DNA from: Elusimicrobiota bacterium
GTDB taxonomy: Bacteria; Elusimicrobiota; Elusimicrobia; UBA1565
DNA length: 58,134 bases
Assembly: GCA_043819795.1 (NCBI GenBank)
Contig: JBDREN010000205.1
Location: 1-58,134 of the forward strand
Direction of reading: 5' to 3'
Positions 1-58,134 of the stretch are shown here, one piece after another (within the stretch, counting starts at the first letter, position 1; each line of letters starts with the position of its first letter). The notes beneath the pieces were generated by a model. It made no database searches. It was not told where the DNA came from and was given only the letters and a program-made list of their open reading frames with translations. The position numbers and the translations under genes were made by a program.

Positions 1-3000
1 GCCGGGGCTCGGCGCGGGCGGCGGCAGGGGCCGCGGCGGCGGAGCCTCGAACGGATCGCCCCCTATCGGCAGGCGGATCCGCTTGGCCGGATCCGCGGCA
101 TCCGGCTCTCGATGGCCGGCCGCGGCGCTGCGCCCTCCGTACAGGGCGGCCAGATCCGCCGGGAGCCGCGCGGCCACGAGCCGCCCCAGCAGACGAAGGA
201 CGGCGCCGATGGGATCGCCCTCCAGAAAGCAGGCCGACGACGCCAGGTGCGGCCGGTTTCCGAGGATCCGCCCCACCATGCGCGTACAGGACGCCCCCGG
301 CCCCATCTCCAGGAACGCCCGCGCTCCATCCCGGTAGGCGGCCTCGACCACCTTCGTGTAGTCGAGCCCCGTAAGCGCCTGCTCCAGGATCGCGTCCGCG
401 GCTGCCTCGCGGTCCACATCATAGGCGTCGCCCCGGCTCCCGCGGTAGAACCGCACGTCCCGGGGAGGCGTGGTCTTGAAAAGGTGGAGGTCCCGGTAGG
501 CCTTGCGGACCGGACGGACCGCCTCGCAGTGGGCGCTGGTGACGCCCCTAAGCTCCAGGAGACTTCCCCCGAGCCTGCGCGCCAACGCCTCTACCGAGCG
601 GCGCTCGCCTCCGATCACGCATTCACGAGGCGTGTTCACGATCAAGAGGTAGACCCTGCCGCCCGCCTTGAGCTCCCGGCGCACGATGTCGGCGGGCACA
701 TCCGCCACGCCCACGACCCAGTCGACCGGCTCTCCGGGGGGGAGCTTCCAGACCTCGCGCGCCGAGGCGAAGCTCCCGGCGAGGTCGCGCGTGAACAAAG
801 TCGAGGCGTTGATCCGCCTCAGCATCTCATCCCGGTCGGACCAAGCGCGTAGGGAGAACAGCCCGACCGACTCGCCCAGGCTGTACCCGATGACCGCGTC
901 GGGACGCACGCCGAAGCCGCGGATGAGATCGCTCACCATGGTGCCCAAGGTCACCTGGCCGAAGATCAGGGATTTGGCGTCGATGTCCGGATCCTCTCCG
1001 TCCGCCCAGAAGAGGTCGGGGAGGTATTGGCTGCGCAGGAGCCCGTTCTCGGCATCCTGTCGCCTGAGCACCTCCGGCCATTGGACCGATAGCTCGCGCC
1101 CCATGCCCGGGAACTGATTCCCCGAGCCCGGGAACAGGAACGCGACCTTCCCATCGAGACCCTCGGGCCGATAGAACACACTTGCGCCGAGGCCGAGGCC
1201 GGCGTCGATCGGGCGCTCCGGATGGGCCTCGATCGCTTCGCGCGCCCGCCCGATGAGATCGCCGAGCTCGCCGACGCCGCGCGCCACGAGCGCGACCGCG
1301 CGCCCTCCCTGAAGCCGTGATCCGTCGCTCGACCGTTCGCGATGCCACCTGCGCGCCGCGTACTCGATGTTCCGCCCCGGAAGCGTTCCGGCCACGCGCT
1401 CCATAGCCTCCAGCCCCCCAAGCAGCTCCGGGACCGTCCGGCCCTCCACCACGAACAGCGCCTCGTCCCTCGCGCCCAACGGCTGGAGGCGCTCGAAGGC
1501 GCGCGCGGATCCTCCCTCATGCGCCTCGAGCACCGCGTGGGCGCAGTTGCCGTCCACGCTCAAGAAGCTCACCCCGGCCCGGCGGGGCCCGAGCTCACGG
1601 TCGCGCAGCCAGTACCGCGGCCGGACCGGAGCCAGGAAAGTCCCCGCGAGACGCGACTCTCCGAGGTTGCGCAGGGGAGGCAGGATCTCCTGATAGAGAC
1701 AGAGCGCCGCCTTGAGCAAAGACGCGAATCCCGAGGCCGCTCCCGCGTGCCCCACGTCCGCCTTGACGCTGCCGAGAACGGCCGGGGCCGAGGCCCCGGA
1801 CGGAGCGAAGAATCGCGAGAGCGCCTCGGCCTCCACGCCGTCCTCGGCCGCGAAGCCGCTCCCATGGGCCTCGAGGTATCCGATGGCCGCGGGATCCACT
1901 CCCGCTTCCCCGTAGGCCCTCTCCATCGCCGCGACGCAGGCGTCGGCGTCCGGGATGAGCGCGTCGGCGTTTCCTCCCGACGCCGCGCCCAACCCGCGGA
2001 TCACGCAGTAGATCCTGTCCCCGTCGCGGACGGCGTCGTCCAAGCGCTTGAGGATCACGGCGGCCGCTCCCTCGCCCGGGACCGCGCCGTCCGCTTCGAC
2101 GTCGAAAGGACGGGCCTTGCCGGAGGCGCTATAGGGCCGCCCGTGGTGAGCGCCCAGCACCGAGCGGACGTCGCCGGCGAGGTCCACGGCGCCGGCGATC
2201 GCGGCGTTGATCTCGCCGTTTTGAAGGGCCCGGACCGCCGCTTCCAGCGCGCGGAATCCGGAGCTTTCCTCGCTCTGGACCGAGAAGCTCGGGCCGCCGA
2301 TCCTGAACTCACGGGCGAGCCGGCTGGCCACAAGGCCGCCCAACGCTCCCGTCGTGCGGCCGGCCGAGAGCGCCGGTCCCGCGGCGTCGCGAAGCCGCGC
2401 CGTCCAGTCCTCGAGCTCCTTTTCGGAAAGCTCCAGCCCGAGCTCGCTCGCCCATCGGGACGCTTTGTCCTTCATGGACCAGCGGAAACGGAAGTTCGTG
2501 GTGTTCAGGTCGAGCCCGATGCCCACGAAGACCCCGCAGTCCGGACGGACATCCCGCTTCCAGCCCGCGTCCGTGAGCGCCGCGTCCGCGGTCGTGAGCA
2601 TAAGGAGCTGCTGCGGGAGCATGTCCCGAAGCTCATTGGGCGGGATGCGGAACCGGTCCGTCGGGACATCCAGCGCTTCGATATAGTGGCCGAGGAAGGA
2701 TCGCTCGCGAAGCCCGCTTTCCCTGAACCAGCGGCTGTCCTCGACTCCCCGCCACCGGGGCTTGCCCGCCTGATGGTCGGTTCCGCCTCCGAGGACCCGC
2801 TCCTGAAACTTTCTCAAGTCATCCCACTTTCCGAAGTGCGCGGCCATGCCCACGACCGCCACCGGAACGCTGTCGCGCTTGGAGGGAGACTTCCTGCGGG
2901 CCGCCGCGCTCCGGGCCGCCGCCGGAACCCACTCCTCCACCAGAAGGTGCGCGTTGATGCCCCCGAACCCGAACGCGCTTACGGCCGCCCGGCGCGGGAT

Positions 3001-4263
3001 CCTCCCGGCGCGGCCCTTCCAGGCCTCGCTTTGGCGCAGCACCCGGAAAGGGCCGCTTTCAAAATCGATCCCAGGAGCGGGCTGAGAAAAGTTCGCGGTC
3101 GCGGGAAGCGTCCGGTTCTTCATCGCGAGCAGGACCTTGCCCAGGCCCGCGGCGCCGGCGCCCGTCAGCAGATGTCCCACGTTGGATTTGACCGAGCCGA
3201 TCACGCACTGGCCGGCCTTCCAGCCCGCGCCGCCCCACAGGGAGCTGATGCTCCGGAACTCGACCGCGTCCCCGACCGGAGTGCCGGTGGCGTGGCACTC
3301 GATCAGGTCCACGTCTTGAGGCGACCACCCGGCGGATTCGTAGGCGCGGCGCATCGCCCGAAGCTGGCCCTCGGAGCTGGGAGCGAGAAGGTTTCCCTCC
3401 AGGTCGTTGGAAAGCCCGATGCCGCGGATGACGCCGTGGATATTGTCCCCGTCCCGGAACGCGTCCTCGAGACGCTTGAGCACGAACATCCCCGCGCCCT
3501 CGCCCACCACCAGCCCGTTCCCCCTGGCATCGAAAGGCGAGCAGGTCCCGGTCGGCGACACGGCCCTCAGCTGGGAAAAACCCATCTGGGTGTAGAAGCA
3601 GTCCGGCCGGGACAGACCGCCGGCCAGCATGGCGTCGGCGCGGCCCGCCGAAAGCTCGTCGCAGGCCAGCTTGAGGGCATACAGGGAAGACGCGCAGGCC
3701 GCGTCCAGGGTGAAGCTGCCCCCGCCGAGGCCCAGGGCCCTGGCGAGCACGCCGGCCGGGAGGCCCGTCACATAGCGGTTGATCGGCGCGACCGAGGGCG
3801 GTGTCCGGCCACGGACTGCGAGGACCTTCTCCTCGAAGGTCCGGCCGAGGATATCCTCCGCCAGCTTCGAGGAGTAATCGGTGGGGAGGGCAATGTTCCC
3901 TAAGATGACGCCGATCCGCCCGGGGTCGGTCCCGCGAAGGTCCGCGCTTCGAAGGGCTTGGCGCCCCGCGTGAAGCGCGAGGTGGAACATGGGGTCCAGA
4001 GCGTCCAGAAACCCGGGATCGATCTCCAGCCCGGCCGGGTCCAGCTTGAAGCCCTGGATGTAGCAGCCCCGCCTGGAATTGACCTTGTCCGGGGCCGCGA
4101 TCCGGGAGTCGTAGACCTCGTCGGTAGGAAAAGGCCACCGGCCCTCCGGAGGCTCCTGGGCCGCGTCGCGGCCCTGCGCGATCATGTCCCAGAACCGCTC
4201 CAACGTCGGGGCGCCCGGGAAAAGGCCGCCCAATCCGACGATGGCGATGGGATGATGGGCCAT
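1..4263 (-). CDS. PfaBC/Pfa3-like PUFA-synthase subunit (KS-CLF-AT...), 3'-truncated by the window edge
   Basis: Not in the ORF track (no stop inside the window). Hand translation from ATG 4263: MAHHPIAIVGLGGLFPGA; KS DAACASS (Cys codon 3694-3696), ECHATGTPVGD, GSVKSNVGH; second KS-like domain with SVQSEESS replacing the Cys (CLF, ~2265); AT FLFPGSGNQ and GYSLGE (~882); FLEMGPG (~305). All motifs checked are in one frame. Starts 1 nt after the pfaA-like stop. Confidence 0.9.
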   Translation of the reverse strand, partial: MAHHPIAIVGLGGLFPGAPTLERFWDMIAQGRDAAQEPPEGRWPFPTDEVYDSRIAAPDKVNSRRGCYIQGFKLDPAGLEIDPGFLDALDPMFHLALHAGRQALRSADLRGTDPGRIGVILGNIALPTDYSSKLAEDILGRTFEEKVLAVRGRTPPSVAPINRYVTGLPAGVLARALGLGGGSFTLDAACASSLYALKLACDELSAGRADAMLAGGLSRPDCFYTQMGFSQLRAVSPTGTCSPFDARGNGLVVGEGAGMFVLKRLEDAFRDGDNIHGVIRGIGLSNDLEGNLLAPSSEGQLRAMRRAYESAGWSPQDVDLIECHATGTPVGDAVEFRSISSLWGGAGWKAGQCVIGSVKSNVGHLLTGAGAAGLGKVLLAMKNRTLPATANFSQPAPGIDFESGPFRVLRQSEAWKGRAGRIPRRAAVSAFGFGGINAHLLVEEWVPAAARSAAARRKSPSKRDSVPVAVVGMAAHFGKWDDLRKFQERVLGGGTDHQAGKPRWRGVEDSRWFRESGLRERSFLGHYIEALDVPTDRFRIPPNELRDMLPQQLLMLTTADAALTDAGWKRDVRPDCGVFVGIGLDLNTTNFRFRWSMKDKASRWASELGLELSEKELEDWTARLRDAAGPALSAGRTTGALGGLVASRLAREFRIGGPSFSVQSEESSGFRALEAAVRALQNGEINAAIAGAVDLAGDVRSVLGAHHGRPYSASGKARPFDVEADGAVPGEGAAAVILKRLDDAVRDGDRIYCVIRGLGAASGGNADALIPDADACVAAMERAYGEAGVDPAAIGYLEAHGSGFAAEDGVEAEALSRFFAPSGASAPAVLGSVKADVGHAGAASGFASLLKAALCLYQEILPPLRNLGESRLAGTFLAPVRPRYWLRDRELGPRRAGVSFLSVDGNCAHAVLEAHEGGSARAFERLQPLGARDEALFVVEGRTVPELLGGLEAMERVAGTLPGRNIEYAARRWHRERSSDGSRLQGGRAVALVARGVGELGDLIGRAREAIEAHPERPIDAGLGLGASVFYRPEGLDGKVAFLFPGSGNQFPGMGRELSVQWPEVLRRQDAENGLLRSQYLPDLFWADGEDPDIDAKSLIFGQVTLGTMVSDLIRGFGVRPDAVIGYSLGESVGLFSLRAWSDRDEMLRRINASTLFTRDLAGSFASAREVWKLPPGEPVDWVVGVADVPADIVRRELKAGGRVYLLIVNTPRECVIGGERRSVEALARRLGGSLLELRGVTSAHCEAVRPVRKAYRDLHLFKTTPPRDVRFYRGSRGDAYDVDREAAADAILEQALTGLDYTKVVEAAYRDGARAFLEMGPGASCTRMVGRILGNRPHLASSACFLEGDPIGAVLRLLGRLVAARLPADLAALYGGRSAAAGHREPDAADPAKRIRLPIGGDPFEAPPPRPLPPPAPSPG

Positions 4264-4264
4264 G

Positions 4265-7200
4265 CTACCGGGACAGCCTCTTGCGCTTGAACGCGGGGTT
4301 AAGCGAAGAGTCTATCACGCACTCATAGCCCTCCAGGCGGGCGACGAGCCCGCCTTTCGGATCCAGGAACTCGATATCGGCCAGGACCCGGCTCGCCTCG
4401 TCCTTGGTGACCCGGGCCGATATCCGCACCGCTCCCTTGGGGAAGCCGGGGCGGAACTGGCGGTAACGCGCCGCGTAGCACGGCAAGGAGCCGGCGCCGT
4501 GCCGCTCGAAGCTCCAGACGATCATCATCTGAAATGCGCCGTCGAGCGCCAAGGGATCGGCGATCCACCGGCTGCGCAGCGGCTTGGCGATCCATTTCGA
4601 CGGGGACGGCGCGGTGCTCGCGACCGCCACGATCCCCTCCGCCGCGCATCCGTGGATGTCCCGGATCCCTTGGAAGTCGGAGCCGTGGAACAGGTAGTCG
4701 CCGTAGATCCTCCGGGTCGGACCCCGGAACCCTTCCAGAGCGAGCTCCCCGGACGGGCTTCCGGCCGCGGGGAGCCTCTCGGCCAGGACGATCTCTCCGC
4801 GCGAATGCACGATCCCCCTCCCGCCCGGGCCGGCGCCGCGCAGCTCCGTCGCGACGAGGTACATGCCGTCGCGCTTCTTCGCCCTCCCGGCCAGGACCCT
4901 GATCCGGGTCGCTTGGCCGGGTGTCTGGATCACCCCCTTAAGGATGCGCAGGTCGTTGAACCCGTGGAAATTCAGGCCGGGGTTGCCGTGCATGGCGCCA
5001 TGGGCGAGCCACTCGATGATGATGGCCATGGGAACGACCGCGCGCCCGCCGATCACATGGGACTTAAGGAACGGATGCTCGTCGAGGCCCAGGCTGCGCT
5101 CAAAGGCGAGCTTCATGCCCGCGCCGTTGCCGGAGGCCGGCTCCGCGGCGGCGACGGAACATCCGCGGCCGGGGGACGCGGCTCGCTCGCCCATGACCAC
5201 GATCTCGACGGGCCCCGACGGCGAGCCGAGCTCGGCCGCCAGGCGGTCCGCCCCGGCCTCAAGCGGGATCATGGGGACTCCCTCGGCCTCGAACATCTTC
5301 CTGAGCGCGGGCGTGACCATGCCGCCTTCCCATGGCCCCCAGTTGAACGAGACCACCCGGCATCCGCCCAAGCGCTTGGCCTGCTGCTGCGCGATCTTGT
5401 TAAGGGCCTCGTTGGCCATGGCGTAATCCACCTGTCCTTTGCGGCCGAACCGCGCGGAGGATGATGAGAAGAGGGCCAGCACCTTGAGATCGGCCGTCTC
5501 CAGGGAGTCCAGGATGGTCCGCAGGCCCAGAACCTTGGTCCCGTACACCCGGTCGAACTGCTCCTCGGTCTTCTCCTCTATCAGCCGGTCCGCGAGCACG
5601 CCGGCGCCGTGGATCACCCCCCTGACCGGGCCCTGGCTCTCCCGGATCTCCGTGAGCGCGGACCGGACGGCCGCGCGGTCGCGGATGTCCACCGAGCGGT
5701 AAAGGACCTCGGCCCCGGCCCGCCGCATCAGGGCCAAGTTGTGAAGGATCTCCCGGTTGGCGAGCACCTTCAGGCACTCCTCCTCCAGGCGCTTCGGCGA
5801 CACCTTCCCTCCCGCGTTCGCGAGCAGGGCTTTCTTGATCTCCGCGGCGCCATCCAGAGAAGCCAGCCAATCCGGCTCGGGCGCGGGCTCCGGGCTGCGG
5901 CCCAGGAGCGCCAGCTTCGGCCTGAAGGCTCTGGCCAGCGCCAGGGCCGCCTGAGCGGTGACGCCCCGCGCCCCGCCCGTGACCAAAACGACATCGCCGG
6001 CGCGCAGCGGCGCCGGCGCGGACGCGTCCGCGGCCTGATCGGACCGGCGGAGTTCCAGCGCGCACCGTCCGGACGCGTTGACGCCGACCTCCGCGGGAGT
6101 CTCAAGGAACATCTCCTCCACGATCGCCCGAGCCGCGGCGTCCATATCTCCCATGCCGGAGTCCACGTCCAGCGCCTTGCACGAAACCTCGGGCCACTCG
6201 TGGCCGGCGGTCTTGGCAAGCCCGGCCAAAGCCCCCGAAACAGGATCCCGCGCGGGGTCCAGGCCCCGCAGACCGAAGGCTCCGTCCAGGCGCGAGACCG
6301 TGACAAGGGCCGCGCCCTTGTCTTTGCCTGAAGCCCGCAGACCGGCCGCAGCCTTCTTAGCCATGAACAGCGCATGCTTGACCCAGTCGTGCCCGGCATG
6401 CGCCGGCGCGAGGATGACCAAAGCGCCCAGCCGCGGCGGACATCCCAGGCTCGCCCATTCGCCGCGGGCGACCACCCGGGCGCCGAAGCCCCGGGAGCGC
6501 AGCATGTCCGCGACCCGGACGCTCAGTCCGGAATCCTCCTCGGTCACCCAAATCTCCGAGCCCCCGACGATGGGAACGGACCGCCTCCGGGCGCTCAAAT
6601 CCGCCGTTCGTAAGACGCTGCGGGAGATGCCGGCCGGACCCGCGGCCTCCTCGCCAAATTCCACCGGCGCGGCCGCAGCGGCCCCGCCCCGCTCGCCGTC
6701 GGCCAGCGCCCCGGCCGAGGCCACGGCGGGCGGCGCGGCGTTCGCGCGCCGCGCGGGGGCTGGCGCGCCGGCGGCCAGATGCTCCGCGATCTGCCTCAAC
6801 GTCCTTATCGTCCCCACCTGGCCGGGCTTGACCGGCGGGGCTTCCGGGAACTTCCCCTGCAGAGCCGAAAGGATCTCCACCCGCTTGATGGAGTCGATCC
6901 CCAGATCGGAATCCAGACCCATGTCCAGGTTCAGCATCTCCACGGGATAACCCGTCTTCTCGGAGACGACGAGCAAAAGCGCCTCTTCGATGCCCGGATC
7001 TCCGCCCTGAGGGGATGCTTCCTCCGCAGACGTCTCCGGAGCGGGCGCGGCCGTTTCCACGCGCGAAGCCGGAACGGCCGGCGGCGCGGCGGGCGCCGGC
7101 GGAGGCGAGGCCGCATGATGAAAAGCGGGGGGCCCGCCCCCGGGCCGGAACAATCCCTGCTGCTGCTCGATCAAAGTCCGCATCGTGCGCAGGGCCGCCT

Positions 7201-10200
7201 CCTGACCTTCGAGGAACTGGCCGTGGAGCCGCGCGGTGGCCTCCTGCATGCTCTCAAGCGCGGCCAGGTTCCGCTGGGTCAGACGCAGCGCTTCATCCAG
7301 CCGCGGCGGGACGGCGTCCGGCGGCGCCGGCTGAAGCGTAAATTCGGGCGCGGGCTCGGACGGCCGCGCCTCCGGGGGAAGCGCCTGAGCCCCGGGCCGA
7401 AGCGCGCCCGCCCGCGGAGCCTCCCTCACGGACGGCGCCGGAGGCGTCTTAGCCTTGGGGGCCACGTAGTTCGCCCCGGTGAGCGGGACGGTGAAAGCCG
7501 GCTTCTTGCGGCCGATCTTCTCCTCGGACCCGGCGCCCTCGTCCCATCTATCCAGGCGGACGGCGAAACCCATTGACGCGAGCCAGGCCAGAGAGCGCGC
7601 CAGGTCCGCTATGCCCGGACGCCTCCCGCCCGAGGCGTCCACGGACAACGCCCCGAATTCCCGGTCTCCCAGAATCGCGCCCACCAGTCCGGTGAGCCTT
7701 CGTCCCGGTCCGACCTCGAGGAAGCTCCGGACGCCGGAGGCGTACAGGTTCTCGACCTCCCGGACGAACTCCACCGGACGCCCAAGCTGGCTCGCCAGGA
7801 TATCCCGGGCCTTGTCCGCGCTTGCCGGATACTCTTCGGCCGTGCTGTTGGCGAAGACCGGGATCTTGCCCCGCGCGAAACCGACCTTCTTCAAAGCCTT
7901 CTCAAAAGGTTTCCGGGCGTCCGCGACCAGGGGGCTATGGAACGCGGCCGAGACCGGAAGCCGCTTGTTCCCGATGCCCTTGGCCGCGAGGATCTCGGCG
8001 GCCCGCTCGATCTCGCCGCCGGCTCCGGAGAGCACCGATTGGTTCGGGGCGTTCTTGTTCGCGATCACGAGGTCGAGCCTCGCTTCCCGCACGGCCCGCT
8101 CCACGGCATCCAAGGGGGCCTGCACGGCGAGCATCGCGCCGCGGTCCCCGCCGCCGTCCGCCATCAGCCGCCCTCTCAGATTGGAAAGCCGGTGAAGCGT
8201 CGCCGCGTCGAACCGGCCGGAGGCGCATAACGCGGGGAGCTCGCCGTAGCTGTGGCCCGCGACCGCGTCGGGCCGGACGTCGAACCCGTCGAGGACGCGC
8301 AGCGCGCCCAGACTCACGGCGCCGATGGCGGGCTGGGCCGCTTGGGTGGCTCGCAGAGCTTTCTCGTCCGCGGCCGCGGACTCGGCGTCGAACGTCGGAT
8401 GGGGATAGATGAGATCCGTCAGCCTCTTCCCCGGACCGTCCCCATCGCGAAAAGCTTCGTCCGCTTCGGCGAGAGCCTCGAGCATCCGCGGGAATTGGCA
8501 CGCCAGGTCGCGAAGCATTCCCACGTACTGCGATCCCTGTCCGGGGAAAAGGAACGCGAGCTTCCCCTCCCGCTTTCCCGAGCCAAAATACAGGCCTCCC
8601 GGAGTATCCCACCCCTTCCGGTCGCGCCGCGCGTTCAGCATGGCCCGGGCCTCGGCCGCGAGCTTGGCCAGGTCGGTCTTCCCTCGTTCCACCACGGCCA
8701 GCAAGCGGCAGGGTCGCGCGGGATCGAACGCCGAGCGGGAGCTCGCCGTCTTCCCGCGCAATTCGTCCCACGTAAGATCGCCCGAAAATCCCTCCAGCGC
8801 CGCGACGACGCCTTCTCCGGTCTCGCCGGAGAGGGCCAGGATCTGCACGTCCCCGTCCCAGTCGATCCCCCCCTTGGCCGACCTGTGCTCCTCGAGCACG
8901 CAGTGGAAATTGCTGCCGCCGAAGCCGAAAGAACTGACCGCCGCACGTCGCGGATGGTCCTTGGGGGGCAGCCAGGGCCGCTTCACCGTGTTCACGTAGA
9001 AGGGGGTGGCCCCGGGAGCGAGCGCCTCGTTCGGCTTCTCGACCTTGATGGTAGGAGGCAAGACCTTGTGCCGGAGAGCCAGCGCGGCCTTGATGATCCC
9101 GGCCACGCCGGCCGCGGCCTTGGTGTGCCCGATCATGGACTTGACCGAGCCGACCGCGCACCAGCGGCCCTCGCGCTTGGACGAACGGTACACCTCGCTC
9201 AGAGAGGCGATCTCCGCGGCGTCGCCGACCTTGGTCCCCGTGCCGTGGGCTTCCACCAGCTCGATAGTGTCCGGGGTGACGCCCGCCGCCCCGTAGGCGC
9301 TGCGCAGCGCCCGGCACTGGCCCTCGGCGCTCGGCTCGTAGATCGCCTTGCCCTTTCCGTCGCTGGACGCCCCGACTCCCGTGATCACGGCGTAGATCCG
9401 GTCGGCGTCGCGCTCGGCGTCCTCCAGGCGCTTGAGCACCAGGATCCCCAGGCCCTCGCCCAGGATCGTGCCGTCGCTTCGCGCGTCGAACGGCCTGGCG
9501 TCTCCGGTGGGCGAAAGCGCCGGCGTCTTGCTGAAACACATGTACATGAAGATGTCGTTGAAGGTGTCCGCTCCTCCGGTCACGACCATGTCCGCATGGC
9601 CCGCGGCGAGCTCCAAGCCGGCCAGGTGGATGGCGCTCAGCGAGCTGGCGCAGGCCGCGTCCACCACGCAGTTGGTGCCGCCCAGGTCCAGCCGGTTGGC
9701 GATGCGTCCCGCGACCACGTTGCCCAGCAGTCCGGGGAACGAGCTCTCCTTCCAGGGGACATAGGAATCCGATATCCGGCGGACGACGTCCTCGGCCACC
9801 GGCTCGCCCACGCCGGCGTCCTTGAGAGCCCGGCGCCATATCGGATGCCCGAGGCGCGCGCCCAGAGGTATCACCAGCTCTTGGGGGCCGGTCGCTCCGA
9901 GGATGACGCTCACGCGTCGCGAGTCGAAATCCCGTCCCGGTCCGTATCCGGCGTCCTCCAACGCGCGGCGCGCCGTCACCAGGCTCAGCAGCTGAGCCGT
10001 ATCCGTCGCTTCGATATCGCTCGGGGAGATGCCGAACTCGATGGGATTGAAGGCGTGCTCGGACAGGAACCCGCCGCGCTTGCCGTACGTCATGTCCGGC
10101 GCCTTGGGGTCGGAGTCGAAATAATCCCTCATGCTCCAATGGGTCTCGGGGATCTCGGTGATGGCGTCCACTCCGTTCTTGAGGTTGGCCCAATAAGCGC

Positions 10201-10309
10201 CCAGCCCGTCGGCTTTGGGAAAAAGGCAGGACATGCCCACGATCGCCAGCGGCCGGGCCTCGGGCTGTCCGGATCTCGCGGTTGCTCTCTTTTGTTTCTG
10301 GATTCTCAC
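4265..10309 (-). CDS. pfaA: PfaA/Pfa2-like iterative type I PKS/FAS (KS-AT-ACP-KR-DH), ~2014 aa
   Basis: KS DAACASS/HGTGT/GHTKAAAG; AT GHSYG and AFHS; one ACP LGIDSIKRVEIL; KR GGARGVT...YAMAN; PKS-type DH HPFLKSHVIGGRAVVP. Start moved from 10597 to GTG 10309 (GTGA overlap with the pfaD stop, GGAGGAG RBS ~8 nt upstream). Confidence 0.92.
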   Translation of the reverse strand: MRIQKQKRATARSGQPEARPLAIVGMSCLFPKADGLGAYWANLKNGVDAITEIPETHWSMRDYFDSDPKAPDMTYGKRGGFLSEHAFNPIEFGISPSDIEATDTAQLLSLVTARRALEDAGYGPGRDFDSRRVSVILGATGPQELVIPLGARLGHPIWRRALKDAGVGEPVAEDVVRRISDSYVPWKESSFPGLLGNVVAGRIANRLDLGGTNCVVDAACASSLSAIHLAGLELAAGHADMVVTGGADTFNDIFMYMCFSKTPALSPTGDARPFDARSDGTILGEGLGILVLKRLEDAERDADRIYAVITGVGASSDGKGKAIYEPSAEGQCRALRSAYGAAGVTPDTIELVEAHGTGTKVGDAAEIASLSEVYRSSKREGRWCAVGSVKSMIGHTKAAAGVAGIIKAALALRHKVLPPTIKVEKPNEALAPGATPFYVNTVKRPWLPPKDHPRRAAVSSFGFGGSNFHCVLEEHRSAKGGIDWDGDVQILALSGETGEGVVAALEGFSGDLTWDELRGKTASSRSAFDPARPCRLLAVVERGKTDLAKLAAEARAMLNARRDRKGWDTPGGLYFGSGKREGKLAFLFPGQGSQYVGMLRDLACQFPRMLEALAEADEAFRDGDGPGKRLTDLIYPHPTFDAESAAADEKALRATQAAQPAIGAVSLGALRVLDGFDVRPDAVAGHSYGELPALCASGRFDAATLHRLSNLRGRLMADGGGDRGAMLAVQAPLDAVERAVREARLDLVIANKNAPNQSVLSGAGGEIERAAEILAAKGIGNKRLPVSAAFHSPLVADARKPFEKALKKVGFARGKIPVFANSTAEEYPASADKARDILASQLGRPVEFVREVENLYASGVRSFLEVGPGRRLTGLVGAILGDREFGALSVDASGGRRPGIADLARSLAWLASMGFAVRLDRWDEGAGSEEKIGRKKPAFTVPLTGANYVAPKAKTPPAPSVREAPRAGALRPGAQALPPEARPSEPAPEFTLQPAPPDAVPPRLDEALRLTQRNLAALESMQEATARLHGQFLEGQEAALRTMRTLIEQQQGLFRPGGGPPAFHHAASPPPAPAAPPAVPASRVETAAPAPETSAEEASPQGGDPGIEEALLLVVSEKTGYPVEMLNLDMGLDSDLGIDSIKRVEILSALQGKFPEAPPVKPGQVGTIRTLRQIAEHLAAGAPAPARRANAAPPAVASAGALADGERGGAAAAAPVEFGEEAAGPAGISRSVLRTADLSARRRSVPIVGGSEIWVTEEDSGLSVRVADMLRSRGFGARVVARGEWASLGCPPRLGALVILAPAHAGHDWVKHALFMAKKAAAGLRASGKDKGAALVTVSRLDGAFGLRGLDPARDPVSGALAGLAKTAGHEWPEVSCKALDVDSGMGDMDAAARAIVEEMFLETPAEVGVNASGRCALELRRSDQAADASAPAPLRAGDVVLVTGGARGVTAQAALALARAFRPKLALLGRSPEPAPEPDWLASLDGAAEIKKALLANAGGKVSPKRLEEECLKVLANREILHNLALMRRAGAEVLYRSVDIRDRAAVRSALTEIRESQGPVRGVIHGAGVLADRLIEEKTEEQFDRVYGTKVLGLRTILDSLETADLKVLALFSSSSARFGRKGQVDYAMANEALNKIAQQQAKRLGGCRVVSFNWGPWEGGMVTPALRKMFEAEGVPMIPLEAGADRLAAELGSPSGPVEIVVMGERAASPGRGCSVAAAEPASGNGAGMKLAFERSLGLDEHPFLKSHVIGGRAVVPMAIIIEWLAHGAMHGNPGLNFHGFNDLRILKGVIQTPGQATRIRVLAGRAKKRDGMYLVATELRGAGPGGRGIVHSRGEIVLAERLPAAGSPSGELALEGFRGPTRRIYGDYLFHGSDFQGIRDIHGCAAEGIVAVASTAPSPSKWIAKPLRSRWIADPLALDGAFQMMIVWSFERHGAGSLPCYAARYRQFRPGFPKGAVRISARVTKDEASRVLADIEFLDPKGGLVARLEGYECVIDSSLNPAFKRKRLSR

Positions 10310-11976
10310 CCTAGATACTCCTCCAAGACCCGCGGCTCCAACGGACGGATCCGCGCCGCTTCGTCGGGAAGCGCCACTCCCTGATTGCGCAGCATGATCA
10401 AGCGCATCTGCACCGCGGCGCCGAAAAGGATGTTCATGGCCACCACGGAGACCTTTCGGCCGCGCCGATCGGCGAGGAAAGTCCCCTTGGTCCACTCGTT
10501 GAAGGCCCCCATCGCGGGCCCGCACCAGACCTGGTAGTCGATCCGGCGCGCGAGCTCTCCGGCGGTGGCCCACCGCGAGGCTCGCCCCAGGTACCACCGG
10601 AACACGAGCGCCATCCGGTGCTTGGGGTCGCGCTCGGCCAGGGAGACCTGCTCCGGATCGCGCTCATGAAAATACTCCCGCGTCCGCGCCCAGACATCAT
10701 CGAGCGAGGCGCGGAAAAGCTCGGCCTCAAGCCTCTTGCGCTCGGCCGCCGGGATCGCCTCGATGCCGTCGTAGGCGCGATACGTCTCGTAAAGCCGGGC
10801 GGCGCGCATCGCGAACATGGTCCCGCGCCTGAGGACCTGCACCTTCACGCCCATCTCGAACATGTCGGCGGCGGGAGCCATGGCCGTGTCGGCTTGGCCC
10901 GCCTGCGCCAGCATCTCCCGGACGGCGTCCGAGGTCCCGGCCTCCACGCAGGCCTGGTTCACGGAGCCGACCAGCACGTAAGCGGCGCCCATGGAGAAAG
11001 CCGCGGCCGCGGCCGCGGGCGTGCCGATACCCCCCGCCGCTCCCACGCGAAGCCGGGACTTGAAGCGGTGCCGCGCCTGCATCCGGTCGCGCAAGGCCGT
11101 CATGGTGGGCAGCAGGTCCACCAGGGAGCGGTTGTCCGTGTGTCCGGCCGAGTCGGCCTCGGCCGTGAGATCCTGCGCCATGGGGATCTCCTCGGCCATG
11201 CGCGCCTGCTCGGGGCTGATGCCGCCCGCGGCCGCGAGCTCCCGGAGCAGCTGCTGCGGCGGCGGCGCGAAGAACTTCGACGCCACCTCCACGCGGGACG
11301 CCTTGGCGATGATCCGGTTCGGCGCGACGACTTCGCCCGCGGCGTCGCGATGGATGCCGTGCACGCGATACCGCACGACCGGCAGCGTGAGGTCGAGGAA
11401 AGCCGCGGCCTCGACCAGGCGCACTCCTTTTCGGATATACAGGTCGACGATCCCGGCTTCGAGATCGGGCTCGGCGGGGCTATGGATCAGGTTGAAGCCG
11501 TAGGGAAGCGGCCCGAGCTCGCGGGAAATGCGGTCGATCGCGGCCTCCACCTCGGCCGGGGCGAGCCCGGCCGCTCCGAAGAACCCCAGGCACCCGCGAC
11601 GCCCCATCTCCGCCACGATCTCGACGGAGCTGATGCCGGTGGCCATGGAGCCCGAAAGATAGGGATAGCGGATCCCGTGGTCCGCGCACAACGAGGGGTC
11701 GCCCAGGTCCTCCAAGCCGCAGGCCGGCACATAGCCCACCACCGGCCAGCGTCCGTCCGCGCTCGCCCCCTTTTCTTCCTCCGAGGCGGCATCCGCGCCT
11801 AAAACCGCGGTCCCGCCCACGCCGAAAGCAAACTCGCCGTCGCTTTTCACCACGTATATAGGCCGGCGGATGTCGTGGAGGGCCTCGCTCATGCGAGCGG
11901 CGCCGGTCACGGGAGGACCGCCGGCGGACCTCCACCAGCCTAGTGCGCTCCGAGAATGGGTTGGAGAGAGAACCAT
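10306..11976 (-). CDS. pfaD: PfaD-family FMN-dependent trans-enoyl reductase
   Basis: GSMATGISS, FNLIHSP, AEADSAGHTDNR, GAAGGIGTP, APAADMFEMGVKVQVL, DYQVWCGPAMGAFNEW; coupled to the pfaA-like gene. Confidence 0.93.
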   Translation of the reverse strand: MVLSPTHSRSALGWWRSAGGPPVTGAARMSEALHDIRRPIYVVKSDGEFAFGVGGTAVLGADAASEEEKGASADGRWPVVGYVPACGLEDLGDPSLCADHGIRYPYLSGSMATGISSVEIVAEMGRRGCLGFFGAAGLAPAEVEAAIDRISRELGPLPYGFNLIHSPAEPDLEAGIVDLYIRKGVRLVEAAAFLDLTLPVVRYRVHGIHRDAAGEVVAPNRIIAKASRVEVASKFFAPPPQQLLRELAAAGGISPEQARMAEEIPMAQDLTAEADSAGHTDNRSLVDLLPTMTALRDRMQARHRFKSRLRVGAAGGIGTPAAAAAAFSMGAAYVLVGSVNQACVEAGTSDAVREMLAQAGQADTAMAPAADMFEMGVKVQVLRRGTMFAMRAARLYETYRAYDGIEAIPAAERKRLEAELFRASLDDVWARTREYFHERDPEQVSLAERDPKHRMALVFRWYLGRASRWATAGELARRIDYQVWCGPAMGAFNEWTKGTFLADRRGRKVSVVAMNILFGAAVQMRLIMLRNQGVALPDEAARIRPLEPRVLEEYLG

Positions 11977-12006
11977 GGCTTATAATATTAGGCGTTGCGA
12001 AACGCC

Positions 12007-12035
12007 ATGATATCAAGATAGTTCGTCCGTGACAA
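12007..12035 (-). promoter_or_regulatory. Putative sigma70 promoter of the pfa operon
   Basis: Minus strand TTGTCA (12035-12030), 17 bp, TATCAT (12012-12007) preceded by TGn (extended -10). Confidence 0.6.
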
Positions 12036-12050
12036 GGATAATCGAATGAT

Positions 12051-12106
12051 TTGACACCCCGTTGAAGGGCGTCTAGGTTGACATATTAGTTAGTGTGTGC
12101 TAACTT
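12051..12106 (+). promoter_or_regulatory. Tandem sigma70 promoters for tetR, with an operator-like inverted repeat
   Basis: TTGACA(12051)-17-TAGGTT and TTGACA(12078)-17-TAACTT(12101-12106); inverted repeat AGTTAG-N6-CTAACT (12088-12105) overlaps the second promoter. Confidence 0.65.
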
Positions 12107-12115
12107 ACCTACGTT

Positions 12116-12814
12116 ATGGCACCTACCACACGCCTTTCAGGCGATGAACGCCGCACAGCCATCGTCGAGGCCGTGCTCCCCCTGTTCGCGAAGAAAGGCT
12201 TCCACGGGGTCACCACTAGGGAGCTGGCGGAAGCGGCCGGCGTTTCCGAGGCGCTCCTTTTCAGGCATTTCCCCAGCAAGGAGTTCTTATACAAGGAAGT
12301 CCGGGACCAAGGCGGCAACGTCCATGAGAGCGCCTCGTTATTCAATCGGCTCCGGGACATCCCCCCCTCCACCGAAAAGCTCGTCCTCTTGACGCGCCTG
12401 CTCCTGCGGCGGATCATGACCCGCGGCGATGCGACGTTCCCCCGCCTTCTTCTGAACAGCCTACTCGAAGACGGACATCTAGCGCGGACATCGCTCAAGA
12501 GCTATATGAGCCGGTGGCTCGGGCCGTTCACCCAGGCGCTCGATGCGGCCAGGGAAGCCGGCGATCTCGAAGATATCGGAGGCCATGACGGCCTGGGGCT
12601 CTGGTTCTCGCATCATCTGGCCATGGCGCTCGTGTTCATGGGGCTTCCGGGAAAATCCGCGGTGGACTACGGAACGGCCCACGAGGCTCTGGTCGAGCAA
12701 GCGGCGCGCTTCTGCCTGCGGGGACTAGGACTCAAAGAAGAGGCTATCCGCAATTGCGGAGATCCGGCGAAGGCGGCGGCCGTCGAGTACGAGGCCTCGT
12801 CATCGGATTGGTAG
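12116..12814 (+). CDS. TetR/AcrR-family transcriptional regulator
   Basis: N-terminal HTH: FAKKGFHGVTTRELAEAAGVSEALLFRHFPSKE; divergent from pfaD. Confidence 0.93.
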   Translation: MAPTTRLSGDERRTAIVEAVLPLFAKKGFHGVTTRELAEAAGVSEALLFRHFPSKEFLYKEVRDQGGNVHESASLFNRLRDIPPSTEKLVLLTRLLLRRIMTRGDATFPRLLLNSLLEDGHLARTSLKSYMSRWLGPFTQALDAAREAGDLEDIGGHDGLGLWFSHHLAMALVFMGLPGKSAVDYGTAHEALVEQAARFCLRGLGLKEEAIRNCGDPAKAAAVEYEASSSDW

Positions 12815-13669
12815 GTGGACGGACATCCCGCGCATCACGACCTCTGCATGGGATCAAGGAAACCCGAGAAAGACATCCGGCAAGGCGACGCGGGCCCGGC
12901 TCGCTGGTCCGCCCCGCCGCGCCGGCTCCGCCTGAAGCCCCGCGAGGTCCACGTCTGGCGCGCGCCCCTGGACGTGGACGACGGGACCGTGGCGCGGCTG
13001 CGGGAAACTCTCGCCCCCGACGAGCGTTCCCGCGCGAGCCGCCTCCGCCGGGAGGTCGGCGCGAAGAGATTCCTCGTGGCGCGCGCCGTCTTGAGAGCGA
13101 TCCTCGCCCGATACGCGGGATCGAGTCCCGAATCCCTGGCTTTTCGCTACACCCGCAACGGCAAGCCGGAGCTGGCGTCCCATGGCCGGCGCGCGCCCAT
13201 CGCGTTCAGCGTGGCCCATTCCGGGGACAGAGCGCTTTTCGCGGTGACCGCCGGGCCCGCGATCGGGGTGGACATCGAGCGCGTGCGCCGCAAACTGGAC
13301 TTTGAAGAGATCGTGCGCCGCCACTTCTCAACCGCCGAGATCAAGACGCTGCGCGGCCTGCCGGACGACCGGAGGCGCGAGGCGTTCTTCGTGTACTGGA
13401 CCCGCAAGGAAGCCGTCTTGAAAGCCACGGGCGAGGGTCTAACCTATCCGCTCGACCGCGTCGAAGTCCCGTGGCTCCCCGGAAAACCTCCCGCTTCGAT
13501 CCGCTCGGGCATCCATCCCCCCGGAGCTCCCCGTTGGACCATCGTCGACCTCCGCCCTTACGCCGGTTTCGTCGGGGCGCTGGCCTTCCCCGGCCGCCGC
13601 ATGGAGCTTCGACGCTACAGCTATAGGCACTCCCCCCGGAGCTGTCCGCGCGGGCCCGAAATACGATAA
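12815..13669 (+). CDS. Sfp/PfaE-type 4'-phosphopantetheinyl transferase
   Basis: NGKP, FSVAHSG, IGVDIE, WTRKEAVLKATGEG. Start may instead be ATG 12848. Confidence 0.92.
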   Translation: MDGHPAHHDLCMGSRKPEKDIRQGDAGPARWSAPPRRLRLKPREVHVWRAPLDVDDGTVARLRETLAPDERSRASRLRREVGAKRFLVARAVLRAILARYAGSSPESLAFRYTRNGKPELASHGRRAPIAFSVAHSGDRALFAVTAGPAIGVDIERVRRKLDFEEIVRRHFSTAEIKTLRGLPDDRRREAFFVYWTRKEAVLKATGEGLTYPLDRVEVPWLPGKPPASIRSGIHPPGAPRWTIVDLRPYAGFVGALAFPGRRMELRRYSYRHSPRSCPRGPEIR

Positions 13670-13692
13670 CATCTCTCGGAGGCACGCCGCCG

Positions 13693-14544
13693 ATGAAGCA
13701 CACGGTCTTCACCTTCCTGTTCTCCGCCAAGTACCTGGTCTTCCTCGTCCTGGCCGGCGCCGGAGTGCTTCTGCTGACGCTGCGCAAGTCCGGCAAAGGC
13801 TCGCGCGCGGCCGTGCTGGCCGCGGCCTTCCTTCTTCTGGGCGGGGTGGCCGGTCTGGTCTTCCCGGTCCTGGCGCGCCCCTTAGGGCTGCACCCAAGCC
13901 CCATGTGCGCGGTGACGAAGCTCATTGGAGTCGTCTGGCTCAGGGGGTTCTTCCCCCCGCCAATGGTGGCGGCCCTCATCGCCATCGTGCTCTTGAGCCT
14001 GGCCGGCAAAAAACTCTTCTGCGGCTGGGCCTGCCCGCTGGGCGCCGCGCAGGAGCTTCTCTATCTGATACCGGGGATCAAGAAGCTCAAGAACATCCCC
14101 TTCCGGATCACGAACTCGGTCCGGGCCGTCCTGATGGGCGTGTTCCTCGCCGCGCTCTTCGCGTTCGGGATCATCACCTACGACTACTTCAACGGCTTCG
14201 AGGCCCTCCACTGGCAAGCGAGCCTCAGCGCGGGAGCGGTTGCTCTCGTGATCGCCGCCGCGAGCCTTTTCTATTACCGCCCCTACTGCTATCTCGTCTG
14301 CCCCATCGGCCTGCTCAGCTGGGCGCTCGAGCGCTTCTCCCTGCTTCAGGTGAGGCTCGACAAGGAGGCCTGCAGCGACTGCAAGGCGTGTCTGGACGCG
14401 GCCCCCTGCCCGTCCTTGGCCCCGCTTATGGAGGGGAAGACCGGATGGCTGCCGGACTGCACCTCCTGCGGGCTCTGCCTCAAGGAATGTCCGACGGAAG
14501 CCCTCCGCTTCGGCCCGCCCAAGCCGTCTTCAGCGTACAATTGA
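13693..14544 (+). CDS. Membrane 4Fe-4S-binding protein (NapH/MauN/YccM-like polyferredoxin)
   Basis: Several TM segments, two CxxxCP motifs (FCGWACPLG, YCYLVCPIG), C-terminal CxxCxxC...C and CxxCxxCxxxCP clusters. Confidence 0.85.
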   Translation: MKHTVFTFLFSAKYLVFLVLAGAGVLLLTLRKSGKGSRAAVLAAAFLLLGGVAGLVFPVLARPLGLHPSPMCAVTKLIGVVWLRGFFPPPMVAALIAIVLLSLAGKKLFCGWACPLGAAQELLYLIPGIKKLKNIPFRITNSVRAVLMGVFLAALFAFGIITYDYFNGFEALHWQASLSAGAVALVIAAASLFYYRPYCYLVCPIGLLSWALERFSLLQVRLDKEACSDCKACLDAAPCPSLAPLMEGKTGWLPDCTSCGLCLKECPTEALRFGPPKPSSAYN

Positions 14545-14686
14545 TCGTCCACATAAAGGCCTGAGCCGGAAGGAAAAGGGGAGCCCGGCGAGGGCACGGA
14601 CGAGGACAGGCTGATCGCTTTCAGAAAGACGCGGGACCTGTCGTTCGATCTGATCGAAAAACTCGCGGCCAGGCCGCAGCCCGCGA
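14545..14686 (+). pseudogene. Possible remnant of an ArsC/LMW-PTP C-terminus
   Basis: Startless frame reads GEGTDEDRLIAFRKTRDLSFDLIEKL, resembling the C-terminal helix of thioredoxin-type arsenate reductases; by-eye resemblance only. Confidence 0.3.
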
Positions 14687-16195
14687 CTACCGCGGCAGCG
14701 CCTCCTTGTCCCAGCCCTGCTCGCGCTCCCGCGCCTTGCGGTCCCACTCAGGGACCAGGGTCTTCAAGAAACGGCCCTTCTCCTTCTTCAGCTTCGCGAC
14801 GTCGAGGCCTATGAAGGTTTGGGCCTTTTCCTTGGTGGAGATGTCCGGCATGGGCACCGGTCCCGGATGGCCGCGGCGAGCCAGGATCCTGGACAACAGC
14901 AAGCGCGCCTCCTGGGCCTTGTCGATCGAGGTCGCGAGGATGCGGGAGACCTCGAGCGGCGCGTGGAAGGACGCGCCGTGGCTCGCGGCCGCGTAATCCC
15001 AGCGCCACTGGGCGTGGCGTATCAGCCTGAGCACGGGCCTCATCTCCGCCTCGCCGGCTCCGACGTCCCAGGCCTTCTTCGCCTCGATGTGCGCCTTGAC
15101 GATCAGGTCCTCGGCCTTGTCCCGGGTGGCGATGTTCTTGTCCTGCCGCTCGTAGACGTTCTTCCTGAACTCATCCTCGCTCTCCCGGTGGCAGACCTGG
15201 CAGGTGGTGGCGATGTTGTTGAGCGGGCTCTGGATCTGGTGGTCCGAGAACTTCACGCCGCCCGCGCTCTTGTAGGGCATGTGGCAGTCGGCGCAGGCGA
15301 GCCCGCGCTGGGCGTGGATGCCGGCCTGGAACAGCTCCCAGCCCGGGTGCTGGGCCTTGAGCATGGGGGCCCGGCTCAGGGCGTGGGTCCAGTCCTTGAA
15401 CTCCCTCTCGTCGTAGTACTTCTCCATGGCCTCGACGGTCGTGCCGTCGTCCCAGGGCAAGGTGAGGCGGTTGCCCTTCCCCTTGAAGTAGTACTCCACG
15501 TGGCACTGCGCGCAGACCAGAGCGCGCATCTCCTGGTGATCGGCCTTCTTGATGTCTTCGCCGCGCCGCTCGAAGGCCTCGGCGAGCGCGGGCCGCGAGA
15601 TCCGGAGGTTCATGGTCTTGGGGTCGTGGCAGTCCGCGCAGCCGATCGCGTTCACGATCTCGTGCCCGCGGGCGGCCCATTTGTCTTCGTAGAACGCCGC
15701 CGGGCCGATCCGGCCCATCACGCGGGGGACATCGGGGCTCTTGCAGGTCCAGCACGTATTGGGCATGGGGCCGTCGTCCGGCCCCGTCGGCGCTCCGGTC
15801 CTCAGAGTGTTCCGGATGTCGGTCACGGCGTAGTGGTGCCCCCGGCCCTGGTTGTAGTCCTTGGAGAAGCCGTAGCCCGCCCACAAGACGACGAGCCTGG
15901 GGTCCACCTCGAGCATATCGATCATCGCGCTTCCGTTGTGCTTGCTCCGGAAAGACGTCTCCCGGGTCTTGAGGTAGGTCTCGTATTCCCGGGGGAAGTG
16001 CTTGCCCCAAACGGCGCTTCTCGGCTCCCATTCGGATATATCGGTCGCGGGCGCGTAGGCGATGAGCGCCTCGGTCCGCCTCTCCATGATAGAGGCCGCG
16101 AACAACCCGATCAGGAACACCAGCCCCATGGCCGCGGCGGCCAGCAGCCAGCCCAGCCAGGGATTCTTTTTCGCGAATTCGGTGATGGATCTCAT
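14687..16195 (-). CDS. nrfA: Ammonia-forming cytochrome c nitrite reductase, pentaheme catalytic subunit
   Basis: CWTCK (CxxCK) plus four CxxCH (CADCH, CAQCH, CADCH, CQVCH); KAQH motif; QWRWDY and SHGASFHAP; N-terminal TM; AGGAGA RBS. Confidence 0.96.
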   Translation of the reverse strand: MRSITEFAKKNPWLGWLLAAAAMGLVFLIGLFAASIMERRTEALIAYAPATDISEWEPRSAVWGKHFPREYETYLKTRETSFRSKHNGSAMIDMLEVDPRLVVLWAGYGFSKDYNQGRGHHYAVTDIRNTLRTGAPTGPDDGPMPNTCWTCKSPDVPRVMGRIGPAAFYEDKWAARGHEIVNAIGCADCHDPKTMNLRISRPALAEAFERRGEDIKKADHQEMRALVCAQCHVEYYFKGKGNRLTLPWDDGTTVEAMEKYYDEREFKDWTHALSRAPMLKAQHPGWELFQAGIHAQRGLACADCHMPYKSAGGVKFSDHQIQSPLNNIATTCQVCHRESEDEFRKNVYERQDKNIATRDKAEDLIVKAHIEAKKAWDVGAGEAEMRPVLRLIRHAQWRWDYAAASHGASFHAPLEVSRILATSIDKAQEARLLLSRILARRGHPGPVPMPDISTKEKAQTFIGLDVAKLKKEKGRFLKTLVPEWDRKAREREQGWDKEALPR

Positions 16196-16218
16196 ATCTT
16201 TCTCCTAGACATCGTTCA

Positions 16219-16848
16219 TCATCGGGGCCCGGACTCCGGAGCGGCCGGCCCTCCCCCGTCCCGACCGGCGGCTCCCCGGACCCAGTCCGGGATCATGCTC
16301 CCCAAGATCGGGACATGCGCGTTCGGCGCCGAAGAAAGGCTCGCGGTCCGGCCGTGCGGAGTGTGGCGGTGGCAGTCCCAGCAGAGCCTCTCGCCGGGCC
16401 CGCCCGCAGCTCCCGCGCGCACCCTGAACAGAAGCTCCCCGTGGCAGCGCCGGCAGTTGGCCTGCACCACGCGCCGGCCCGCCTCGCGGATCCTGATGAC
16501 CTGGGGCTCCCGTCTCAGCGTGAAGATCGCCGAGTGCCTGAGCCCGTCCATGGACTTGAAGAAGTATTGATGCGCGAGATTGTCCTGCGGCACGTGGCAG
16601 TCGTTGCAGCCGGCCCGGTCGCGGTGGGCGCTGTGCAGCCACGTGGCGTACTGCGGCGCCATGATGTGGCAGTTCACGCAGGTATTCGGGTCATCCGACA
16701 GGTAGGATCCCGCGTTCGAGATGTGGACGATGAAGAGTCCGAGCCCGCCGCCGATGCCCAGCAGGACCATGGCGGGCAGACGCCAGCCGTCGGGCAGCCG
16801 CAGAAGATCGTAAGCCCGGCCCGCGGCCGAACGAAGCTCGTCAATCAT
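16219..16848 (-). CDS. nrfH: Tetraheme quinol dehydrogenase, nitrite reductase small subunit
   Basis: N-terminal TM; SYLSDDPNTCVNCHIM, CNDCHVP, CRRCH, CWDCH; directly upstream of nrfA. Confidence 0.94.
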   Translation of the reverse strand: MIDELRSAAGRAYDLLRLPDGWRLPAMVLLGIGGGLGLFIVHISNAGSYLSDDPNTCVNCHIMAPQYATWLHSAHRDRAGCNDCHVPQDNLAHQYFFKSMDGLRHSAIFTLRREPQVIRIREAGRRVVQANCRRCHGELLFRVRAGAAGGPGERLCWDCHRHTPHGRTASLSSAPNAHVPILGSMIPDWVRGAAGRDGGGPAAPESGPR

Positions 16849-16894
16849 CAGTCCCGGCCTCCCCCCGCTTCCGCGGCATACCGTGCGTTCATGC

Positions 16895-18145
16895 TCAGAA
16901 GTCGAGCACCGCCTGCAGGAACGCCCAGTCCATGTCCTTACCGAAGCCCCTGTTCTTGGCGAAGTTCCCCCGGAAGAACCGCGAGTACCCGAACCAGAGC
17001 TTCAGGGCACCGCGCACCGTGGCCTTGGCATGCAGGTCCAGCTCGTTGCCGACCGTCCTGCCGGACGCGCCGGCCGTGTCCCGCGCAAGCTGGGTCCCGC
17101 CGGCCGAGTACCATCCGTCCGTGGCCTGGGCCAGGCGGAAGTGGTGGAAATCGGCCTGGAGGTTCCATCCCTCCCCCGGCTTGGCCGAGACGCCGGCCTT
17201 GATCGCGTGCCCGTTCTTCCAGGAGAACAGGTCCGCGTAGCCCTGCAAGGCATGGCCGAACGGGAAGATGGGATCGAACGTCCCGTCCCGGGCGTCGGTG
17301 GGGTTCCTGTCGCCCGACGCGAGGTCGTACTCCACGCCCACGCGCGGACTCCCGGCCGCCTCGAAGGTATAGCCCGCGGTCGCGGCCAGCGCCCAGGCGC
17401 GGAGCTCGTCGCCCGCCTTGCGCCCGAACTGCCAGGCGGCCTCGCCGGAGTAGTCCGCGCCGCCCGCCTTCCCCTTCAGGCGCGCGCCGGCCGTGCGCTG
17501 GCTGAGATTGCCCTGCCTGACGCCCTGCTCGTCGAAGTAGCTGCCATCGCCTTCGTCGCGGGCGAGCACGTAGAGATCGAACTCGTGGCCGGGCACCGCC
17601 CGGCAGGACGCGTAGAGACCGGAGAACACGTCGTCCTGGCGGGTCGTCCGGTTCTCATCCACCACGGTCGCGAAAAGGTCCGCCCGCCACGACTCTTGCT
17701 CCGCGCGCAGCCGCACCCCGTCCCAGGTCCTTCCGTTGTTCGACCAATCGAGCGGGCTGATCAGCCTCTGGTCGCCGTACTTGAGCTCCTGGCGGCCCGC
17801 CCGCAGGCTGAGCGGCAGGCCCCAGAGGTCCAAGACGTCCAGGAACCCCTGGTGCAGGCCGAAGTCGTCGTCGGTGTCCGTCGGCGTGTCGCTGCCGGCG
17901 GTGTGGACATGCTGCATCTGCACGTAGGCCCGCATGCCCTCGGCCGGCTCGGCCCGGGTCCAGAACCGGGTCCTGAAGAGCAGCATGTCCTCGCCCCGGG
18001 CGGCAACGTAGTTTGCCGTAGGATTGCGGGTCTCCCCGCGCGCCCGGAACTGCCCCCCGAACTCCAGGGACTCCAACGCCCCGGCGAGCGCGCCCGCGGG
18101 CGGAAGCGCGCCAGCGAGCACGACACCCATCAAGAAACTCCTCAC
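16895..18145 (-). CDS. Alginate-export-family outer membrane beta-barrel
   Basis: Signal peptide after GTG 18145 (GGAGG RBS); GRQELKYGDQRLISPLDWSNNGRTWDG, ASGD, TFDPIFP; C-terminal Phe. Confidence 0.8.
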   Translation of the reverse strand: MRSFLMGVVLAGALPPAGALAGALESLEFGGQFRARGETRNPTANYVAARGEDMLLFRTRFWTRAEPAEGMRAYVQMQHVHTAGSDTPTDTDDDFGLHQGFLDVLDLWGLPLSLRAGRQELKYGDQRLISPLDWSNNGRTWDGVRLRAEQESWRADLFATVVDENRTTRQDDVFSGLYASCRAVPGHEFDLYVLARDEGDGSYFDEQGVRQGNLSQRTAGARLKGKAGGADYSGEAAWQFGRKAGDELRAWALAATAGYTFEAAGSPRVGVEYDLASGDRNPTDARDGTFDPIFPFGHALQGYADLFSWKNGHAIKAGVSAKPGEGWNLQADFHHFRLAQATDGWYSAGGTQLARDTAGASGRTVGNELDLHAKATVRGALKLWFGYSRFFRGNFAKNRGFGKDMDWAFLQAVLDF

Positions 18146-18536
18146 TCTTTGCCTCCTTCCGGGTCCCGCGGATCCGTCCCGGCCCCGGGAACGTCCCTCA
18201 AGCCGACTCGGCCGAGGGGATGCCCGAGAAGCCTCTCGGCCTCGAGCGCCTGCTCGTGGGCGGAGCAGACCGGTCCGGGGCGCGCGCGGCCCTGCCCGCC
18301 GGGCACGCCATCCCCCAGATCGCGCACCGCGCTGTCTTGGAGAGTCATATCGACCGGACATCCGGACTCGATTATCCGGGATTCATGCCTCAATATCCGC
18401 TCGCGGGGAAACCGCTCGCCGCACGACTTCATCGTATATACCCGCCTGCACGCGGGCTGTCAAGAGGGCTGAAAACGCTTCCTCACGCGCGAAACCTGTA
18501 TAATGTCGGAGCTGGCCTCGCGGCCGCTGACGCCCG

Positions 18537-18728
18537 ATGAACGACAAGGAATCCTCGCCGCCTAATAGATTCTTGGGCGCGATCTGCCACCACTGTCCGC
18601 TCTGCAGGTTCGGCCGGAAACGGCCGGGATCGCTGATCGGCCGGCTGCTTCATCACCCGCTCCACGCCGAGAACTGCCCCTTCTGGAAGGCGGAGAAGGA
18701 CCTCTACGGGCAGAGCGACGACGGCTGA
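18537..18728 (+). CDS. Small Cys/His-rich hypothetical protein (63 aa)
   Basis: CHHCPLC...HHPLH...CPFW; TATAAT at 18499-18504 upstream; protein-like composition. Confidence 0.6.
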   Translation: MNDKESSPPNRFLGAICHHCPLCRFGRKRPGSLIGRLLHHPLHAENCPFWKAEKDLYGQSDDG

Positions 18729-18770
18729 CGACCGGCCGGGCGGCGCGGCGATAAGCGTTCCTGGCCATGT

Positions 18771-18800
18771 TTGACGCTATCGGTGCGGAAAGAGTATAAT
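18771..18800 (+). promoter_or_regulatory. Near-consensus sigma70 promoter of the carbamoyltransferase operon
   Basis: TTGACG (18771-18776), 18 bp, TATAAT (18795-18800); AAGGAGG RBS before ATG 18887. Confidence 0.8.
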
Positions 18801-18886
18801 CGCATGAAGGCGGCGTTTCCAAAAAACCCTGCCCCGCAAACAAGATATAAGAAATCGCCACGAACTCTGTCTCAAGGAGGCAAGCC

Positions 18887-19963
18887 ATGAAAACCACTTC
18901 GTTCCGAGGCAAAGACTACATCGACGCGGAGATTGATTTCAACAAGGAGGAATGGGACACTTTGATCGATGTCGCTCTGCATCTCAAGCGCGGCGTAGCC
19001 ATGGGCGAGGACCAGACGCACATCCTGAAGAACAAGACGCTCTACATGATGTTCTTCAACCAGTCCTTGCGCACGCGGAGCACCTTCGACGTGGGCATCC
19101 AACAGCTCGGCGGCTTCGCCTGCCACCTGGACCCGGGCAAGACCTACACCCCCGCGCGCAAGGGCTACGAGATCCCCTACAAGACCGAGCGCATCTGCGA
19201 CGTGGCCCAGGTCCTGGACCGGACCGGCGACGCGCTCGCCATCCGCATGTACGGCGAGCCGGCGCAGTGGATCTACGGCTTCGCCAACGCCACCATCAAG
19301 GAGTTCGCGCACTACTCCCAGATCCCGGTCATCAACATGGAGTGCTGCAAGTACCACCCGACGCAGTCGCTCGCCGACATGATCACGATCAAGGAGAAGT
19401 TCGGCGACTTCAAGAAGAAGAAGTTCGTGATGAGCTGGGCCTACTCCGGCTCCACCCACAAGCCTTTCGCCGTGCCGCAGAGCCTGGTCCTCGCGCCCTC
19501 CAAGATGGGCATGGACGTGGTCTTCGCCCGGCCCAAGGGCTTCGAGCTCGACCCCGCCGTCATCAATACCTGCAAGAAGTTCGCCAAGGCGAGCGGCGGC
19601 TCGTTCGCGGAGACCGACGACATGGAGGCGGCCTTCGAGAACGCCGACGTCGTCTATCCCAAGTGCTGGGGCGCGATGGACTACTTCGCCCAGGTCAACG
19701 AGAAGGGCAAGATCGTCAAGAAGGAGAACCTGAAGGGCATGAAGAAGCTCTTCGACAAGAACAAGCACTGGATCTGCGACTCCAAGAAGATGAAGCTCAT
19801 CAAGAAGAGCGGCATCTACATGCACTGCCTGCCGGCCGACCGCGACATGGAGGTGACCGACGAGGTCATCGACGGGCCGCAGAGCGTGGTTTTCGACGAG
19901 GCGGAGAACCGGCTCCACGCCCACAAGTCGATCATGGCGCTCACCATGGGAGGCAAGCTCTGA
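18887..19963 (+). CDS. Carbamoyltransferase 1 (N-acyl-ornithine/YgeW-like clade)
   Basis: FFNQSLRTR, HPTQSLAD, SWAYSGSTHKPFAVPQS, YPKCW, HCLPADR, EAENRLH. Confidence 0.9.
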   Translation: MKTTSFRGKDYIDAEIDFNKEEWDTLIDVALHLKRGVAMGEDQTHILKNKTLYMMFFNQSLRTRSTFDVGIQQLGGFACHLDPGKTYTPARKGYEIPYKTERICDVAQVLDRTGDALAIRMYGEPAQWIYGFANATIKEFAHYSQIPVINMECCKYHPTQSLADMITIKEKFGDFKKKKFVMSWAYSGSTHKPFAVPQSLVLAPSKMGMDVVFARPKGFELDPAVINTCKKFAKASGGSFAETDDMEAAFENADVVYPKCWGAMDYFAQVNEKGKIVKKENLKGMKKLFDKNKHWICDSKKMKLIKKSGIYMHCLPADRDMEVTDEVIDGPQSVVFDEAENRLHAHKSIMALTMGGKL

Positions 19964-21009
19964 TGGCGACCGCGACAGCCAAGAAGATCAACCTGAAGGG
20001 CAAGCATCTGCTCTGCACCCAGGACTGGTCCATCGAGGAGATCGAGGCCGTCCTGAAGCTAGCCGTCGAGATGAAGAAGGACCGCTTCGGGGACAAGTAC
20101 ACGAGCATCCTCAAGCACAAGACCTTCTTCATGTTCTTCTACAACCCCTCGGTCCGGACGCGGCAGTCCTTTGAGGCCGCGGCCACGGAGCTGGGCGCCC
20201 ATGCCCAGTTCCTGGAGCCCAAGGGCATGCGGCTGAAGACCAGCACGAGCGCCGGGGAGACCACCGAGGACGCGGCCAAGGTCATGAGCCGCTACGCCTG
20301 CGGCCTAGGCATCCGCATCCTCGAGGACAAGGTCAACGCCTACGGCGAGGGCCACAAGCTCATGGAGGAGTACTGCGAGTACGGCGCCATCCCGGTCGTC
20401 AGCATGGCGCACGACAAGTTCCATCCCTGCCAGGGGCTGGCGGACGTGCAGGGCGCGCGGGAGCACCTGGGGGACATCAAGGGCAAGAAGCTCCTGCAGG
20501 TCTGGGGGCACGGCGCCCTGGCGCGGTCGTGGTGCTCGGTCCAGGAGAGCATCCTCATCAACTCCCGGCTGGGCATGGACGTGACCCTGGCCTACCCCGA
20601 AGGCTACGACCTGGACCCCGAGGTGATCGAGAACGTGAAGAAGAACTGCGCCGAGACCGGCCGCAAGTTTGAGATCACCCACGACCCGGTCAAGTGCTAC
20701 GAGGGCGCGGACATCGTCTACTCGCGCAACTGGATGAGCCCCAAGGCCTACGGCCCCAACGGCTTCGACAAGAAGGGCGACGTGGAGCAGGCGCTCAAGC
20801 TCTCGCAGTGGATCACCGACGCCCAGAAGATGAAGCTGACCAACGACGCCCTCTACACGCACCCCATGCCCATCGACCGCGGGCACGAGGTGACCGACGA
20901 GGTGGCCAGCGGGCCGCGCTCCATCATCTACGACGTGGCCGAGAACCGGCTGCACGCGCAGAAGGCGATCATGGCGCTCACCATGAGCGGCTTCGAGGTC
21001 GAGCTGTAG
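19963..21009 (+). CDS. Carbamoyltransferase 2 (divergent OTCase/AOTCase-like), 348 aa
   Basis: True start ATG 19963 in a TGATG overlap (ORF-track start 18952 is a spurious extension); FYNPSVRTR, HPCQGLAD, WGHGALARSW, YSRNW, HPMP, AENRLH. Confidence 0.9.
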   Translation: MATATAKKINLKGKHLLCTQDWSIEEIEAVLKLAVEMKKDRFGDKYTSILKHKTFFMFFYNPSVRTRQSFEAAATELGAHAQFLEPKGMRLKTSTSAGETTEDAAKVMSRYACGLGIRILEDKVNAYGEGHKLMEEYCEYGAIPVVSMAHDKFHPCQGLADVQGAREHLGDIKGKKLLQVWGHGALARSWCSVQESILINSRLGMDVTLAYPEGYDLDPEVIENVKKNCAETGRKFEITHDPVKCYEGADIVYSRNWMSPKAYGPNGFDKKGDVEQALKLSQWITDAQKMKLTNDALYTHPMPIDRGHEVTDEVASGPRSIIYDVAENRLHAQKAIMALTMSGFEVEL

Positions 21010-21034
21010 TGCCGAGGCCGGGGGAGGCATCATC

Positions 21035-21979
21035 ATGAGCAAGCTCGCCGTCATCGCGGTGGGAGGCAACTCCCTCATCACCGACAAGGAGCACAAGACC
21101 GTGCCGGACCAGTACGAGGCCGCCGCGCAGACCTGCAAGCACATGGCCGACCTCATCGAGCAGGGTTACGACGTCGTCATCACCCACGGCAACGGACCGC
21201 AGGTGGGCTTCATCCTGCGCCGCGCCGAGCTCGCGAGCAAGGAGCTCCACATGGTCCCCCTGGATTCCTGCGGGGCGGACACCCAGGGCGCCATCGGCTA
21301 CCACATCCAGCGGGCCCTCCACAACGAGTTCAAGGCGCGCGGGATGGACAAGAAGGCCGCCACCGTGGTGACCCAGGTCCTCGTGGACAAGAACGACCCG
21401 TCCTTCAAAAACCCGACGAAGCCGATCGGATCCTTCATGGACAAGGAGGACGCGGAGAAGCACCGGAAGGAGGACGGCTGGGACGTGGTCGAGGACGCGG
21501 GCCGGGGCTGGCGCCGCGTGGTGGCCTCTCCCATCCCGAAGAAGATCGTGGAGTTCGACGCGATCGAGAACCTGGTCAAAAGCGGCTTCGTGGTGGTCGC
21601 GGTGGGAGGCGGCGGCATCCCCGTCGTCGAGGACGCCGGCGGCATCCTCACGGGCGCGGCCGCGGTCATCGACAAGGACTTCGCCTCCAGCCTCCTGGCG
21701 CGCCAGCTGAAGGCGGACATCTTCATCATATCGACCGCGGTCGAGAAGGTCGTCCTGAACTTCGGCAAGCCCGACGCCAAGCCGATCGACAAGATGATGG
21801 TCTCCGAGGCCAAGAAATACATCAAGGAGGGCCACTTCAAGCCCGGCAGCATGCTGCCCAAGGTCACGGCCGTCATCGAGTTCCTTGAGGGCGGGGGCAA
21901 TAAGGCCATCATCACGGACCCGCGGAACCTCAAGAAGGCCGTGGCTGGAGAGACCGGCACGCACGTCTATCCCGGCTAA
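21035..21979 (+). CDS. arcC: Carbamate kinase
   Basis: IAVGGNS, THGNGPQVG, PTKPIG, WRRVVASP, GGGGIP, VIDKD, GSMLPK; GGAGG RBS. Confidence 0.95.
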   Translation: MSKLAVIAVGGNSLITDKEHKTVPDQYEAAAQTCKHMADLIEQGYDVVITHGNGPQVGFILRRAELASKELHMVPLDSCGADTQGAIGYHIQRALHNEFKARGMDKKAATVVTQVLVDKNDPSFKNPTKPIGSFMDKEDAEKHRKEDGWDVVEDAGRGWRRVVASPIPKKIVEFDAIENLVKSGFVVVAVGGGGIPVVEDAGGILTGAAAVIDKDFASSLLARQLKADIFIISTAVEKVVLNFGKPDAKPIDKMMVSEAKKYIKEGHFKPGSMLPKVTAVIEFLEGGGNKAIITDPRNLKKAVAGETGTHVYPG

Positions 21980-22179
21980 GAGCACCTAAGCCCGGCCAGG
22001 CCGTTCACTAAGCGCCGCCCGGGGCCGCCGTCACGGCGGTCCCGGGCGCGTCCGTTCCCGCCCCGGGGCGAGGGAAAGACAACAGCACTCTTGCCGCAGA
22101 GCTCCCGATAATTCGAAGGTGTAAGCGCCGTAAGGCGAGATTGGCCATGGGATCAGTCGAGCCAAGCCGGCGCGTCGCG

Positions 22180-22641
22180 TCAGGGGAGCTGGTACCGCCG
22201 TCCCGCGACGCTGCCGCTGCGCGCCCCGCGATCCACTCGTTTCCTCGCCAGCCACGCGGCCGTCTCTCGCCGGCGCAGCAGCGAGCGCAGCTGCCTCCGG
22301 AACCTCGCCGCGTCGATCGGCTTCTCCATGAACATGTCGGCCCCGGAGGCGAGGCTGCGCAACGCCAGCTCGATCCTGGTGTCCCCGCTGATCAGGACGA
22401 TGGGCATGCGCGCCAGGGCTGGGCGCCTGCGGATCCGCACGGCCGCCTCCACGCCGTCGCCGTCGGGAAAGTGGACGTCCAGCACGAGAAGGTCGGGAGG
22501 CTCGCGCTCCAAGGCGGCGACGAGCCCCCGCAGGCCGGGGCGGGTCCGCACGTCGTAGCTCCTCTTGAGCGCGGTCTCGATCCAGAGCAGCATGCCCTCA
22601 TCGTCGTCGACCGCCCAGACCGTGGGATTGGACCCGTTCAT
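22180..22641 (-). CDS. Response regulator (receiver domain with a basic tail)
   Basis: WAVDDDE, LLVLDVHFPDGDG, LISG, EKP; start uncertain (22641 or further upstream). Confidence 0.75.
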   Translation of the reverse strand: MNGSNPTVWAVDDDEGMLLWIETALKRSYDVRTRPGLRGLVAALEREPPDLLVLDVHFPDGDGVEAAVRIRRRPALARMPIVLISGDTRIELALRSLASGADMFMEKPIDAARFRRQLRSLLRRRETAAWLARKRVDRGARSGSVAGRRYQLP

Positions 22642-22727
22642 GCCTCCGTGGTCGACTCCGTTCCCGAGGCGCCGCATCTTTCGTCTTTCCATCGCTATTC
22701 CATGCCGCCAGTCCGGCTCAGCCCGGC

Positions 22728-23909
22728 TCACGCCGGGACGCGATCGGGGGGGCTCGTGGCCGGCAAAGCCAGGACGAAGCGCGTGCCGCCCCCCTCCCGG
22801 TCCTCGGCCCGGATCATGCCTCCCAGAACCTCGGCCGCCGCCCGGCAAAACGCCAATCCCAGGCGGGGGCCATGCTCGCGGTCGCCCCCCCCGGTCCTCG
22901 GACCGCCGCGCTTGTCGAACACCGTCCGCTTCTCCTTATCCGGGATGCCGGGCCCCCGGTCCGAAATATCGATGACCACTTTCGCCCCGTGCCTTGCGGC
23001 CCGCATGACCACCCGCCCGCCCCGGGGGCTGGACTTGATGGCGTTGGAGAGCGCATTGGCCAGGATGCGGAACAACAGCAGCCTATCGGTATGGACCGTC
23101 AAGCCCGCCTCGAACTCCCCGATCCCGCACTCGACCGCGGCCTTCTTGGCCTCCGGATGCAGGAGAACGGCCACCCTCGCGAGCACATCCGCGACCCGCA
23201 CGCGGGATATCTCGAGCGCGAACCGGCCCGCCTCGGCCTGTCCCATATCGAGCAGGTCGCAGAGCGCCAGCAGGACCATCCCCCCCACCGTCCCGCAGTC
23301 GTGCACGAGCCTCGCGTAATCCTCGTCCAGAATAAGGCGCTCGTCCCGCAGGATCTTCAACGTCGAGAGGACCGACGTCAGCGGCGCCTCTACATCATGG
23401 ACGATCATGTCCGACAGGTCCCTGCGGACCCGCTCCCGCAGATGGATCCTGTCGCCTTCACGCAGCCCCCTCTCGCGCTGCCCCCGCAGGCGCAGATGGA
23501 CCCGCACGCGCGCCGCGAGCTCCTCGACCGAGAAGGGCTTCGGGATATAGTCGTGCGCGCCGGCGCGGAACGCCCGCAGGCGGCTTTCCACGTCGCCGCA
23601 CGACGTCAGGAACAGGGCCGGGACGTCCAGTCCCCGCGCCGCCATCTCGCGGCAGATATCGAGCCCGCTTCCATCCCCGAGGTTCATATCCAGAAGGGCC
23701 AGGTCGGGACGCTCCTCGCCCAGCCGCTTCTTGGCCTCCTCGACCCCCGCGGCGAAAACGACCCCGCAGCCGGCGAGCTCCGCGGCCAACCGTACAGGCC
23801 TCCGCATATTGGGATCGTCGTCGACCGCCAAGACGACCGGGCGCCTTTCCTCTCGCCGGCTCTCCCCCTCCGGGGCGCGGCCCTCCCTCAGACCCGCGAT
23901 AGGCACCAC
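22728..23909 (-). CDS. Hybrid receiver-histidine kinase (REC-HisKA-HATPase)
   Basis: LAVDDD, LLDMNL, KPF; H box VHDVEAPLT; N box NALSNAIKSS; DRGPGIP; RLGLAFC; GGTRF. Confidence 0.88.
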   Translation of the reverse strand: MVPIAGLREGRAPEGESRREERRPVVLAVDDDPNMRRPVRLAAELAGCGVVFAAGVEEAKKRLGEERPDLALLDMNLGDGSGLDICREMAARGLDVPALFLTSCGDVESRLRAFRAGAHDYIPKPFSVEELAARVRVHLRLRGQRERGLREGDRIHLRERVRRDLSDMIVHDVEAPLTSVLSTLKILRDERLILDEDYARLVHDCGTVGGMVLLALCDLLDMGQAEAGRFALEISRVRVADVLARVAVLLHPEAKKAAVECGIGEFEAGLTVHTDRLLLFRILANALSNAIKSSPRGGRVVMRAARHGAKVVIDISDRGPGIPDKEKRTVFDKRGGPRTGGGDREHGPRLGLAFCRAAAEVLGGMIRAEDREGGGTRFVLALPATSPPDRVPA

Positions 23910-23958
23910 TCCTCCGTGCGGACAGGCATGCTTCCTATATATACCAGCATAACGGACC

Positions 23959-24021
23959 GGCCTAGAATCCGGCTCAACGAAGGCTTAAATCCGGCTCAAT
24001 TGTCGGACCATTATGTAGAAT
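23959..24021 (+). promoter_or_regulatory. 11-bp-phased direct repeats (OmpR/PhoB-type boxes) plus a -10 element
   Basis: GGCTCAA at 23971, GGCTTAA at 23982, GGCTCAA at 23993; AATCCGGCTCAA repeated exactly 22 bp apart; TAGAAT at 24016-24021. Confidence 0.6.
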
Positions 24022-24051
24022 GTAGGGGCGCGGCGCGGCCGCGCGGCCTGC

Positions 24052-24741
24052 ATGCGCTACAAGATACTCGTCGCCGACGACGACCCCGCGATCCTGCGGG
24101 CGGTGGAGTCCTGGCTGAAACCCGAAGGCTATTCGGTCCTGCGCTGCCAGCTCGGAGGAGAGGCCGTCGCGAAGACCCTCTCATCGAAACCGGACCTCGT
24201 GTTGATGGACGTCCTCTTGGGCGACGCCGACGGGGTGCAGCTGTGCCGGCGCCTCCGCCAGGACCCCGCGACCGGCCATATCCCCGTCATCCTGATGTCC
24301 GGCGCCAGGACCGACGACGAGGACCTGGTCTCCGGCCTCCGGGGAGGGGCCGACGACTATCTGTTCAAACCCCTCAGGCGGCCGGTCCTGCTGGCCAAGA
24401 TCGACGCGGTCCTGCGGCGCTTCCACGCCCCCGAGGAACTCCACGAGGTGCTGCGGCGCTACGGCCTGGAGCTGGACGTCTCGGAGCGGACCGCGAAGGC
24501 CGGCAAGAAGGCCGTGCGCCTGACCCGCAAGGAGTTCGACCTGCTGACGGTGCTGCTGCGCCGGGCCGGGAAGGTGGTGCCGCCCAAGTATCTGCTGGAG
24601 ACGGTGTGGGGCTACGAGCTGGAGACCTACAACGACACGCACACGGTGCAGGTCCACATATCGCGCCTCAAGAAGAAGCTCGGCAAGACCTTCTCCTCCC
24701 GGCTTGAGAACGTGATCGGGGCCGGCTACCGACTCTCTTAA
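24052..24741 (+). CDS. OmpR/PhoB-family response regulator
   Basis: Receiver (VADDD, LMDV, KP) plus winged helix LTRKEFDLL...VWG...VQVHISRLKKKL...GAGYR. Confidence 0.93.
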   Translation: MRYKILVADDDPAILRAVESWLKPEGYSVLRCQLGGEAVAKTLSSKPDLVLMDVLLGDADGVQLCRRLRQDPATGHIPVILMSGARTDDEDLVSGLRGGADDYLFKPLRRPVLLAKIDAVLRRFHAPEELHEVLRRYGLELDVSERTAKAGKKAVRLTRKEFDLLTVLLRRAGKVVPPKYLLETVWGYELETYNDTHTVQVHISRLKKKLGKTFSSRLENVIGAGYRLS

Positions 24742-24773
24742 ACATCTCCCGCCTTTTTTTGTAGCCTTCCGGC

Positions 24774-25151
24774 ATGAGGATCCTCCTGGCGGAAGACGAC
24801 CGGACCATGAGCCGCATCGCCGCGCTCAGCCTGAGCAAGAAGGGCGGCCATGAGGTCGTCTGCGTGGGAGACGGGGCGGAGGCCGTCCGGCGGGCGGCCG
24901 ACCTCCGGCCCGACCTGATCCTCCTCGACGACCAGATGCCCGTGATGGCCGGCCCCGAGGCTTGCCGCCGCCTCAAAGCCGATGACCGGACGAAAGGGAT
25001 CCCGGTGATATTCCTGACGGCGCGGTCCGGGGAGGACGAGGCGCGCCTCTACCGCGACCTCGGCGCCGCGGGCATGATCCGCAAACCGTTCAACGCGGCG
25101 GGCCTGTCCGAGCGGGTCCGGGCCATTTTGTCGGAGAGCGGAGGCGGATAG
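24774..25151 (+). CDS. Single-domain (CheY-like) response regulator
   Basis: ILLAEDD, ILLDDQMP, FLTA, KPF. Confidence 0.9.
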   Translation: MRILLAEDDRTMSRIAALSLSKKGGHEVVCVGDGAEAVRRAADLRPDLILLDDQMPVMAGPEACRRLKADDRTKGIPVIFLTARSGEDEARLYRDLGAAGMIRKPFNAAGLSERVRAILSESGGG

Positions 25152-25341
25152 CCCGGCGCTTCAGGGGGCCAGAGAGCGAACAGGCTCCCGGCCGGACTGT
25201 GGGGTTCGCAAAGAAGATCGCGCCCATCGCGGAGAATATCCCGCGGTCCATCTCCGGAGCGAGGCCGCTCGCCGCGAGCGGGCAGGCCGGCGCGAAGGCC
25301 AGCGCGGCGGCGAGAAGCGTGGAGCGGAAGCGGCGCGTCAT
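25090..25341 (-). pseudogene. Possible truncated secreted-protein gene
   Basis: ATGA overlap with the upstream gene, credible signal peptide, then low-quality sequence overlapping the convergent regulator. Confidence 0.3.
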
Positions 25342-26072
25342 CTCCCGAAAAGGACCTTCAGCCCCTTGATGGCGTTTTGGACCTGCTTCTTGGCGTCCTC
25401 CCCCGTCTCGCCGGCCCGCAGGCCGCCCCGGGTGGCCGCCCTCACGATGGAGCGGGTCAGCTCCCTGAATATCCTGGCCACGGCCCGCGCGGGCATGATT
25501 CCATCGTCTCCACCGATGTCTTTGAGATGAATCTTCGGAAGCCGCGCTGAGAGGGTCCGTCCCTCGAGTATCGTGCCGCTCACGCTCAGCGTCGCGTCCA
25601 TGAAGGTGAAGCTCCCGATGCGGACCTTCTTCGAAGGCCCATCAGAGCCCGAGGGTCGCTCCTTGGCGCCCTTCCCGGCGAAGGACTCGATGTTCATCAG
25701 GATCGCGCCGATGTTGCTGCCTTTAAGGCCGGCCTCGTAGGTGACCTTCGCGCCCTTGATGAATACCTCGTCCACGATGACGGTGCGCGAGAGGATCGAG
25801 CGCACGTTGACCCCGATCCGGACCTCGTCAAGCTCGAAGGCGCTCCCGCTGCGGAACCCCTCCGGGTTGCCGATGACCAGCCCCTTGAGACCGCCGCGTC
25901 CGGAGAGCGGCGAGATCCTCACCTCCTCGAGGCTCACCGAGCCGCCGGTCAACTTGGGCCCGAAGTTCACGACCGCGGAGCGGATGATGGAGTTGAGCGA
26001 GAGAGCCACCGTCAGCAGAAGCCCGCCGGCGAGGACGGCGCAGGCGGCGGCCGGAATCAGTATCTTCTTCAT
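25338..26072 (-). CDS. AsmA-like membrane-anchored protein (short form)
   Basis: N-terminal TM; VSLEEVRISPLSGRGGLKGLVIGNPEGF, SNI, LPKIHLKDIG; beta-rich. Confidence 0.65.
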   Translation of the reverse strand: MKKILIPAAACAVLAGGLLLTVALSLNSIIRSAVVNFGPKLTGGSVSLEEVRISPLSGRGGLKGLVIGNPEGFRSGSAFELDEVRIGVNVRSILSRTVIVDEVFIKGAKVTYEAGLKGSNIGAILMNIESFAGKGAKERPSGSDGPSKKVRIGSFTFMDATLSVSGTILEGRTLSARLPKIHLKDIGGDDGIMPARAVARIFRELTRSIVRAATRGGLRAGETGEDAKKQVQNAIKGLKVLFGR

Positions 26073-26079
26073 AAATGCC

Positions 26080-27651
<1,572 letters not shown>

Positions 27652-27920
27652 CTGGCTATACGATAGGAATTTTTGCGGAGCAATGACATCGGACTTCCGC
27701 CCCGGCCGGACGAGTCTTGGGCCATCCCCGCACAAGCGGCACGGTCTTCTCCGGCGCGTCCTCCAAGATGCCGTGCCCGGCGGCCCGGAAGGCACCGGAA
27801 GCCTCATGCCCTGCCCGCTCCCGACGCTTCCCCGGCCGCCGTCTCAAAAGCCGGCAGAGGCACCCCGCCAGAGCGATTGTGGCCTCTCTGGCCCCACAAC
27901 TGAACCATCATAGCTGTATT

Positions 27921-27950
27921 ATTTTAAAGCAGTTTATCACATTCCCGCAA
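27921..27950 (-). promoter_or_regulatory. Putative sigma70 promoter in an AT-rich intergenic patch
   Basis: Minus strand TTGCGG-18-TAAAAT. Confidence 0.4.
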
Positions 27951-28078
27951 TCCTTCCTTAACTCACGCCGAAAAGATGTTATCCGAGGTCTGTGGCCTGT
28001 CTGGCTACAGATTTCTGCCGCGAACGCGCGGCCGCGGGCCGAGTCTTCGCGGCTCTCCGCGGAAACGCGCGTCCCCGG

Positions 28079-29689
28079 TCAGTCCGCGAATCGATATTGC
28101 TTGGTGGCGGCCTGCTTGCGGACGGCCTTCAAGACCGCCTGATCGAGCGTGAGCTCGCCGGACCCTTTGGACAGCTCTTCCTGCTTGGCCGAGATGTAGC
28201 TGTCGCGCTCCGCGCTCAGCTTCCGGATGCGCTCCTGGATCCCGCGCCGCCGCTCGATCCGCTCCTGGATGTATTTCTCCCGCTCGGGCACGCTCATGCC
28301 CCGCATGGGCTCGGGCAGCTCATCCTCCTCCAGCTCCCCGACGTCCTTCTCGCCGCTTTCCACGAGCGTGGCCGCGTCCCAGGCCGCGCTCGCGCTGTAC
28401 TGCTTCTTGGCCTTGAACATCGAGCGCTGCACCGCGGCCCCGGCGAGGCCGTGCTTCCCCGCCTGGGCGTCCTGCTCCTCCTGCCGGAGGCTCGCCTCCC
28501 GCCCCCCGCTGCCGTAGGGGATATAGGTCTCGTTGATATCGCGCCCGAGCCGCTCGATCTCGTCGTCCTGCGGGGCGCGCATCGCCACCACCTTCCTGTC
28601 CTGGTCGATGTTCAGGTACTCGCCGCCGCTTAGGTCGGCGCCGGCCTTCCACTGCGTCCCGATCCCCTGCTGGCTGTCGCCGCAGTAGACCGTGTTCACG
28701 AAGATGGACTTGGCCCGCGCCCGAGAGACGGCGTCACGGAAGTCGACCGGGCCCTGAGTGAACGGCTCGTTGCCCGCGATGAAGACGACTTTGTAGACGT
28801 CCGCCTGCGGGGCCCAATCGAGGCCGTCGACCGCGTCCAGGATCACGGCGCCGCAGTATTCGCTTCCGCCGTTCGTCCTGAGAGCGAACAGCTCCTCCGA
28901 GACCCGGTCGAGATCCGCGGTGAACGAAAGCACCTGGCGGATGAAGTCCCCTTTCACGCTGAGAGCGTTGTTGCCGTACTCGTAGAGAGCCACCCGGAGG
29001 GCCGGGGCCTCGCCCTCCCTCTCGGCCGAGGCCAGCTCGTTGACGATCCGCCAGAGCTGCGTCTTGGCCTGGGAGATCAGACCGTCCATGCTGTTGCTCG
29101 TGTCGAGCAGGATGGCGAGCTGCACCAGCGGCTTGCCGAGAAACGTCCCGGGCGTGGGCTTCGGGCCGGGCTCGTCGGGCCTGTCGGCCGTGGCGCCGGG
29201 CGGACGGGGCTCGTCCGTCCACGTCCGCCTGATCTTCGTCATGCGGGCGGCCAGAATCCGGCCAGTCGCGGCCTCTATGAGCCGCGCGTTGACCTCGGTC
29301 CGCCCGCGCTTGAGATCGTTGAGCGTCCCCGTCACGATGGCGCCCACGCCGAGCACCTTGCCGAGCTCATGGGTCGTCTTCTCGTCGATGAGGCCCGTAT
29401 GTCCGAGCTCCATCTCCGCGAGCATCTTCTCGAGGAGCTTTCTCTCGATGACCTCGGCCGCGCCGTCCTCGGCGAGATGCGTCGTGAGCCGCTCCTGGAC
29501 GATGGTCGAGCCGCTGCTCATGCGGCCGTCGTGGTACGGGAAGCTGAGGACCGCGATCTTGAGGTTCTCCTGGCCCTTCAGTCCCTTCTGGAGCTTGCGG
29601 GCGAGGCTCTTCAGGGAGCCGGCCTGCGCGGGCGCGGCCGCGCCCAGCGCCAATGCGGTCAACAACACAAGACGGATGCCTCTATTCAT
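28079..29689 (-). CDS. Secreted FlgO/CsgG-like + von Willebrand A domain protein
   Basis: Signal peptide from ATG 29689 (GGAG RBS); IAVLSF...VIERKLLE...LGKVLGVGAIVTGT...NARLI (FlgO/CsgG-like); MIDAS-type DTSNSM, GGSEYCG, FIAGNEPF. Confidence 0.8.
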   Translation of the reverse strand: MNRGIRLVLLTALALGAAAPAQAGSLKSLARKLQKGLKGQENLKIAVLSFPYHDGRMSSGSTIVQERLTTHLAEDGAAEVIERKLLEKMLAEMELGHTGLIDEKTTHELGKVLGVGAIVTGTLNDLKRGRTEVNARLIEAATGRILAARMTKIRRTWTDEPRPPGATADRPDEPGPKPTPGTFLGKPLVQLAILLDTSNSMDGLISQAKTQLWRIVNELASAEREGEAPALRVALYEYGNNALSVKGDFIRQVLSFTADLDRVSEELFALRTNGGSEYCGAVILDAVDGLDWAPQADVYKVVFIAGNEPFTQGPVDFRDAVSRARAKSIFVNTVYCGDSQQGIGTQWKAGADLSGGEYLNIDQDRKVVAMRAPQDDEIERLGRDINETYIPYGSGGREASLRQEEQDAQAGKHGLAGAAVQRSMFKAKKQYSASAAWDAATLVESGEKDVGELEEDELPEPMRGMSVPEREKYIQERIERRRGIQERIRKLSAERDSYISAKQEELSKGSGELTLDQAVLKAVRKQAATKQYRFAD

Positions 29690-29852
29690 ATCCACTCCAG
29701 CTCGCCTTCCTCCCGGCGGGACGCCGGCATGGCGCGCGTTTCGATTTGGACACCGGGCAGCGGCCGGAGTTCCCCCGGGGCGAGCCCGGTCCCCGCTATT
29801 TTTACTATATAATCCATCCCGAACCAAGCGTCCCCGCCGGAGGGGCGCTTGG

Positions 29853-30932
29853 TCAGAATCCGTCTGGCGGACTGTAATAGCCCCGGGACGCCAGCGCGGC
29901 GCGGACCTCCGCCCGGACATCGGCATCGGGATCGTCCGCGGCCCGCTTGAGCGCGGCCACCGCGCGCCGCCCCCTGAGGCGGCCCAGGGCCCGGGCCGCG
30001 AGCCTCCGGGTGCCGGCGTCCTCGTCATCGAGGAGCGCCGCCAGCGGGAGAGCCGCCCGAGACGCGCCCGACTCGCCGAGGACCTCGATGGCCAAAGGGC
30101 GGAACTCGGACTCCTTGTCGCCGGCGACGCCCGCCAGATAGTCGACACCGTTGTCCCTCCCGAGACGGGCGAGATAGCCGGCGGCGAGCAGGCCCTCGCG
30201 GTAGGCTCCCTCCACCTCCTCGATGTACCCGTCGAGCTTGAGAACGCCGATCGCCTCTCCCATGCGGGCCAGCCCGTAGGCGGCCATCACCCGGTCCGGC
30301 GACTTCGGGCTTTCGAGCGCCGCCCGCAGCGCGCGCCCCGCCTCTTGTCCCCCGAGCTCCCCCAGCGCCTCGTAGGCGGCCCGGGAAACGTCCTCGTCCG
30401 GCCCGGAGAGCAGATGGATCATATATTCCGCCGATTTGCCGTCCTTCAGGCGGGCGAGCCCCTCGAGCGCGCGTCGCACGACCAGGGGATCGCCGTCGAT
30501 CATCCCGCGACGCAAGGCCGGGACGGCCTTGATGTCGCCGATCTTGCCCAGCGCCCGGACCAGCTCGGCGCGCAGCGACTGGAAGCCGGCGGGCAGGTCC
30601 GCCTTGCGGAAGCGGCGCTCCAAGATGTACTCCCACGCCTCCAGCAAAGGGTCGGTGGCGTCCATATACCCCAGCTCCCCCAGCGCCCGAACGATAGCCG
30701 CCGTGATCCGCGGATCTCCGCCCGCCGTGTCCAGGCGCTCGCCGAGCGCGCGGGTGGCCTTCCTGCGGCGCGAGCCCCCGAGCGCGCGGATCATCAGCAG
30801 CCGCTCGGACACGGGCGCGGCCCCGGCATCGAGCTCCTTGAGCAGACGCCCGAGGCTGAAACGCGCGAAAGCGGTCCCCGGCGCCGACAGGATCAGGAGA
30901 GAGGCCAGGATGAGAGCGATGGAGCGGCGCAT
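29853..30932 (-). CDS. Secreted HEAT-repeat protein
   Basis: Signal peptide from ATG 30932; repeated RALGELG/ALGKIG/DxDxxVR units. Confidence 0.8.
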   Translation of the reverse strand: MRRSIALILASLLILSAPGTAFARFSLGRLLKELDAGAAPVSERLLMIRALGGSRRRKATRALGERLDTAGGDPRITAAIVRALGELGYMDATDPLLEAWEYILERRFRKADLPAGFQSLRAELVRALGKIGDIKAVPALRRGMIDGDPLVVRRALEGLARLKDGKSAEYMIHLLSGPDEDVSRAAYEALGELGGQEAGRALRAALESPKSPDRVMAAYGLARMGEAIGVLKLDGYIEEVEGAYREGLLAAGYLARLGRDNGVDYLAGVAGDKESEFRPLAIEVLGESGASRAALPLAALLDDEDAGTRRLAARALGRLRGRRAVAALKRAADDPDADVRAEVRAALASRGYYSPPDGF

Positions 30933-31026
30933 CGGTAATTTATTAACAAAGACCGAGCGCCAACACAAGCTCCGGCCCTCCCGATGGCCTTTATGGGCTT
31001 TGCGGGATTTGCTATTTTACATTTCT

Positions 31027-32601
31027 ATGCCTTCCACGCAGGCGCGAACGAAGCATTTCGAGCTGCTCCTAGAGGCCGGGAAGCTTCTCTCCTCGAAGCT
31101 CGACCTCAGCGAGCTGCTGAACACCATCATGCAGCTGGCGGCGCGCGTCGTCAACGCCGAGACTGCGTCGCTGCTGCTCGTCGACCCCGAGACCGACGAG
31201 CTCTACTTCGACGTAGCGCTGGGCCTCGCTCCCGAGGTCCACAACATCCGGCTCAAGATGGGGGAGGGCATCGCCGGCTCGGTCGCCCAGAGCGCGACCC
31301 CGATGATCATCAACGACGTCACCAAGGACCCGCGCTGGTCGCCGAAGATCGACGAGGACTCGGGCTTCAAGACCCGGTCCATCCTCGCCGCGCCCATCAT
31401 CCTCAAGGGCAAGCGCATCGGCGTCGTCGAGGCGATCAACCACATCGAGGGGGACTTCTCATTCACCGATCTGCGCATCTTCGAGGCCTTCGCCTCCCAG
31501 GCCGGCGTGGCCATAGAGAACGCGCGCCTCTTCTCCTCGCTCAAGGAGGAGAAGTCGAAGCTCGCCACGCTCCTCGACGAGATCCGCGACGCGGCGCTCC
31601 TGACCGACGCCGCGGGCGGCGTCATTCTCGCCAACGGCGCGGCGCGGCGCTTCCTGGGGGACTCGGAGGCCCCCGCCCGTTTCGAGACCGCCGTGGCGGG
31701 TATGAAGCTCAATCCCCCGCTCGAGCGGATCCTGCGCTCGGATGACGACATCGTCGAGTTCGCGGCCATCCGGGAGGAGCCGAAGAAGCTGGTCCTCGCG
31801 GGCACGGCTTCGCTGATTCGGGACGGGCGGACCGGCGAGACCAGCGGCCGCGTCATCGTCTTCCGGGACGTGACCGAGGAGCGGCACGAGGAAGGGCTCA
31901 AGCGCAATTTTCTCTCCCTGATCTCGCATAAGCTCAAGACGCCGCTGGCCTCGATCACGGGCTACAGCCAGCTGCTGCTCGACGACCTCAAGAAGCAGGA
32001 CGCCGGAGCCAACGACTTCCAGGTCAGCGCCCTCGGCACGGTCTACACGCAAGGCCAGAAGCTCAACGGGCTCGTGGACAAGCTGCTCAACTATACGGTC
32101 ATGGAGGAGCTCGAGGCGGCTGAAATCGATAAGAAGGGCTTCCCCGTGGACGACGTCCTGAAGCAGGCCGTCAAGGCGAGCCAGCCCTGGCTCCAGAACT
32201 GCGGGGCGAGCGTGGCGCTCGAGCCCGACTCGGGCCTCGCCGCGGTCGGCGACCCGGGGCTCGTGCGCGACGTCGTACGCAACCTCATAGAGAACGGCAT
32301 CAAGTTCTCCTCCGGAGAGTCGCGGAGCGTCTCGATATGGGCGACTCCCAGGAGCGGCGGCGTCGAGATCCACGTCCGCGACAGCGGCCCGGGCATCCCG
32401 CCCGAGGAGCAGGACAAAATCTTCCAGAAGTTCTACCAGATCGACGCATCCTTCACCGGCCAGGTGGAGGGCTGGGGTCTCGGCCTCTCCTTCGTCCGAA
32501 AAGTCGTCGAGAAGCTCGACGGGGCCGTCCGGCTCGAGTCGACGGTGGGGGCCGGCAGCACGTTCATCATCACGCTGCCCGTTGCCGAGACATGCGACTA
32601 G
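31027..32601 (+). CDS. Soluble GAF-PAS histidine kinase
   Basis: Start ATG 31027; GAF (GEGIAGSVA, TRSILAAPI, AIENARL), PAS-like (VFRDVTE), H box SHKLKTPL, NLIENGIKF, DSGPGI, GWGLGL. Confidence 0.92.
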   Translation: MPSTQARTKHFELLLEAGKLLSSKLDLSELLNTIMQLAARVVNAETASLLLVDPETDELYFDVALGLAPEVHNIRLKMGEGIAGSVAQSATPMIINDVTKDPRWSPKIDEDSGFKTRSILAAPIILKGKRIGVVEAINHIEGDFSFTDLRIFEAFASQAGVAIENARLFSSLKEEKSKLATLLDEIRDAALLTDAAGGVILANGAARRFLGDSEAPARFETAVAGMKLNPPLERILRSDDDIVEFAAIREEPKKLVLAGTASLIRDGRTGETSGRVIVFRDVTEERHEEGLKRNFLSLISHKLKTPLASITGYSQLLLDDLKKQDAGANDFQVSALGTVYTQGQKLNGLVDKLLNYTVMEELEAAEIDKKGFPVDDVLKQAVKASQPWLQNCGASVALEPDSGLAAVGDPGLVRDVVRNLIENGIKFSSGESRSVSIWATPRSGGVEIHVRDSGPGIPPEEQDKIFQKFYQIDASFTGQVEGWGLGLSFVRKVVEKLDGAVRLESTVGAGSTFIITLPVAETCD

Positions 32602-33998
32602 CTCTCGATGCCGGATCGCTGCGCTTCTCGGACTGGGCGCCCGCGCTGACCGGCGGCGACCACGCCGAGGCATTCCTGGAGGAGTCTCGGGGCTCCTCGA
32701 TCAGCTTCGAGGACTCCCGCGTCACGGAGATGTCCTCCGGCGCCGACTGCGGCGCCGGCCTGCGCTACCTCTTCAAGACGAAGGATCCGAAAGCGTTCGA
32801 GACGCTCCACGGCTCCCTCACCGGCCTCGACCCGGACGGCGCCCGGGCCCTCGCCGATCGCCTGCTGAGCGGCACCCCACGCACGCGGCCGCCGCAGGGG
32901 GGCGCTCCGAGCGTCCACCGCCAAAGCCTCTACCGGCGCCCGGGCGACGTGCCGGTCGAGGAGACGATCGCCCTGCTCAAGGGCATCGACCGGACGATCC
33001 GCTCCGAGTTTCCCTACATCTCGCAGGTGCGCCTGGATTACGCCGAACGGGAGAAGCGATTCGCCGTCCTCGACTCGAAGGGCTCCTTCCGCGCGGCCGA
33101 GCGCGTCTCGGTAATCTTCATCGTGAGCGTGACGGCCGGCAAGGACGGCGTCCTGCAGAACGGGCACGAGGTCATCGGAGGGCTCAAGGGCTACGAGTTG
33201 CTGACCGACTTCAACCCTCTCCGTGCCGGCCGCGCGGCGGCGCGCGCGGCCGTCGAGAAACTCTCGGCGCCGATCGCCGACGCCGGGGAGATGCCGGTCG
33301 TGCTGGCTTCCTCGGCGGGCGGCACGTTCATTCACGAGGCGATCGGCCACTCGCTCGAGGCCGACCACGTCCAGGAGGGGACCTCCCCCCATTACGCCGG
33401 CAAGGTCGGCCAGCAGGTGGCCAACGAGTTCCTCACGATCATCGACGACCCGACGCTCCCGTTCGCGCGCGGGTCCTATCCCTTCGACGACGAGGGCTGT
33501 CCCGCCCGGCCGACGCCTGTCGTGACGAACGGAGTGCTGACCGAGTACCTCTACGACCGGCTCTCGGCGATGCGGGACGGCCGCGAGCCGAACGGGCACG
33601 GACGCCGCGAGTCCTTCCGCCATCGCCCGCTGCCGCGCATGTCGAACCTCTACATCGCGCCGGGGCCGGACGATCCCCATAAGATCATCCGCGAGCTCGG
33701 CCGGGGCCTGCTCGTCACGAAGATGGGGGGCGGCGAGGTGAACACGGCCACCGGCGAGTTCGTCTTCGGGGTCGAGGACGGGTACCGGGTCGAGAAGGGA
33801 CAGATCCTGCATCGCGTCCGCGACGCCAACATGCTCGGCGTGGGGCCCGATGTCCTGCGGAGCATCGACCGCCTTGGGTGGGACATCGGCTGGGGCATCG
33901 GCACCTGCGGCAAGCAGGGGCAGGGCGTGCCCGTCGCGGACGGCCAGCCGACTTTGCGCATCCCGCGCCTACTCATCGGAGGACGCAAGCAACGATGA
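32592..33998 (+). CDS. tldD: TldD/PmbA-family metalloprotease (TldD type)
   Basis: HEAIGHSLEAD, DDEG, PRMSN, CGKQGQ; start ATG 32592 overlaps the kinase 3' end. Confidence 0.88.
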   Translation: MRLALDAGSLRFSDWAPALTGGDHAEAFLEESRGSSISFEDSRVTEMSSGADCGAGLRYLFKTKDPKAFETLHGSLTGLDPDGARALADRLLSGTPRTRPPQGGAPSVHRQSLYRRPGDVPVEETIALLKGIDRTIRSEFPYISQVRLDYAEREKRFAVLDSKGSFRAAERVSVIFIVSVTAGKDGVLQNGHEVIGGLKGYELLTDFNPLRAGRAAARAAVEKLSAPIADAGEMPVVLASSAGGTFIHEAIGHSLEADHVQEGTSPHYAGKVGQQVANEFLTIIDDPTLPFARGSYPFDDEGCPARPTPVVTNGVLTEYLYDRLSAMRDGREPNGHGRRESFRHRPLPRMSNLYIAPGPDDPHKIIRELGRGLLVTKMGGGEVNTATGEFVFGVEDGYRVEKGQILHRVRDANMLGVGPDVLRSIDRLGWDIGWGIGTCGKQGQGVPVADGQPTLRIPRLLIGGRKQR

Positions 33999-34468
33999 GG
34001 CGGCCCGCGGCGTGCGCGCTGATCGGCGCTATCGCGCTTTGTCTCGGCATGGCGCGCACCCCTCCGGGAAAGGAGGCCAATGACATGAAGGACGTCTCAC
34101 GCCTTATGGTCACCGAGGCATCCCCGTCGGGCTGGAACGGCCACGACTGCGGCGTCACGGAGCCCGCCGCCCGCGTCGTCGAAGACGCCCGGGAGTGGTC
34201 CTCGCTTTGGAAGGAGGCGTTCTCCGCCGAGGCGCCGCCGGTCGATTTCGAGAAGCATTTCGCCGTCGCCGTATTCCTCGGGCTGCGCAACACCGGCGGC
34301 TATTCGGCGGAGTTCCTGGCTCCGGTCGCTGACGAAGGCGCGGTCCGCATCCCCTATCGCGAGCGGGCGCCCGCCGCCTCGAGCTTCGTGATCCAGGCCT
34401 TCACGCAGCCCTACGCGATCCAGCTCTACCGGAAGACCTCGCTGCGCGTGAAGGTGGAAAGACTATAG
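33995..34468 (+). CDS. Exported PrcB C-terminal-domain-like protein
   Basis: ATGA overlap; signal peptide; VDFEK..VAVFLGLRNTGGY...QAFTQPY. Confidence 0.7.
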   Translation: MRRPAACALIGAIALCLGMARTPPGKEANDMKDVSRLMVTEASPSGWNGHDCGVTEPAARVVEDAREWSSLWKEAFSAEAPPVDFEKHFAVAVFLGLRNTGGYSAEFLAPVADEGAVRIPYRERAPAASSFVIQAFTQPYAIQLYRKTSLRVKVERL

Positions 34469-35184
34469 TGGTTCCGGCCCACGCCCTCATGCTCGCGCTG
34501 ATCGTGGCGCCCATATTCTCGGAGGCCTCGGGGCCCGAGCCCCCTCCCGCCGCGGGCGGCTGGAGGGCGACGCCCTCGTCGCTGCTGCTCTTCAACCATG
34601 ACGGCCGTCTCATCAACGAGATCGGCCTTGGGAGCTGGCGGGACGAGCTGGACGGCGGCCTCGTCTCCGTCCGCCGGATGCGCGGCGGCATCGCGGACGG
34701 CGGCCGATTCGCCTGGCACTGGCAGAAATTCGAGACCATCCGGACCGGGCAAGTGGACGAGGTCCTGGGCTCGACGAAGACGTTCGTCTATCTCGGAACG
34801 ACGGGGCAGCCGCTCTGGAGAGACGACGCGGTCGAGGCGCCGCCGCATATGGCCCCCGTCCTCCTGAGCCGCGACGGGGAAACCGCTCTGGTGATCGAGG
34901 CCAGGAAGGACGGCTGGACCCTGGCGGCCGTCTCGTTCACCGGCAACCGGATCATGGAGCTCGACGTCGCGGAGCGCCTCGAGAAAGTCTCGTTCACCTC
35001 CGATGGACGGTTCGCGATGGCCCTCTGGGGGGCCCTCGACGAACCCCTGATCTACAGCTTTCTGGACCTGCTCCGCAAACAACGCAAGGACATCCCCGCC
35101 GCGGACGCGCCCCTCGGACAGGCGCGCATCGACGAGGACGGCGTCGTCATCATCGGCGGAGAGGCCGCGTTCCGATTCCCTTGA
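34468..35184 (+). CDS. Exported hypothetical protein (beta-rich, possibly propeller-like)
   Basis: Signal-peptide-like N-terminus; LSRDG and FTSDGRF turns; coupled to both neighbours. Confidence 0.6.
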   Translation: MVPAHALMLALIVAPIFSEASGPEPPPAAGGWRATPSSLLLFNHDGRLINEIGLGSWRDELDGGLVSVRRMRGGIADGGRFAWHWQKFETIRTGQVDEVLGSTKTFVYLGTTGQPLWRDDAVEAPPHMAPVLLSRDGETALVIEARKDGWTLAAVSFTGNRIMELDVAERLEKVSFTSDGRFAMALWGALDEPLIYSFLDLLRKQRKDIPAADAPLGQARIDEDGVVIIGGEAAFRFP

Positions 35185-36764
35185 GCGCCGCCGCCCCGCT
35201 ATGCCTGGCGGCCGCGGTCGCGGCCGCGGCCGTGGTCCCGGCCGGCGAGGCCCGGGCCGACACGGCGGATATCCCTCCCGTAGAAGGCGCGCCCGCCGAA
35301 TCCGAAGCGGAGACGGCCGCCGGACGCAGGACGGCGGAGATCCTCGCCGAGGACCCCGGCGCCGCGGACACCCTCGCCGCGCGCATCCTGCGCTCCAGCT
35401 TCGGAAACCGGCTCGCCGAGTCCGATGACCCGCGCGAGGCGCGCCGCGATATCCGCGCCTGGATCCTCGCCAACCCCGAGGACGCGGCCGCGCTGGCCGT
35501 CGGATTCGCGAAGGACGACGCGCAGGGGACGCGGGTTTTCGAGAGGTCCCTCGATCGCCGGGTGAGGAGCTTCTTCGAGCTCAATCCCGACCGGCACAAG
35601 GGCCTGCTCGGACGGCTCGACCGCGCGGCAGCGATCTCCAAGACCATCGAAGGCCCGGCCGAGCTCGACGACGAAGAGCGGCGCGCGCTCATCGAGCGCC
35701 TGTTCGAGGGAGGATCCGCGGCCGCCGGAAGCGCGGCGGGGCGGCCCGGCGCGCCCGGCGGCGCGGAGCCGCCTCCCGAGCCGCGCCCCGCGACCTATGC
35801 GGGCGAGACGCTCTACGACCGCCTGGACCCGTCCAACCCGACCGGCTACTCGCCGGAAGTGATGGCGATGCAGAGCGAGATGAACCGGCGCGGCCCGCCG
35901 GGAGCGCCCAGACTCGTTGAGACCGGAAGGCTGGACTACCCCACGCTGCGCCATCCCTATCACGGCCTGCGCTACGACATCGACCGGCTTGCGCGCGCCT
36001 ACCGCGCCCGCCGCGCGCTGGAGCTCGCGCGCCGCCTCGGCCCGGGAAAGGAGAAGGGCTACACGGCCGGCCAGCTTCGCGAACCGGAGGTCCAGCGCGA
36101 GCTGGAAGCGCGGGCGGGCGGGCAGGACCTTAGCCCGGGGCTCGCGCGCCGCCGGCGCGCGCTCGAGCGCGCCGAGGCCGCGCTCCGCGACTTCGACGGC
36201 GAGGCGGCCGGGACCAAACGCCCGAAGGGCATCACGCGCGCCAGGCTCAGACGGCTCTCCAAAAAACGCGGCGAGGCCGCGCGCTGGATCGCAATCGCGT
36301 CACTGGAGGAGACGATGCAGCTGCTGGCGGGGCACCGGGGGTTTCTGACCCCCCCGCTGCGGGACGCCATCGCCAAGGCTCCGGTCGACGAGCGCATGCG
36401 CGAGAGCTACCTGAGGCGCGGACGGCGGCTGGAGGACGACCTGACCGCCGTCACGGCCCGGGGGAAGAAGGCCCTCACGCTCCTCACCGAGCGCGACGAC
36501 CGGGACTCGTGGTTAGATGCCGAGAGGCTCATCGGGGAGTTCCGGACGGCGGCGCGAAGCATCTCGGGCGAGGTCCGGCTCTACAGGGAGACCCCCCTCC
36601 AGCTCCTCAAAACCCGCGAGGGCGTCGGGCCCTGGCGCGCCCTGCTCGATGAATGGATACTCAAGCTACTGCCCGGCACCGGTCGCGCCCGGACAGCGCG
36701 CAAGCGGCGGGAGCGGGAGGCTTCCCTTCGCGCGGCGTTCGCGCGCATCGCCGACGGAATCTAG
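35181..36764 (+). CDS. Exported hypothetical helical protein
   Basis: 527 aa ORF, TTGA overlap, Ala-rich signal peptide; no family recognised. Confidence 0.6.
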   Translation: MSAAAPLCLAAAVAAAAVVPAGEARADTADIPPVEGAPAESEAETAAGRRTAEILAEDPGAADTLAARILRSSFGNRLAESDDPREARRDIRAWILANPEDAAALAVGFAKDDAQGTRVFERSLDRRVRSFFELNPDRHKGLLGRLDRAAAISKTIEGPAELDDEERRALIERLFEGGSAAAGSAAGRPGAPGGAEPPPEPRPATYAGETLYDRLDPSNPTGYSPEVMAMQSEMNRRGPPGAPRLVETGRLDYPTLRHPYHGLRYDIDRLARAYRARRALELARRLGPGKEKGYTAGQLREPEVQRELEARAGGQDLSPGLARRRRALERAEAALRDFDGEAAGTKRPKGITRARLRRLSKKRGEAARWIAIASLEETMQLLAGHRGFLTPPLRDAIAKAPVDERMRESYLRRGRRLEDDLTAVTARGKKALTLLTERDDRDSWLDAERLIGEFRTAARSISGEVRLYRETPLQLLKTREGVGPWRALLDEWILKLLPGTGRARTARKRREREASLRAAFARIADGI

Positions 36765-36788
36765 CGCCGCAGGCTTGCCCTGCGGTGC
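36764..36788. terminator. GC-rich hairpin between convergent genes
   Basis: GCGCCGCAGG-CTTGC-CCTGCGGTGC, 10-bp stem with one G-U pair; weak U tract. Confidence 0.4.
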
Positions 36789-36865
36789 TTACTCCTCCGT
36801 GTTATCGGGGACTCCGCCGCAAGAACGGCGTTGCCCTTCCGGCGCCCGGGACATGCGGCATCCGG

Positions 36866-38308
36866 TCAGAAGGAATACTCGAGCTGGCTGGCCCAGCGGT
36901 CGCACTTCCGCCACATCCCCAAGTTGCTGTCGGAGGGGCCGCCGTAGAACTCCAGGGAGGTCTTGAGGACGAGGCCGCTCCTGATGCGGTACCGCGCCCC
37001 GACCGCCTGGCTTTGGCCGCCGTCCACGCGGTCGTATACGAACGCGACGCTCACGGAGAGCTCGTCGCTGGGCTTGACCTCCAGCCTCCCGAGCCAGGTG
37101 TCCCGTCCGGAACGCGACTTCTCCGAGCTCTGGGCGTACCCGGGGTGGCTCTGGCGCCGAATGATGTCCTCCCAGGCGTACTCGAGGTCGCAGGAGATCG
37201 AGTCGAGCCCCAGCTTCAGCGCGATGTCGTCGAGCTTGTAGGTCCCGCCCAGAGTCGTGTTGACGAAATCGTCGTCGCGCCGGCGGGAGCCGCTCTGATA
37301 CAGGCTCTCGCCGTGAACTTCCAGCTTCTTGACGGTCGTGGAGAAGCCCGCGCTCAGATGCCAGAGCGGCACGTACTCCTTGGCGTAACTCAGGGATGCG
37401 AACGGGCCGATGGGCAGCAGGAGGGTCGGCCCGTCCTGCCGGAGCACGCTCTGCCGGGAGGTGCCGCGGAAGGCGGCCAGGAAGAGGTCCCAGCCGCTCA
37501 AGGTGGTCTTGGCTTTCATGAGGACCTGCGTGTGCCCGATGGCCGGCTTGGGATAGCGGTCCGTCATGGTGATGCCCTGCGAGGTGATGTAGTTGAAGTT
37601 GACGGCGCTCGGATCGCCCGGATCGGACTGACCCGCCCAGCGGGAGCGTTCGCTGGGGTATTTGCTGGGCTGGAACACGGGCATGTAGATCAGGCTCACG
37701 GACACCCGGCCCACCTGCGCGTCCGCCCCCGCCTGCCAGACTCCCATCGACTTCGGAGCGGTCGGGTCGTTCATGTCCTGCGGGTTGATCCGGTCGGAGG
37801 GGGAGTACAGGGTGCAGAGCCCCATCGGCACCTTCTTTCTGCCCAGGTAGACGTCGGCCTTCGGGAACTCCCGGGTGTAGTAGAGCTCCGCGACCTCCAG
37901 CCAGTTGCGCGCCCGCTCCGTGTCCCGGGGAGGGGTGATCACGCGCCCCATCATGTCCGGTCCCGTCGCCCCCTCGAGCCACCCGTTGGCGTCGAAGAGG
38001 TTGCCCCTCTCCGCGAGCTTGAGCTTGAAGTCGATCCCGGCCTCGAGGAAATGGTGCCGGGTGTCCTTGCCCTCCGCGTTGTTGTCGTAGAAGTGGCTGA
38101 TGCCGCGCAGCCGCGCCGTGCCCTCGAAGCCGTCCCGGAGCTTCCGTAGCGCCGTGGGCGGGACATCGGCCGCCCCCCCCTCATCGGTCGCCTCGACCTC
38201 CGTCTCGATCTCGTCGAAGAGGTTCTCGTAGTCCTCCTGCGAAGCCGCCGGCGCCGCAAACGACGCGCAGAGCAGGAATGTCCCAAGGACCGCGCGGGTC
38301 CGCGCCAT
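36866..38308 (-). CDS. Outer membrane beta-barrel protein (DUF1302-like)
   Basis: True start ATG 38308 (TGATG overlap with the MMPL stop); signal peptide; AELYY, LGRKKVPMG, SPSDRINP; C-terminal LEYSF. Confidence 0.75.
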   Translation of the reverse strand: MARTRAVLGTFLLCASFAAPAASQEDYENLFDEIETEVEATDEGGAADVPPTALRKLRDGFEGTARLRGISHFYDNNAEGKDTRHHFLEAGIDFKLKLAERGNLFDANGWLEGATGPDMMGRVITPPRDTERARNWLEVAELYYTREFPKADVYLGRKKVPMGLCTLYSPSDRINPQDMNDPTAPKSMGVWQAGADAQVGRVSVSLIYMPVFQPSKYPSERSRWAGQSDPGDPSAVNFNYITSQGITMTDRYPKPAIGHTQVLMKAKTTLSGWDLFLAAFRGTSRQSVLRQDGPTLLLPIGPFASLSYAKEYVPLWHLSAGFSTTVKKLEVHGESLYQSGSRRRDDDFVNTTLGGTYKLDDIALKLGLDSISCDLEYAWEDIIRRQSHPGYAQSSEKSRSGRDTWLGRLEVKPSDELSVSVAFVYDRVDGGQSQAVGARYRIRSGLVLKTSLEFYGGPSDSNLGMWRKCDRWASQLEYSF

Positions 38309-41028
38309 CAGCCGTGTTCCATATTGACCAGACGATTGGAGATGATCCGGGATATATTGAGGAAGAGGCGCGTGCTGATCTTCGGCACCGCCTTGGCCAA
38401 TTGCTCCAGGGCCCGCCATTCCAGGACCAGGAGCTTCGTGTCCTCGATCGCGGTCACGTCGGCGTTGCGCATCTCTCTCGTGACCAGGGCGATCTCGCCG
38501 AGCACCTCGCCCTGGCCGAAGGTGCCGAGCGTCCGCCTGCTGCCATCCGAGAGGACCTTCTCGGCCTTGGCCTGCCCCTCCAAGACGACGAACATCTCCC
38601 GGCCGATGTCGCCCTGCCGGATGAACTTCTCTCCGCCGGGCACATCCTTGACCTTCGAGAGCAGGATGACCTTCTTGATCTGCCGCGCCGGCATATCCTG
38701 GAAGAGCGCGCACCCGTCGATCACCTTCTTGCCCACCTGGACGGAGACCATGTCCCACAAGGTGACGAAGCGGGTGTACGAGAGCACCATGGGCGTGATC
38801 ACCAGGTCCGCCAGCAGGGCCACGATCATCAGCAGCGCGGTCAGGGCCCCGAACCAGATGACGGGAACGAAGCTCGACGCCATGAGAATCCCGAAGCCCA
38901 GGGCCAGGGCCAGCGAGGTGGAGATCACGGGCGTGGCCTCGGCCCGGATGGTGCGCTCGAGGGCCTTTGTCTCGTCGGCGGTCTCGCGCATCTCCTTGTT
39001 GTAGCGCACCATGAAGTGGATGGTGTCGTCTATGGCGATGCCGATCGCGATGCTCGCGATCATGGCGGTGCCCACGTCCAGCGGGATGGAGAAGTAGCCC
39101 ATGACCCCGAATAAGACGAACACGGGGTAGGCGTTGGGCACCAGAGAGAGCGCGCCCGCCTTGACGTTCAAGAAGAGGACGGACATCATGACGAAGATGA
39201 TGACCACCAGGGCCAAAAGCGACTTGGCCTGCCCGGCGGCCATCGAGTCGGCCGCCTTGTTGGTGAGGATCTCCTCGCCCGTGAAGCGGATGTCCAGGCG
39301 CTTGTCCATGCCCTTGAAGTGCACGGCCACCTGCTCGAGGGCCCGGCTCAGGTCGTAGGAGGCGGCGATATGGTGGCGGACCAGGACGCTGGCCTTCCGG
39401 CGGTCGGTGGAGACGTACTGCTCGACGTCCGGCTGCCTGAGAAGCATCATGTACTGCGCCAGCATCTCCCGCGACTTCGGGACCTTGAAGTGCTCCTGCC
39501 CGCCCCCGTTCCACTCCCGGTTGATCAGGGCCATGTAGTCCGCGATGGAGAACGAGGCGTCGAAAAGCTTGGTGCTCTTGATGTGGTCCTGCAGGCCCCG
39601 GATCTCCTTCAGGAAGTGGGGATCGCGGAAGGTGCCCTCATCCCTGCCGGTCAGCACGATGTAGAAGCTCTGCATGCCCGCGAGCCGCTCGGCGAGCGTC
39701 TCGGTGCGCCGGCGGACCTCCGAATTCTTCTTGAAATACGCCAACACGTTGTTGTCGACCCTCACGAAGACGGCTCCCATCCCGACCAGGACCACGGCGA
39801 TGATCGAGACCGTAAGCGCCACCTTGGTATTCTTCCGGATCCAGACGATCAGGGCCTCGGCGCCCCGGTCGAAGATGGTCGGCTGCGCGGAGCCCTTGGC
39901 CGCCTTGGCCCTGCCGAAGAACCGCAGGTAGAGGGGCGTGGCGAGGACCGTCACCACGAAGTTGAACAGCAGCCCCGAGGACGCCACGATGCCGAACTCT
40001 TTGAGCATCCGGATGTCGTTGAACGCGATGGAGAAGAATCCCAGGTACGTGGTGATGAAGGTGAGCAGGATGGCCAGGCCGAGCTTGGAGGCCATGTAGC
40101 GGATCGCGTTCGGGCGGTCGTTCCCGTGGGCCACGCCCTCGGTGTACTCGCTCAGGAGATGGATGTCCTCCGTGGACCCGATGACGATGAGGAGGGCCGG
40201 GACGATCGCGGTCAACAGGGTGACCGGCAGCCCGGCCGCCCCCATGAAGCCGAACGTCCACAAGATGCTCAGCCCGGCCGACATGAGGGGCATGACCGCG
40301 CCGTTGAGGCTCCGCAGGCAAAGGACCAGGGCGATGAGCAGGGCGCCCAGGGCCAGGGGGGTGATGAGCTTCTGGTCGTCCACGATCTTCTCGCCCAGGA
40401 CCTTGCGGGTGAAGGGCATGCCCATCTGGAACACCCGGTCCACCTCGCCCTTGAGCGGCGCGATGGCCTCGTCGATGTCGCCCGCGATGCGCGCGTCGAA
40501 GTCCTCCTCCTTGGTCCCGTCCGGCCGCTCCTCGTTCCGGACGTAGACGTTGATCGCCATGGCCGTCCCGTCCCAAGAGATCGCGTTGCGGGCGATCAGG
40601 GGGTTGCGCAGGGCGTCTTCCTTGACGCGCCCCGCGTCCTCCTCGGTCTCCGGGATCTCCTCCAGAAAGGGGTCGGTCTGGAGCGTGCCGTCCACGTCCC
40701 GGAAATTCTGAAGGTTGAACAGGCTGTCGACCTTGATGACGCCCTCGATGTCCTCCAGGGCCAGGGCGACCGCCGCGATGGCCTCGAGCTTGTCCGCGTC
40801 GAAGAGTTCCTCGTCCTCGACGAATACGACGGTGATGTTGTCGGACCCGAAGGTGTCGAGGGTCTCCTCCAAGAAGGCCTTCTCCGGATCGTTGGCCCGC
40901 ATCATGCCGTCGGCCGCCACGTTGACCGTCAGATGCCGCAGCTGCGTGGCCGCGGCCGCCGAGATGGCGGCGAGGACGAACAGGACCAGGAAAGGCCTTC
41001 GCAGGCCGAACTCGATGATTCGCTTCAT
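38308..41028 (-). CDS. MMPL/RND-family transporter with a C-terminal cyclic-nucleotide-binding domain
   Basis: Two TM bundles with periplasmic loops; IGSTEDIH and IGIAIDDTIHF; C-terminal FIRQGDIGREMFVVLEG...GEVLGEIAL...RNADV. Confidence 0.9.
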   Translation of the reverse strand: MKRIIEFGLRRPFLVLFVLAAISAAAATQLRHLTVNVAADGMMRANDPEKAFLEETLDTFGSDNITVVFVEDEELFDADKLEAIAAVALALEDIEGVIKVDSLFNLQNFRDVDGTLQTDPFLEEIPETEEDAGRVKEDALRNPLIARNAISWDGTAMAINVYVRNEERPDGTKEEDFDARIAGDIDEAIAPLKGEVDRVFQMGMPFTRKVLGEKIVDDQKLITPLALGALLIALVLCLRSLNGAVMPLMSAGLSILWTFGFMGAAGLPVTLLTAIVPALLIVIGSTEDIHLLSEYTEGVAHGNDRPNAIRYMASKLGLAILLTFITTYLGFFSIAFNDIRMLKEFGIVASSGLLFNFVVTVLATPLYLRFFGRAKAAKGSAQPTIFDRGAEALIVWIRKNTKVALTVSIIAVVLVGMGAVFVRVDNNVLAYFKKNSEVRRRTETLAERLAGMQSFYIVLTGRDEGTFRDPHFLKEIRGLQDHIKSTKLFDASFSIADYMALINREWNGGGQEHFKVPKSREMLAQYMMLLRQPDVEQYVSTDRRKASVLVRHHIAASYDLSRALEQVAVHFKGMDKRLDIRFTGEEILTNKAADSMAAGQAKSLLALVVIIFVMMSVLFLNVKAGALSLVPNAYPVFVLFGVMGYFSIPLDVGTAMIASIAIGIAIDDTIHFMVRYNKEMRETADETKALERTIRAEATPVISTSLALALGFGILMASSFVPVIWFGALTALLMIVALLADLVITPMVLSYTRFVTLWDMVSVQVGKKVIDGCALFQDMPARQIKKVILLSKVKDVPGGEKFIRQGDIGREMFVVLEGQAKAEKVLSDGSRRTLGTFGQGEVLGEIALVTREMRNADVTAIEDTKLLVLEWRALEQLAKAVPKISTRLFLNISRIISNRLVNMEHG

Positions 41029-41053
41029 TGGGACGCCTCCGGACGGATTCGCG

Positions 41054-41878
41054 CTAGCGCAAGCCTTCCTGTTTGAGCACCGAGCGCTCGGAGAAGAGCT
41101 GCTTGTCTATCTTGGCGTTGATCTCGCGCTTGGTAACGACCATGAGGGTCTTGTGCTTTTTCGTCTCGTGGTCCATCAGGGCTTTCCCGGCGCGGTAAAT
41201 GGTGCCCTCAACCTTATCCACATCCATCATGACCTGCGTCTTGACGTGCTTGCCGCGCTTGTTGAAGAACTCGATCTTGGCCGTGAAGAAGATATCCTGC
41301 CGCACCCAGAGGTGCTTCTTGGAATAGCCGCTGGCTTTGAGGACCTCCTCGTTGGCCGGGACGGACTCGATGACCCAGCAGTCCTTGCCCTTGCCCTCCT
41401 TGCCCGGACACTCCTCCTCGCGCAGGAGCTTGTACTTGTTGTCGTCGAGAGGCTCGGGCGAGAGGTCCTCGTAGGTGAAATCCGTCCCCATGAAGTAGCC
41501 CTTCTTGCTGCCCTCCGCCACGCGCTTGAGCTTCTTGGCGGCGGGGAGGAAGAGCCACTGATCGTCCGGCGCGTCCTCGTGCTGCCAAGTCAGGAGGCTC
41601 GTGCCCCGGATGTCCTTGGGAGCGAGGAAGATGATCAGGTACTTGTAGACGTCCTTCTTGACCTCGAGGTTGTAGCGCCGCAGCTCGCGATTCTCCTTCT
41701 TATCCCTACGGTCGATGAGAACCATCTTCTGGTGCTCGATCTCGCTCGACGTGCGGTGGAGGTCCTTCTGCTTCTGCATGATCTGCCGGGCCGTGAGCTT
41801 CTCGGCGGCTCCGGCCGGCGATGCCGACGCCAGGGCCGCGCAGAGCAGGGCGACGACGAGCAATAGGGTCCTCTTCAT
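41054..41878 (-). CDS. Outer membrane lipoprotein-sorting (LolA-like) periplasmic protein
   Basis: Start ATG 41878 with AGGAGG; signal peptide; FLAPKDIRGTSLL, DDQWLFLPA, FMGTDFTYEDL. Confidence 0.85.
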   Translation of the reverse strand: MKRTLLLVVALLCAALASASPAGAAEKLTARQIMQKQKDLHRTSSEIEHQKMVLIDRRDKKENRELRRYNLEVKKDVYKYLIIFLAPKDIRGTSLLTWQHEDAPDDQWLFLPAAKKLKRVAEGSKKGYFMGTDFTYEDLSPEPLDDNKYKLLREEECPGKEGKGKDCWVIESVPANEEVLKASGYSKKHLWVRQDIFFTAKIEFFNKRGKHVKTQVMMDVDKVEGTIYRAGKALMDHETKKHKTLMVVTKREINAKIDKQLFSERSVLKQEGLR

Positions 41879-41912
41879 GATTCGGCCTCCTGTGGGCGCA
41901 CGGATTGTCCCG

Positions 41913-41951
41913 ATTTTATACAAAAAAAGCCGCCACCGCCACCGTGTCAGC
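41913..41951 (-). terminator. Possible intrinsic terminator after the patatin gene, followed by a -10-like TAAAAT
   Basis: Imperfect GC hairpin (41951-41929) followed by T7 on the minus strand; TAAAAT at 41918-41913. Confidence 0.35.
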
Positions 41952-44016
41952 GGACACCCCAGGGAGCGGGGTGGATCCCGACCTTGCAGGAATCCGAGAA
42001 GTAGGGGAGCATCGCCTTGATCTTGGGCAGGACCGCCTCGGCGATGCGCTCACCCGCCTCGACGATCTCCTTGCCCCGATGCATCTCCGTCCACGAGAAG
42101 CCCGTCAAATCGGGATGTATGTTCACGTGCGCGAGGGCCGAGCGCGACTTCGCGATCTCGTACTCCATCGTGTAGATCATCTGGAAGAAGATCTGGAACA
42201 TGTTCGGGGCCTGCAGGGCCGTTGGCAGGGTCAGGCCCTTGAGCTGTTTAAGGTCCAGGTTCATCAAGGACGCCCCCACCCCGCGCCTCTTGCTGAGCGC
42301 GCTCTTGCGCTCACCGGCGGGCATCGTAAGATTGACCGAGATGAGGATATCGGCTCCCATCTGGCTCACCACCTTGATGGGGACCGGATCGACGAGCCCG
42401 CCGTCGACCAGGAAGCGGCCCTGGTACGGGAGGGGCTGGAAGACCAGGGGGATGCCGCAACTCGCCCGGATGGCCTGGGCGACGTTCCCCTCCTTGAAAA
42501 CGACCTCCTCGCCGGTCTCGATGTCGGTGGCGACGCAGCGGAACGGGATCTCGAGCTCGTGGAACTCCTTGTCCCCGAAGTAGGAGCGTATGAAGCGCAG
42601 CAGCGTCGTCCCGGCGAAGATCCCCGAGCGAGGCACGGTCAGGTCCCAGAACAGGTTCTCCCACACCCACGCCTTGTCGACGCCCACGCAGATCTTCTCG
42701 ATCTCCGCCGGCGTGAGCCCGAGGGCGAGCCAGCCGCCCATCAGGGACCCGATCGACGTCCCCGCGATGAAATCGACCGGGATGTGCTCGCGCTCGAAGC
42801 TCTTCATGATCCCCACCAGCGCGTAGCCCAGGGCCGCGCCGGTGCCGAGCGCGAGCCCGACGCGCAGACGCGCGAAGCGGCGCACGAGCCCCTCGACCCC
42901 CCCTCGCGCGCGCGGAAAAAGGTTCATCGCCTGGAACGGAGAGGCCCCCTGCTTGACGAAGCTCTCGACCAGCCCGGGCGGCCATGTGACGCGCGTCCAC
43001 TCCCGGCCCGAGGAATAGCGCAGCTCGGCCGGCGCCCGGTCGCCGAGCCATACCTCGAGCAGACGTCTGGGCTCGGGAACGTAGCCGGACAGCTCGAGCC
43101 GCAGACGCAGGAATTCGTCCTTGCGGCCCTCGCCGCCAACCAGCATCCACTGATCAGCCTCGTAGAGGACCGCTTTCTCGACATCGTCGAGCGGCGCGCG
43201 CATCGCGAGGATCACGAAGTCGCTGTGGTCCCGGAGCAGGTTCATCAGCAGGAAGACGCTCCGGTAGAGCCGCCCGGCGAGGACGCTAGAAGGCAGCGTG
43301 ACCACCCCGAGGCTGGAGGCATGGACCTGGACGTACTTCTCCAGGAGCTTGGGGTCGCGCAGGTCCCGGCCGCGGAGCATCTCCTCGGTGACCACCAGGG
43401 GCTTGAGACCGAAGGCCTTCGCGAGCGCGCCGGCCTTCGGGTCCATGTCGACGAGAAGGACGCGCCTGCGCGACTGCTCGGCCAGAGAGAGCCCGAAATA
43501 ATTGGCGAAGAGCGTCCGGGCGCCATCGTCGAGGGATGCCAGCAGCGCGAGGATCCGGGGCTGCAGTTGCCGGCTCTGCCCCCCGGAGCGCGTTTCCTGA
43601 AGGAGGCGGGTCGAGAGAGTCCGCGAGAGCTGCAGAAGGATGGACGGATTCTCGCGCAGCACCGTCGCGAAGTCGGACTTCGAGAGCACGAGGAACTCGG
43701 TGGTCGACTCAAGAAGGACCGTCCAGGCACGGGGCTCGCCCGTCAACAGCGCCAGCTCCCCGAGGGTGTCGCCGCGCCCGAGGTAGCCGGCGACGCGCTT
43801 GCCCTCCGGCCGCTCGGTGACGAGCTGGACGTGGCCGGAGGTGATGATGAAGAACGCGTCGCCCGCGTCGCCCTGCTGGAAAAGGATCGCCCCGCGCGGC
43901 AGGGAAAGGGGCTTCAGCAGGCCCGCGACCTGGCGGCGGTCCTCAGCCGAAAGGTCCTTAAACAGCGGGATCCGCTTCAGGAACGGATTCCAGGCCTCTA
44001 TCTCTTCGGGGGTCAT
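41947..44016 (-). CDS. cNMP-binding / degenerate MinD-ParA-like / patatin phospholipase (NTE/RssA-like)
   Basis: cNMP domain LFQQGDAGDAFFII..GELALL..PR; middle domain RVLLVDMD; patatin GTGAALG, GTSIG, DGG. Confidence 0.9.
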   Translation of the reverse strand: MTPEEIEAWNPFLKRIPLFKDLSAEDRRQVAGLLKPLSLPRGAILFQQGDAGDAFFIITSGHVQLVTERPEGKRVAGYLGRGDTLGELALLTGEPRAWTVLLESTTEFLVLSKSDFATVLRENPSILLQLSRTLSTRLLQETRSGGQSRQLQPRILALLASLDDGARTLFANYFGLSLAEQSRRRVLLVDMDPKAGALAKAFGLKPLVVTEEMLRGRDLRDPKLLEKYVQVHASSLGVVTLPSSVLAGRLYRSVFLLMNLLRDHSDFVILAMRAPLDDVEKAVLYEADQWMLVGGEGRKDEFLRLRLELSGYVPEPRRLLEVWLGDRAPAELRYSSGREWTRVTWPPGLVESFVKQGASPFQAMNLFPRARGGVEGLVRRFARLRVGLALGTGAALGYALVGIMKSFEREHIPVDFIAGTSIGSLMGGWLALGLTPAEIEKICVGVDKAWVWENLFWDLTVPRSGIFAGTTLLRFIRSYFGDKEFHELEIPFRCVATDIETGEEVVFKEGNVAQAIRASCGIPLVFQPLPYQGRFLVDGGLVDPVPIKVVSQMGADILISVNLTMPAGERKSALSKRRGVGASLMNLDLKQLKGLTLPTALQAPNMFQIFFQMIYTMEYEIAKSRSALAHVNIHPDLTGFSWTEMHRGKEIVEAGERIAEAVLPKIKAMLPYFSDSCKVGIHPAPWGVR

Positions 44017-44058
44017 GGACAGCGCCTAAACATGAATTTAGTATAATTGGCAACAGTT

Positions 44059-44649
44059 TCAGAGCCGGCGTACGCGGGTTCCGGCCCGCCGCCGCTTCCC
44101 GGGCGCCCCGGCCTCGGCAGGCAGCGCGCAGGCCAGAAGGCCGATAATGGTCTTCGAGTCCTTGATCCTGCCCGAGAGGGCCCATGCGAGCGCCTTCCGG
44201 AACGGGACCCGGACCGCCTCGATGAGCTCATCCTCGTCGGGGGAGGATACGCCGGGTTTGAGCCGGTCGGCGACGTAGACGTGCAGCAGCTCGTTGGAGA
44301 ACGCGGGCGTCGGCCAAAACGACAGTATTCGGCGGAAGCGCCCGGCGGTGTAGCCGGTCTCTTCCCGGAGCTCGCGGCGGAGACAGGCGCCCGGCGGCTC
44401 ATCGGCGGCGAGCTTCCCGGCCGGAAGCTCGTAGGTGGCCTGGCCCACGGGGTAGCGGTACTGCCGGACGAGCAGAACCGTGTCCTTATCGAGGAACGGC
44501 ACGACCGCGACGGCCCCCGGGTGGTCGAGGTACTCCCGGACCGCACGGTTCCCGTTGGGAAGACGTACGTGATCGACGCAGAAGTTGACCGCTTTCCCGG
44601 GGCAGAACGATTTCCGGCGGACGCGGTTCTCGGTGAATGACTTCGGCAC
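44059..44649 (-). CDS. NUDIX hydrolase (ADP-ribose pyrophosphatase-like)
   Basis: HPGAVAVVP, VRQYRYP, ELPAGK...RELREETG, DSKT. Confidence 0.9.
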   Translation of the reverse strand: MPKSFTENRVRRKSFCPGKAVNFCVDHVRLPNGNRAVREYLDHPGAVAVVPFLDKDTVLLVRQYRYPVGQATYELPAGKLAADEPPGACLRRELREETGYTAGRFRRILSFWPTPAFSNELLHVYVADRLKPGVSSPDEDELIEAVRVPFRKALAWALSGRIKDSKTIIGLLACALPAEAGAPGKRRRAGTRVRRL

Positions 44650-44706
44650 GGGGGCATTATAGTTTTTTTCTCAAAGACGATTTTTACGAAATTCCCCGTT
44701 TGATCC

Positions 44707-47700
44707 ATGCATAAAGCGGAATTCGTCCACCTGCACAACCACTCCGAGTACTCCCTGCTCGACGGGACGACGCGCTTCAGCGACCACAAGGGGCAGCCCT
44801 CGGAGATGCTCCAGCGGCTCGCCCACGCGGGGGCAAAGGCCGTCGCGCTGACCGATCACGGCAACCTCTTCGGCGCGATCGAGTTCTACACCCAATGCCG
44901 GAAGGCCGGCATCAAACCCGTCATCGGCTCCGAGATGTACCTCGCCAAGGGCTCCCGGCTCGACCGCCGAGGCTCGCAGCGGGACAATTGCCACCTGACG
45001 GTGCTCGCCCGCAGCTATGAGGGCTACCAGAACCTCATGGCCCTCTCCTCGAAGGGCTTTCTCGAGGGCTTCTACTACGACCCGCGAATCGACAAGGAGG
45101 TCCTCGCCGAGCACGCGAAGGGGCTGATAGTGCTCTCCGGCTGCATCAAATCCGAGATGTCCCAGCGAGTCCTTGACGGCGACGTCAAGGGCGCGACCAA
45201 GCTGGCGGCGGAATACCGCGACCTCCTCGAGCCCGGCGCCTTCTACCTCGAGATCATGGACCACGGCCTGGAAAGGCAGCGCCAGGTCCTGAAGGCCCTC
45301 CTTGAGATCCACGAGCGCACCAAGATCCCCCTCGTCGCGACCAACGACTGCCACTACGCGAAAAGGGAGGACAATATCGCGCACGACGCGCGCGTCTGCA
45401 TCTCGACCGGCAAGCAGCTCTCCGACGCCAACCGCCTCCGGTTCGAGACCCACGAGTTCTACTTCAAGAGCCCGGCCGAGATGGCCAAGCTCTTCCACTT
45501 CGCGCCCGAGGCGCTCGCGAACACCGTCAGGATCGCCGACGCGTGCAACCTCGAGATCCCGATGGGGAAGTCGATCCTGCCGGACTTCCCCGTCCCCCCG
45601 GGGTACACGCAGGACACCTATCTCGAGGAGCTCTGCCGCGAGGGACTCACGTCCCTCGGCAGGGAGGGCGACGAGGCCTACCGCCAGCGGCTCGCCTACG
45701 AGGTGTCGGTCATCAAGAAGATGGGGTACTCCGGATACTTCCTCATCGTCTGGGACTTCATCAAATACGCGAAATCGAACGGGATCCCGGTCGGGCCCGG
45801 GCGCGGTTCCGGCGCGGGCGCGCTCGTCTGCTACGCGCTCGGGATCACGGCCGTCGACCCGATCCACCACAAGCTTCTCTTCGAGCGGTTCCTCAACCCC
45901 GACCGGGTCTCCATGCCCGACCTGGACATCGACTTCTCGGACCAGGGCCGCGACAAGGTCATCGAGTACGTCCGCGACAAGTACGGCCGAGAGAACGTCG
46001 CCCAGATCGTCACGTTCGGAACCCTGAAGGCGCGGCTCGCGATCCGCGACGTCGGGCGCGTGATGGGGGTTCCGCTCGCGGACGTCGACAAGCTCGCCAA
46101 GCTGATCCCCCCGGGCAGCACGATCCACCAGGCGCTCGAGTCGGTCCCCGACGTCCAATCGGCGGCCGAGGATCCGCAGACGAAACGGCTGCTCGACCTC
46201 GCCCGCAAGCTCGAGGGGCTCAAGCGCCATACCGGCGTGCACGCGGCCGGGATCGTGATCACCAAGGAGGCCGTCGTCAAGTATTCGCCGCTCGCCAAGG
46301 GGTCGAACTCCGACGTCGTGACGACGCAGTACGACGGCGACTTCCTGCCGAAGCTCGGGCTCCTCAAGATGGACTTTCTCGGCCTGCGCAACCTGACCGT
46401 CATTCACGGCGCGGTCGCCCTCATCCGGAGCCGGCGCGACAAGGATTTCGACATCGCCGCCATCCCGATGGACGACGAGAAGACGTACCGGCTCCTGGCC
46501 TCCGGCAAGGCTCTCGGGGTCTTCCAGCTCGACTCGGAGGGGATGCGCGAGCTCCTGCGGCGCCTGAAGCCGACGACCTTCGAGGACATCTCGGCCTGCA
46601 TCGCCCTCTATCGCCCGGGCCCGATGTCGAGCGGCATGCTGGACCTCTTCGTGGAACGTAAGCACGGCAAGAAGGTCCGCTACGACCATCGGAAGCTGGA
46701 GCCGATCCTGGAAGACACTTACGGCTGCATCGTCTATCAGGAGCAGGTGATGGAGATCTCCAAGAGCCTGGCCGGCTTCACTCCCGGCCAGGCCGACGTG
46801 CTCCGGAAGGCGATGGGCAAGAAGATCCCCGAGGAGCTCGAGAAGCTGCGAGGCGGCTTCATCGCCGGCTGCAAGAAGAACGACATCCCTGAGAAGCTCG
46901 CGGCCAAGATATACGATCATATCCAAAAGTTCGGAGGCTACGGCTTCAATAAGTCGCACACGGTGGCCTACGGCACGATCGCCTACCAAACGGCGTATCT
47001 CAAGGCGAACCATCTGATCGAATACGAGACGGCGCTGCTGACTTCCGAGATCGGCCACTCGGCGATCGCCGTTGAGGGCAAGGAGAACAAGCTCGTCACC
47101 TATCTCGAGGACGCCAAGGCGATGGGGATCGAGGTCCTCGGCCCGGACGTGCGGCGCTCCGAGACCGTGTTCTCCATCGGCGACGGCCAGGCGATCCGCT
47201 TCGGCCTGACGGCCGTCAAGAACGTGGGCCACGGCGCGGCCGAATCGATCGTCGCCGCCCGCGAGGAGAAGCCGTTCGAGTCGCTCGACGATTTCTGCGC
47301 CCGGGTGGATCTGAAGGCGGCCAACCGCAAGACCCTGGAGTCCTTGATCATGGCCGGCGCGATGGACTCGCTGATGGAGGGCCTCCCCATCGATGAGGCG
47401 CGCGCGCGCCTCATGCATACTCTCGACCACACGATGGGGCGTCAAGCGCGCATCAAGGAGGATCTGGCGCGCGGGCAGGGCCTGCTCTTCGGCAGCGAGC
47501 CCCCGGTGGCCCGCCCGGCGGGAGCGGGGCCGCACGACGGGGAGAAGCTCGAGCCGTGGCACGAACATGACCTACTCAAGCACGAGCGCGAGGTGCTCGG
47601 CTTCTATCTCTCGGGCCATCCGCTCGTGCGCTACAAAGAGCTGCTGGGGTGTGTCGCGACGCACCCCATCGGAGCCCTCGACGAGAGCGCCTCGAAGCAC

Positions 47701-48225
47701 GTGCGTCTCGCCGGCATGATCGCCCAGGTCAAGAAGGTGATAACGCGCAAGGGCGACCCCATGGCGCGCGGCGTCCTCGAGGACCTTTCGGGCGAGATCA
47801 CCCTGCTGGTATTCCCGAAGGCCTACGCGTCGGGTCTCGGCCAGCAGATGAAACTCAACGCGATCGTCGCCGTATCCGGGCGGCTTTCGTTCCCGACGAA
47901 CTTCCGCGGCGACGACTCCGAGCGGGCCAAGCCCGAGCTCATCGTCGAGGAGATCCTCCCGATCGACATGGCCATCAACCGCTTCGCGCGGCGCCTGACG
48001 CTGCACTTCTCCACCCTGGGCCTGGAGGAGGTCCTCCTCGACGACCTCAAACGCGTGCTGCGCCGCCACCCAGGACGCATTCCCGTTTTCCTCCGCCTCG
48101 ACACGACGGGGCACGGCCAGACGCTGATCGAGACCGACGAGAAGGTGGACCTCAAAGACCGTCTTTTCGAGCAGTTGAGCAGAATCCTAGGAGAGAAATC
48201 ATGGAAGATCGAAAGCGCATCCTAG
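44707..48225 (+). CDS. dnaE: DNA polymerase III alpha subunit
   Basis: PHP HLHNHSEYSLLDG, GRGSGAG, SMPDLDID, HAAG, KMDFLGL, YGFNKSH; no intein seen. Confidence 0.98.
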   Translation: MHKAEFVHLHNHSEYSLLDGTTRFSDHKGQPSEMLQRLAHAGAKAVALTDHGNLFGAIEFYTQCRKAGIKPVIGSEMYLAKGSRLDRRGSQRDNCHLTVLARSYEGYQNLMALSSKGFLEGFYYDPRIDKEVLAEHAKGLIVLSGCIKSEMSQRVLDGDVKGATKLAAEYRDLLEPGAFYLEIMDHGLERQRQVLKALLEIHERTKIPLVATNDCHYAKREDNIAHDARVCISTGKQLSDANRLRFETHEFYFKSPAEMAKLFHFAPEALANTVRIADACNLEIPMGKSILPDFPVPPGYTQDTYLEELCREGLTSLGREGDEAYRQRLAYEVSVIKKMGYSGYFLIVWDFIKYAKSNGIPVGPGRGSGAGALVCYALGITAVDPIHHKLLFERFLNPDRVSMPDLDIDFSDQGRDKVIEYVRDKYGRENVAQIVTFGTLKARLAIRDVGRVMGVPLADVDKLAKLIPPGSTIHQALESVPDVQSAAEDPQTKRLLDLARKLEGLKRHTGVHAAGIVITKEAVVKYSPLAKGSNSDVVTTQYDGDFLPKLGLLKMDFLGLRNLTVIHGAVALIRSRRDKDFDIAAIPMDDEKTYRLLASGKALGVFQLDSEGMRELLRRLKPTTFEDISACIALYRPGPMSSGMLDLFVERKHGKKVRYDHRKLEPILEDTYGCIVYQEQVMEISKSLAGFTPGQADVLRKAMGKKIPEELEKLRGGFIAGCKKNDIPEKLAAKIYDHIQKFGGYGFNKSHTVAYGTIAYQTAYLKANHLIEYETALLTSEIGHSAIAVEGKENKLVTYLEDAKAMGIEVLGPDVRRSETVFSIGDGQAIRFGLTAVKNVGHGAAESIVAAREEKPFESLDDFCARVDLKAANRKTLESLIMAGAMDSLMEGLPIDEARARLMHTLDHTMGRQARIKEDLARGQGLLFGSEPPVARPAGAGPHDGEKLEPWHEHDLLKHEREVLGFYLSGHPLVRYKELLGCVATHPIGALDESASKHVRLAGMIAQVKKVITRKGDPMARGVLEDLSGEITLLVFPKAYASGLGQQMKLNAIVAVSGRLSFPTNFRGDDSERAKPELIVEEILPIDMAINRFARRLTLHFSTLGLEEVLLDDLKRVLRRHPGRIPVFLRLDTTGHGQTLIETDEKVDLKDRLFEQLSRILGEKSWKIESAS

Positions 48226-48578
48226 TCGCCGACGACGACCCTGACCTGATCGAGATCCTGAAGATGGACCTTTCGTTCCAGGGCTACGAGGTCTTCGAGG
48301 CCGCCAACGGCAAAGAAGCTCTCGATATCGCGGCGAAGGAGAAGATCGATCTCATCCTCCTGGACGTAATGATGCCCTACATCGACGGCTACCACGTCGC
48401 CTCCACGCTCTCCTCGCAGATGGGGACGAGCGTCCCGAAGATCGTGATCATGACGAGCCGGGACACGGTCCGGGAGAAGGGCATCGCCATGATGAGCGGC
48501 GCCGTTTCGATGATTCAGAAACCGTTCGACATGGAGGCTCTCCACAAGAAAATCAAGGAAATCCTTGAACATCCGTGA
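48201..48578 (+). CDS. Single-domain response regulator
   Basis: Start ATG 48201 (AGGAG RBS); ILVADDD, ILLDVMMP, KPF. Confidence 0.9.
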   Translation: MEDRKRILVADDDPDLIEILKMDLSFQGYEVFEAANGKEALDIAAKEKIDLILLDVMMPYIDGYHVASTLSSQMGTSVPKIVIMTSRDTVREKGIAMMSGAVSMIQKPFDMEALHKKIKEILEHP

Positions 48579-48603
48579 AGAACTTAGATAGACTCTAGCC
48601 CCT

Positions 48604-49686
48604 ATGAACACTATGAATACAACCACCCACACACGAACACTGGCGACGATCTTGTTTGCCTGGACCCTCCTGTTGCCGGCGCTGGTTGCTGCTGCGGCGG
48701 GTCCCGAAGCCGAGTCCGCCCCCAAGGCGGCCGCCCCGCCCGGGGAGACCGCCGCCCCCGAAGAGGAAGACCCCTTCCAGGCGGCCGTCGGCCAGCTCAA
48801 GGACAAAGACCCGATGCTCCGCCGCCGGGCGGCCGACCAGCTCGGCCGGATGCGCAACCCGAAAGGAGTGGAGGCCCTTCTCGATACCGCCAAGGACCCG
48901 GACCCGTTCGTCAGGGCGGCCGTCGTCGACGCCCTCGGCCTGTTGCGCGCCCGAGAAAGCGTCGAGACGATCTCCCGCCTGTTGAAGACGGACGAAAACC
49001 CCCAGGTGCGCCAGCAGGCCGCGATCGCCCTTTCCTATATCGGCGCCCAGTCGAGCCAGGAGGCCCTGATCGAGGCGCTGGGCGACAAGACCGACGGCGT
49101 ACGCTTCGCCGCGGCCCGGACGCTGGGGGCCCTGCGCTCCACGCAGGCGGCCGCCCCCCTCGGTGAGCTCCTCGAAGACTCCTCCATCGGGATGCGCCGC
49201 GCCGCCGCCAGCGCGCTCGGCCAAATCCGCGCGGAGGAGTCGCTCCCGGCGCTCAAGAAGTCCCTCAAAGACGAGGACGTCTATGTCCGCCGCGAGGCCG
49301 TCAAGGCGCTGGGGCGCATCGGAGGCGAAGGCATCGAAAAAAGCCTGAAGGAGATGTACGAAGACCCCGACCCGCTGGTCCGCATCCACTCGGCCCTCGC
49401 CCTTAGCCGCTTCGGCGACGCTTCGGGCGAAGGCGTGGTCGTCAAGCTCCTCACGCACGAGGACGTCCGGGCCCGCCAGCAAGCGGCGAGCGTGCTCGGG
49501 ACGATCGGCACCGGAAAGGCCACTCTGCCGGCCCTCCAGAAGGCGTTCGAGGCCGAGGAGCATCCGTCGGTCAAAAAAGCGATCGAGTTCGCGATGGCTC
49601 AGCTGAAGGCGCGCCTCGGAATAAAGGAGGAGGCCCCCCCTCAGGAGAAGCCCTCGGAGCAGAAGCCCCAGAAGAAAGCCAAATGA
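48604..49686 (+). CDS. Secreted HEAT-repeat protein
   Basis: Signal peptide and about eight DxDxxVRxxAAxALG repeats. Confidence 0.85.
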   Translation: MNTMNTTTHTRTLATILFAWTLLLPALVAAAAGPEAESAPKAAAPPGETAAPEEEDPFQAAVGQLKDKDPMLRRRAADQLGRMRNPKGVEALLDTAKDPDPFVRAAVVDALGLLRARESVETISRLLKTDENPQVRQQAAIALSYIGAQSSQEALIEALGDKTDGVRFAAARTLGALRSTQAAAPLGELLEDSSIGMRRAAASALGQIRAEESLPALKKSLKDEDVYVRREAVKALGRIGGEGIEKSLKEMYEDPDPLVRIHSALALSRFGDASGEGVVVKLLTHEDVRARQQAASVLGTIGTGKATLPALQKAFEAEEHPSVKKAIEFAMAQLKARLGIKEEAPPQEKPSEQKPQKKAK

Positions 49687-50492
49687 CGCGGCGGCCCCTG
49701 ATTCCGCTGCTGTTGGCGGCGGCGCTCGTCTGCGCCGCCGCGCCGGCCCGGTCGGAGACGCTCCTGGCCCAGTACGCCAAGGACAAGGCTCCCGGCGTGG
49801 AGGGCGCCCCCTCCGGAGACGCCCTGCAGGGCCTGCTCCCGCCCGACGCCGAGCTCATCGACGTCCCCACCGCGGCCGTGCTCGATCTGGGCGGCTTCTA
49901 CAGCAAGACCCGCTTCTTCGCCCAGGGCGGACTCCTCGAATGGCTGAACTTCGGGATCTACCCGCGGGTGAACCTCGGCGCCTCGTTCAATATCGACAAG
50001 ATGGTCGGCACGGGCTCCCCGGTGCAGATCACGCGGCCGGAGCTTCAACTCAAGCTGCGATTCTACGACGGTGACCGGGTGATCCCGGCCTTCGCGCTCG
50101 GCTTCGACGGCCAGGGCTATTTCTACAACCGGACGGTCAAGCGCTACAATCACAAGCAGCGCGGACTCTACGTGGTGGGCTCGCAGGAGGTCGGCGTCCC
50201 CGGCCTCGAGTTCCACGCGGGCATGAACATCTCGGACTTCGACTCGAACTCGCTCTTCGGGATCATCGCCGCCAGCCTAAACGTGCAGGACAAGCTGAAG
50301 CTCATGGTGGAGTGGGACAACATCAACGACTTCTTTGACAGCCGGTTCAACACCGGGCTCCGGATCCACATGACGCCCCACTTCAACCTGGGATTCTCCG
50401 TGCGCGCGATCGGCCAGGGAGGGGATTTCTCCAACGGCGTCCCGCGCTCGACCGAGCGCGTCGTCCAGTTTAAGTACACCGGCAACTTCTAA
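49683..50492 (+). CDS. Outer membrane beta-barrel (YjbH-like)
   Basis: Signal peptide, LIDVPTA, amphipathic beta strands, C-terminal Phe. Confidence 0.6.
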   Translation: MTRRPLIPLLLAAALVCAAAPARSETLLAQYAKDKAPGVEGAPSGDALQGLLPPDAELIDVPTAAVLDLGGFYSKTRFFAQGGLLEWLNFGIYPRVNLGASFNIDKMVGTGSPVQITRPELQLKLRFYDGDRVIPAFALGFDGQGYFYNRTVKRYNHKQRGLYVVGSQEVGVPGLEFHAGMNISDFDSNSLFGIIAASLNVQDKLKLMVEWDNINDFFDSRFNTGLRIHMTPHFNLGFSVRAIGQGGDFSNGVPRSTERVVQFKYTGNF

Positions 50493-50514
50493 CTCAGGAG
50501 GGCAGCGAACACTT

Positions 50515-51576
50515 ATGGCAAAGCGCATCGGCATCCTTACGGGGGGAGGCGACTGCCCCGGGCTCAACCCCGCCATCCGCGGCGTGGTCCTTCGCGCCGC
50601 CCAGGCCGGCATCGAGTGCGTGGGCCTGCGCGGCGGCTGGAAGGGGATGATCGATGGCGACTCCTTCCCCCTCGCGCCTCGCGACGTGGCCGAGATCATG
50701 GCCAAGGGCGGCACGATCCTCGGCACTACCCGCACGAACCCCTACAAAAAGGAGGGGGGGGTCGACCGGGTGCTCGAGAACCTCCGCAAGCTCGACCTGC
50801 GGGCGCTCGTCGCCATGGGCGGGGAGGACACGCTCGGGGTCGCGGCGAAGCTCCACGAGCAGCACTCCGTGCCCGTCGTCGGCGTCCCCAAGACGATGGA
50901 CAACGACCTCTCGGCGACCGACTATACGTTCGGCTTCGACACCGCGGCGACGATCGCCGTCGACGCGGCCGAGCGCCTGCGCGACACGGGCCGCAGCCAC
51001 GGCCGCGTCATGCTGCTGGAGGTCATGGGGCGGCACGCCGGCTGGGTGGCCCTCTTCACGGGGATAGCGGCCGGCGCCGACTACGTCTGCCTGCCGGAGC
51101 GGCCGGTCGACATCAAGGATATGGCGGCCAAAGTCAAGACGGCCCATGCGGCGCGCGGCACGGCCCTGGTGGTGGCATCCGAGGCCATCGACCTGCCGGG
51201 CTCCGAATCGAAAGAGAAGACCCTCGACGACTTCGGGCACGAGCTCTTGAAGGAGCGCAGCGTGGCCGCCCGCCTGAAGGAGGTGCTCGCCAACGAGACC
51301 GGCCTCGAAGTCCGCTCGGCCGTGATCGGACACATCCAGCGCGGCGGCCCGCCGACGCTCTTCGACCGGATCCTCGGCACCCGCGTCGGCGTCAAGGCGG
51401 CCGAGCTGGTGATCGAGGGCAGGTTCGGCCACATGGTGGCGCTCAGAGGCGACACGATCGTCCCGGTATCCCTTAAAGAGGCGACGGCCGAGCTCAAGAC
51501 GGTCCCACGCCAGTGGCTGGAGCTGCTGGACGCATTGACGGCGCTCCCCCGGGGCGAGCCGCAGGCGGCCCGCTAA
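50515..51576 (+). CDS. pfkA: 6-phosphofructokinase (mixed-substrate group III-like)
   Basis: GGGDCPGLN, GGEDT, PKTMDND, EVMGR, GHIQRGG; AGGAGG RBS. Confidence 0.93.
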   Translation: MAKRIGILTGGGDCPGLNPAIRGVVLRAAQAGIECVGLRGGWKGMIDGDSFPLAPRDVAEIMAKGGTILGTTRTNPYKKEGGVDRVLENLRKLDLRALVAMGGEDTLGVAAKLHEQHSVPVVGVPKTMDNDLSATDYTFGFDTAATIAVDAAERLRDTGRSHGRVMLLEVMGRHAGWVALFTGIAAGADYVCLPERPVDIKDMAAKVKTAHAARGTALVVASEAIDLPGSESKEKTLDDFGHELLKERSVAARLKEVLANETGLEVRSAVIGHIQRGGPPTLFDRILGTRVGVKAAELVIEGRFGHMVALRGDTIVPVSLKEATAELKTVPRQWLELLDALTALPRGEPQAAR

Positions 51577-51592
51577 GGGCATCGGCATCCCC

Positions 51593-52171
51593 ATGGGAGA
51601 ACAGACCCAGCGGTTTCAGCGCCGGACGGTCTTGGTCAAGCGCGGCCTGCAGGTGAAGTACGCGGTCGTCGTTTTCGCCGCGGTGCTGTTCACCGCCGTG
51701 ATCGTCGGCGGGGACATCTACTACCACATGGTCCGGTTCATCCAGGAAACGGACCCGGGGATGATGCCGCTGCTCTTCAAGGTCATCAAGATGGGAGTGG
51801 TGAAGCTCATCATCTTCCTGGGCATCATGGGCGTCGTGACGCTCTTCGTGTCCCACCGCTGGGCGGGGCCCATCTACCGCTTCGAACGTTCGGCCCGGGC
51901 CATCGCGACCGGCGACCTGACGCACCGGGTCTCGCTGCGGACCGGCGACGAGCTGATGGAGCTACAGGACGAGATCAACGCGATGGTCGCGAGCCTGCAG
52001 CGGATGGTCCAGAAAGACCGCACGCTGATCGAGCACCTGACGGCGCGCCTCGACAAGACCGCCGGCAAGCTGGACGAGCCGGCCGGCCAGGAGGACCTCG
52101 ACCGCCTTCGCGAGGAGCTTAAGTCGCTGAAGGCGGAACTCCAGCACGTCACGCGCGGCTTCAAGGTTTAA
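51593..52171 (+). CDS. Two-TM HAMP-domain / coiled-coil membrane protein
   Basis: SHRWAGPIYRF...GDL...LRTGDELMEL; no output domain. Confidence 0.75.
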   Translation: MGEQTQRFQRRTVLVKRGLQVKYAVVVFAAVLFTAVIVGGDIYYHMVRFIQETDPGMMPLLFKVIKMGVVKLIIFLGIMGVVTLFVSHRWAGPIYRFERSARAIATGDLTHRVSLRTGDELMELQDEINAMVASLQRMVQKDRTLIEHLTARLDKTAGKLDEPAGQEDLDRLREELKSLKAELQHVTRGFKV

Positions 52172-52184
52172 GGAGAAGGGACGG

Positions 52185-53474
52185 ATGCATCGCTGTTGGC
52201 TGCGCATCATGTTGGCGTCGTCCATGGCCCCGCAGGCGTTCGGCTTCCCCGTTTCGGCCGAGACGCCCGTGGAGACGTACACCCTGACGGAAGCCCTCCA
52301 CAAGGCGACGCTCAACAACGCCGTCCTGCAGAGCGCGGAGCAGGACATCACGATCGCCAAGCAGCGCGTCAAGGAGGCCCGCTACCTCTTCTACCCCGAG
52401 ATCGGCCTGGCGGGCTCGGCGACTCGCTACGACGCGCGCTATCCCTTCGCGCTGCGCCCCGGCTTCGGGTCGCTGCTTCTCTTTCCGTCCGCCAAGGATA
52501 ACCTCATCTCCGGGCAGGGCTATATGACGCTCTCGCTCTACGAGGGCCGCCGCCACATCAACACGCTCCGCCTGGCCCAGACGGCGCTAAAGCAGGCCCG
52601 CAGCAAGTACGAGACCGGCAAGCTCGAGATCGTCTACGAAACGAAGAAGGCCTTCTACCACCTCATCCTGGCGCAGGAAAGCCTTTCCGCGACCCAAGAG
52701 CTCCTCGCCGAGGTCCGCCGGACATCGGAGCGGGCGAAGATGAGCGCCTGGGAGAGGGTGGAGGCCGAGGCCCTGTCCTCCGAGCTCCGCGCCGCCGCGG
52801 CCGAGGCCGGCCACCGGCTCGAGCTGGCGCGGCTTGAGTTCCTGAAAGGGCTGAACAGGGAGCTCGACACCCCGGTCCGCGTGGAGGGCAGCCTGGAGAG
52901 CCAGCCCGCCGATGTGGACCTTCAGAAGGCGCTCGTCTGGGCCACGGAGTTGCGGCCGGAGCTCCAGGCGCAGACATACCGGGCCCAAATGGACGCGATC
53001 TCCGTCAACCTGGCCCTCGGCCGCCGGACGCCGAAGGTGCTGCTCGGGCTCGACTACGAGGTGACCGGCCAGGAGTTCCCGCTCACCCAGAACAACTGGG
53101 ACGCCACGATCGGCGTACGCCTGCCCTTCTCCTTCGATTTCTGGACCCAGCACAGGCAGAGGATCGCCGAGCAGCGTCAGGGCGAGATTCAACGCGCCGA
53201 GCTGCGCGACCAGGTGCATCTCGAGGTGCGTAAGGCCCACCAGGACCTGCTTTACTGGCGGGACGAATGGCCCCGGCGGGAGGCTGAGCACCTCAGGCTC
53301 AAAGAGCTGCGCGATAAGGCCCTCTCCGAGAGCGGCCCGTCCGTCGCGGCCCTGCGCGCCTCGGCGCGCCTGCTCGAGACCCACATGCGCGCCCTCGAGG
53401 CGCTCACCGAGCACATCCTCGCCCGAGCGCGCCTGGAGCGCGCCGTCGGCCGTCCCCTTCCGAATCCGTCATGA
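52185..53474 (+). CDS. TolC-family outer membrane efflux protein
   Basis: TLTEAL..A..NN, YP.I.L, RPEL, P.V.L, ARLERAVG pattern. Confidence 0.8.
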   Translation: MHRCWLRIMLASSMAPQAFGFPVSAETPVETYTLTEALHKATLNNAVLQSAEQDITIAKQRVKEARYLFYPEIGLAGSATRYDARYPFALRPGFGSLLLFPSAKDNLISGQGYMTLSLYEGRRHINTLRLAQTALKQARSKYETGKLEIVYETKKAFYHLILAQESLSATQELLAEVRRTSERAKMSAWERVEAEALSSELRAAAAEAGHRLELARLEFLKGLNRELDTPVRVEGSLESQPADVDLQKALVWATELRPELQAQTYRAQMDAISVNLALGRRTPKVLLGLDYEVTGQEFPLTQNNWDATIGVRLPFSFDFWTQHRQRIAEQRQGEIQRAELRDQVHLEVRKAHQDLLYWRDEWPRREAEHLRLKELRDKALSESGPSVAALRASARLLETHMRALEALTEHILARARLERAVGRPLPNPS

Positions 53475-54436
53475 GATGGGCGGCGGCCGCCCTCGCCCTC
53501 TTTCTGGCCGTTGTAGCCGAGGCTGAAGCCGCGCCCTATATCGATTCGGACTCGCTCCTGCGCGAGCACCTCTGGCAGCAAGTCCGCGACCTGCCCGCCG
53601 GGGAGCGTCCGAAGGTCGGTCTCGTCCTGTCGGCGGGAGCGGTCCGCGGGCTAGCCCATATCGGCGTCATCCACGTGCTCGAGGACGCCGGGTTCCCGAT
53701 CGACGTCGTCGTCGGGACCTCCATGGGCGCCGTGGTGGGAGCGCTCTACGCCGGCGGGGCCGGCGCCGGCCGGCTCTGGGAGATCGGGACCAGCATCCGC
53801 CTCAATACGGGCAGCGACCTCGGCAAGTTTCGGCTGTTCCAGCTGCTGATCAACGACAGCCTGCTCTCGACCAAGAATATGGAGGCGTTCCTCCAGGCGA
53901 GCATAGGAGACAAGCGCTTCGACCAGATCCCCAAGCCGTTCGCCTGCGTGGCGATGGACCTTCGCACCGGCGAAAAGGTCGTCTTCCGCGACGGCCCGCT
54001 CGCTCCCGCCGTCCGCGCGTCGGCGAGCGTGCCCGGAGTATTCGAGCCTGTCCAGTACCGGCACCGCTATCTCGTCGACGGGGGCGTCATCGACTACATC
54101 CCGGTCGACGCCGCCAAGCTGCTCGGAGCCGAGTGGATCCTGGCCAGCGTCACCGAGGGCGACTTCTCGAAGTCCCTCCCCACGAACGTGCTGCTCTCGC
54201 TCATGCAGGTGATCGACATCCGCGGCGCGATGCTCTCCCGCCAGCAGCGCCGCGAGGCCGACGTCCTCATCGAGCCCGACGTCGGGGATATCCGCTCCTA
54301 CGACGTCGACAGGATCCGAGAGGCCATCGAAAAGGGCATGGAGGCCGCGAAAAGGGGGATTCCCGAGGCGAAGGAGAGCCTCATCATCTTCTCGCTGCCG
54401 CGCCTATGGAAACGATGGACGAGGCTGGAGCGATGA
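53471..54436 (+). CDS. Exported patatin-like phospholipase
   Basis: Signal peptide; LSAGAVRGLAHIG, GTSMG, DGG. Confidence 0.88.
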   Translation: MRWAAAALALFLAVVAEAEAAPYIDSDSLLREHLWQQVRDLPAGERPKVGLVLSAGAVRGLAHIGVIHVLEDAGFPIDVVVGTSMGAVVGALYAGGAGAGRLWEIGTSIRLNTGSDLGKFRLFQLLINDSLLSTKNMEAFLQASIGDKRFDQIPKPFACVAMDLRTGEKVVFRDGPLAPAVRASASVPGVFEPVQYRHRYLVDGGVIDYIPVDAAKLLGAEWILASVTEGDFSKSLPTNVLLSLMQVIDIRGAMLSRQQRREADVLIEPDVGDIRSYDVDRIREAIEKGMEAAKRGIPEAKESLIIFSLPRLWKRWTRLER

Positions 54437-55398
54437 GGTCGTGGCGGGCAGCCGCGACGCTGTGCGCGATCGCGGTCCTCTCGGCCTGCGCCAGCCTTCG
54501 CAAGGGGCCGCTCGCGGCCGATCGTCTCGAGCTCCAGCGCGAGCTCTTGACGGCCGGGGAATACGAAACGGTGATCGCCCAGCTCAGCGCCGCTTCCATA
54601 CGCGAGCTGCCGCGGCGCCGGCGCGCGGAGGCCTACGATCTTCTCGGAGAGAGCTACGTCCGGCTCGGAGACCTGAGCCACGCCCTCCAGACGTACCAGC
54701 TGGCCGAAGGCCTGTTCCCGAAGGACATAAACATACTATCGGGCCTCGCCAACCTCCTGCATCGCTCCGACCTGGACGACCGCGCCCGGCCGCTCTATGA
54801 GCGGGTCCTCGAGATCCACCCGAACAACGCGAACGCCAACCTCGGGCTCGCCGAGATCCGCCGGCGGCAGGGCTTCCTTGCCAGGTCCCAGGAGCACTAC
54901 GAAAAGGCGCTCGGGGAGAAGGGCTGGGACCGCAACCCGGGTATTTGGCGCGATTACGCGGAAGTCCTGGCCGACAGGCAAAGCTTCAAGCGAGCGACCG
55001 AGGCCGTCCACAAGTCGCTCGAGCTGCGCTACGATGTGGACTCCCTACTATCCTTGGCCCGCTTCCAGCGCCGGCAGGGCCTCCGGGCCGAGGCCTACGC
55101 AAAGCTCTCGGAGGCGATCCGGGAGGCCCCGGAGCACCACGACCTGCGTCTGCAGAACGCGCTCTGGCTGCTCGAGGACGCGCGATGGGAGGACGCCGGA
55201 GCGATCGCCGACGCCGTCCTCGATGGGGAGCCCTCCCACGCGCTGGCGCGGTGGGTGCGAGCCTCGATCCGGCTGCGCCTGGGCGACACCAAGGGCGCGC
55301 GCGCGGACCTCGCCGTGGCGGCCGGCGCGGCCCGAAGGCACCCCTTCATAGCCGAGACCTCCCGGGCGATGCTCCGGGAGCTCGCCGGAGCCCGATGA
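54433..55398 (+). CDS. TPR-repeat lipoprotein
   Basis: Start ATG 54433 (ATGA overlap); lipobox LSAC; multiple TPR-like repeats. Confidence 0.8.
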   Translation: MRSWRAAATLCAIAVLSACASLRKGPLAADRLELQRELLTAGEYETVIAQLSAASIRELPRRRRAEAYDLLGESYVRLGDLSHALQTYQLAEGLFPKDINILSGLANLLHRSDLDDRARPLYERVLEIHPNNANANLGLAEIRRRQGFLARSQEHYEKALGEKGWDRNPGIWRDYAEVLADRQSFKRATEAVHKSLELRYDVDSLLSLARFQRRQGLRAEAYAKLSEAIREAPEHHDLRLQNALWLLEDARWEDAGAIADAVLDGEPSHALARWVRASIRLRLGDTKGARADLAVAAGAARRHPFIAETSRAMLRELAGAR

Positions 55399-56219
55399 GA
55401 AAGATCCCCTTCACAAAGATGTCGGGCGCCGGCAACGACTTCATTCTCATCGACGCCGCGCGCCTGCCCCGAGCCGCGTCGCGCCCCGCCTTGGCGCGCG
55501 CCCTCTGCGAGCGAAGATCGTCGATCGGAGCGGACGGACTCCTCATCGTCGAACGGCGGCCCCGGACGGGCAAAGGCCTGCCCCGCGTCCGCTACTTCAA
55601 CGCCGACGGCTCGCCCGCCTTCTGCGCGAACGGATCTCGCTGCGCGGCCTGGTGGATGCACAAGTCGCGGTGGGTCGGCCGCGACCTCCGCTTCGACTCG
55701 TCGGAAGGGCCCGTCCAGGCGCTCATCGCCGGAGCCGGGCGGGTCCGCCTGCGCATGCCGCCGGCCCGTGGCCCGCGCCGCGGGCTCCGGCTCAAAGCCG
55801 CCGGAAGGACCTACCGCGTCGAAGCGATCAACACGGGAGTCCCCCACGCCGTCGTCCGCGTAGCGCCTGGCCGGCTCGACGCCTTCCCGGTCCGCGAGGT
55901 CGGCCGCGCCCTGCGGCGTCACCCCGTCTTCCGGCCGGGCGGCACGAACGTCGATTTCGTCAGCGCGCACCGCGGCCGGTGCGCGATCCGGACCTACGAG
56001 CGCGGAGTCGAGGACGAGACGCTCGCCTGCGGCACCGGAGCCGTGGCGGCGGCGATCCTCACGGCGGCGGCCGGCGTCACGAAGCGCGCGGTACGGGTCG
56101 TCACGCGAGGCGGCGCGGTGCTCACGGTGCGCTTCGCGACGCTCCCGGACGGAAGCTTCGAAGACATATGGCTCGAGGGCCCGGCCCGCGCCGTGTACGA
56201 CGGCAGCGTCGATTTATGA
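55395..56219 (+). CDS. dapF: Diaminopimelate epimerase
   Basis: Start ATG 55395; FTKMSGAGNDF, CANGSRC, TGVPH, NVDF, RTYERGVEDETLACGTG. Confidence 0.95.
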   Translation: MRKIPFTKMSGAGNDFILIDAARLPRAASRPALARALCERRSSIGADGLLIVERRPRTGKGLPRVRYFNADGSPAFCANGSRCAAWWMHKSRWVGRDLRFDSSEGPVQALIAGAGRVRLRMPPARGPRRGLRLKAAGRTYRVEAINTGVPHAVVRVAPGRLDAFPVREVGRALRRHPVFRPGGTNVDFVSAHRGRCAIRTYERGVEDETLACGTGAVAAAILTAAAGVTKRAVRVVTRGGAVLTVRFATLPDGSFEDIWLEGPARAVYDGSVDL

Positions 56220-56295
56220 TGCTGAAGGTGAGACGCGCTCCTTCCCGAGCGTCTTCGCGGACAGAGGGCCGTTTCGGGCGACATGAGGTGACGCT

Positions 56296-57183
56296 ATGAG
56301 ATTGTCAGGCTCCTTCACTGCTCTGATCACGCCGTTCGCGAGCGGCAGGCTGGACGAGGCGGCGCTCAGGCGCCTGATCCGCTTCCAACTCCGGTCCCGG
56401 ACGTCGGGCCTGGTGCCCTGCGGCTCGACCGGAGAGGCGGCCACGCTGCGTCCCGAAGAATACAGGCGCGTCATCGAGATCGCGGTCAAGGAGGCGGCGG
56501 GAAGGATCCCGGTCGTCCCGGGCGTGGGCACGAACTCGACCGACAAGACGGTCGCCGCCGCCCGCGAGGTGGCGGCGCTCGGAGCCGACGCCTTGCTCGT
56601 CATCGTCCCCTACTACAACAAGCCGACTCAGGAGGGGCTCTTCCGGCACTTCCGGACGGTGGCGCGATCGGTACGCCTGCCCATCGTCGTCTACAACATC
56701 CCGGGCCGGACCGGAGTGAACCTCGCCCCGGCGACGCTCGCCCGCCTGGCCTCGGTCTGCCCCAATGTCGTGGCGACAAAAGAAGCCTCCGGCTCGCTCG
56801 ACCAAGTCAGCGAGATCCTCTCGCTCTGCCCGGCGGGCTTCACAGTGCTGTCGGGCGACGACTCCCTGACGATCCCGATGATGTCGATCGGGGCAAAAGG
56901 CGTCGTCAGCGTCCTCGCCAATATACTCCCGATACCCACGGCCCGCATGTGCGCGGCGGCGCTCCGCGGCGACTTCACCGCCGCGCGCAAGCTGCACCAC
57001 AAGCTGTTCCCCGTCATCAAAGCGCTCTTCCTCGAGACGAACCCGATCCCGGTCAAGGCGGCGGTGCAGATGGCCGGGCTCGGCGGCGGCGCCCCGAGGG
57101 CGCCGCTCACCCCGATAACCTCCGCCAACCGCCGGCTCCTCGCCGCCGCGATCCGCGAGGCGGGCTACCGGATCAAGATGTGA
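56296..57183 (+). CDS. dapA: 4-hydroxy-tetrahydrodipicolinate synthase
   Basis: TALITPF, CGSTGE, PYYNKP, YNIPGRT, KEASG, SGDD, NPIPVK. Confidence 0.96.
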   Translation: MRLSGSFTALITPFASGRLDEAALRRLIRFQLRSRTSGLVPCGSTGEAATLRPEEYRRVIEIAVKEAAGRIPVVPGVGTNSTDKTVAAAREVAALGADALLVIVPYYNKPTQEGLFRHFRTVARSVRLPIVVYNIPGRTGVNLAPATLARLASVCPNVVATKEASGSLDQVSEILSLCPAGFTVLSGDDSLTIPMMSIGAKGVVSVLANILPIPTARMCAAALRGDFTAARKLHHKLFPVIKALFLETNPIPVKAAVQMAGLGGGAPRAPLTPITSANRRLLAAAIREAGYRIKM

Positions 57184-57680
57184 GCGGGGCTCCGGGCCGC
57201 CCCAAGTTTCTGGCCGACTGCATGCTGGCCAAGGTGGCCCGCTGGCTGGCCTTCCTCGGGTACGACTCCGCCTTCGCGACGAAGAGCGATCACGACGACA
57301 TCGGCCTGCTCGAGCGGGCGCAGCGCGAGGGGCGCGTATTCCTGACGCGCGACACGAAGATCCCCGATGTCAGCGGGCTGCGCAAGATCGTGATCCGCGA
57401 GCAGCGCTTCGAGGACCAGCTCAAGCGCGTGATCGACGACCTGGGCCTGGCGCCGGACCCGGCCCTCTTCTTCACGCGCTGCACGCTCTGCAACCGCCCG
57501 CTGGCGGCGGTCCGCCGCGAGGAGGTCCTCGACAAGATCCCTCCGAAAGTCCGCGGGCTCAAAACCTCGTTCTACCGCTGTCCGTCCTGCCGCCGGCTCT
57601 ACTGGTCCGGCACGCACGTCGCCCGCGCGGCGCAGAAACTGCGCGCGGCGGGCATCCTGCCGGCTTCGGATCCGGGATGA
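57180..57680 (+). CDS. Mut7-C RNase-like (PIN + Zn ribbon) protein
   Basis: GTG 57180 overlaps the dapA stop; FLADCMLAKVARWL, LTRD, RCTLCN, CPSCRRLYWSGTH. Confidence 0.85.
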   Translation: MSGAPGRPKFLADCMLAKVARWLAFLGYDSAFATKSDHDDIGLLERAQREGRVFLTRDTKIPDVSGLRKIVIREQRFEDQLKRVIDDLGLAPDPALFFTRCTLCNRPLAAVRREEVLDKIPPKVRGLKTSFYRCPSCRRLYWSGTHVARAAQKLRAAGILPASDPG

Positions 57681-58120
57681 AGCGCGGCGCCGTCTTCCTC
57701 TTCGCGGGAATCATCTATCTCCTCTGGCCCTATGACCTCGTCCCGGATTTCTTGGTCGTCGTGGGCTGGATTGACGACCTGCTCGTCGCGGCCTTGGCGG
57801 TCTATCTCGCGATTCAAGCCTTCCGAAAGCAGCTGGGACGCGCCCCGCGGGGCCCCGGGCCCCGCAGTCGTGCCCAGGCCGGGGGCGCCGCGCCGGACGA
57901 AGAGCCCGTCCTCGATGCCCGTCCCGCGTCCGAGGACCCCTACGAGCTCCTAGGCCTGCGGCCCGGAGCCGGCCTCGACGAAATCAAGCAAGCCTACCGG
58001 CGCGAGATCGCCAAATACCATCCCGACAAGGTGCAGCACCTGGGCGCCGAGCTGAAGGCCCTCGCCGAGCGGAAGACGAAGGCCATCCAGCAGGCTTACG
58101 AGACCCTGATAGAGGACTAG
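57677..58120 (+). CDS. DUF1232/YkvA-like membrane domain fused to a DnaJ J-domain
   Basis: YLLWPYDLVPDF...GWIDD; DPYELLG...AYR...YHPDK...IQQAYE. Confidence 0.85.
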   Translation: MKRGAVFLFAGIIYLLWPYDLVPDFLVVVGWIDDLLVAALAVYLAIQAFRKQLGRAPRGPGPRSRAQAGGAAPDEEPVLDARPASEDPYELLGLRPGAGLDEIKQAYRREIAKYHPDKVQHLGAELKALAERKTKAIQQAYETLIED

Positions 58121-58134
58121 CCCGGCACGCGCTT

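Follow-up and report, generated by a model that had tools for sequence, protein, structure and literature searches.

A three-gene operon encoding two divergent transcarbamylases, TC-A and TC-B, and a carbamate kinase very probably has a role in the purine pathway. On the basis of gene distributions and sequence comparisons, we give slightly better than even chances to the proposal that TC-A and TC-B perform two sequential phosphorolyses of 2,3-diureidopropionate (DUPA). The proposed scheme modifies the final part of a pathway already published in 2025 and is not, as an earlier note on this DNA had suggested, a new pathway. The operon lies on contig JBDREN010000205.1 of an Elusimicrobiota bacterium (assembly GCA_043819795.1; 4.99 Mb, 90.3% complete), and the stretch analyzed, hereafter called the window, comprises positions 1 to 58,134 of the forward strand.

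All three genes are read from the + strand. A candidate sigma-70-type promoter (TTGACG-18-TATAAT, + strand, positions 18771 to 18800) is located 86 bases upstream of TC-A and carries 11 of the 12 consensus bases. Only 74 sites scoring at least 11/12 are present in the 4.99-Mb genome (~0.06 per 4 kb), which upholds the near-consensus promoter noticed earlier. A Shine-Dalgarno-like AAGGAGG sequence (+ strand, 18874 to 18880) precedes TC-A (18887 to 19963, 358 amino acids), whose stop codon overlaps the start of TC-B (19963 to 21009, 348 amino acids) in the sequence TGATG. A carbamate kinase gene of the arcC/YqeA type follows (21035 to 21979, 314 amino acids), and Shine-Dalgarno-like sequences likewise stand upstream of TC-B and the kinase gene. 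The TGATG coupling that had drawn attention to the pair is present here but is not conserved, as most related pairs have short gaps or an inserted gene between them. In the gap that separates arcC from the convergent genes downstream, RNA folding predicts an 18-pair GC-rich hairpin (22012 to 22051) that is a possible terminator; it is without a U-tract on the + strand, and a terminator scan did not flag it. Rfam searches gave no match in 18300 to 18900 at E values up to 1 and none in the window at the gathering score. Codon use is strongly biased, as claimed: ranked by an Nc-type index, TC-A, TC-B, and carbamate kinase are exceeded in bias by just 2.5%, 0.1%, and 1.2%, respectively, of the 2408 genes crudely called in the genome.

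The carbamate kinase exceeds the cut-offs of TIGR00746 arcC (386 bits; cut-off 358) and NF009007 (434 bits; cut-off 266), is 51% identical to E. coli YqeA, and is its own sole match in the genome. The genes for TC-A and TC-B are close to it, as is the case for YgeW. As described previously, the two transcarbamylases are intact and clearly different (35.8% identity). Both retain their carbamoyl-phosphate residues, which are S60, R62, T63, R120, H157, Q160, HCLP 313–316, and R342 in TC-A, and S63, R65, T66, R118, H154, Q157, and R329 in TC-B.

Judged from their sequences, TC-A and TC-B appear to fall in two separate conserved clades within the knotted AOTCase/YgeW group. A quick IQ-TREE version of the transcarbamylase tree, used for clade membership and not for the order of duplication among TC-A, TC-B, AOTCase, and YgeW/C/A2 (A2 being a short YgeW-type enzyme), unites TC-A and TC-B with AOTCase and YgeW at a support of 95 and separates them from the ATCase-branch pseudo-ATCases/UGTCase. 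TC-A bears the marks of the knotted group, a proline-rich loop (WAYS..KP..VPQ) and a long 120s loop; TC-B has the loop lengths and has lost the loop prolines, and the tree places it with AOTCase/YgeW. Structure models, which served for fold comparison alone, have the Xanthomonas AOTCase (PDB 3KZC/3M5C) as their nearest solved fold (Z 44.5, rmsd 1.5 Å, 324 aligned for TC-A; Z 43.9, rmsd 1.7 Å, 319 aligned for TC-B). Tree, loop features, scores, and fold comparison thus agree with the earlier placement of TC-A near YgeW/AOTCase rather than ArcB/ArgF.

Neither protein reaches the cut-offs of the YgeW models NF005538/TIGR03316 (453/500 bits), with TC-A scoring 173/160 bits and TC-B 118/112 bits, and their matches to the YgeW model stop near position 335–359. 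The features attributed to YgeW in the literature are a short 80s loop with Gln98, together with Gln160, extra terminal helices, and an extended 240s loop. These are absent here: the loop is long in TC-A and of a distinct type in TC-B, Gln160 is replaced by Glu and Ala, respectively, and the proteins have 358 and 348 rather than 396 residues. Both Gln residues are retained in the C and A2 clades. Around the second-substrate site, S189, K192, K259, and D318 of TC-A correspond to YgeW S200, K203, K270, and D334, at which TC-B has A, R, R, and D. TC-A also has AOTCase-like features (E152 and long 80s/120s loops); the AOTCase residues E144 and K252 are found in TC-A as E152 and K259 and are replaced in TC-B by A149 and R255. 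The latter two residues belong to a second-substrate signature peculiar to TC-B (A149, R188, R255, and HPMP 300–303). In YgeW numbering, A160, R203, and R270 occur in 44 of 44 TC-B sequences, and E160, K203, and K270 in 60 of 60 TC-A sequences.

These AOTCase-like traits raise the question of whether the pair consists of ordinary arginine enzymes, either an anabolic AOTCase/OTCase pair or a catabolic OTCase/PTCase acting after an arginine or agmatine deiminase, which we regard as highly improbable. The best NCBIfam match of both proteins, like the best structural match, is AOTCase, the Glu and Lys of AOTCase are present in TC-A, public databases label these enzymes ornithine or N-acetylornithine carbamoyltransferase, and the genome encodes an agmatine deiminase. 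However, all family cut-offs are missed. TC-A and TC-B score 281.7 and 237.3 bits with the AOTCase model NF003384 (cut-off 288; an arg-cluster enzyme of a relative scores 402), 235 and 226 bits with the OTCase models NF001986/TIGR00658 (cut-off 306), and 197 and 191 bits with the PTCase model TIGR04384 (cut-off 500). The DxxxSMG loop of OTCase is absent from both, with YPKCWG in TC-A and YSRNWM in TC-B at that position, and the true AOTCases encoded in relatives' arg clusters branch separately. A true OTCase is encoded elsewhere in the genome (417.8 bits; cut-off 306), and two queries found no ATCase there. This 90.3%-complete genome gave no match to arginine deiminase (PF02274) and no tblastn match to ArgG, ArgH, ArgB, ArgE-like, or CarB queries from a relative; one partial match to the arginine deiminase family was seen among 51 TC-B genomes. 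No deiminase or antiporter gene is found among the inspected neighbors of the operon. The earlier claim needs qualifying with regard to agmatine deiminase, which is encoded on another contig beside its own N-carbamoylputrescine-amidase-like gene.

The suggested link to purine breakdown is supported by the co-occurrence of SsnA and HyuA with the twin enzymes. SsnA has been described as a robust marker (Li et al.), and YgeW and carbamate kinase yield ATP from DUPA. In our survey of 201 Anaerolineae genomes, SsnA exceeds its cut-off in 44 of the 51 with TC-B versus 8 of 38 without such an enzyme. In the phylum of the window, it is present in 6 of 6 other twin genomes versus 4 of 34 with neither TC-B nor a C-type enzyme. 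HyuA exceeded its cut-off in all five twin genomes tested. Whole operons are also known; metagenome locus L331, for example, carries TC-A, TC-B, carbamate kinase, PydA-like, and SsnA genes. Genes for a PydA-like reductase and for two PLP enzymes accompany the module. The window genome itself encodes HyuA (contig C102; 448 bits, cut-off 393), an Xdh-like enzyme (C121; 42.5% identity to XdhD, below family cut-offs), and, on contig C226, a PydA/UacX-like reductase adjoining SsnA. The SsnA gene is split over two frames by a one-base frameshift in the region C226:25050–25110 (341.7 and 194.8 bits; cut-off 444), and therefore either the pathway in this genome may be broken or the assembly may be wrong. 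YgeX is absent from the genome, and ThrC-like and CysK-like PLP enzymes are encoded on C226.

We propose that the operon would supply the terminal, ATP-generating section of the reductive (2,8-dioxopurine) route by which uric acid is degraded. The Xdh-like enzyme, the PydA/UacX-like reductase with SsnA, and HyuA would make DUPA upstream. TC-B would then take the 2-(alpha)-ureido group of DUPA and TC-A the 3-(side-chain) ureido group, an assignment that is somewhat more likely than not if the steps are sequential. In the simplest order, TC-B would act first to give albizziin and TC-A would act next to give 2,3-diaminopropionate. Each carbamoyl phosphate would pass to carbamate kinase, so that 2 ATP rather than 1 would be gained per purine at this stage, and the ThrC-like and/or CysK-like enzymes would replace YgeX.

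Among the 201 Anaerolineae genomes, TC-A-clade enzymes occur in 51, TC-B in 51, and both in 46, with two of the ten exceptions being contig-edge fragments. In the phylum of the window, the two co-occur in 7 of 7 genomes, and the pairing is conserved. Of 36 metagenome loci with a TC-A-clade gene, just 9 include a TC-B-type gene within the retrieved DNA, although many of the contigs are short. This near-strict co-occurrence, the stop/start overlap in the window, the substitution of the pair for a single A2/C/YgeW-type enzyme genome by genome, and the location of transcarbamylase active sites between subunits would all suit a heterotrimer or mixed oligomer that performs the single YgeW step, leaving the second step to an M20 paralog. 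Nevertheless, we disfavor this alternative, which the earlier note had also raised, and consider it quite unlikely. A full carbamoyl-phosphate site is present in each protein, and a published review describes the trimer as the basic unit, with YgeW, AOTCase, SOTCase, and PTCase as homotrimers. TC-B also occurs without TC-A in four genomes, and TC-A without TC-B in two (G286 and G358); in G305, 25 kb separates the two genes, and many genomes carry them on different contigs. Within one genus, TC-B is 92–96% identical across four genomes, yet its partner in G028 is from another clade and is 39–40% identical to the others. Finally, identity to the window TC-A does not predict identity to the window TC-B (rho 0.16, p 0.38, 33 genomes), and over all pairs the two histories are weakly congruent (rho 0.29).

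The distributions of TC-B and of other tail enzymes are complementary. No TC-B is present in the 110 Anaerolineae genomes with A2, in the 73 with a YgeY ortholog, or in the 44 with a pseudo-ATCase, and conversely none of the 51 TC-B genomes has any of the three; these counts are drawn from related genomes and are therefore not independent events. Orthologs of YgeY were defined by E ≤ 1e-105 to one Anaerolineales YgeY, a threshold too strict for an additional YgeY subgroup, seen in G195 and G237, both of which are counted below as having neither gene. A pseudo-ATCase-type gene is present in 43 of the 110 A2 genomes, where it is anticorrelated with the YgeY ortholog (15 with both, 28 with pseudo-ATCase only, 55 with YgeY only, and 12 with neither). 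The A2 genomes may thus present a parallel case, in which a second transcarbamylase would displace the hydrolase. Three genomes sampled from the same family as the window genome all have a single C-type enzyme and YgeY without TC-B.

Several natural swaps are consistent with sequential steps. In G286, TC-A stands in an operon with carbamate kinase, a PF07969 (UacY-family) hydrolase, and a ThrC-like gene but without TC-B; this is the single case of a UacY swap, and UacY of C. difficile makes albizziin (PMC12507026). In G196, G238, and G307, TC-B is near a separate M20 hydrolase and the PF00185 matches include no TC-A; two scanned genomes of these three exceed the NF009555 YgeY cut-off.

Note that an absence of YgeY from TC-B genomes was not seen with TIGR03526, whose cut-off is exceeded in 34 of 48 genomes and in 160 of the 201 Anaerolineae. 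The exclusion held once a tree and a protein query had split ortholog from paralog, and it applies within Anaerolineae only. In that class, 46 of 51 TC-B genomes keep an M20 protein over the TIGR03526 cut-off; those placed in trees fall outside the group with E. coli YgeY, and M20s of similar score are also encoded in 9 of 30 genomes that lack both these enzymes and SsnA. The M20 paralog often directly adjoins TC-A/TC-B and hence could itself be the hydrolase that carries out the second step. Among the 23 TC-B genomes from outside Chloroflexota, 15 contain a YgeY match above the cut-off, 12 of these 15 in the YgeY-containing group (support 88). At locus L322, moreover, a YgeY-ortholog-like gene comes immediately after TC-A.

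This retention, together with the accompanying PLP enzymes and PydA-like reductase and the combination of true YgeW and YgeY with the twin in G156 and G165, would fit parallel ureide catabolism. Each transcarbamylase would then remove one carbamoyl group from a different substrate, the pair of substrates being either the enantiomers of DUPA or DUPA together with the beta-ureidopropionate that pyrimidine reduction yields. A YgeY-like M20 or a PLP enzyme would finish the work, with one ATP per ring. We consider this unlikely. It does not account for the absence of the YgeY ortholog and of the pseudo-ATCase from the 51 Anaerolineae TC-B genomes, or for the occurrence of TC-B with TC-A-type but never with A2-type enzymes; the window genome and G105 have no YgeY-like M20 enzyme at all, and both PLP enzymes also accompany single-enzyme C-type clusters. 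The two-step removal of carbamoyl groups from a di-ureido substrate, as put forward in the earlier note, appears to be the best explanation of the gene distributions, although many twin genomes keep a YgeY-like hydrolase.

Searches of open-access PMC and bioRxiv texts did not find the twin module described. Its nearest counterpart is the YgeW, YqeA, YgeY, and YgeX system of E. coli and C. sporogenes (bioRxiv 10.1101/2025.04.24.650524; PMC12507026), in which a knotted-group transcarbamylase is likewise encoded next to a carbamate kinase and found together with SsnA, HyuA, YgfK/UacX, and Xdh, and whose YgeW residues S200, K203, K270, and D334 have equivalents in TC-A. In contrast, the window enzymes are 31–33% identical to YgeW, about 40–50 residues shorter, and below its cut-off, with E or A in place of Q160; YgeY and YgeX are absent, and a second ATP is predicted. 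The variant of C. difficile with UacY and YgeY (PMC12507026) shows that unrelated enzymes can occupy a slot in the pathway tail; UacY and YgeY are both hydrolases and yield no ATP, whereas both steps are predicted to be phosphorolytic in the window. Pseudo-ATCases/UGTCase (Barba et al. 2013, PMC4016543) offer a precedent for a transcarbamylase that takes the place of a ureide hydrolase close to a carbamate kinase gene, and in Nocardioides a pseudo-ATCase gene next to a ygeW homologue places two adjacent transcarbamylases in a purine cluster. However, they belong to the ATCase branch, whereas TC-B groups on the OTCase side with the knotted enzymes and is never found alongside a pseudo-ATCase (0/51). 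The Xanthomonas AOTCase shares the closest fold, E144 and K252 equivalents, and long 80s/120s loops with TC-A, but is anabolic and encoded in arg clusters, whereas the window genes accompany carbamate kinase in a genome that gave no match to the arg genes tested.

The anaerobic uric-acid pathway was not worked out until 2025, in two studies that differ over the ureido group cleaved by YgeW, a dispute that a commentary counts as unsettled. The choice of pathway variant, balancing flux and energy yield, has been raised as relevant to uricolytic probiotics (Li et al.). We regard as possible, but on balance doubtful, a fully phosphorolytic tail in which TC-B would be a new knotted-fold N-alpha-carbamoyl family and TC-A an albizziin transcarbamylase, so that uncultured organisms such as Chloroflexota, Elusimicrobiota, and Asgard archaea would gain twice as much substrate-level ATP from uric acid; pseudo-ATCase would then be an independent solution for the second ATP, and the swaps would bear on the order of YgeW and YgeY cleavage. 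If the two-step proposal is true, the existence of a separate transcarbamylase for each ureido group would extend a well-studied family by two new substrate specificities, and ATP at this stage would be 2, versus the 1 made by gut bacteria. Many ornithine or N-acetylornithine carbamoyltransferase labels in environmental genomes would be corrected, given TC-B in 51 of 201 Anaerolineae genomes, and TC-A and TC-B would offer clean enzymes for settling the regiochemistry.

The operon opens with a promoter-like site (TTGACG-18-TATAAT; 18771–18800, forward strand) that matches 11 of 12 consensus positions, a grade reached by 74 sites across the genome. Three genes follow on the same strand, encoding the transcarbamylases TC-A (18887–19963) and TC-B (19963–21009), which overlap by TGATG, and a carbamate kinase (21035–21979) with an 18-pair hairpin 3′ of its gene. 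TC-A and TC-B are 35.8% identical, and the codon bias of all three genes falls within the top 0.1–2.5% of 2408 genes, bearing out what the earlier note had read from the sequence: a promoter, two coupled but differing transcarbamylases followed by arcC, and strongly biased codon use. The operon's neighbors are unrelated and lie on the opposite strand, with a porin, a cytochrome c nitrite reductase, and a PKS block on the upstream side and a response regulator/kinase on the downstream side. The nitrite reductase genes are of the NrfA/NrfH type, with an alginate-export-family porin upstream (14687–18361), and are divergent from the operon; the polyketide block (4265–13669) is PUFA-synthase-like and comprises a large PKS, a PfaD-like protein, a TetR-like regulator, and a phosphopantetheinyl transferase. 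Another perfect TATAAT (18498–18503), unflagged by the promoter scan, lies in an intergenic region that gave no Rfam match.

Both transcarbamylases score best against the AOTCase family, yet under its cut-off, and far under the YgeW, OTCase, and PTCase cut-offs. Their predicted models (pLDDT 96.1 for TC-A and 96.5 for TC-B) have AOTCase as top structural match (Z 44.5 and 43.9, respectively) and match YgeW with Z 39.3 and 37.4. A tree made by a quick method from 96 rows (93 left after thinning 258 sequences at 82% identity, and three added) places them with AOTCase and YgeW in one group (support 95), in line with the likeness to this knotted clade that had been proposed for TC-A, and resolves them as two separate clades (supports 98 and 100); a third clade (support 97) unites YgeW with two short relatives, C and A2. 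TC-A and TC-B are outside the YgeW and AOTCase families. The C and A2 enzymes (L049–L059 and L080–L086; A2 loci L200–L219) are YgeW-type proteins of ~325 to 337 aa that keep the YgeW site residues; those scanned fall under the YgeW cut-off and would carry OTCase/AOTCase labels.

Residues were compared on the basis of the tables available from Shi et al. 2015 (PMC4581275), by which the carbamoyl-phosphate site is kept in both TC-A and TC-B. At the second-substrate positions (numbered as in YgeW), the residues of YgeW, C, and A2 are Q98, Q160, K/R203, K270, and D334. TC-A resembles AOTCase in its long aromatic 80s loop and E160, but YgeW in K203, K270, and D334 (60/60 sequences), and it probably works like YgeW. 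TC-B has its own signature of A160, R203, and R270 (44/44), with an HPMP motif in 42 of 44 sequences, the remaining two being gapped. In a deeper-branching sister group of TC-B, A160 and R270 are retained, and a TC-A-type gene adjoins it in 5/5 loci found.

Conservation of the pairing, on which the earlier reading depended, held up. TC-B is found at 26 of 30 related loci and A2 at the other four; the TC-B hosts are Chloroflexota, Deltaproteobacteria/Myxococcota, Eisenbacteria, Hodarchaeota, and Elusimicrobia. The nearest named relatives of the TC-B protein are labeled Elusimicrobia, which makes Elusimicrobiota the probable phylum of the genome itself. A carbamate kinase adjoins in 22 of the 30, and GntR (8), ThrC-like (7), SsnA-family amidohydrolase (6), CysK-like (6), YgfK/PydA-like, and BMP-type transporter genes recur as neighbors. 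With unlinked cases counted, 23 of these 26 genomes also encode a TC-A-type enzyme; the other three are small assemblies. In the own phylum TC-B occurs in 7 of 151 genomes, all seven with an A-type gene; 11 others instead have a single C-type enzyme, and in 10 of these YgeY exceeds its cut-off. A flavin-reductase-like gene (PF01613) lies repeatedly within or beside the Anaerolineae operons (L195:8295–8852, L235, L193, L238, L190). We found no description of the TC-A/TC-B pair in the open-access PMC and bioRxiv literature.

Two transcarbamylases so regularly paired might instead form one hetero-oligomer, the alternative the earlier note had offered. This reading is disfavored: the active sites are whole in both proteins, the similarities of TC-A and TC-B correlate weakly, each occurs without the other, and within one genus TC-B is 92 to 96% identical while its partner is swapped for a clade only 39 to 40% identical.

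An ordinary OTC/AOTC role, with arcA or arg genes elsewhere, found no backing in the organism's own genome (90.3% complete), where ADI, ArgG/H/B/E-like proteins, and CarB were not found. This genome has one carbamate kinase and three transcarbamylases, the third a true OTCase. Aspartate transcarbamylase and the carbamoyl-phosphate synthetase large subunit were not found with the queries used, reflecting either incomplete assembly or salvage-only metabolism. The true OTCase (within C219:11383–15081, L403; compare L087 and L003:1193–2518) sits between a transporter and a 445-aa protein without an NCBIfam match at the thresholds used, which we take to be GTPase/cyclic-diphosphoglycerate-synthase-like. 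In genome G090 the gene for this protein is near an aminotransferase, a carbamate kinase, and an OTCase, and it may mark an ADI-free arginine/citrulline catabolic route.

In the available text of Liu et al. (bioRxiv 10.1101/2025.04.24.650524) and Li et al. (PMC12507026), reductive purine breakdown runs from urate through 2,8-dioxopurine and ureidomethylhydantoin to 2,3-diureidopropionate, which YgeW and phosphate convert to a mono-ureide, with ATP made via YqeA; YgeY then yields diaminopropionate and YgeX pyruvate. The two studies are at odds over which ureido group is cleaved first, as Percudani points out (PMC12990295, available text). The anticipated co-occurrence with ssnA and hyuA was recovered: SsnA is over cut-off in 44/51 Anaerolineae TC-B genomes versus 8/38 without these enzymes, and in the own phylum in 6/6 other genomes with both enzymes and 11/11 C-type genomes versus 4/34 others. 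A further 24 genomes with TC-B comprise 16 whose SsnA exceeds the cut-off, seven with lower or split matches, and one with none. ADI-family matches amount to a single partial one in the 51 Anaerolineae genomes.

The own genome has HyuA over cut-off, an 8-oxoguanine deaminase together with an Xdh-like enzyme (42.5% to Escherichia coli XdhD), and a xanthine-permease-like gene. Contig C226 also carries, in a row, genes for ThrC-like and CysK-like PLP enzymes, a PydA/UacX-like reductase, and SsnA. This sole SsnA (C226:24270–25585; L289, L290) is broken in two near 25080 by a one-base frameshift, either an assembly error or a pseudogene, and its parts score 341.7 and 194.8 bits against a cut-off of 444. 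ThrC-like and CysK-like (~485 aa) PLP enzymes recur in purine clusters (C226:18956–21687, L402, and many related loci). Three genomes (G296, G228, G373; L187–L189) have a second purine-type cluster of a TC-A relative, IclR-like, divergent SsnA, split PydA, and XdhD-like genes, back to back with HyuA and further enzyme genes that are presumably succinyl-CoA-synthetase-, PrpF-, and isopropylmalate-dehydratase-like; it possibly serves another N-heterocycle.

The best mechanism, to which we give a little better than even credence, is two sequential phosphorolyses of 2,3-diureidopropionate, with TC-B likely cleaving the 2-ureido and TC-A the 3-ureido group. In 201 Anaerolineae genomes, all incomplete assemblies, we counted the TC-A clade in 51, A2 in 110, TC-B in 51, a pseudo-ATCase in 44, and a YgeY ortholog in 73. 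TC-A and TC-B coincide in 46, which contig-edge fragments in G304 and G223 would raise by two, and TC-B overlaps with none of A2, pseudo-ATCase, or YgeY ortholog. Among TC-B, pseudo-ATCase, and YgeY ortholog, 129 of 158 A-type genomes carry just one, 15 combine the latter two, and 14 carry none. Note that Fisher p-values on these distributions overstate significance because the genomes are related and hence not independent. The distribution fits two slots with interchangeable parts.

ATCase-type enzymes act on alpha-amino groups. The available text of Li et al. (PMC12507026) gives albizziin as the UacY product, meaning that the 2-ureido group is cut, and that of Barba et al. (PMC4016543) notes a pseudo-ATCase beside a ygeW homologue. 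Exceptions to the pairing help to tell the slots apart. Two of them have TC-A but lack TC-B: G286 combines TC-A and carbamate kinase with a PF07969 (UacY family) hydrolase and a ThrC-like gene, and G358 has TC-A and pseudo-ATCases. Conversely, in G196, G238, and G307 TC-B is near a distinct YgeY-like M20, and TC-A is lacking. TC-B therefore likely shares the 2-ureido slot, with TC-A in the 3-ureido slot. Our guess from the residues is that the TC-A Glu, in place of the YgeW Gln, could bind the free alpha-ammonium of albizziin, in which case TC-B would act first. In Anaerolineales the pseudo-ATCase beside a short YgeW-type enzyme (L028:6984–7937; L160–L179) is highly conserved (67–94% identity) and anticorrelated with the YgeY ortholog, and it scores above the ATCase cut-off, although a separate ATCase is encoded in most of the genomes concerned; the pair is likely a second, independent two-transcarbamylase solution.

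Sequential removal of two carbamoyl groups, as originally proposed, fits the two slots, but a YgeY-like M20 is kept in many genomes with both enzymes. Such a protein is over the family cut-off in 46/51 Anaerolineae TC-B genomes. The ones included in trees belong to a paralog (L220–L239, Anaerolineae-wide) branching apart from the group that holds E. coli YgeY. This paralog usually lies 3′ of glycosyltransferase and sugar-transferase-like genes, is present also in A2 genomes and in pathway-free genomes without SsnA, and frequently adjoins TC-A/TC-B; the YgeY model over-calls on it. Outside Chloroflexota, an over-cut-off YgeY match is kept in 15 of 23 TC-B genomes and not in eight, including the own genome, where neither YgeX nor YgeY was found and three M20 matches were unmatched by YgeY queries. 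G156 and G165 have YgeW and YgeY in addition to both enzymes, and TC-A adjoins a YgeY-ortholog-like gene in L322. Among TC-A-clade metagenome loci from the best 80 of 569 matches, TC-B is nearby in only 9 of 36. TC-A, TC-B, and carbamate kinase are a real, conserved module, and one that very probably has a role in purine breakdown.
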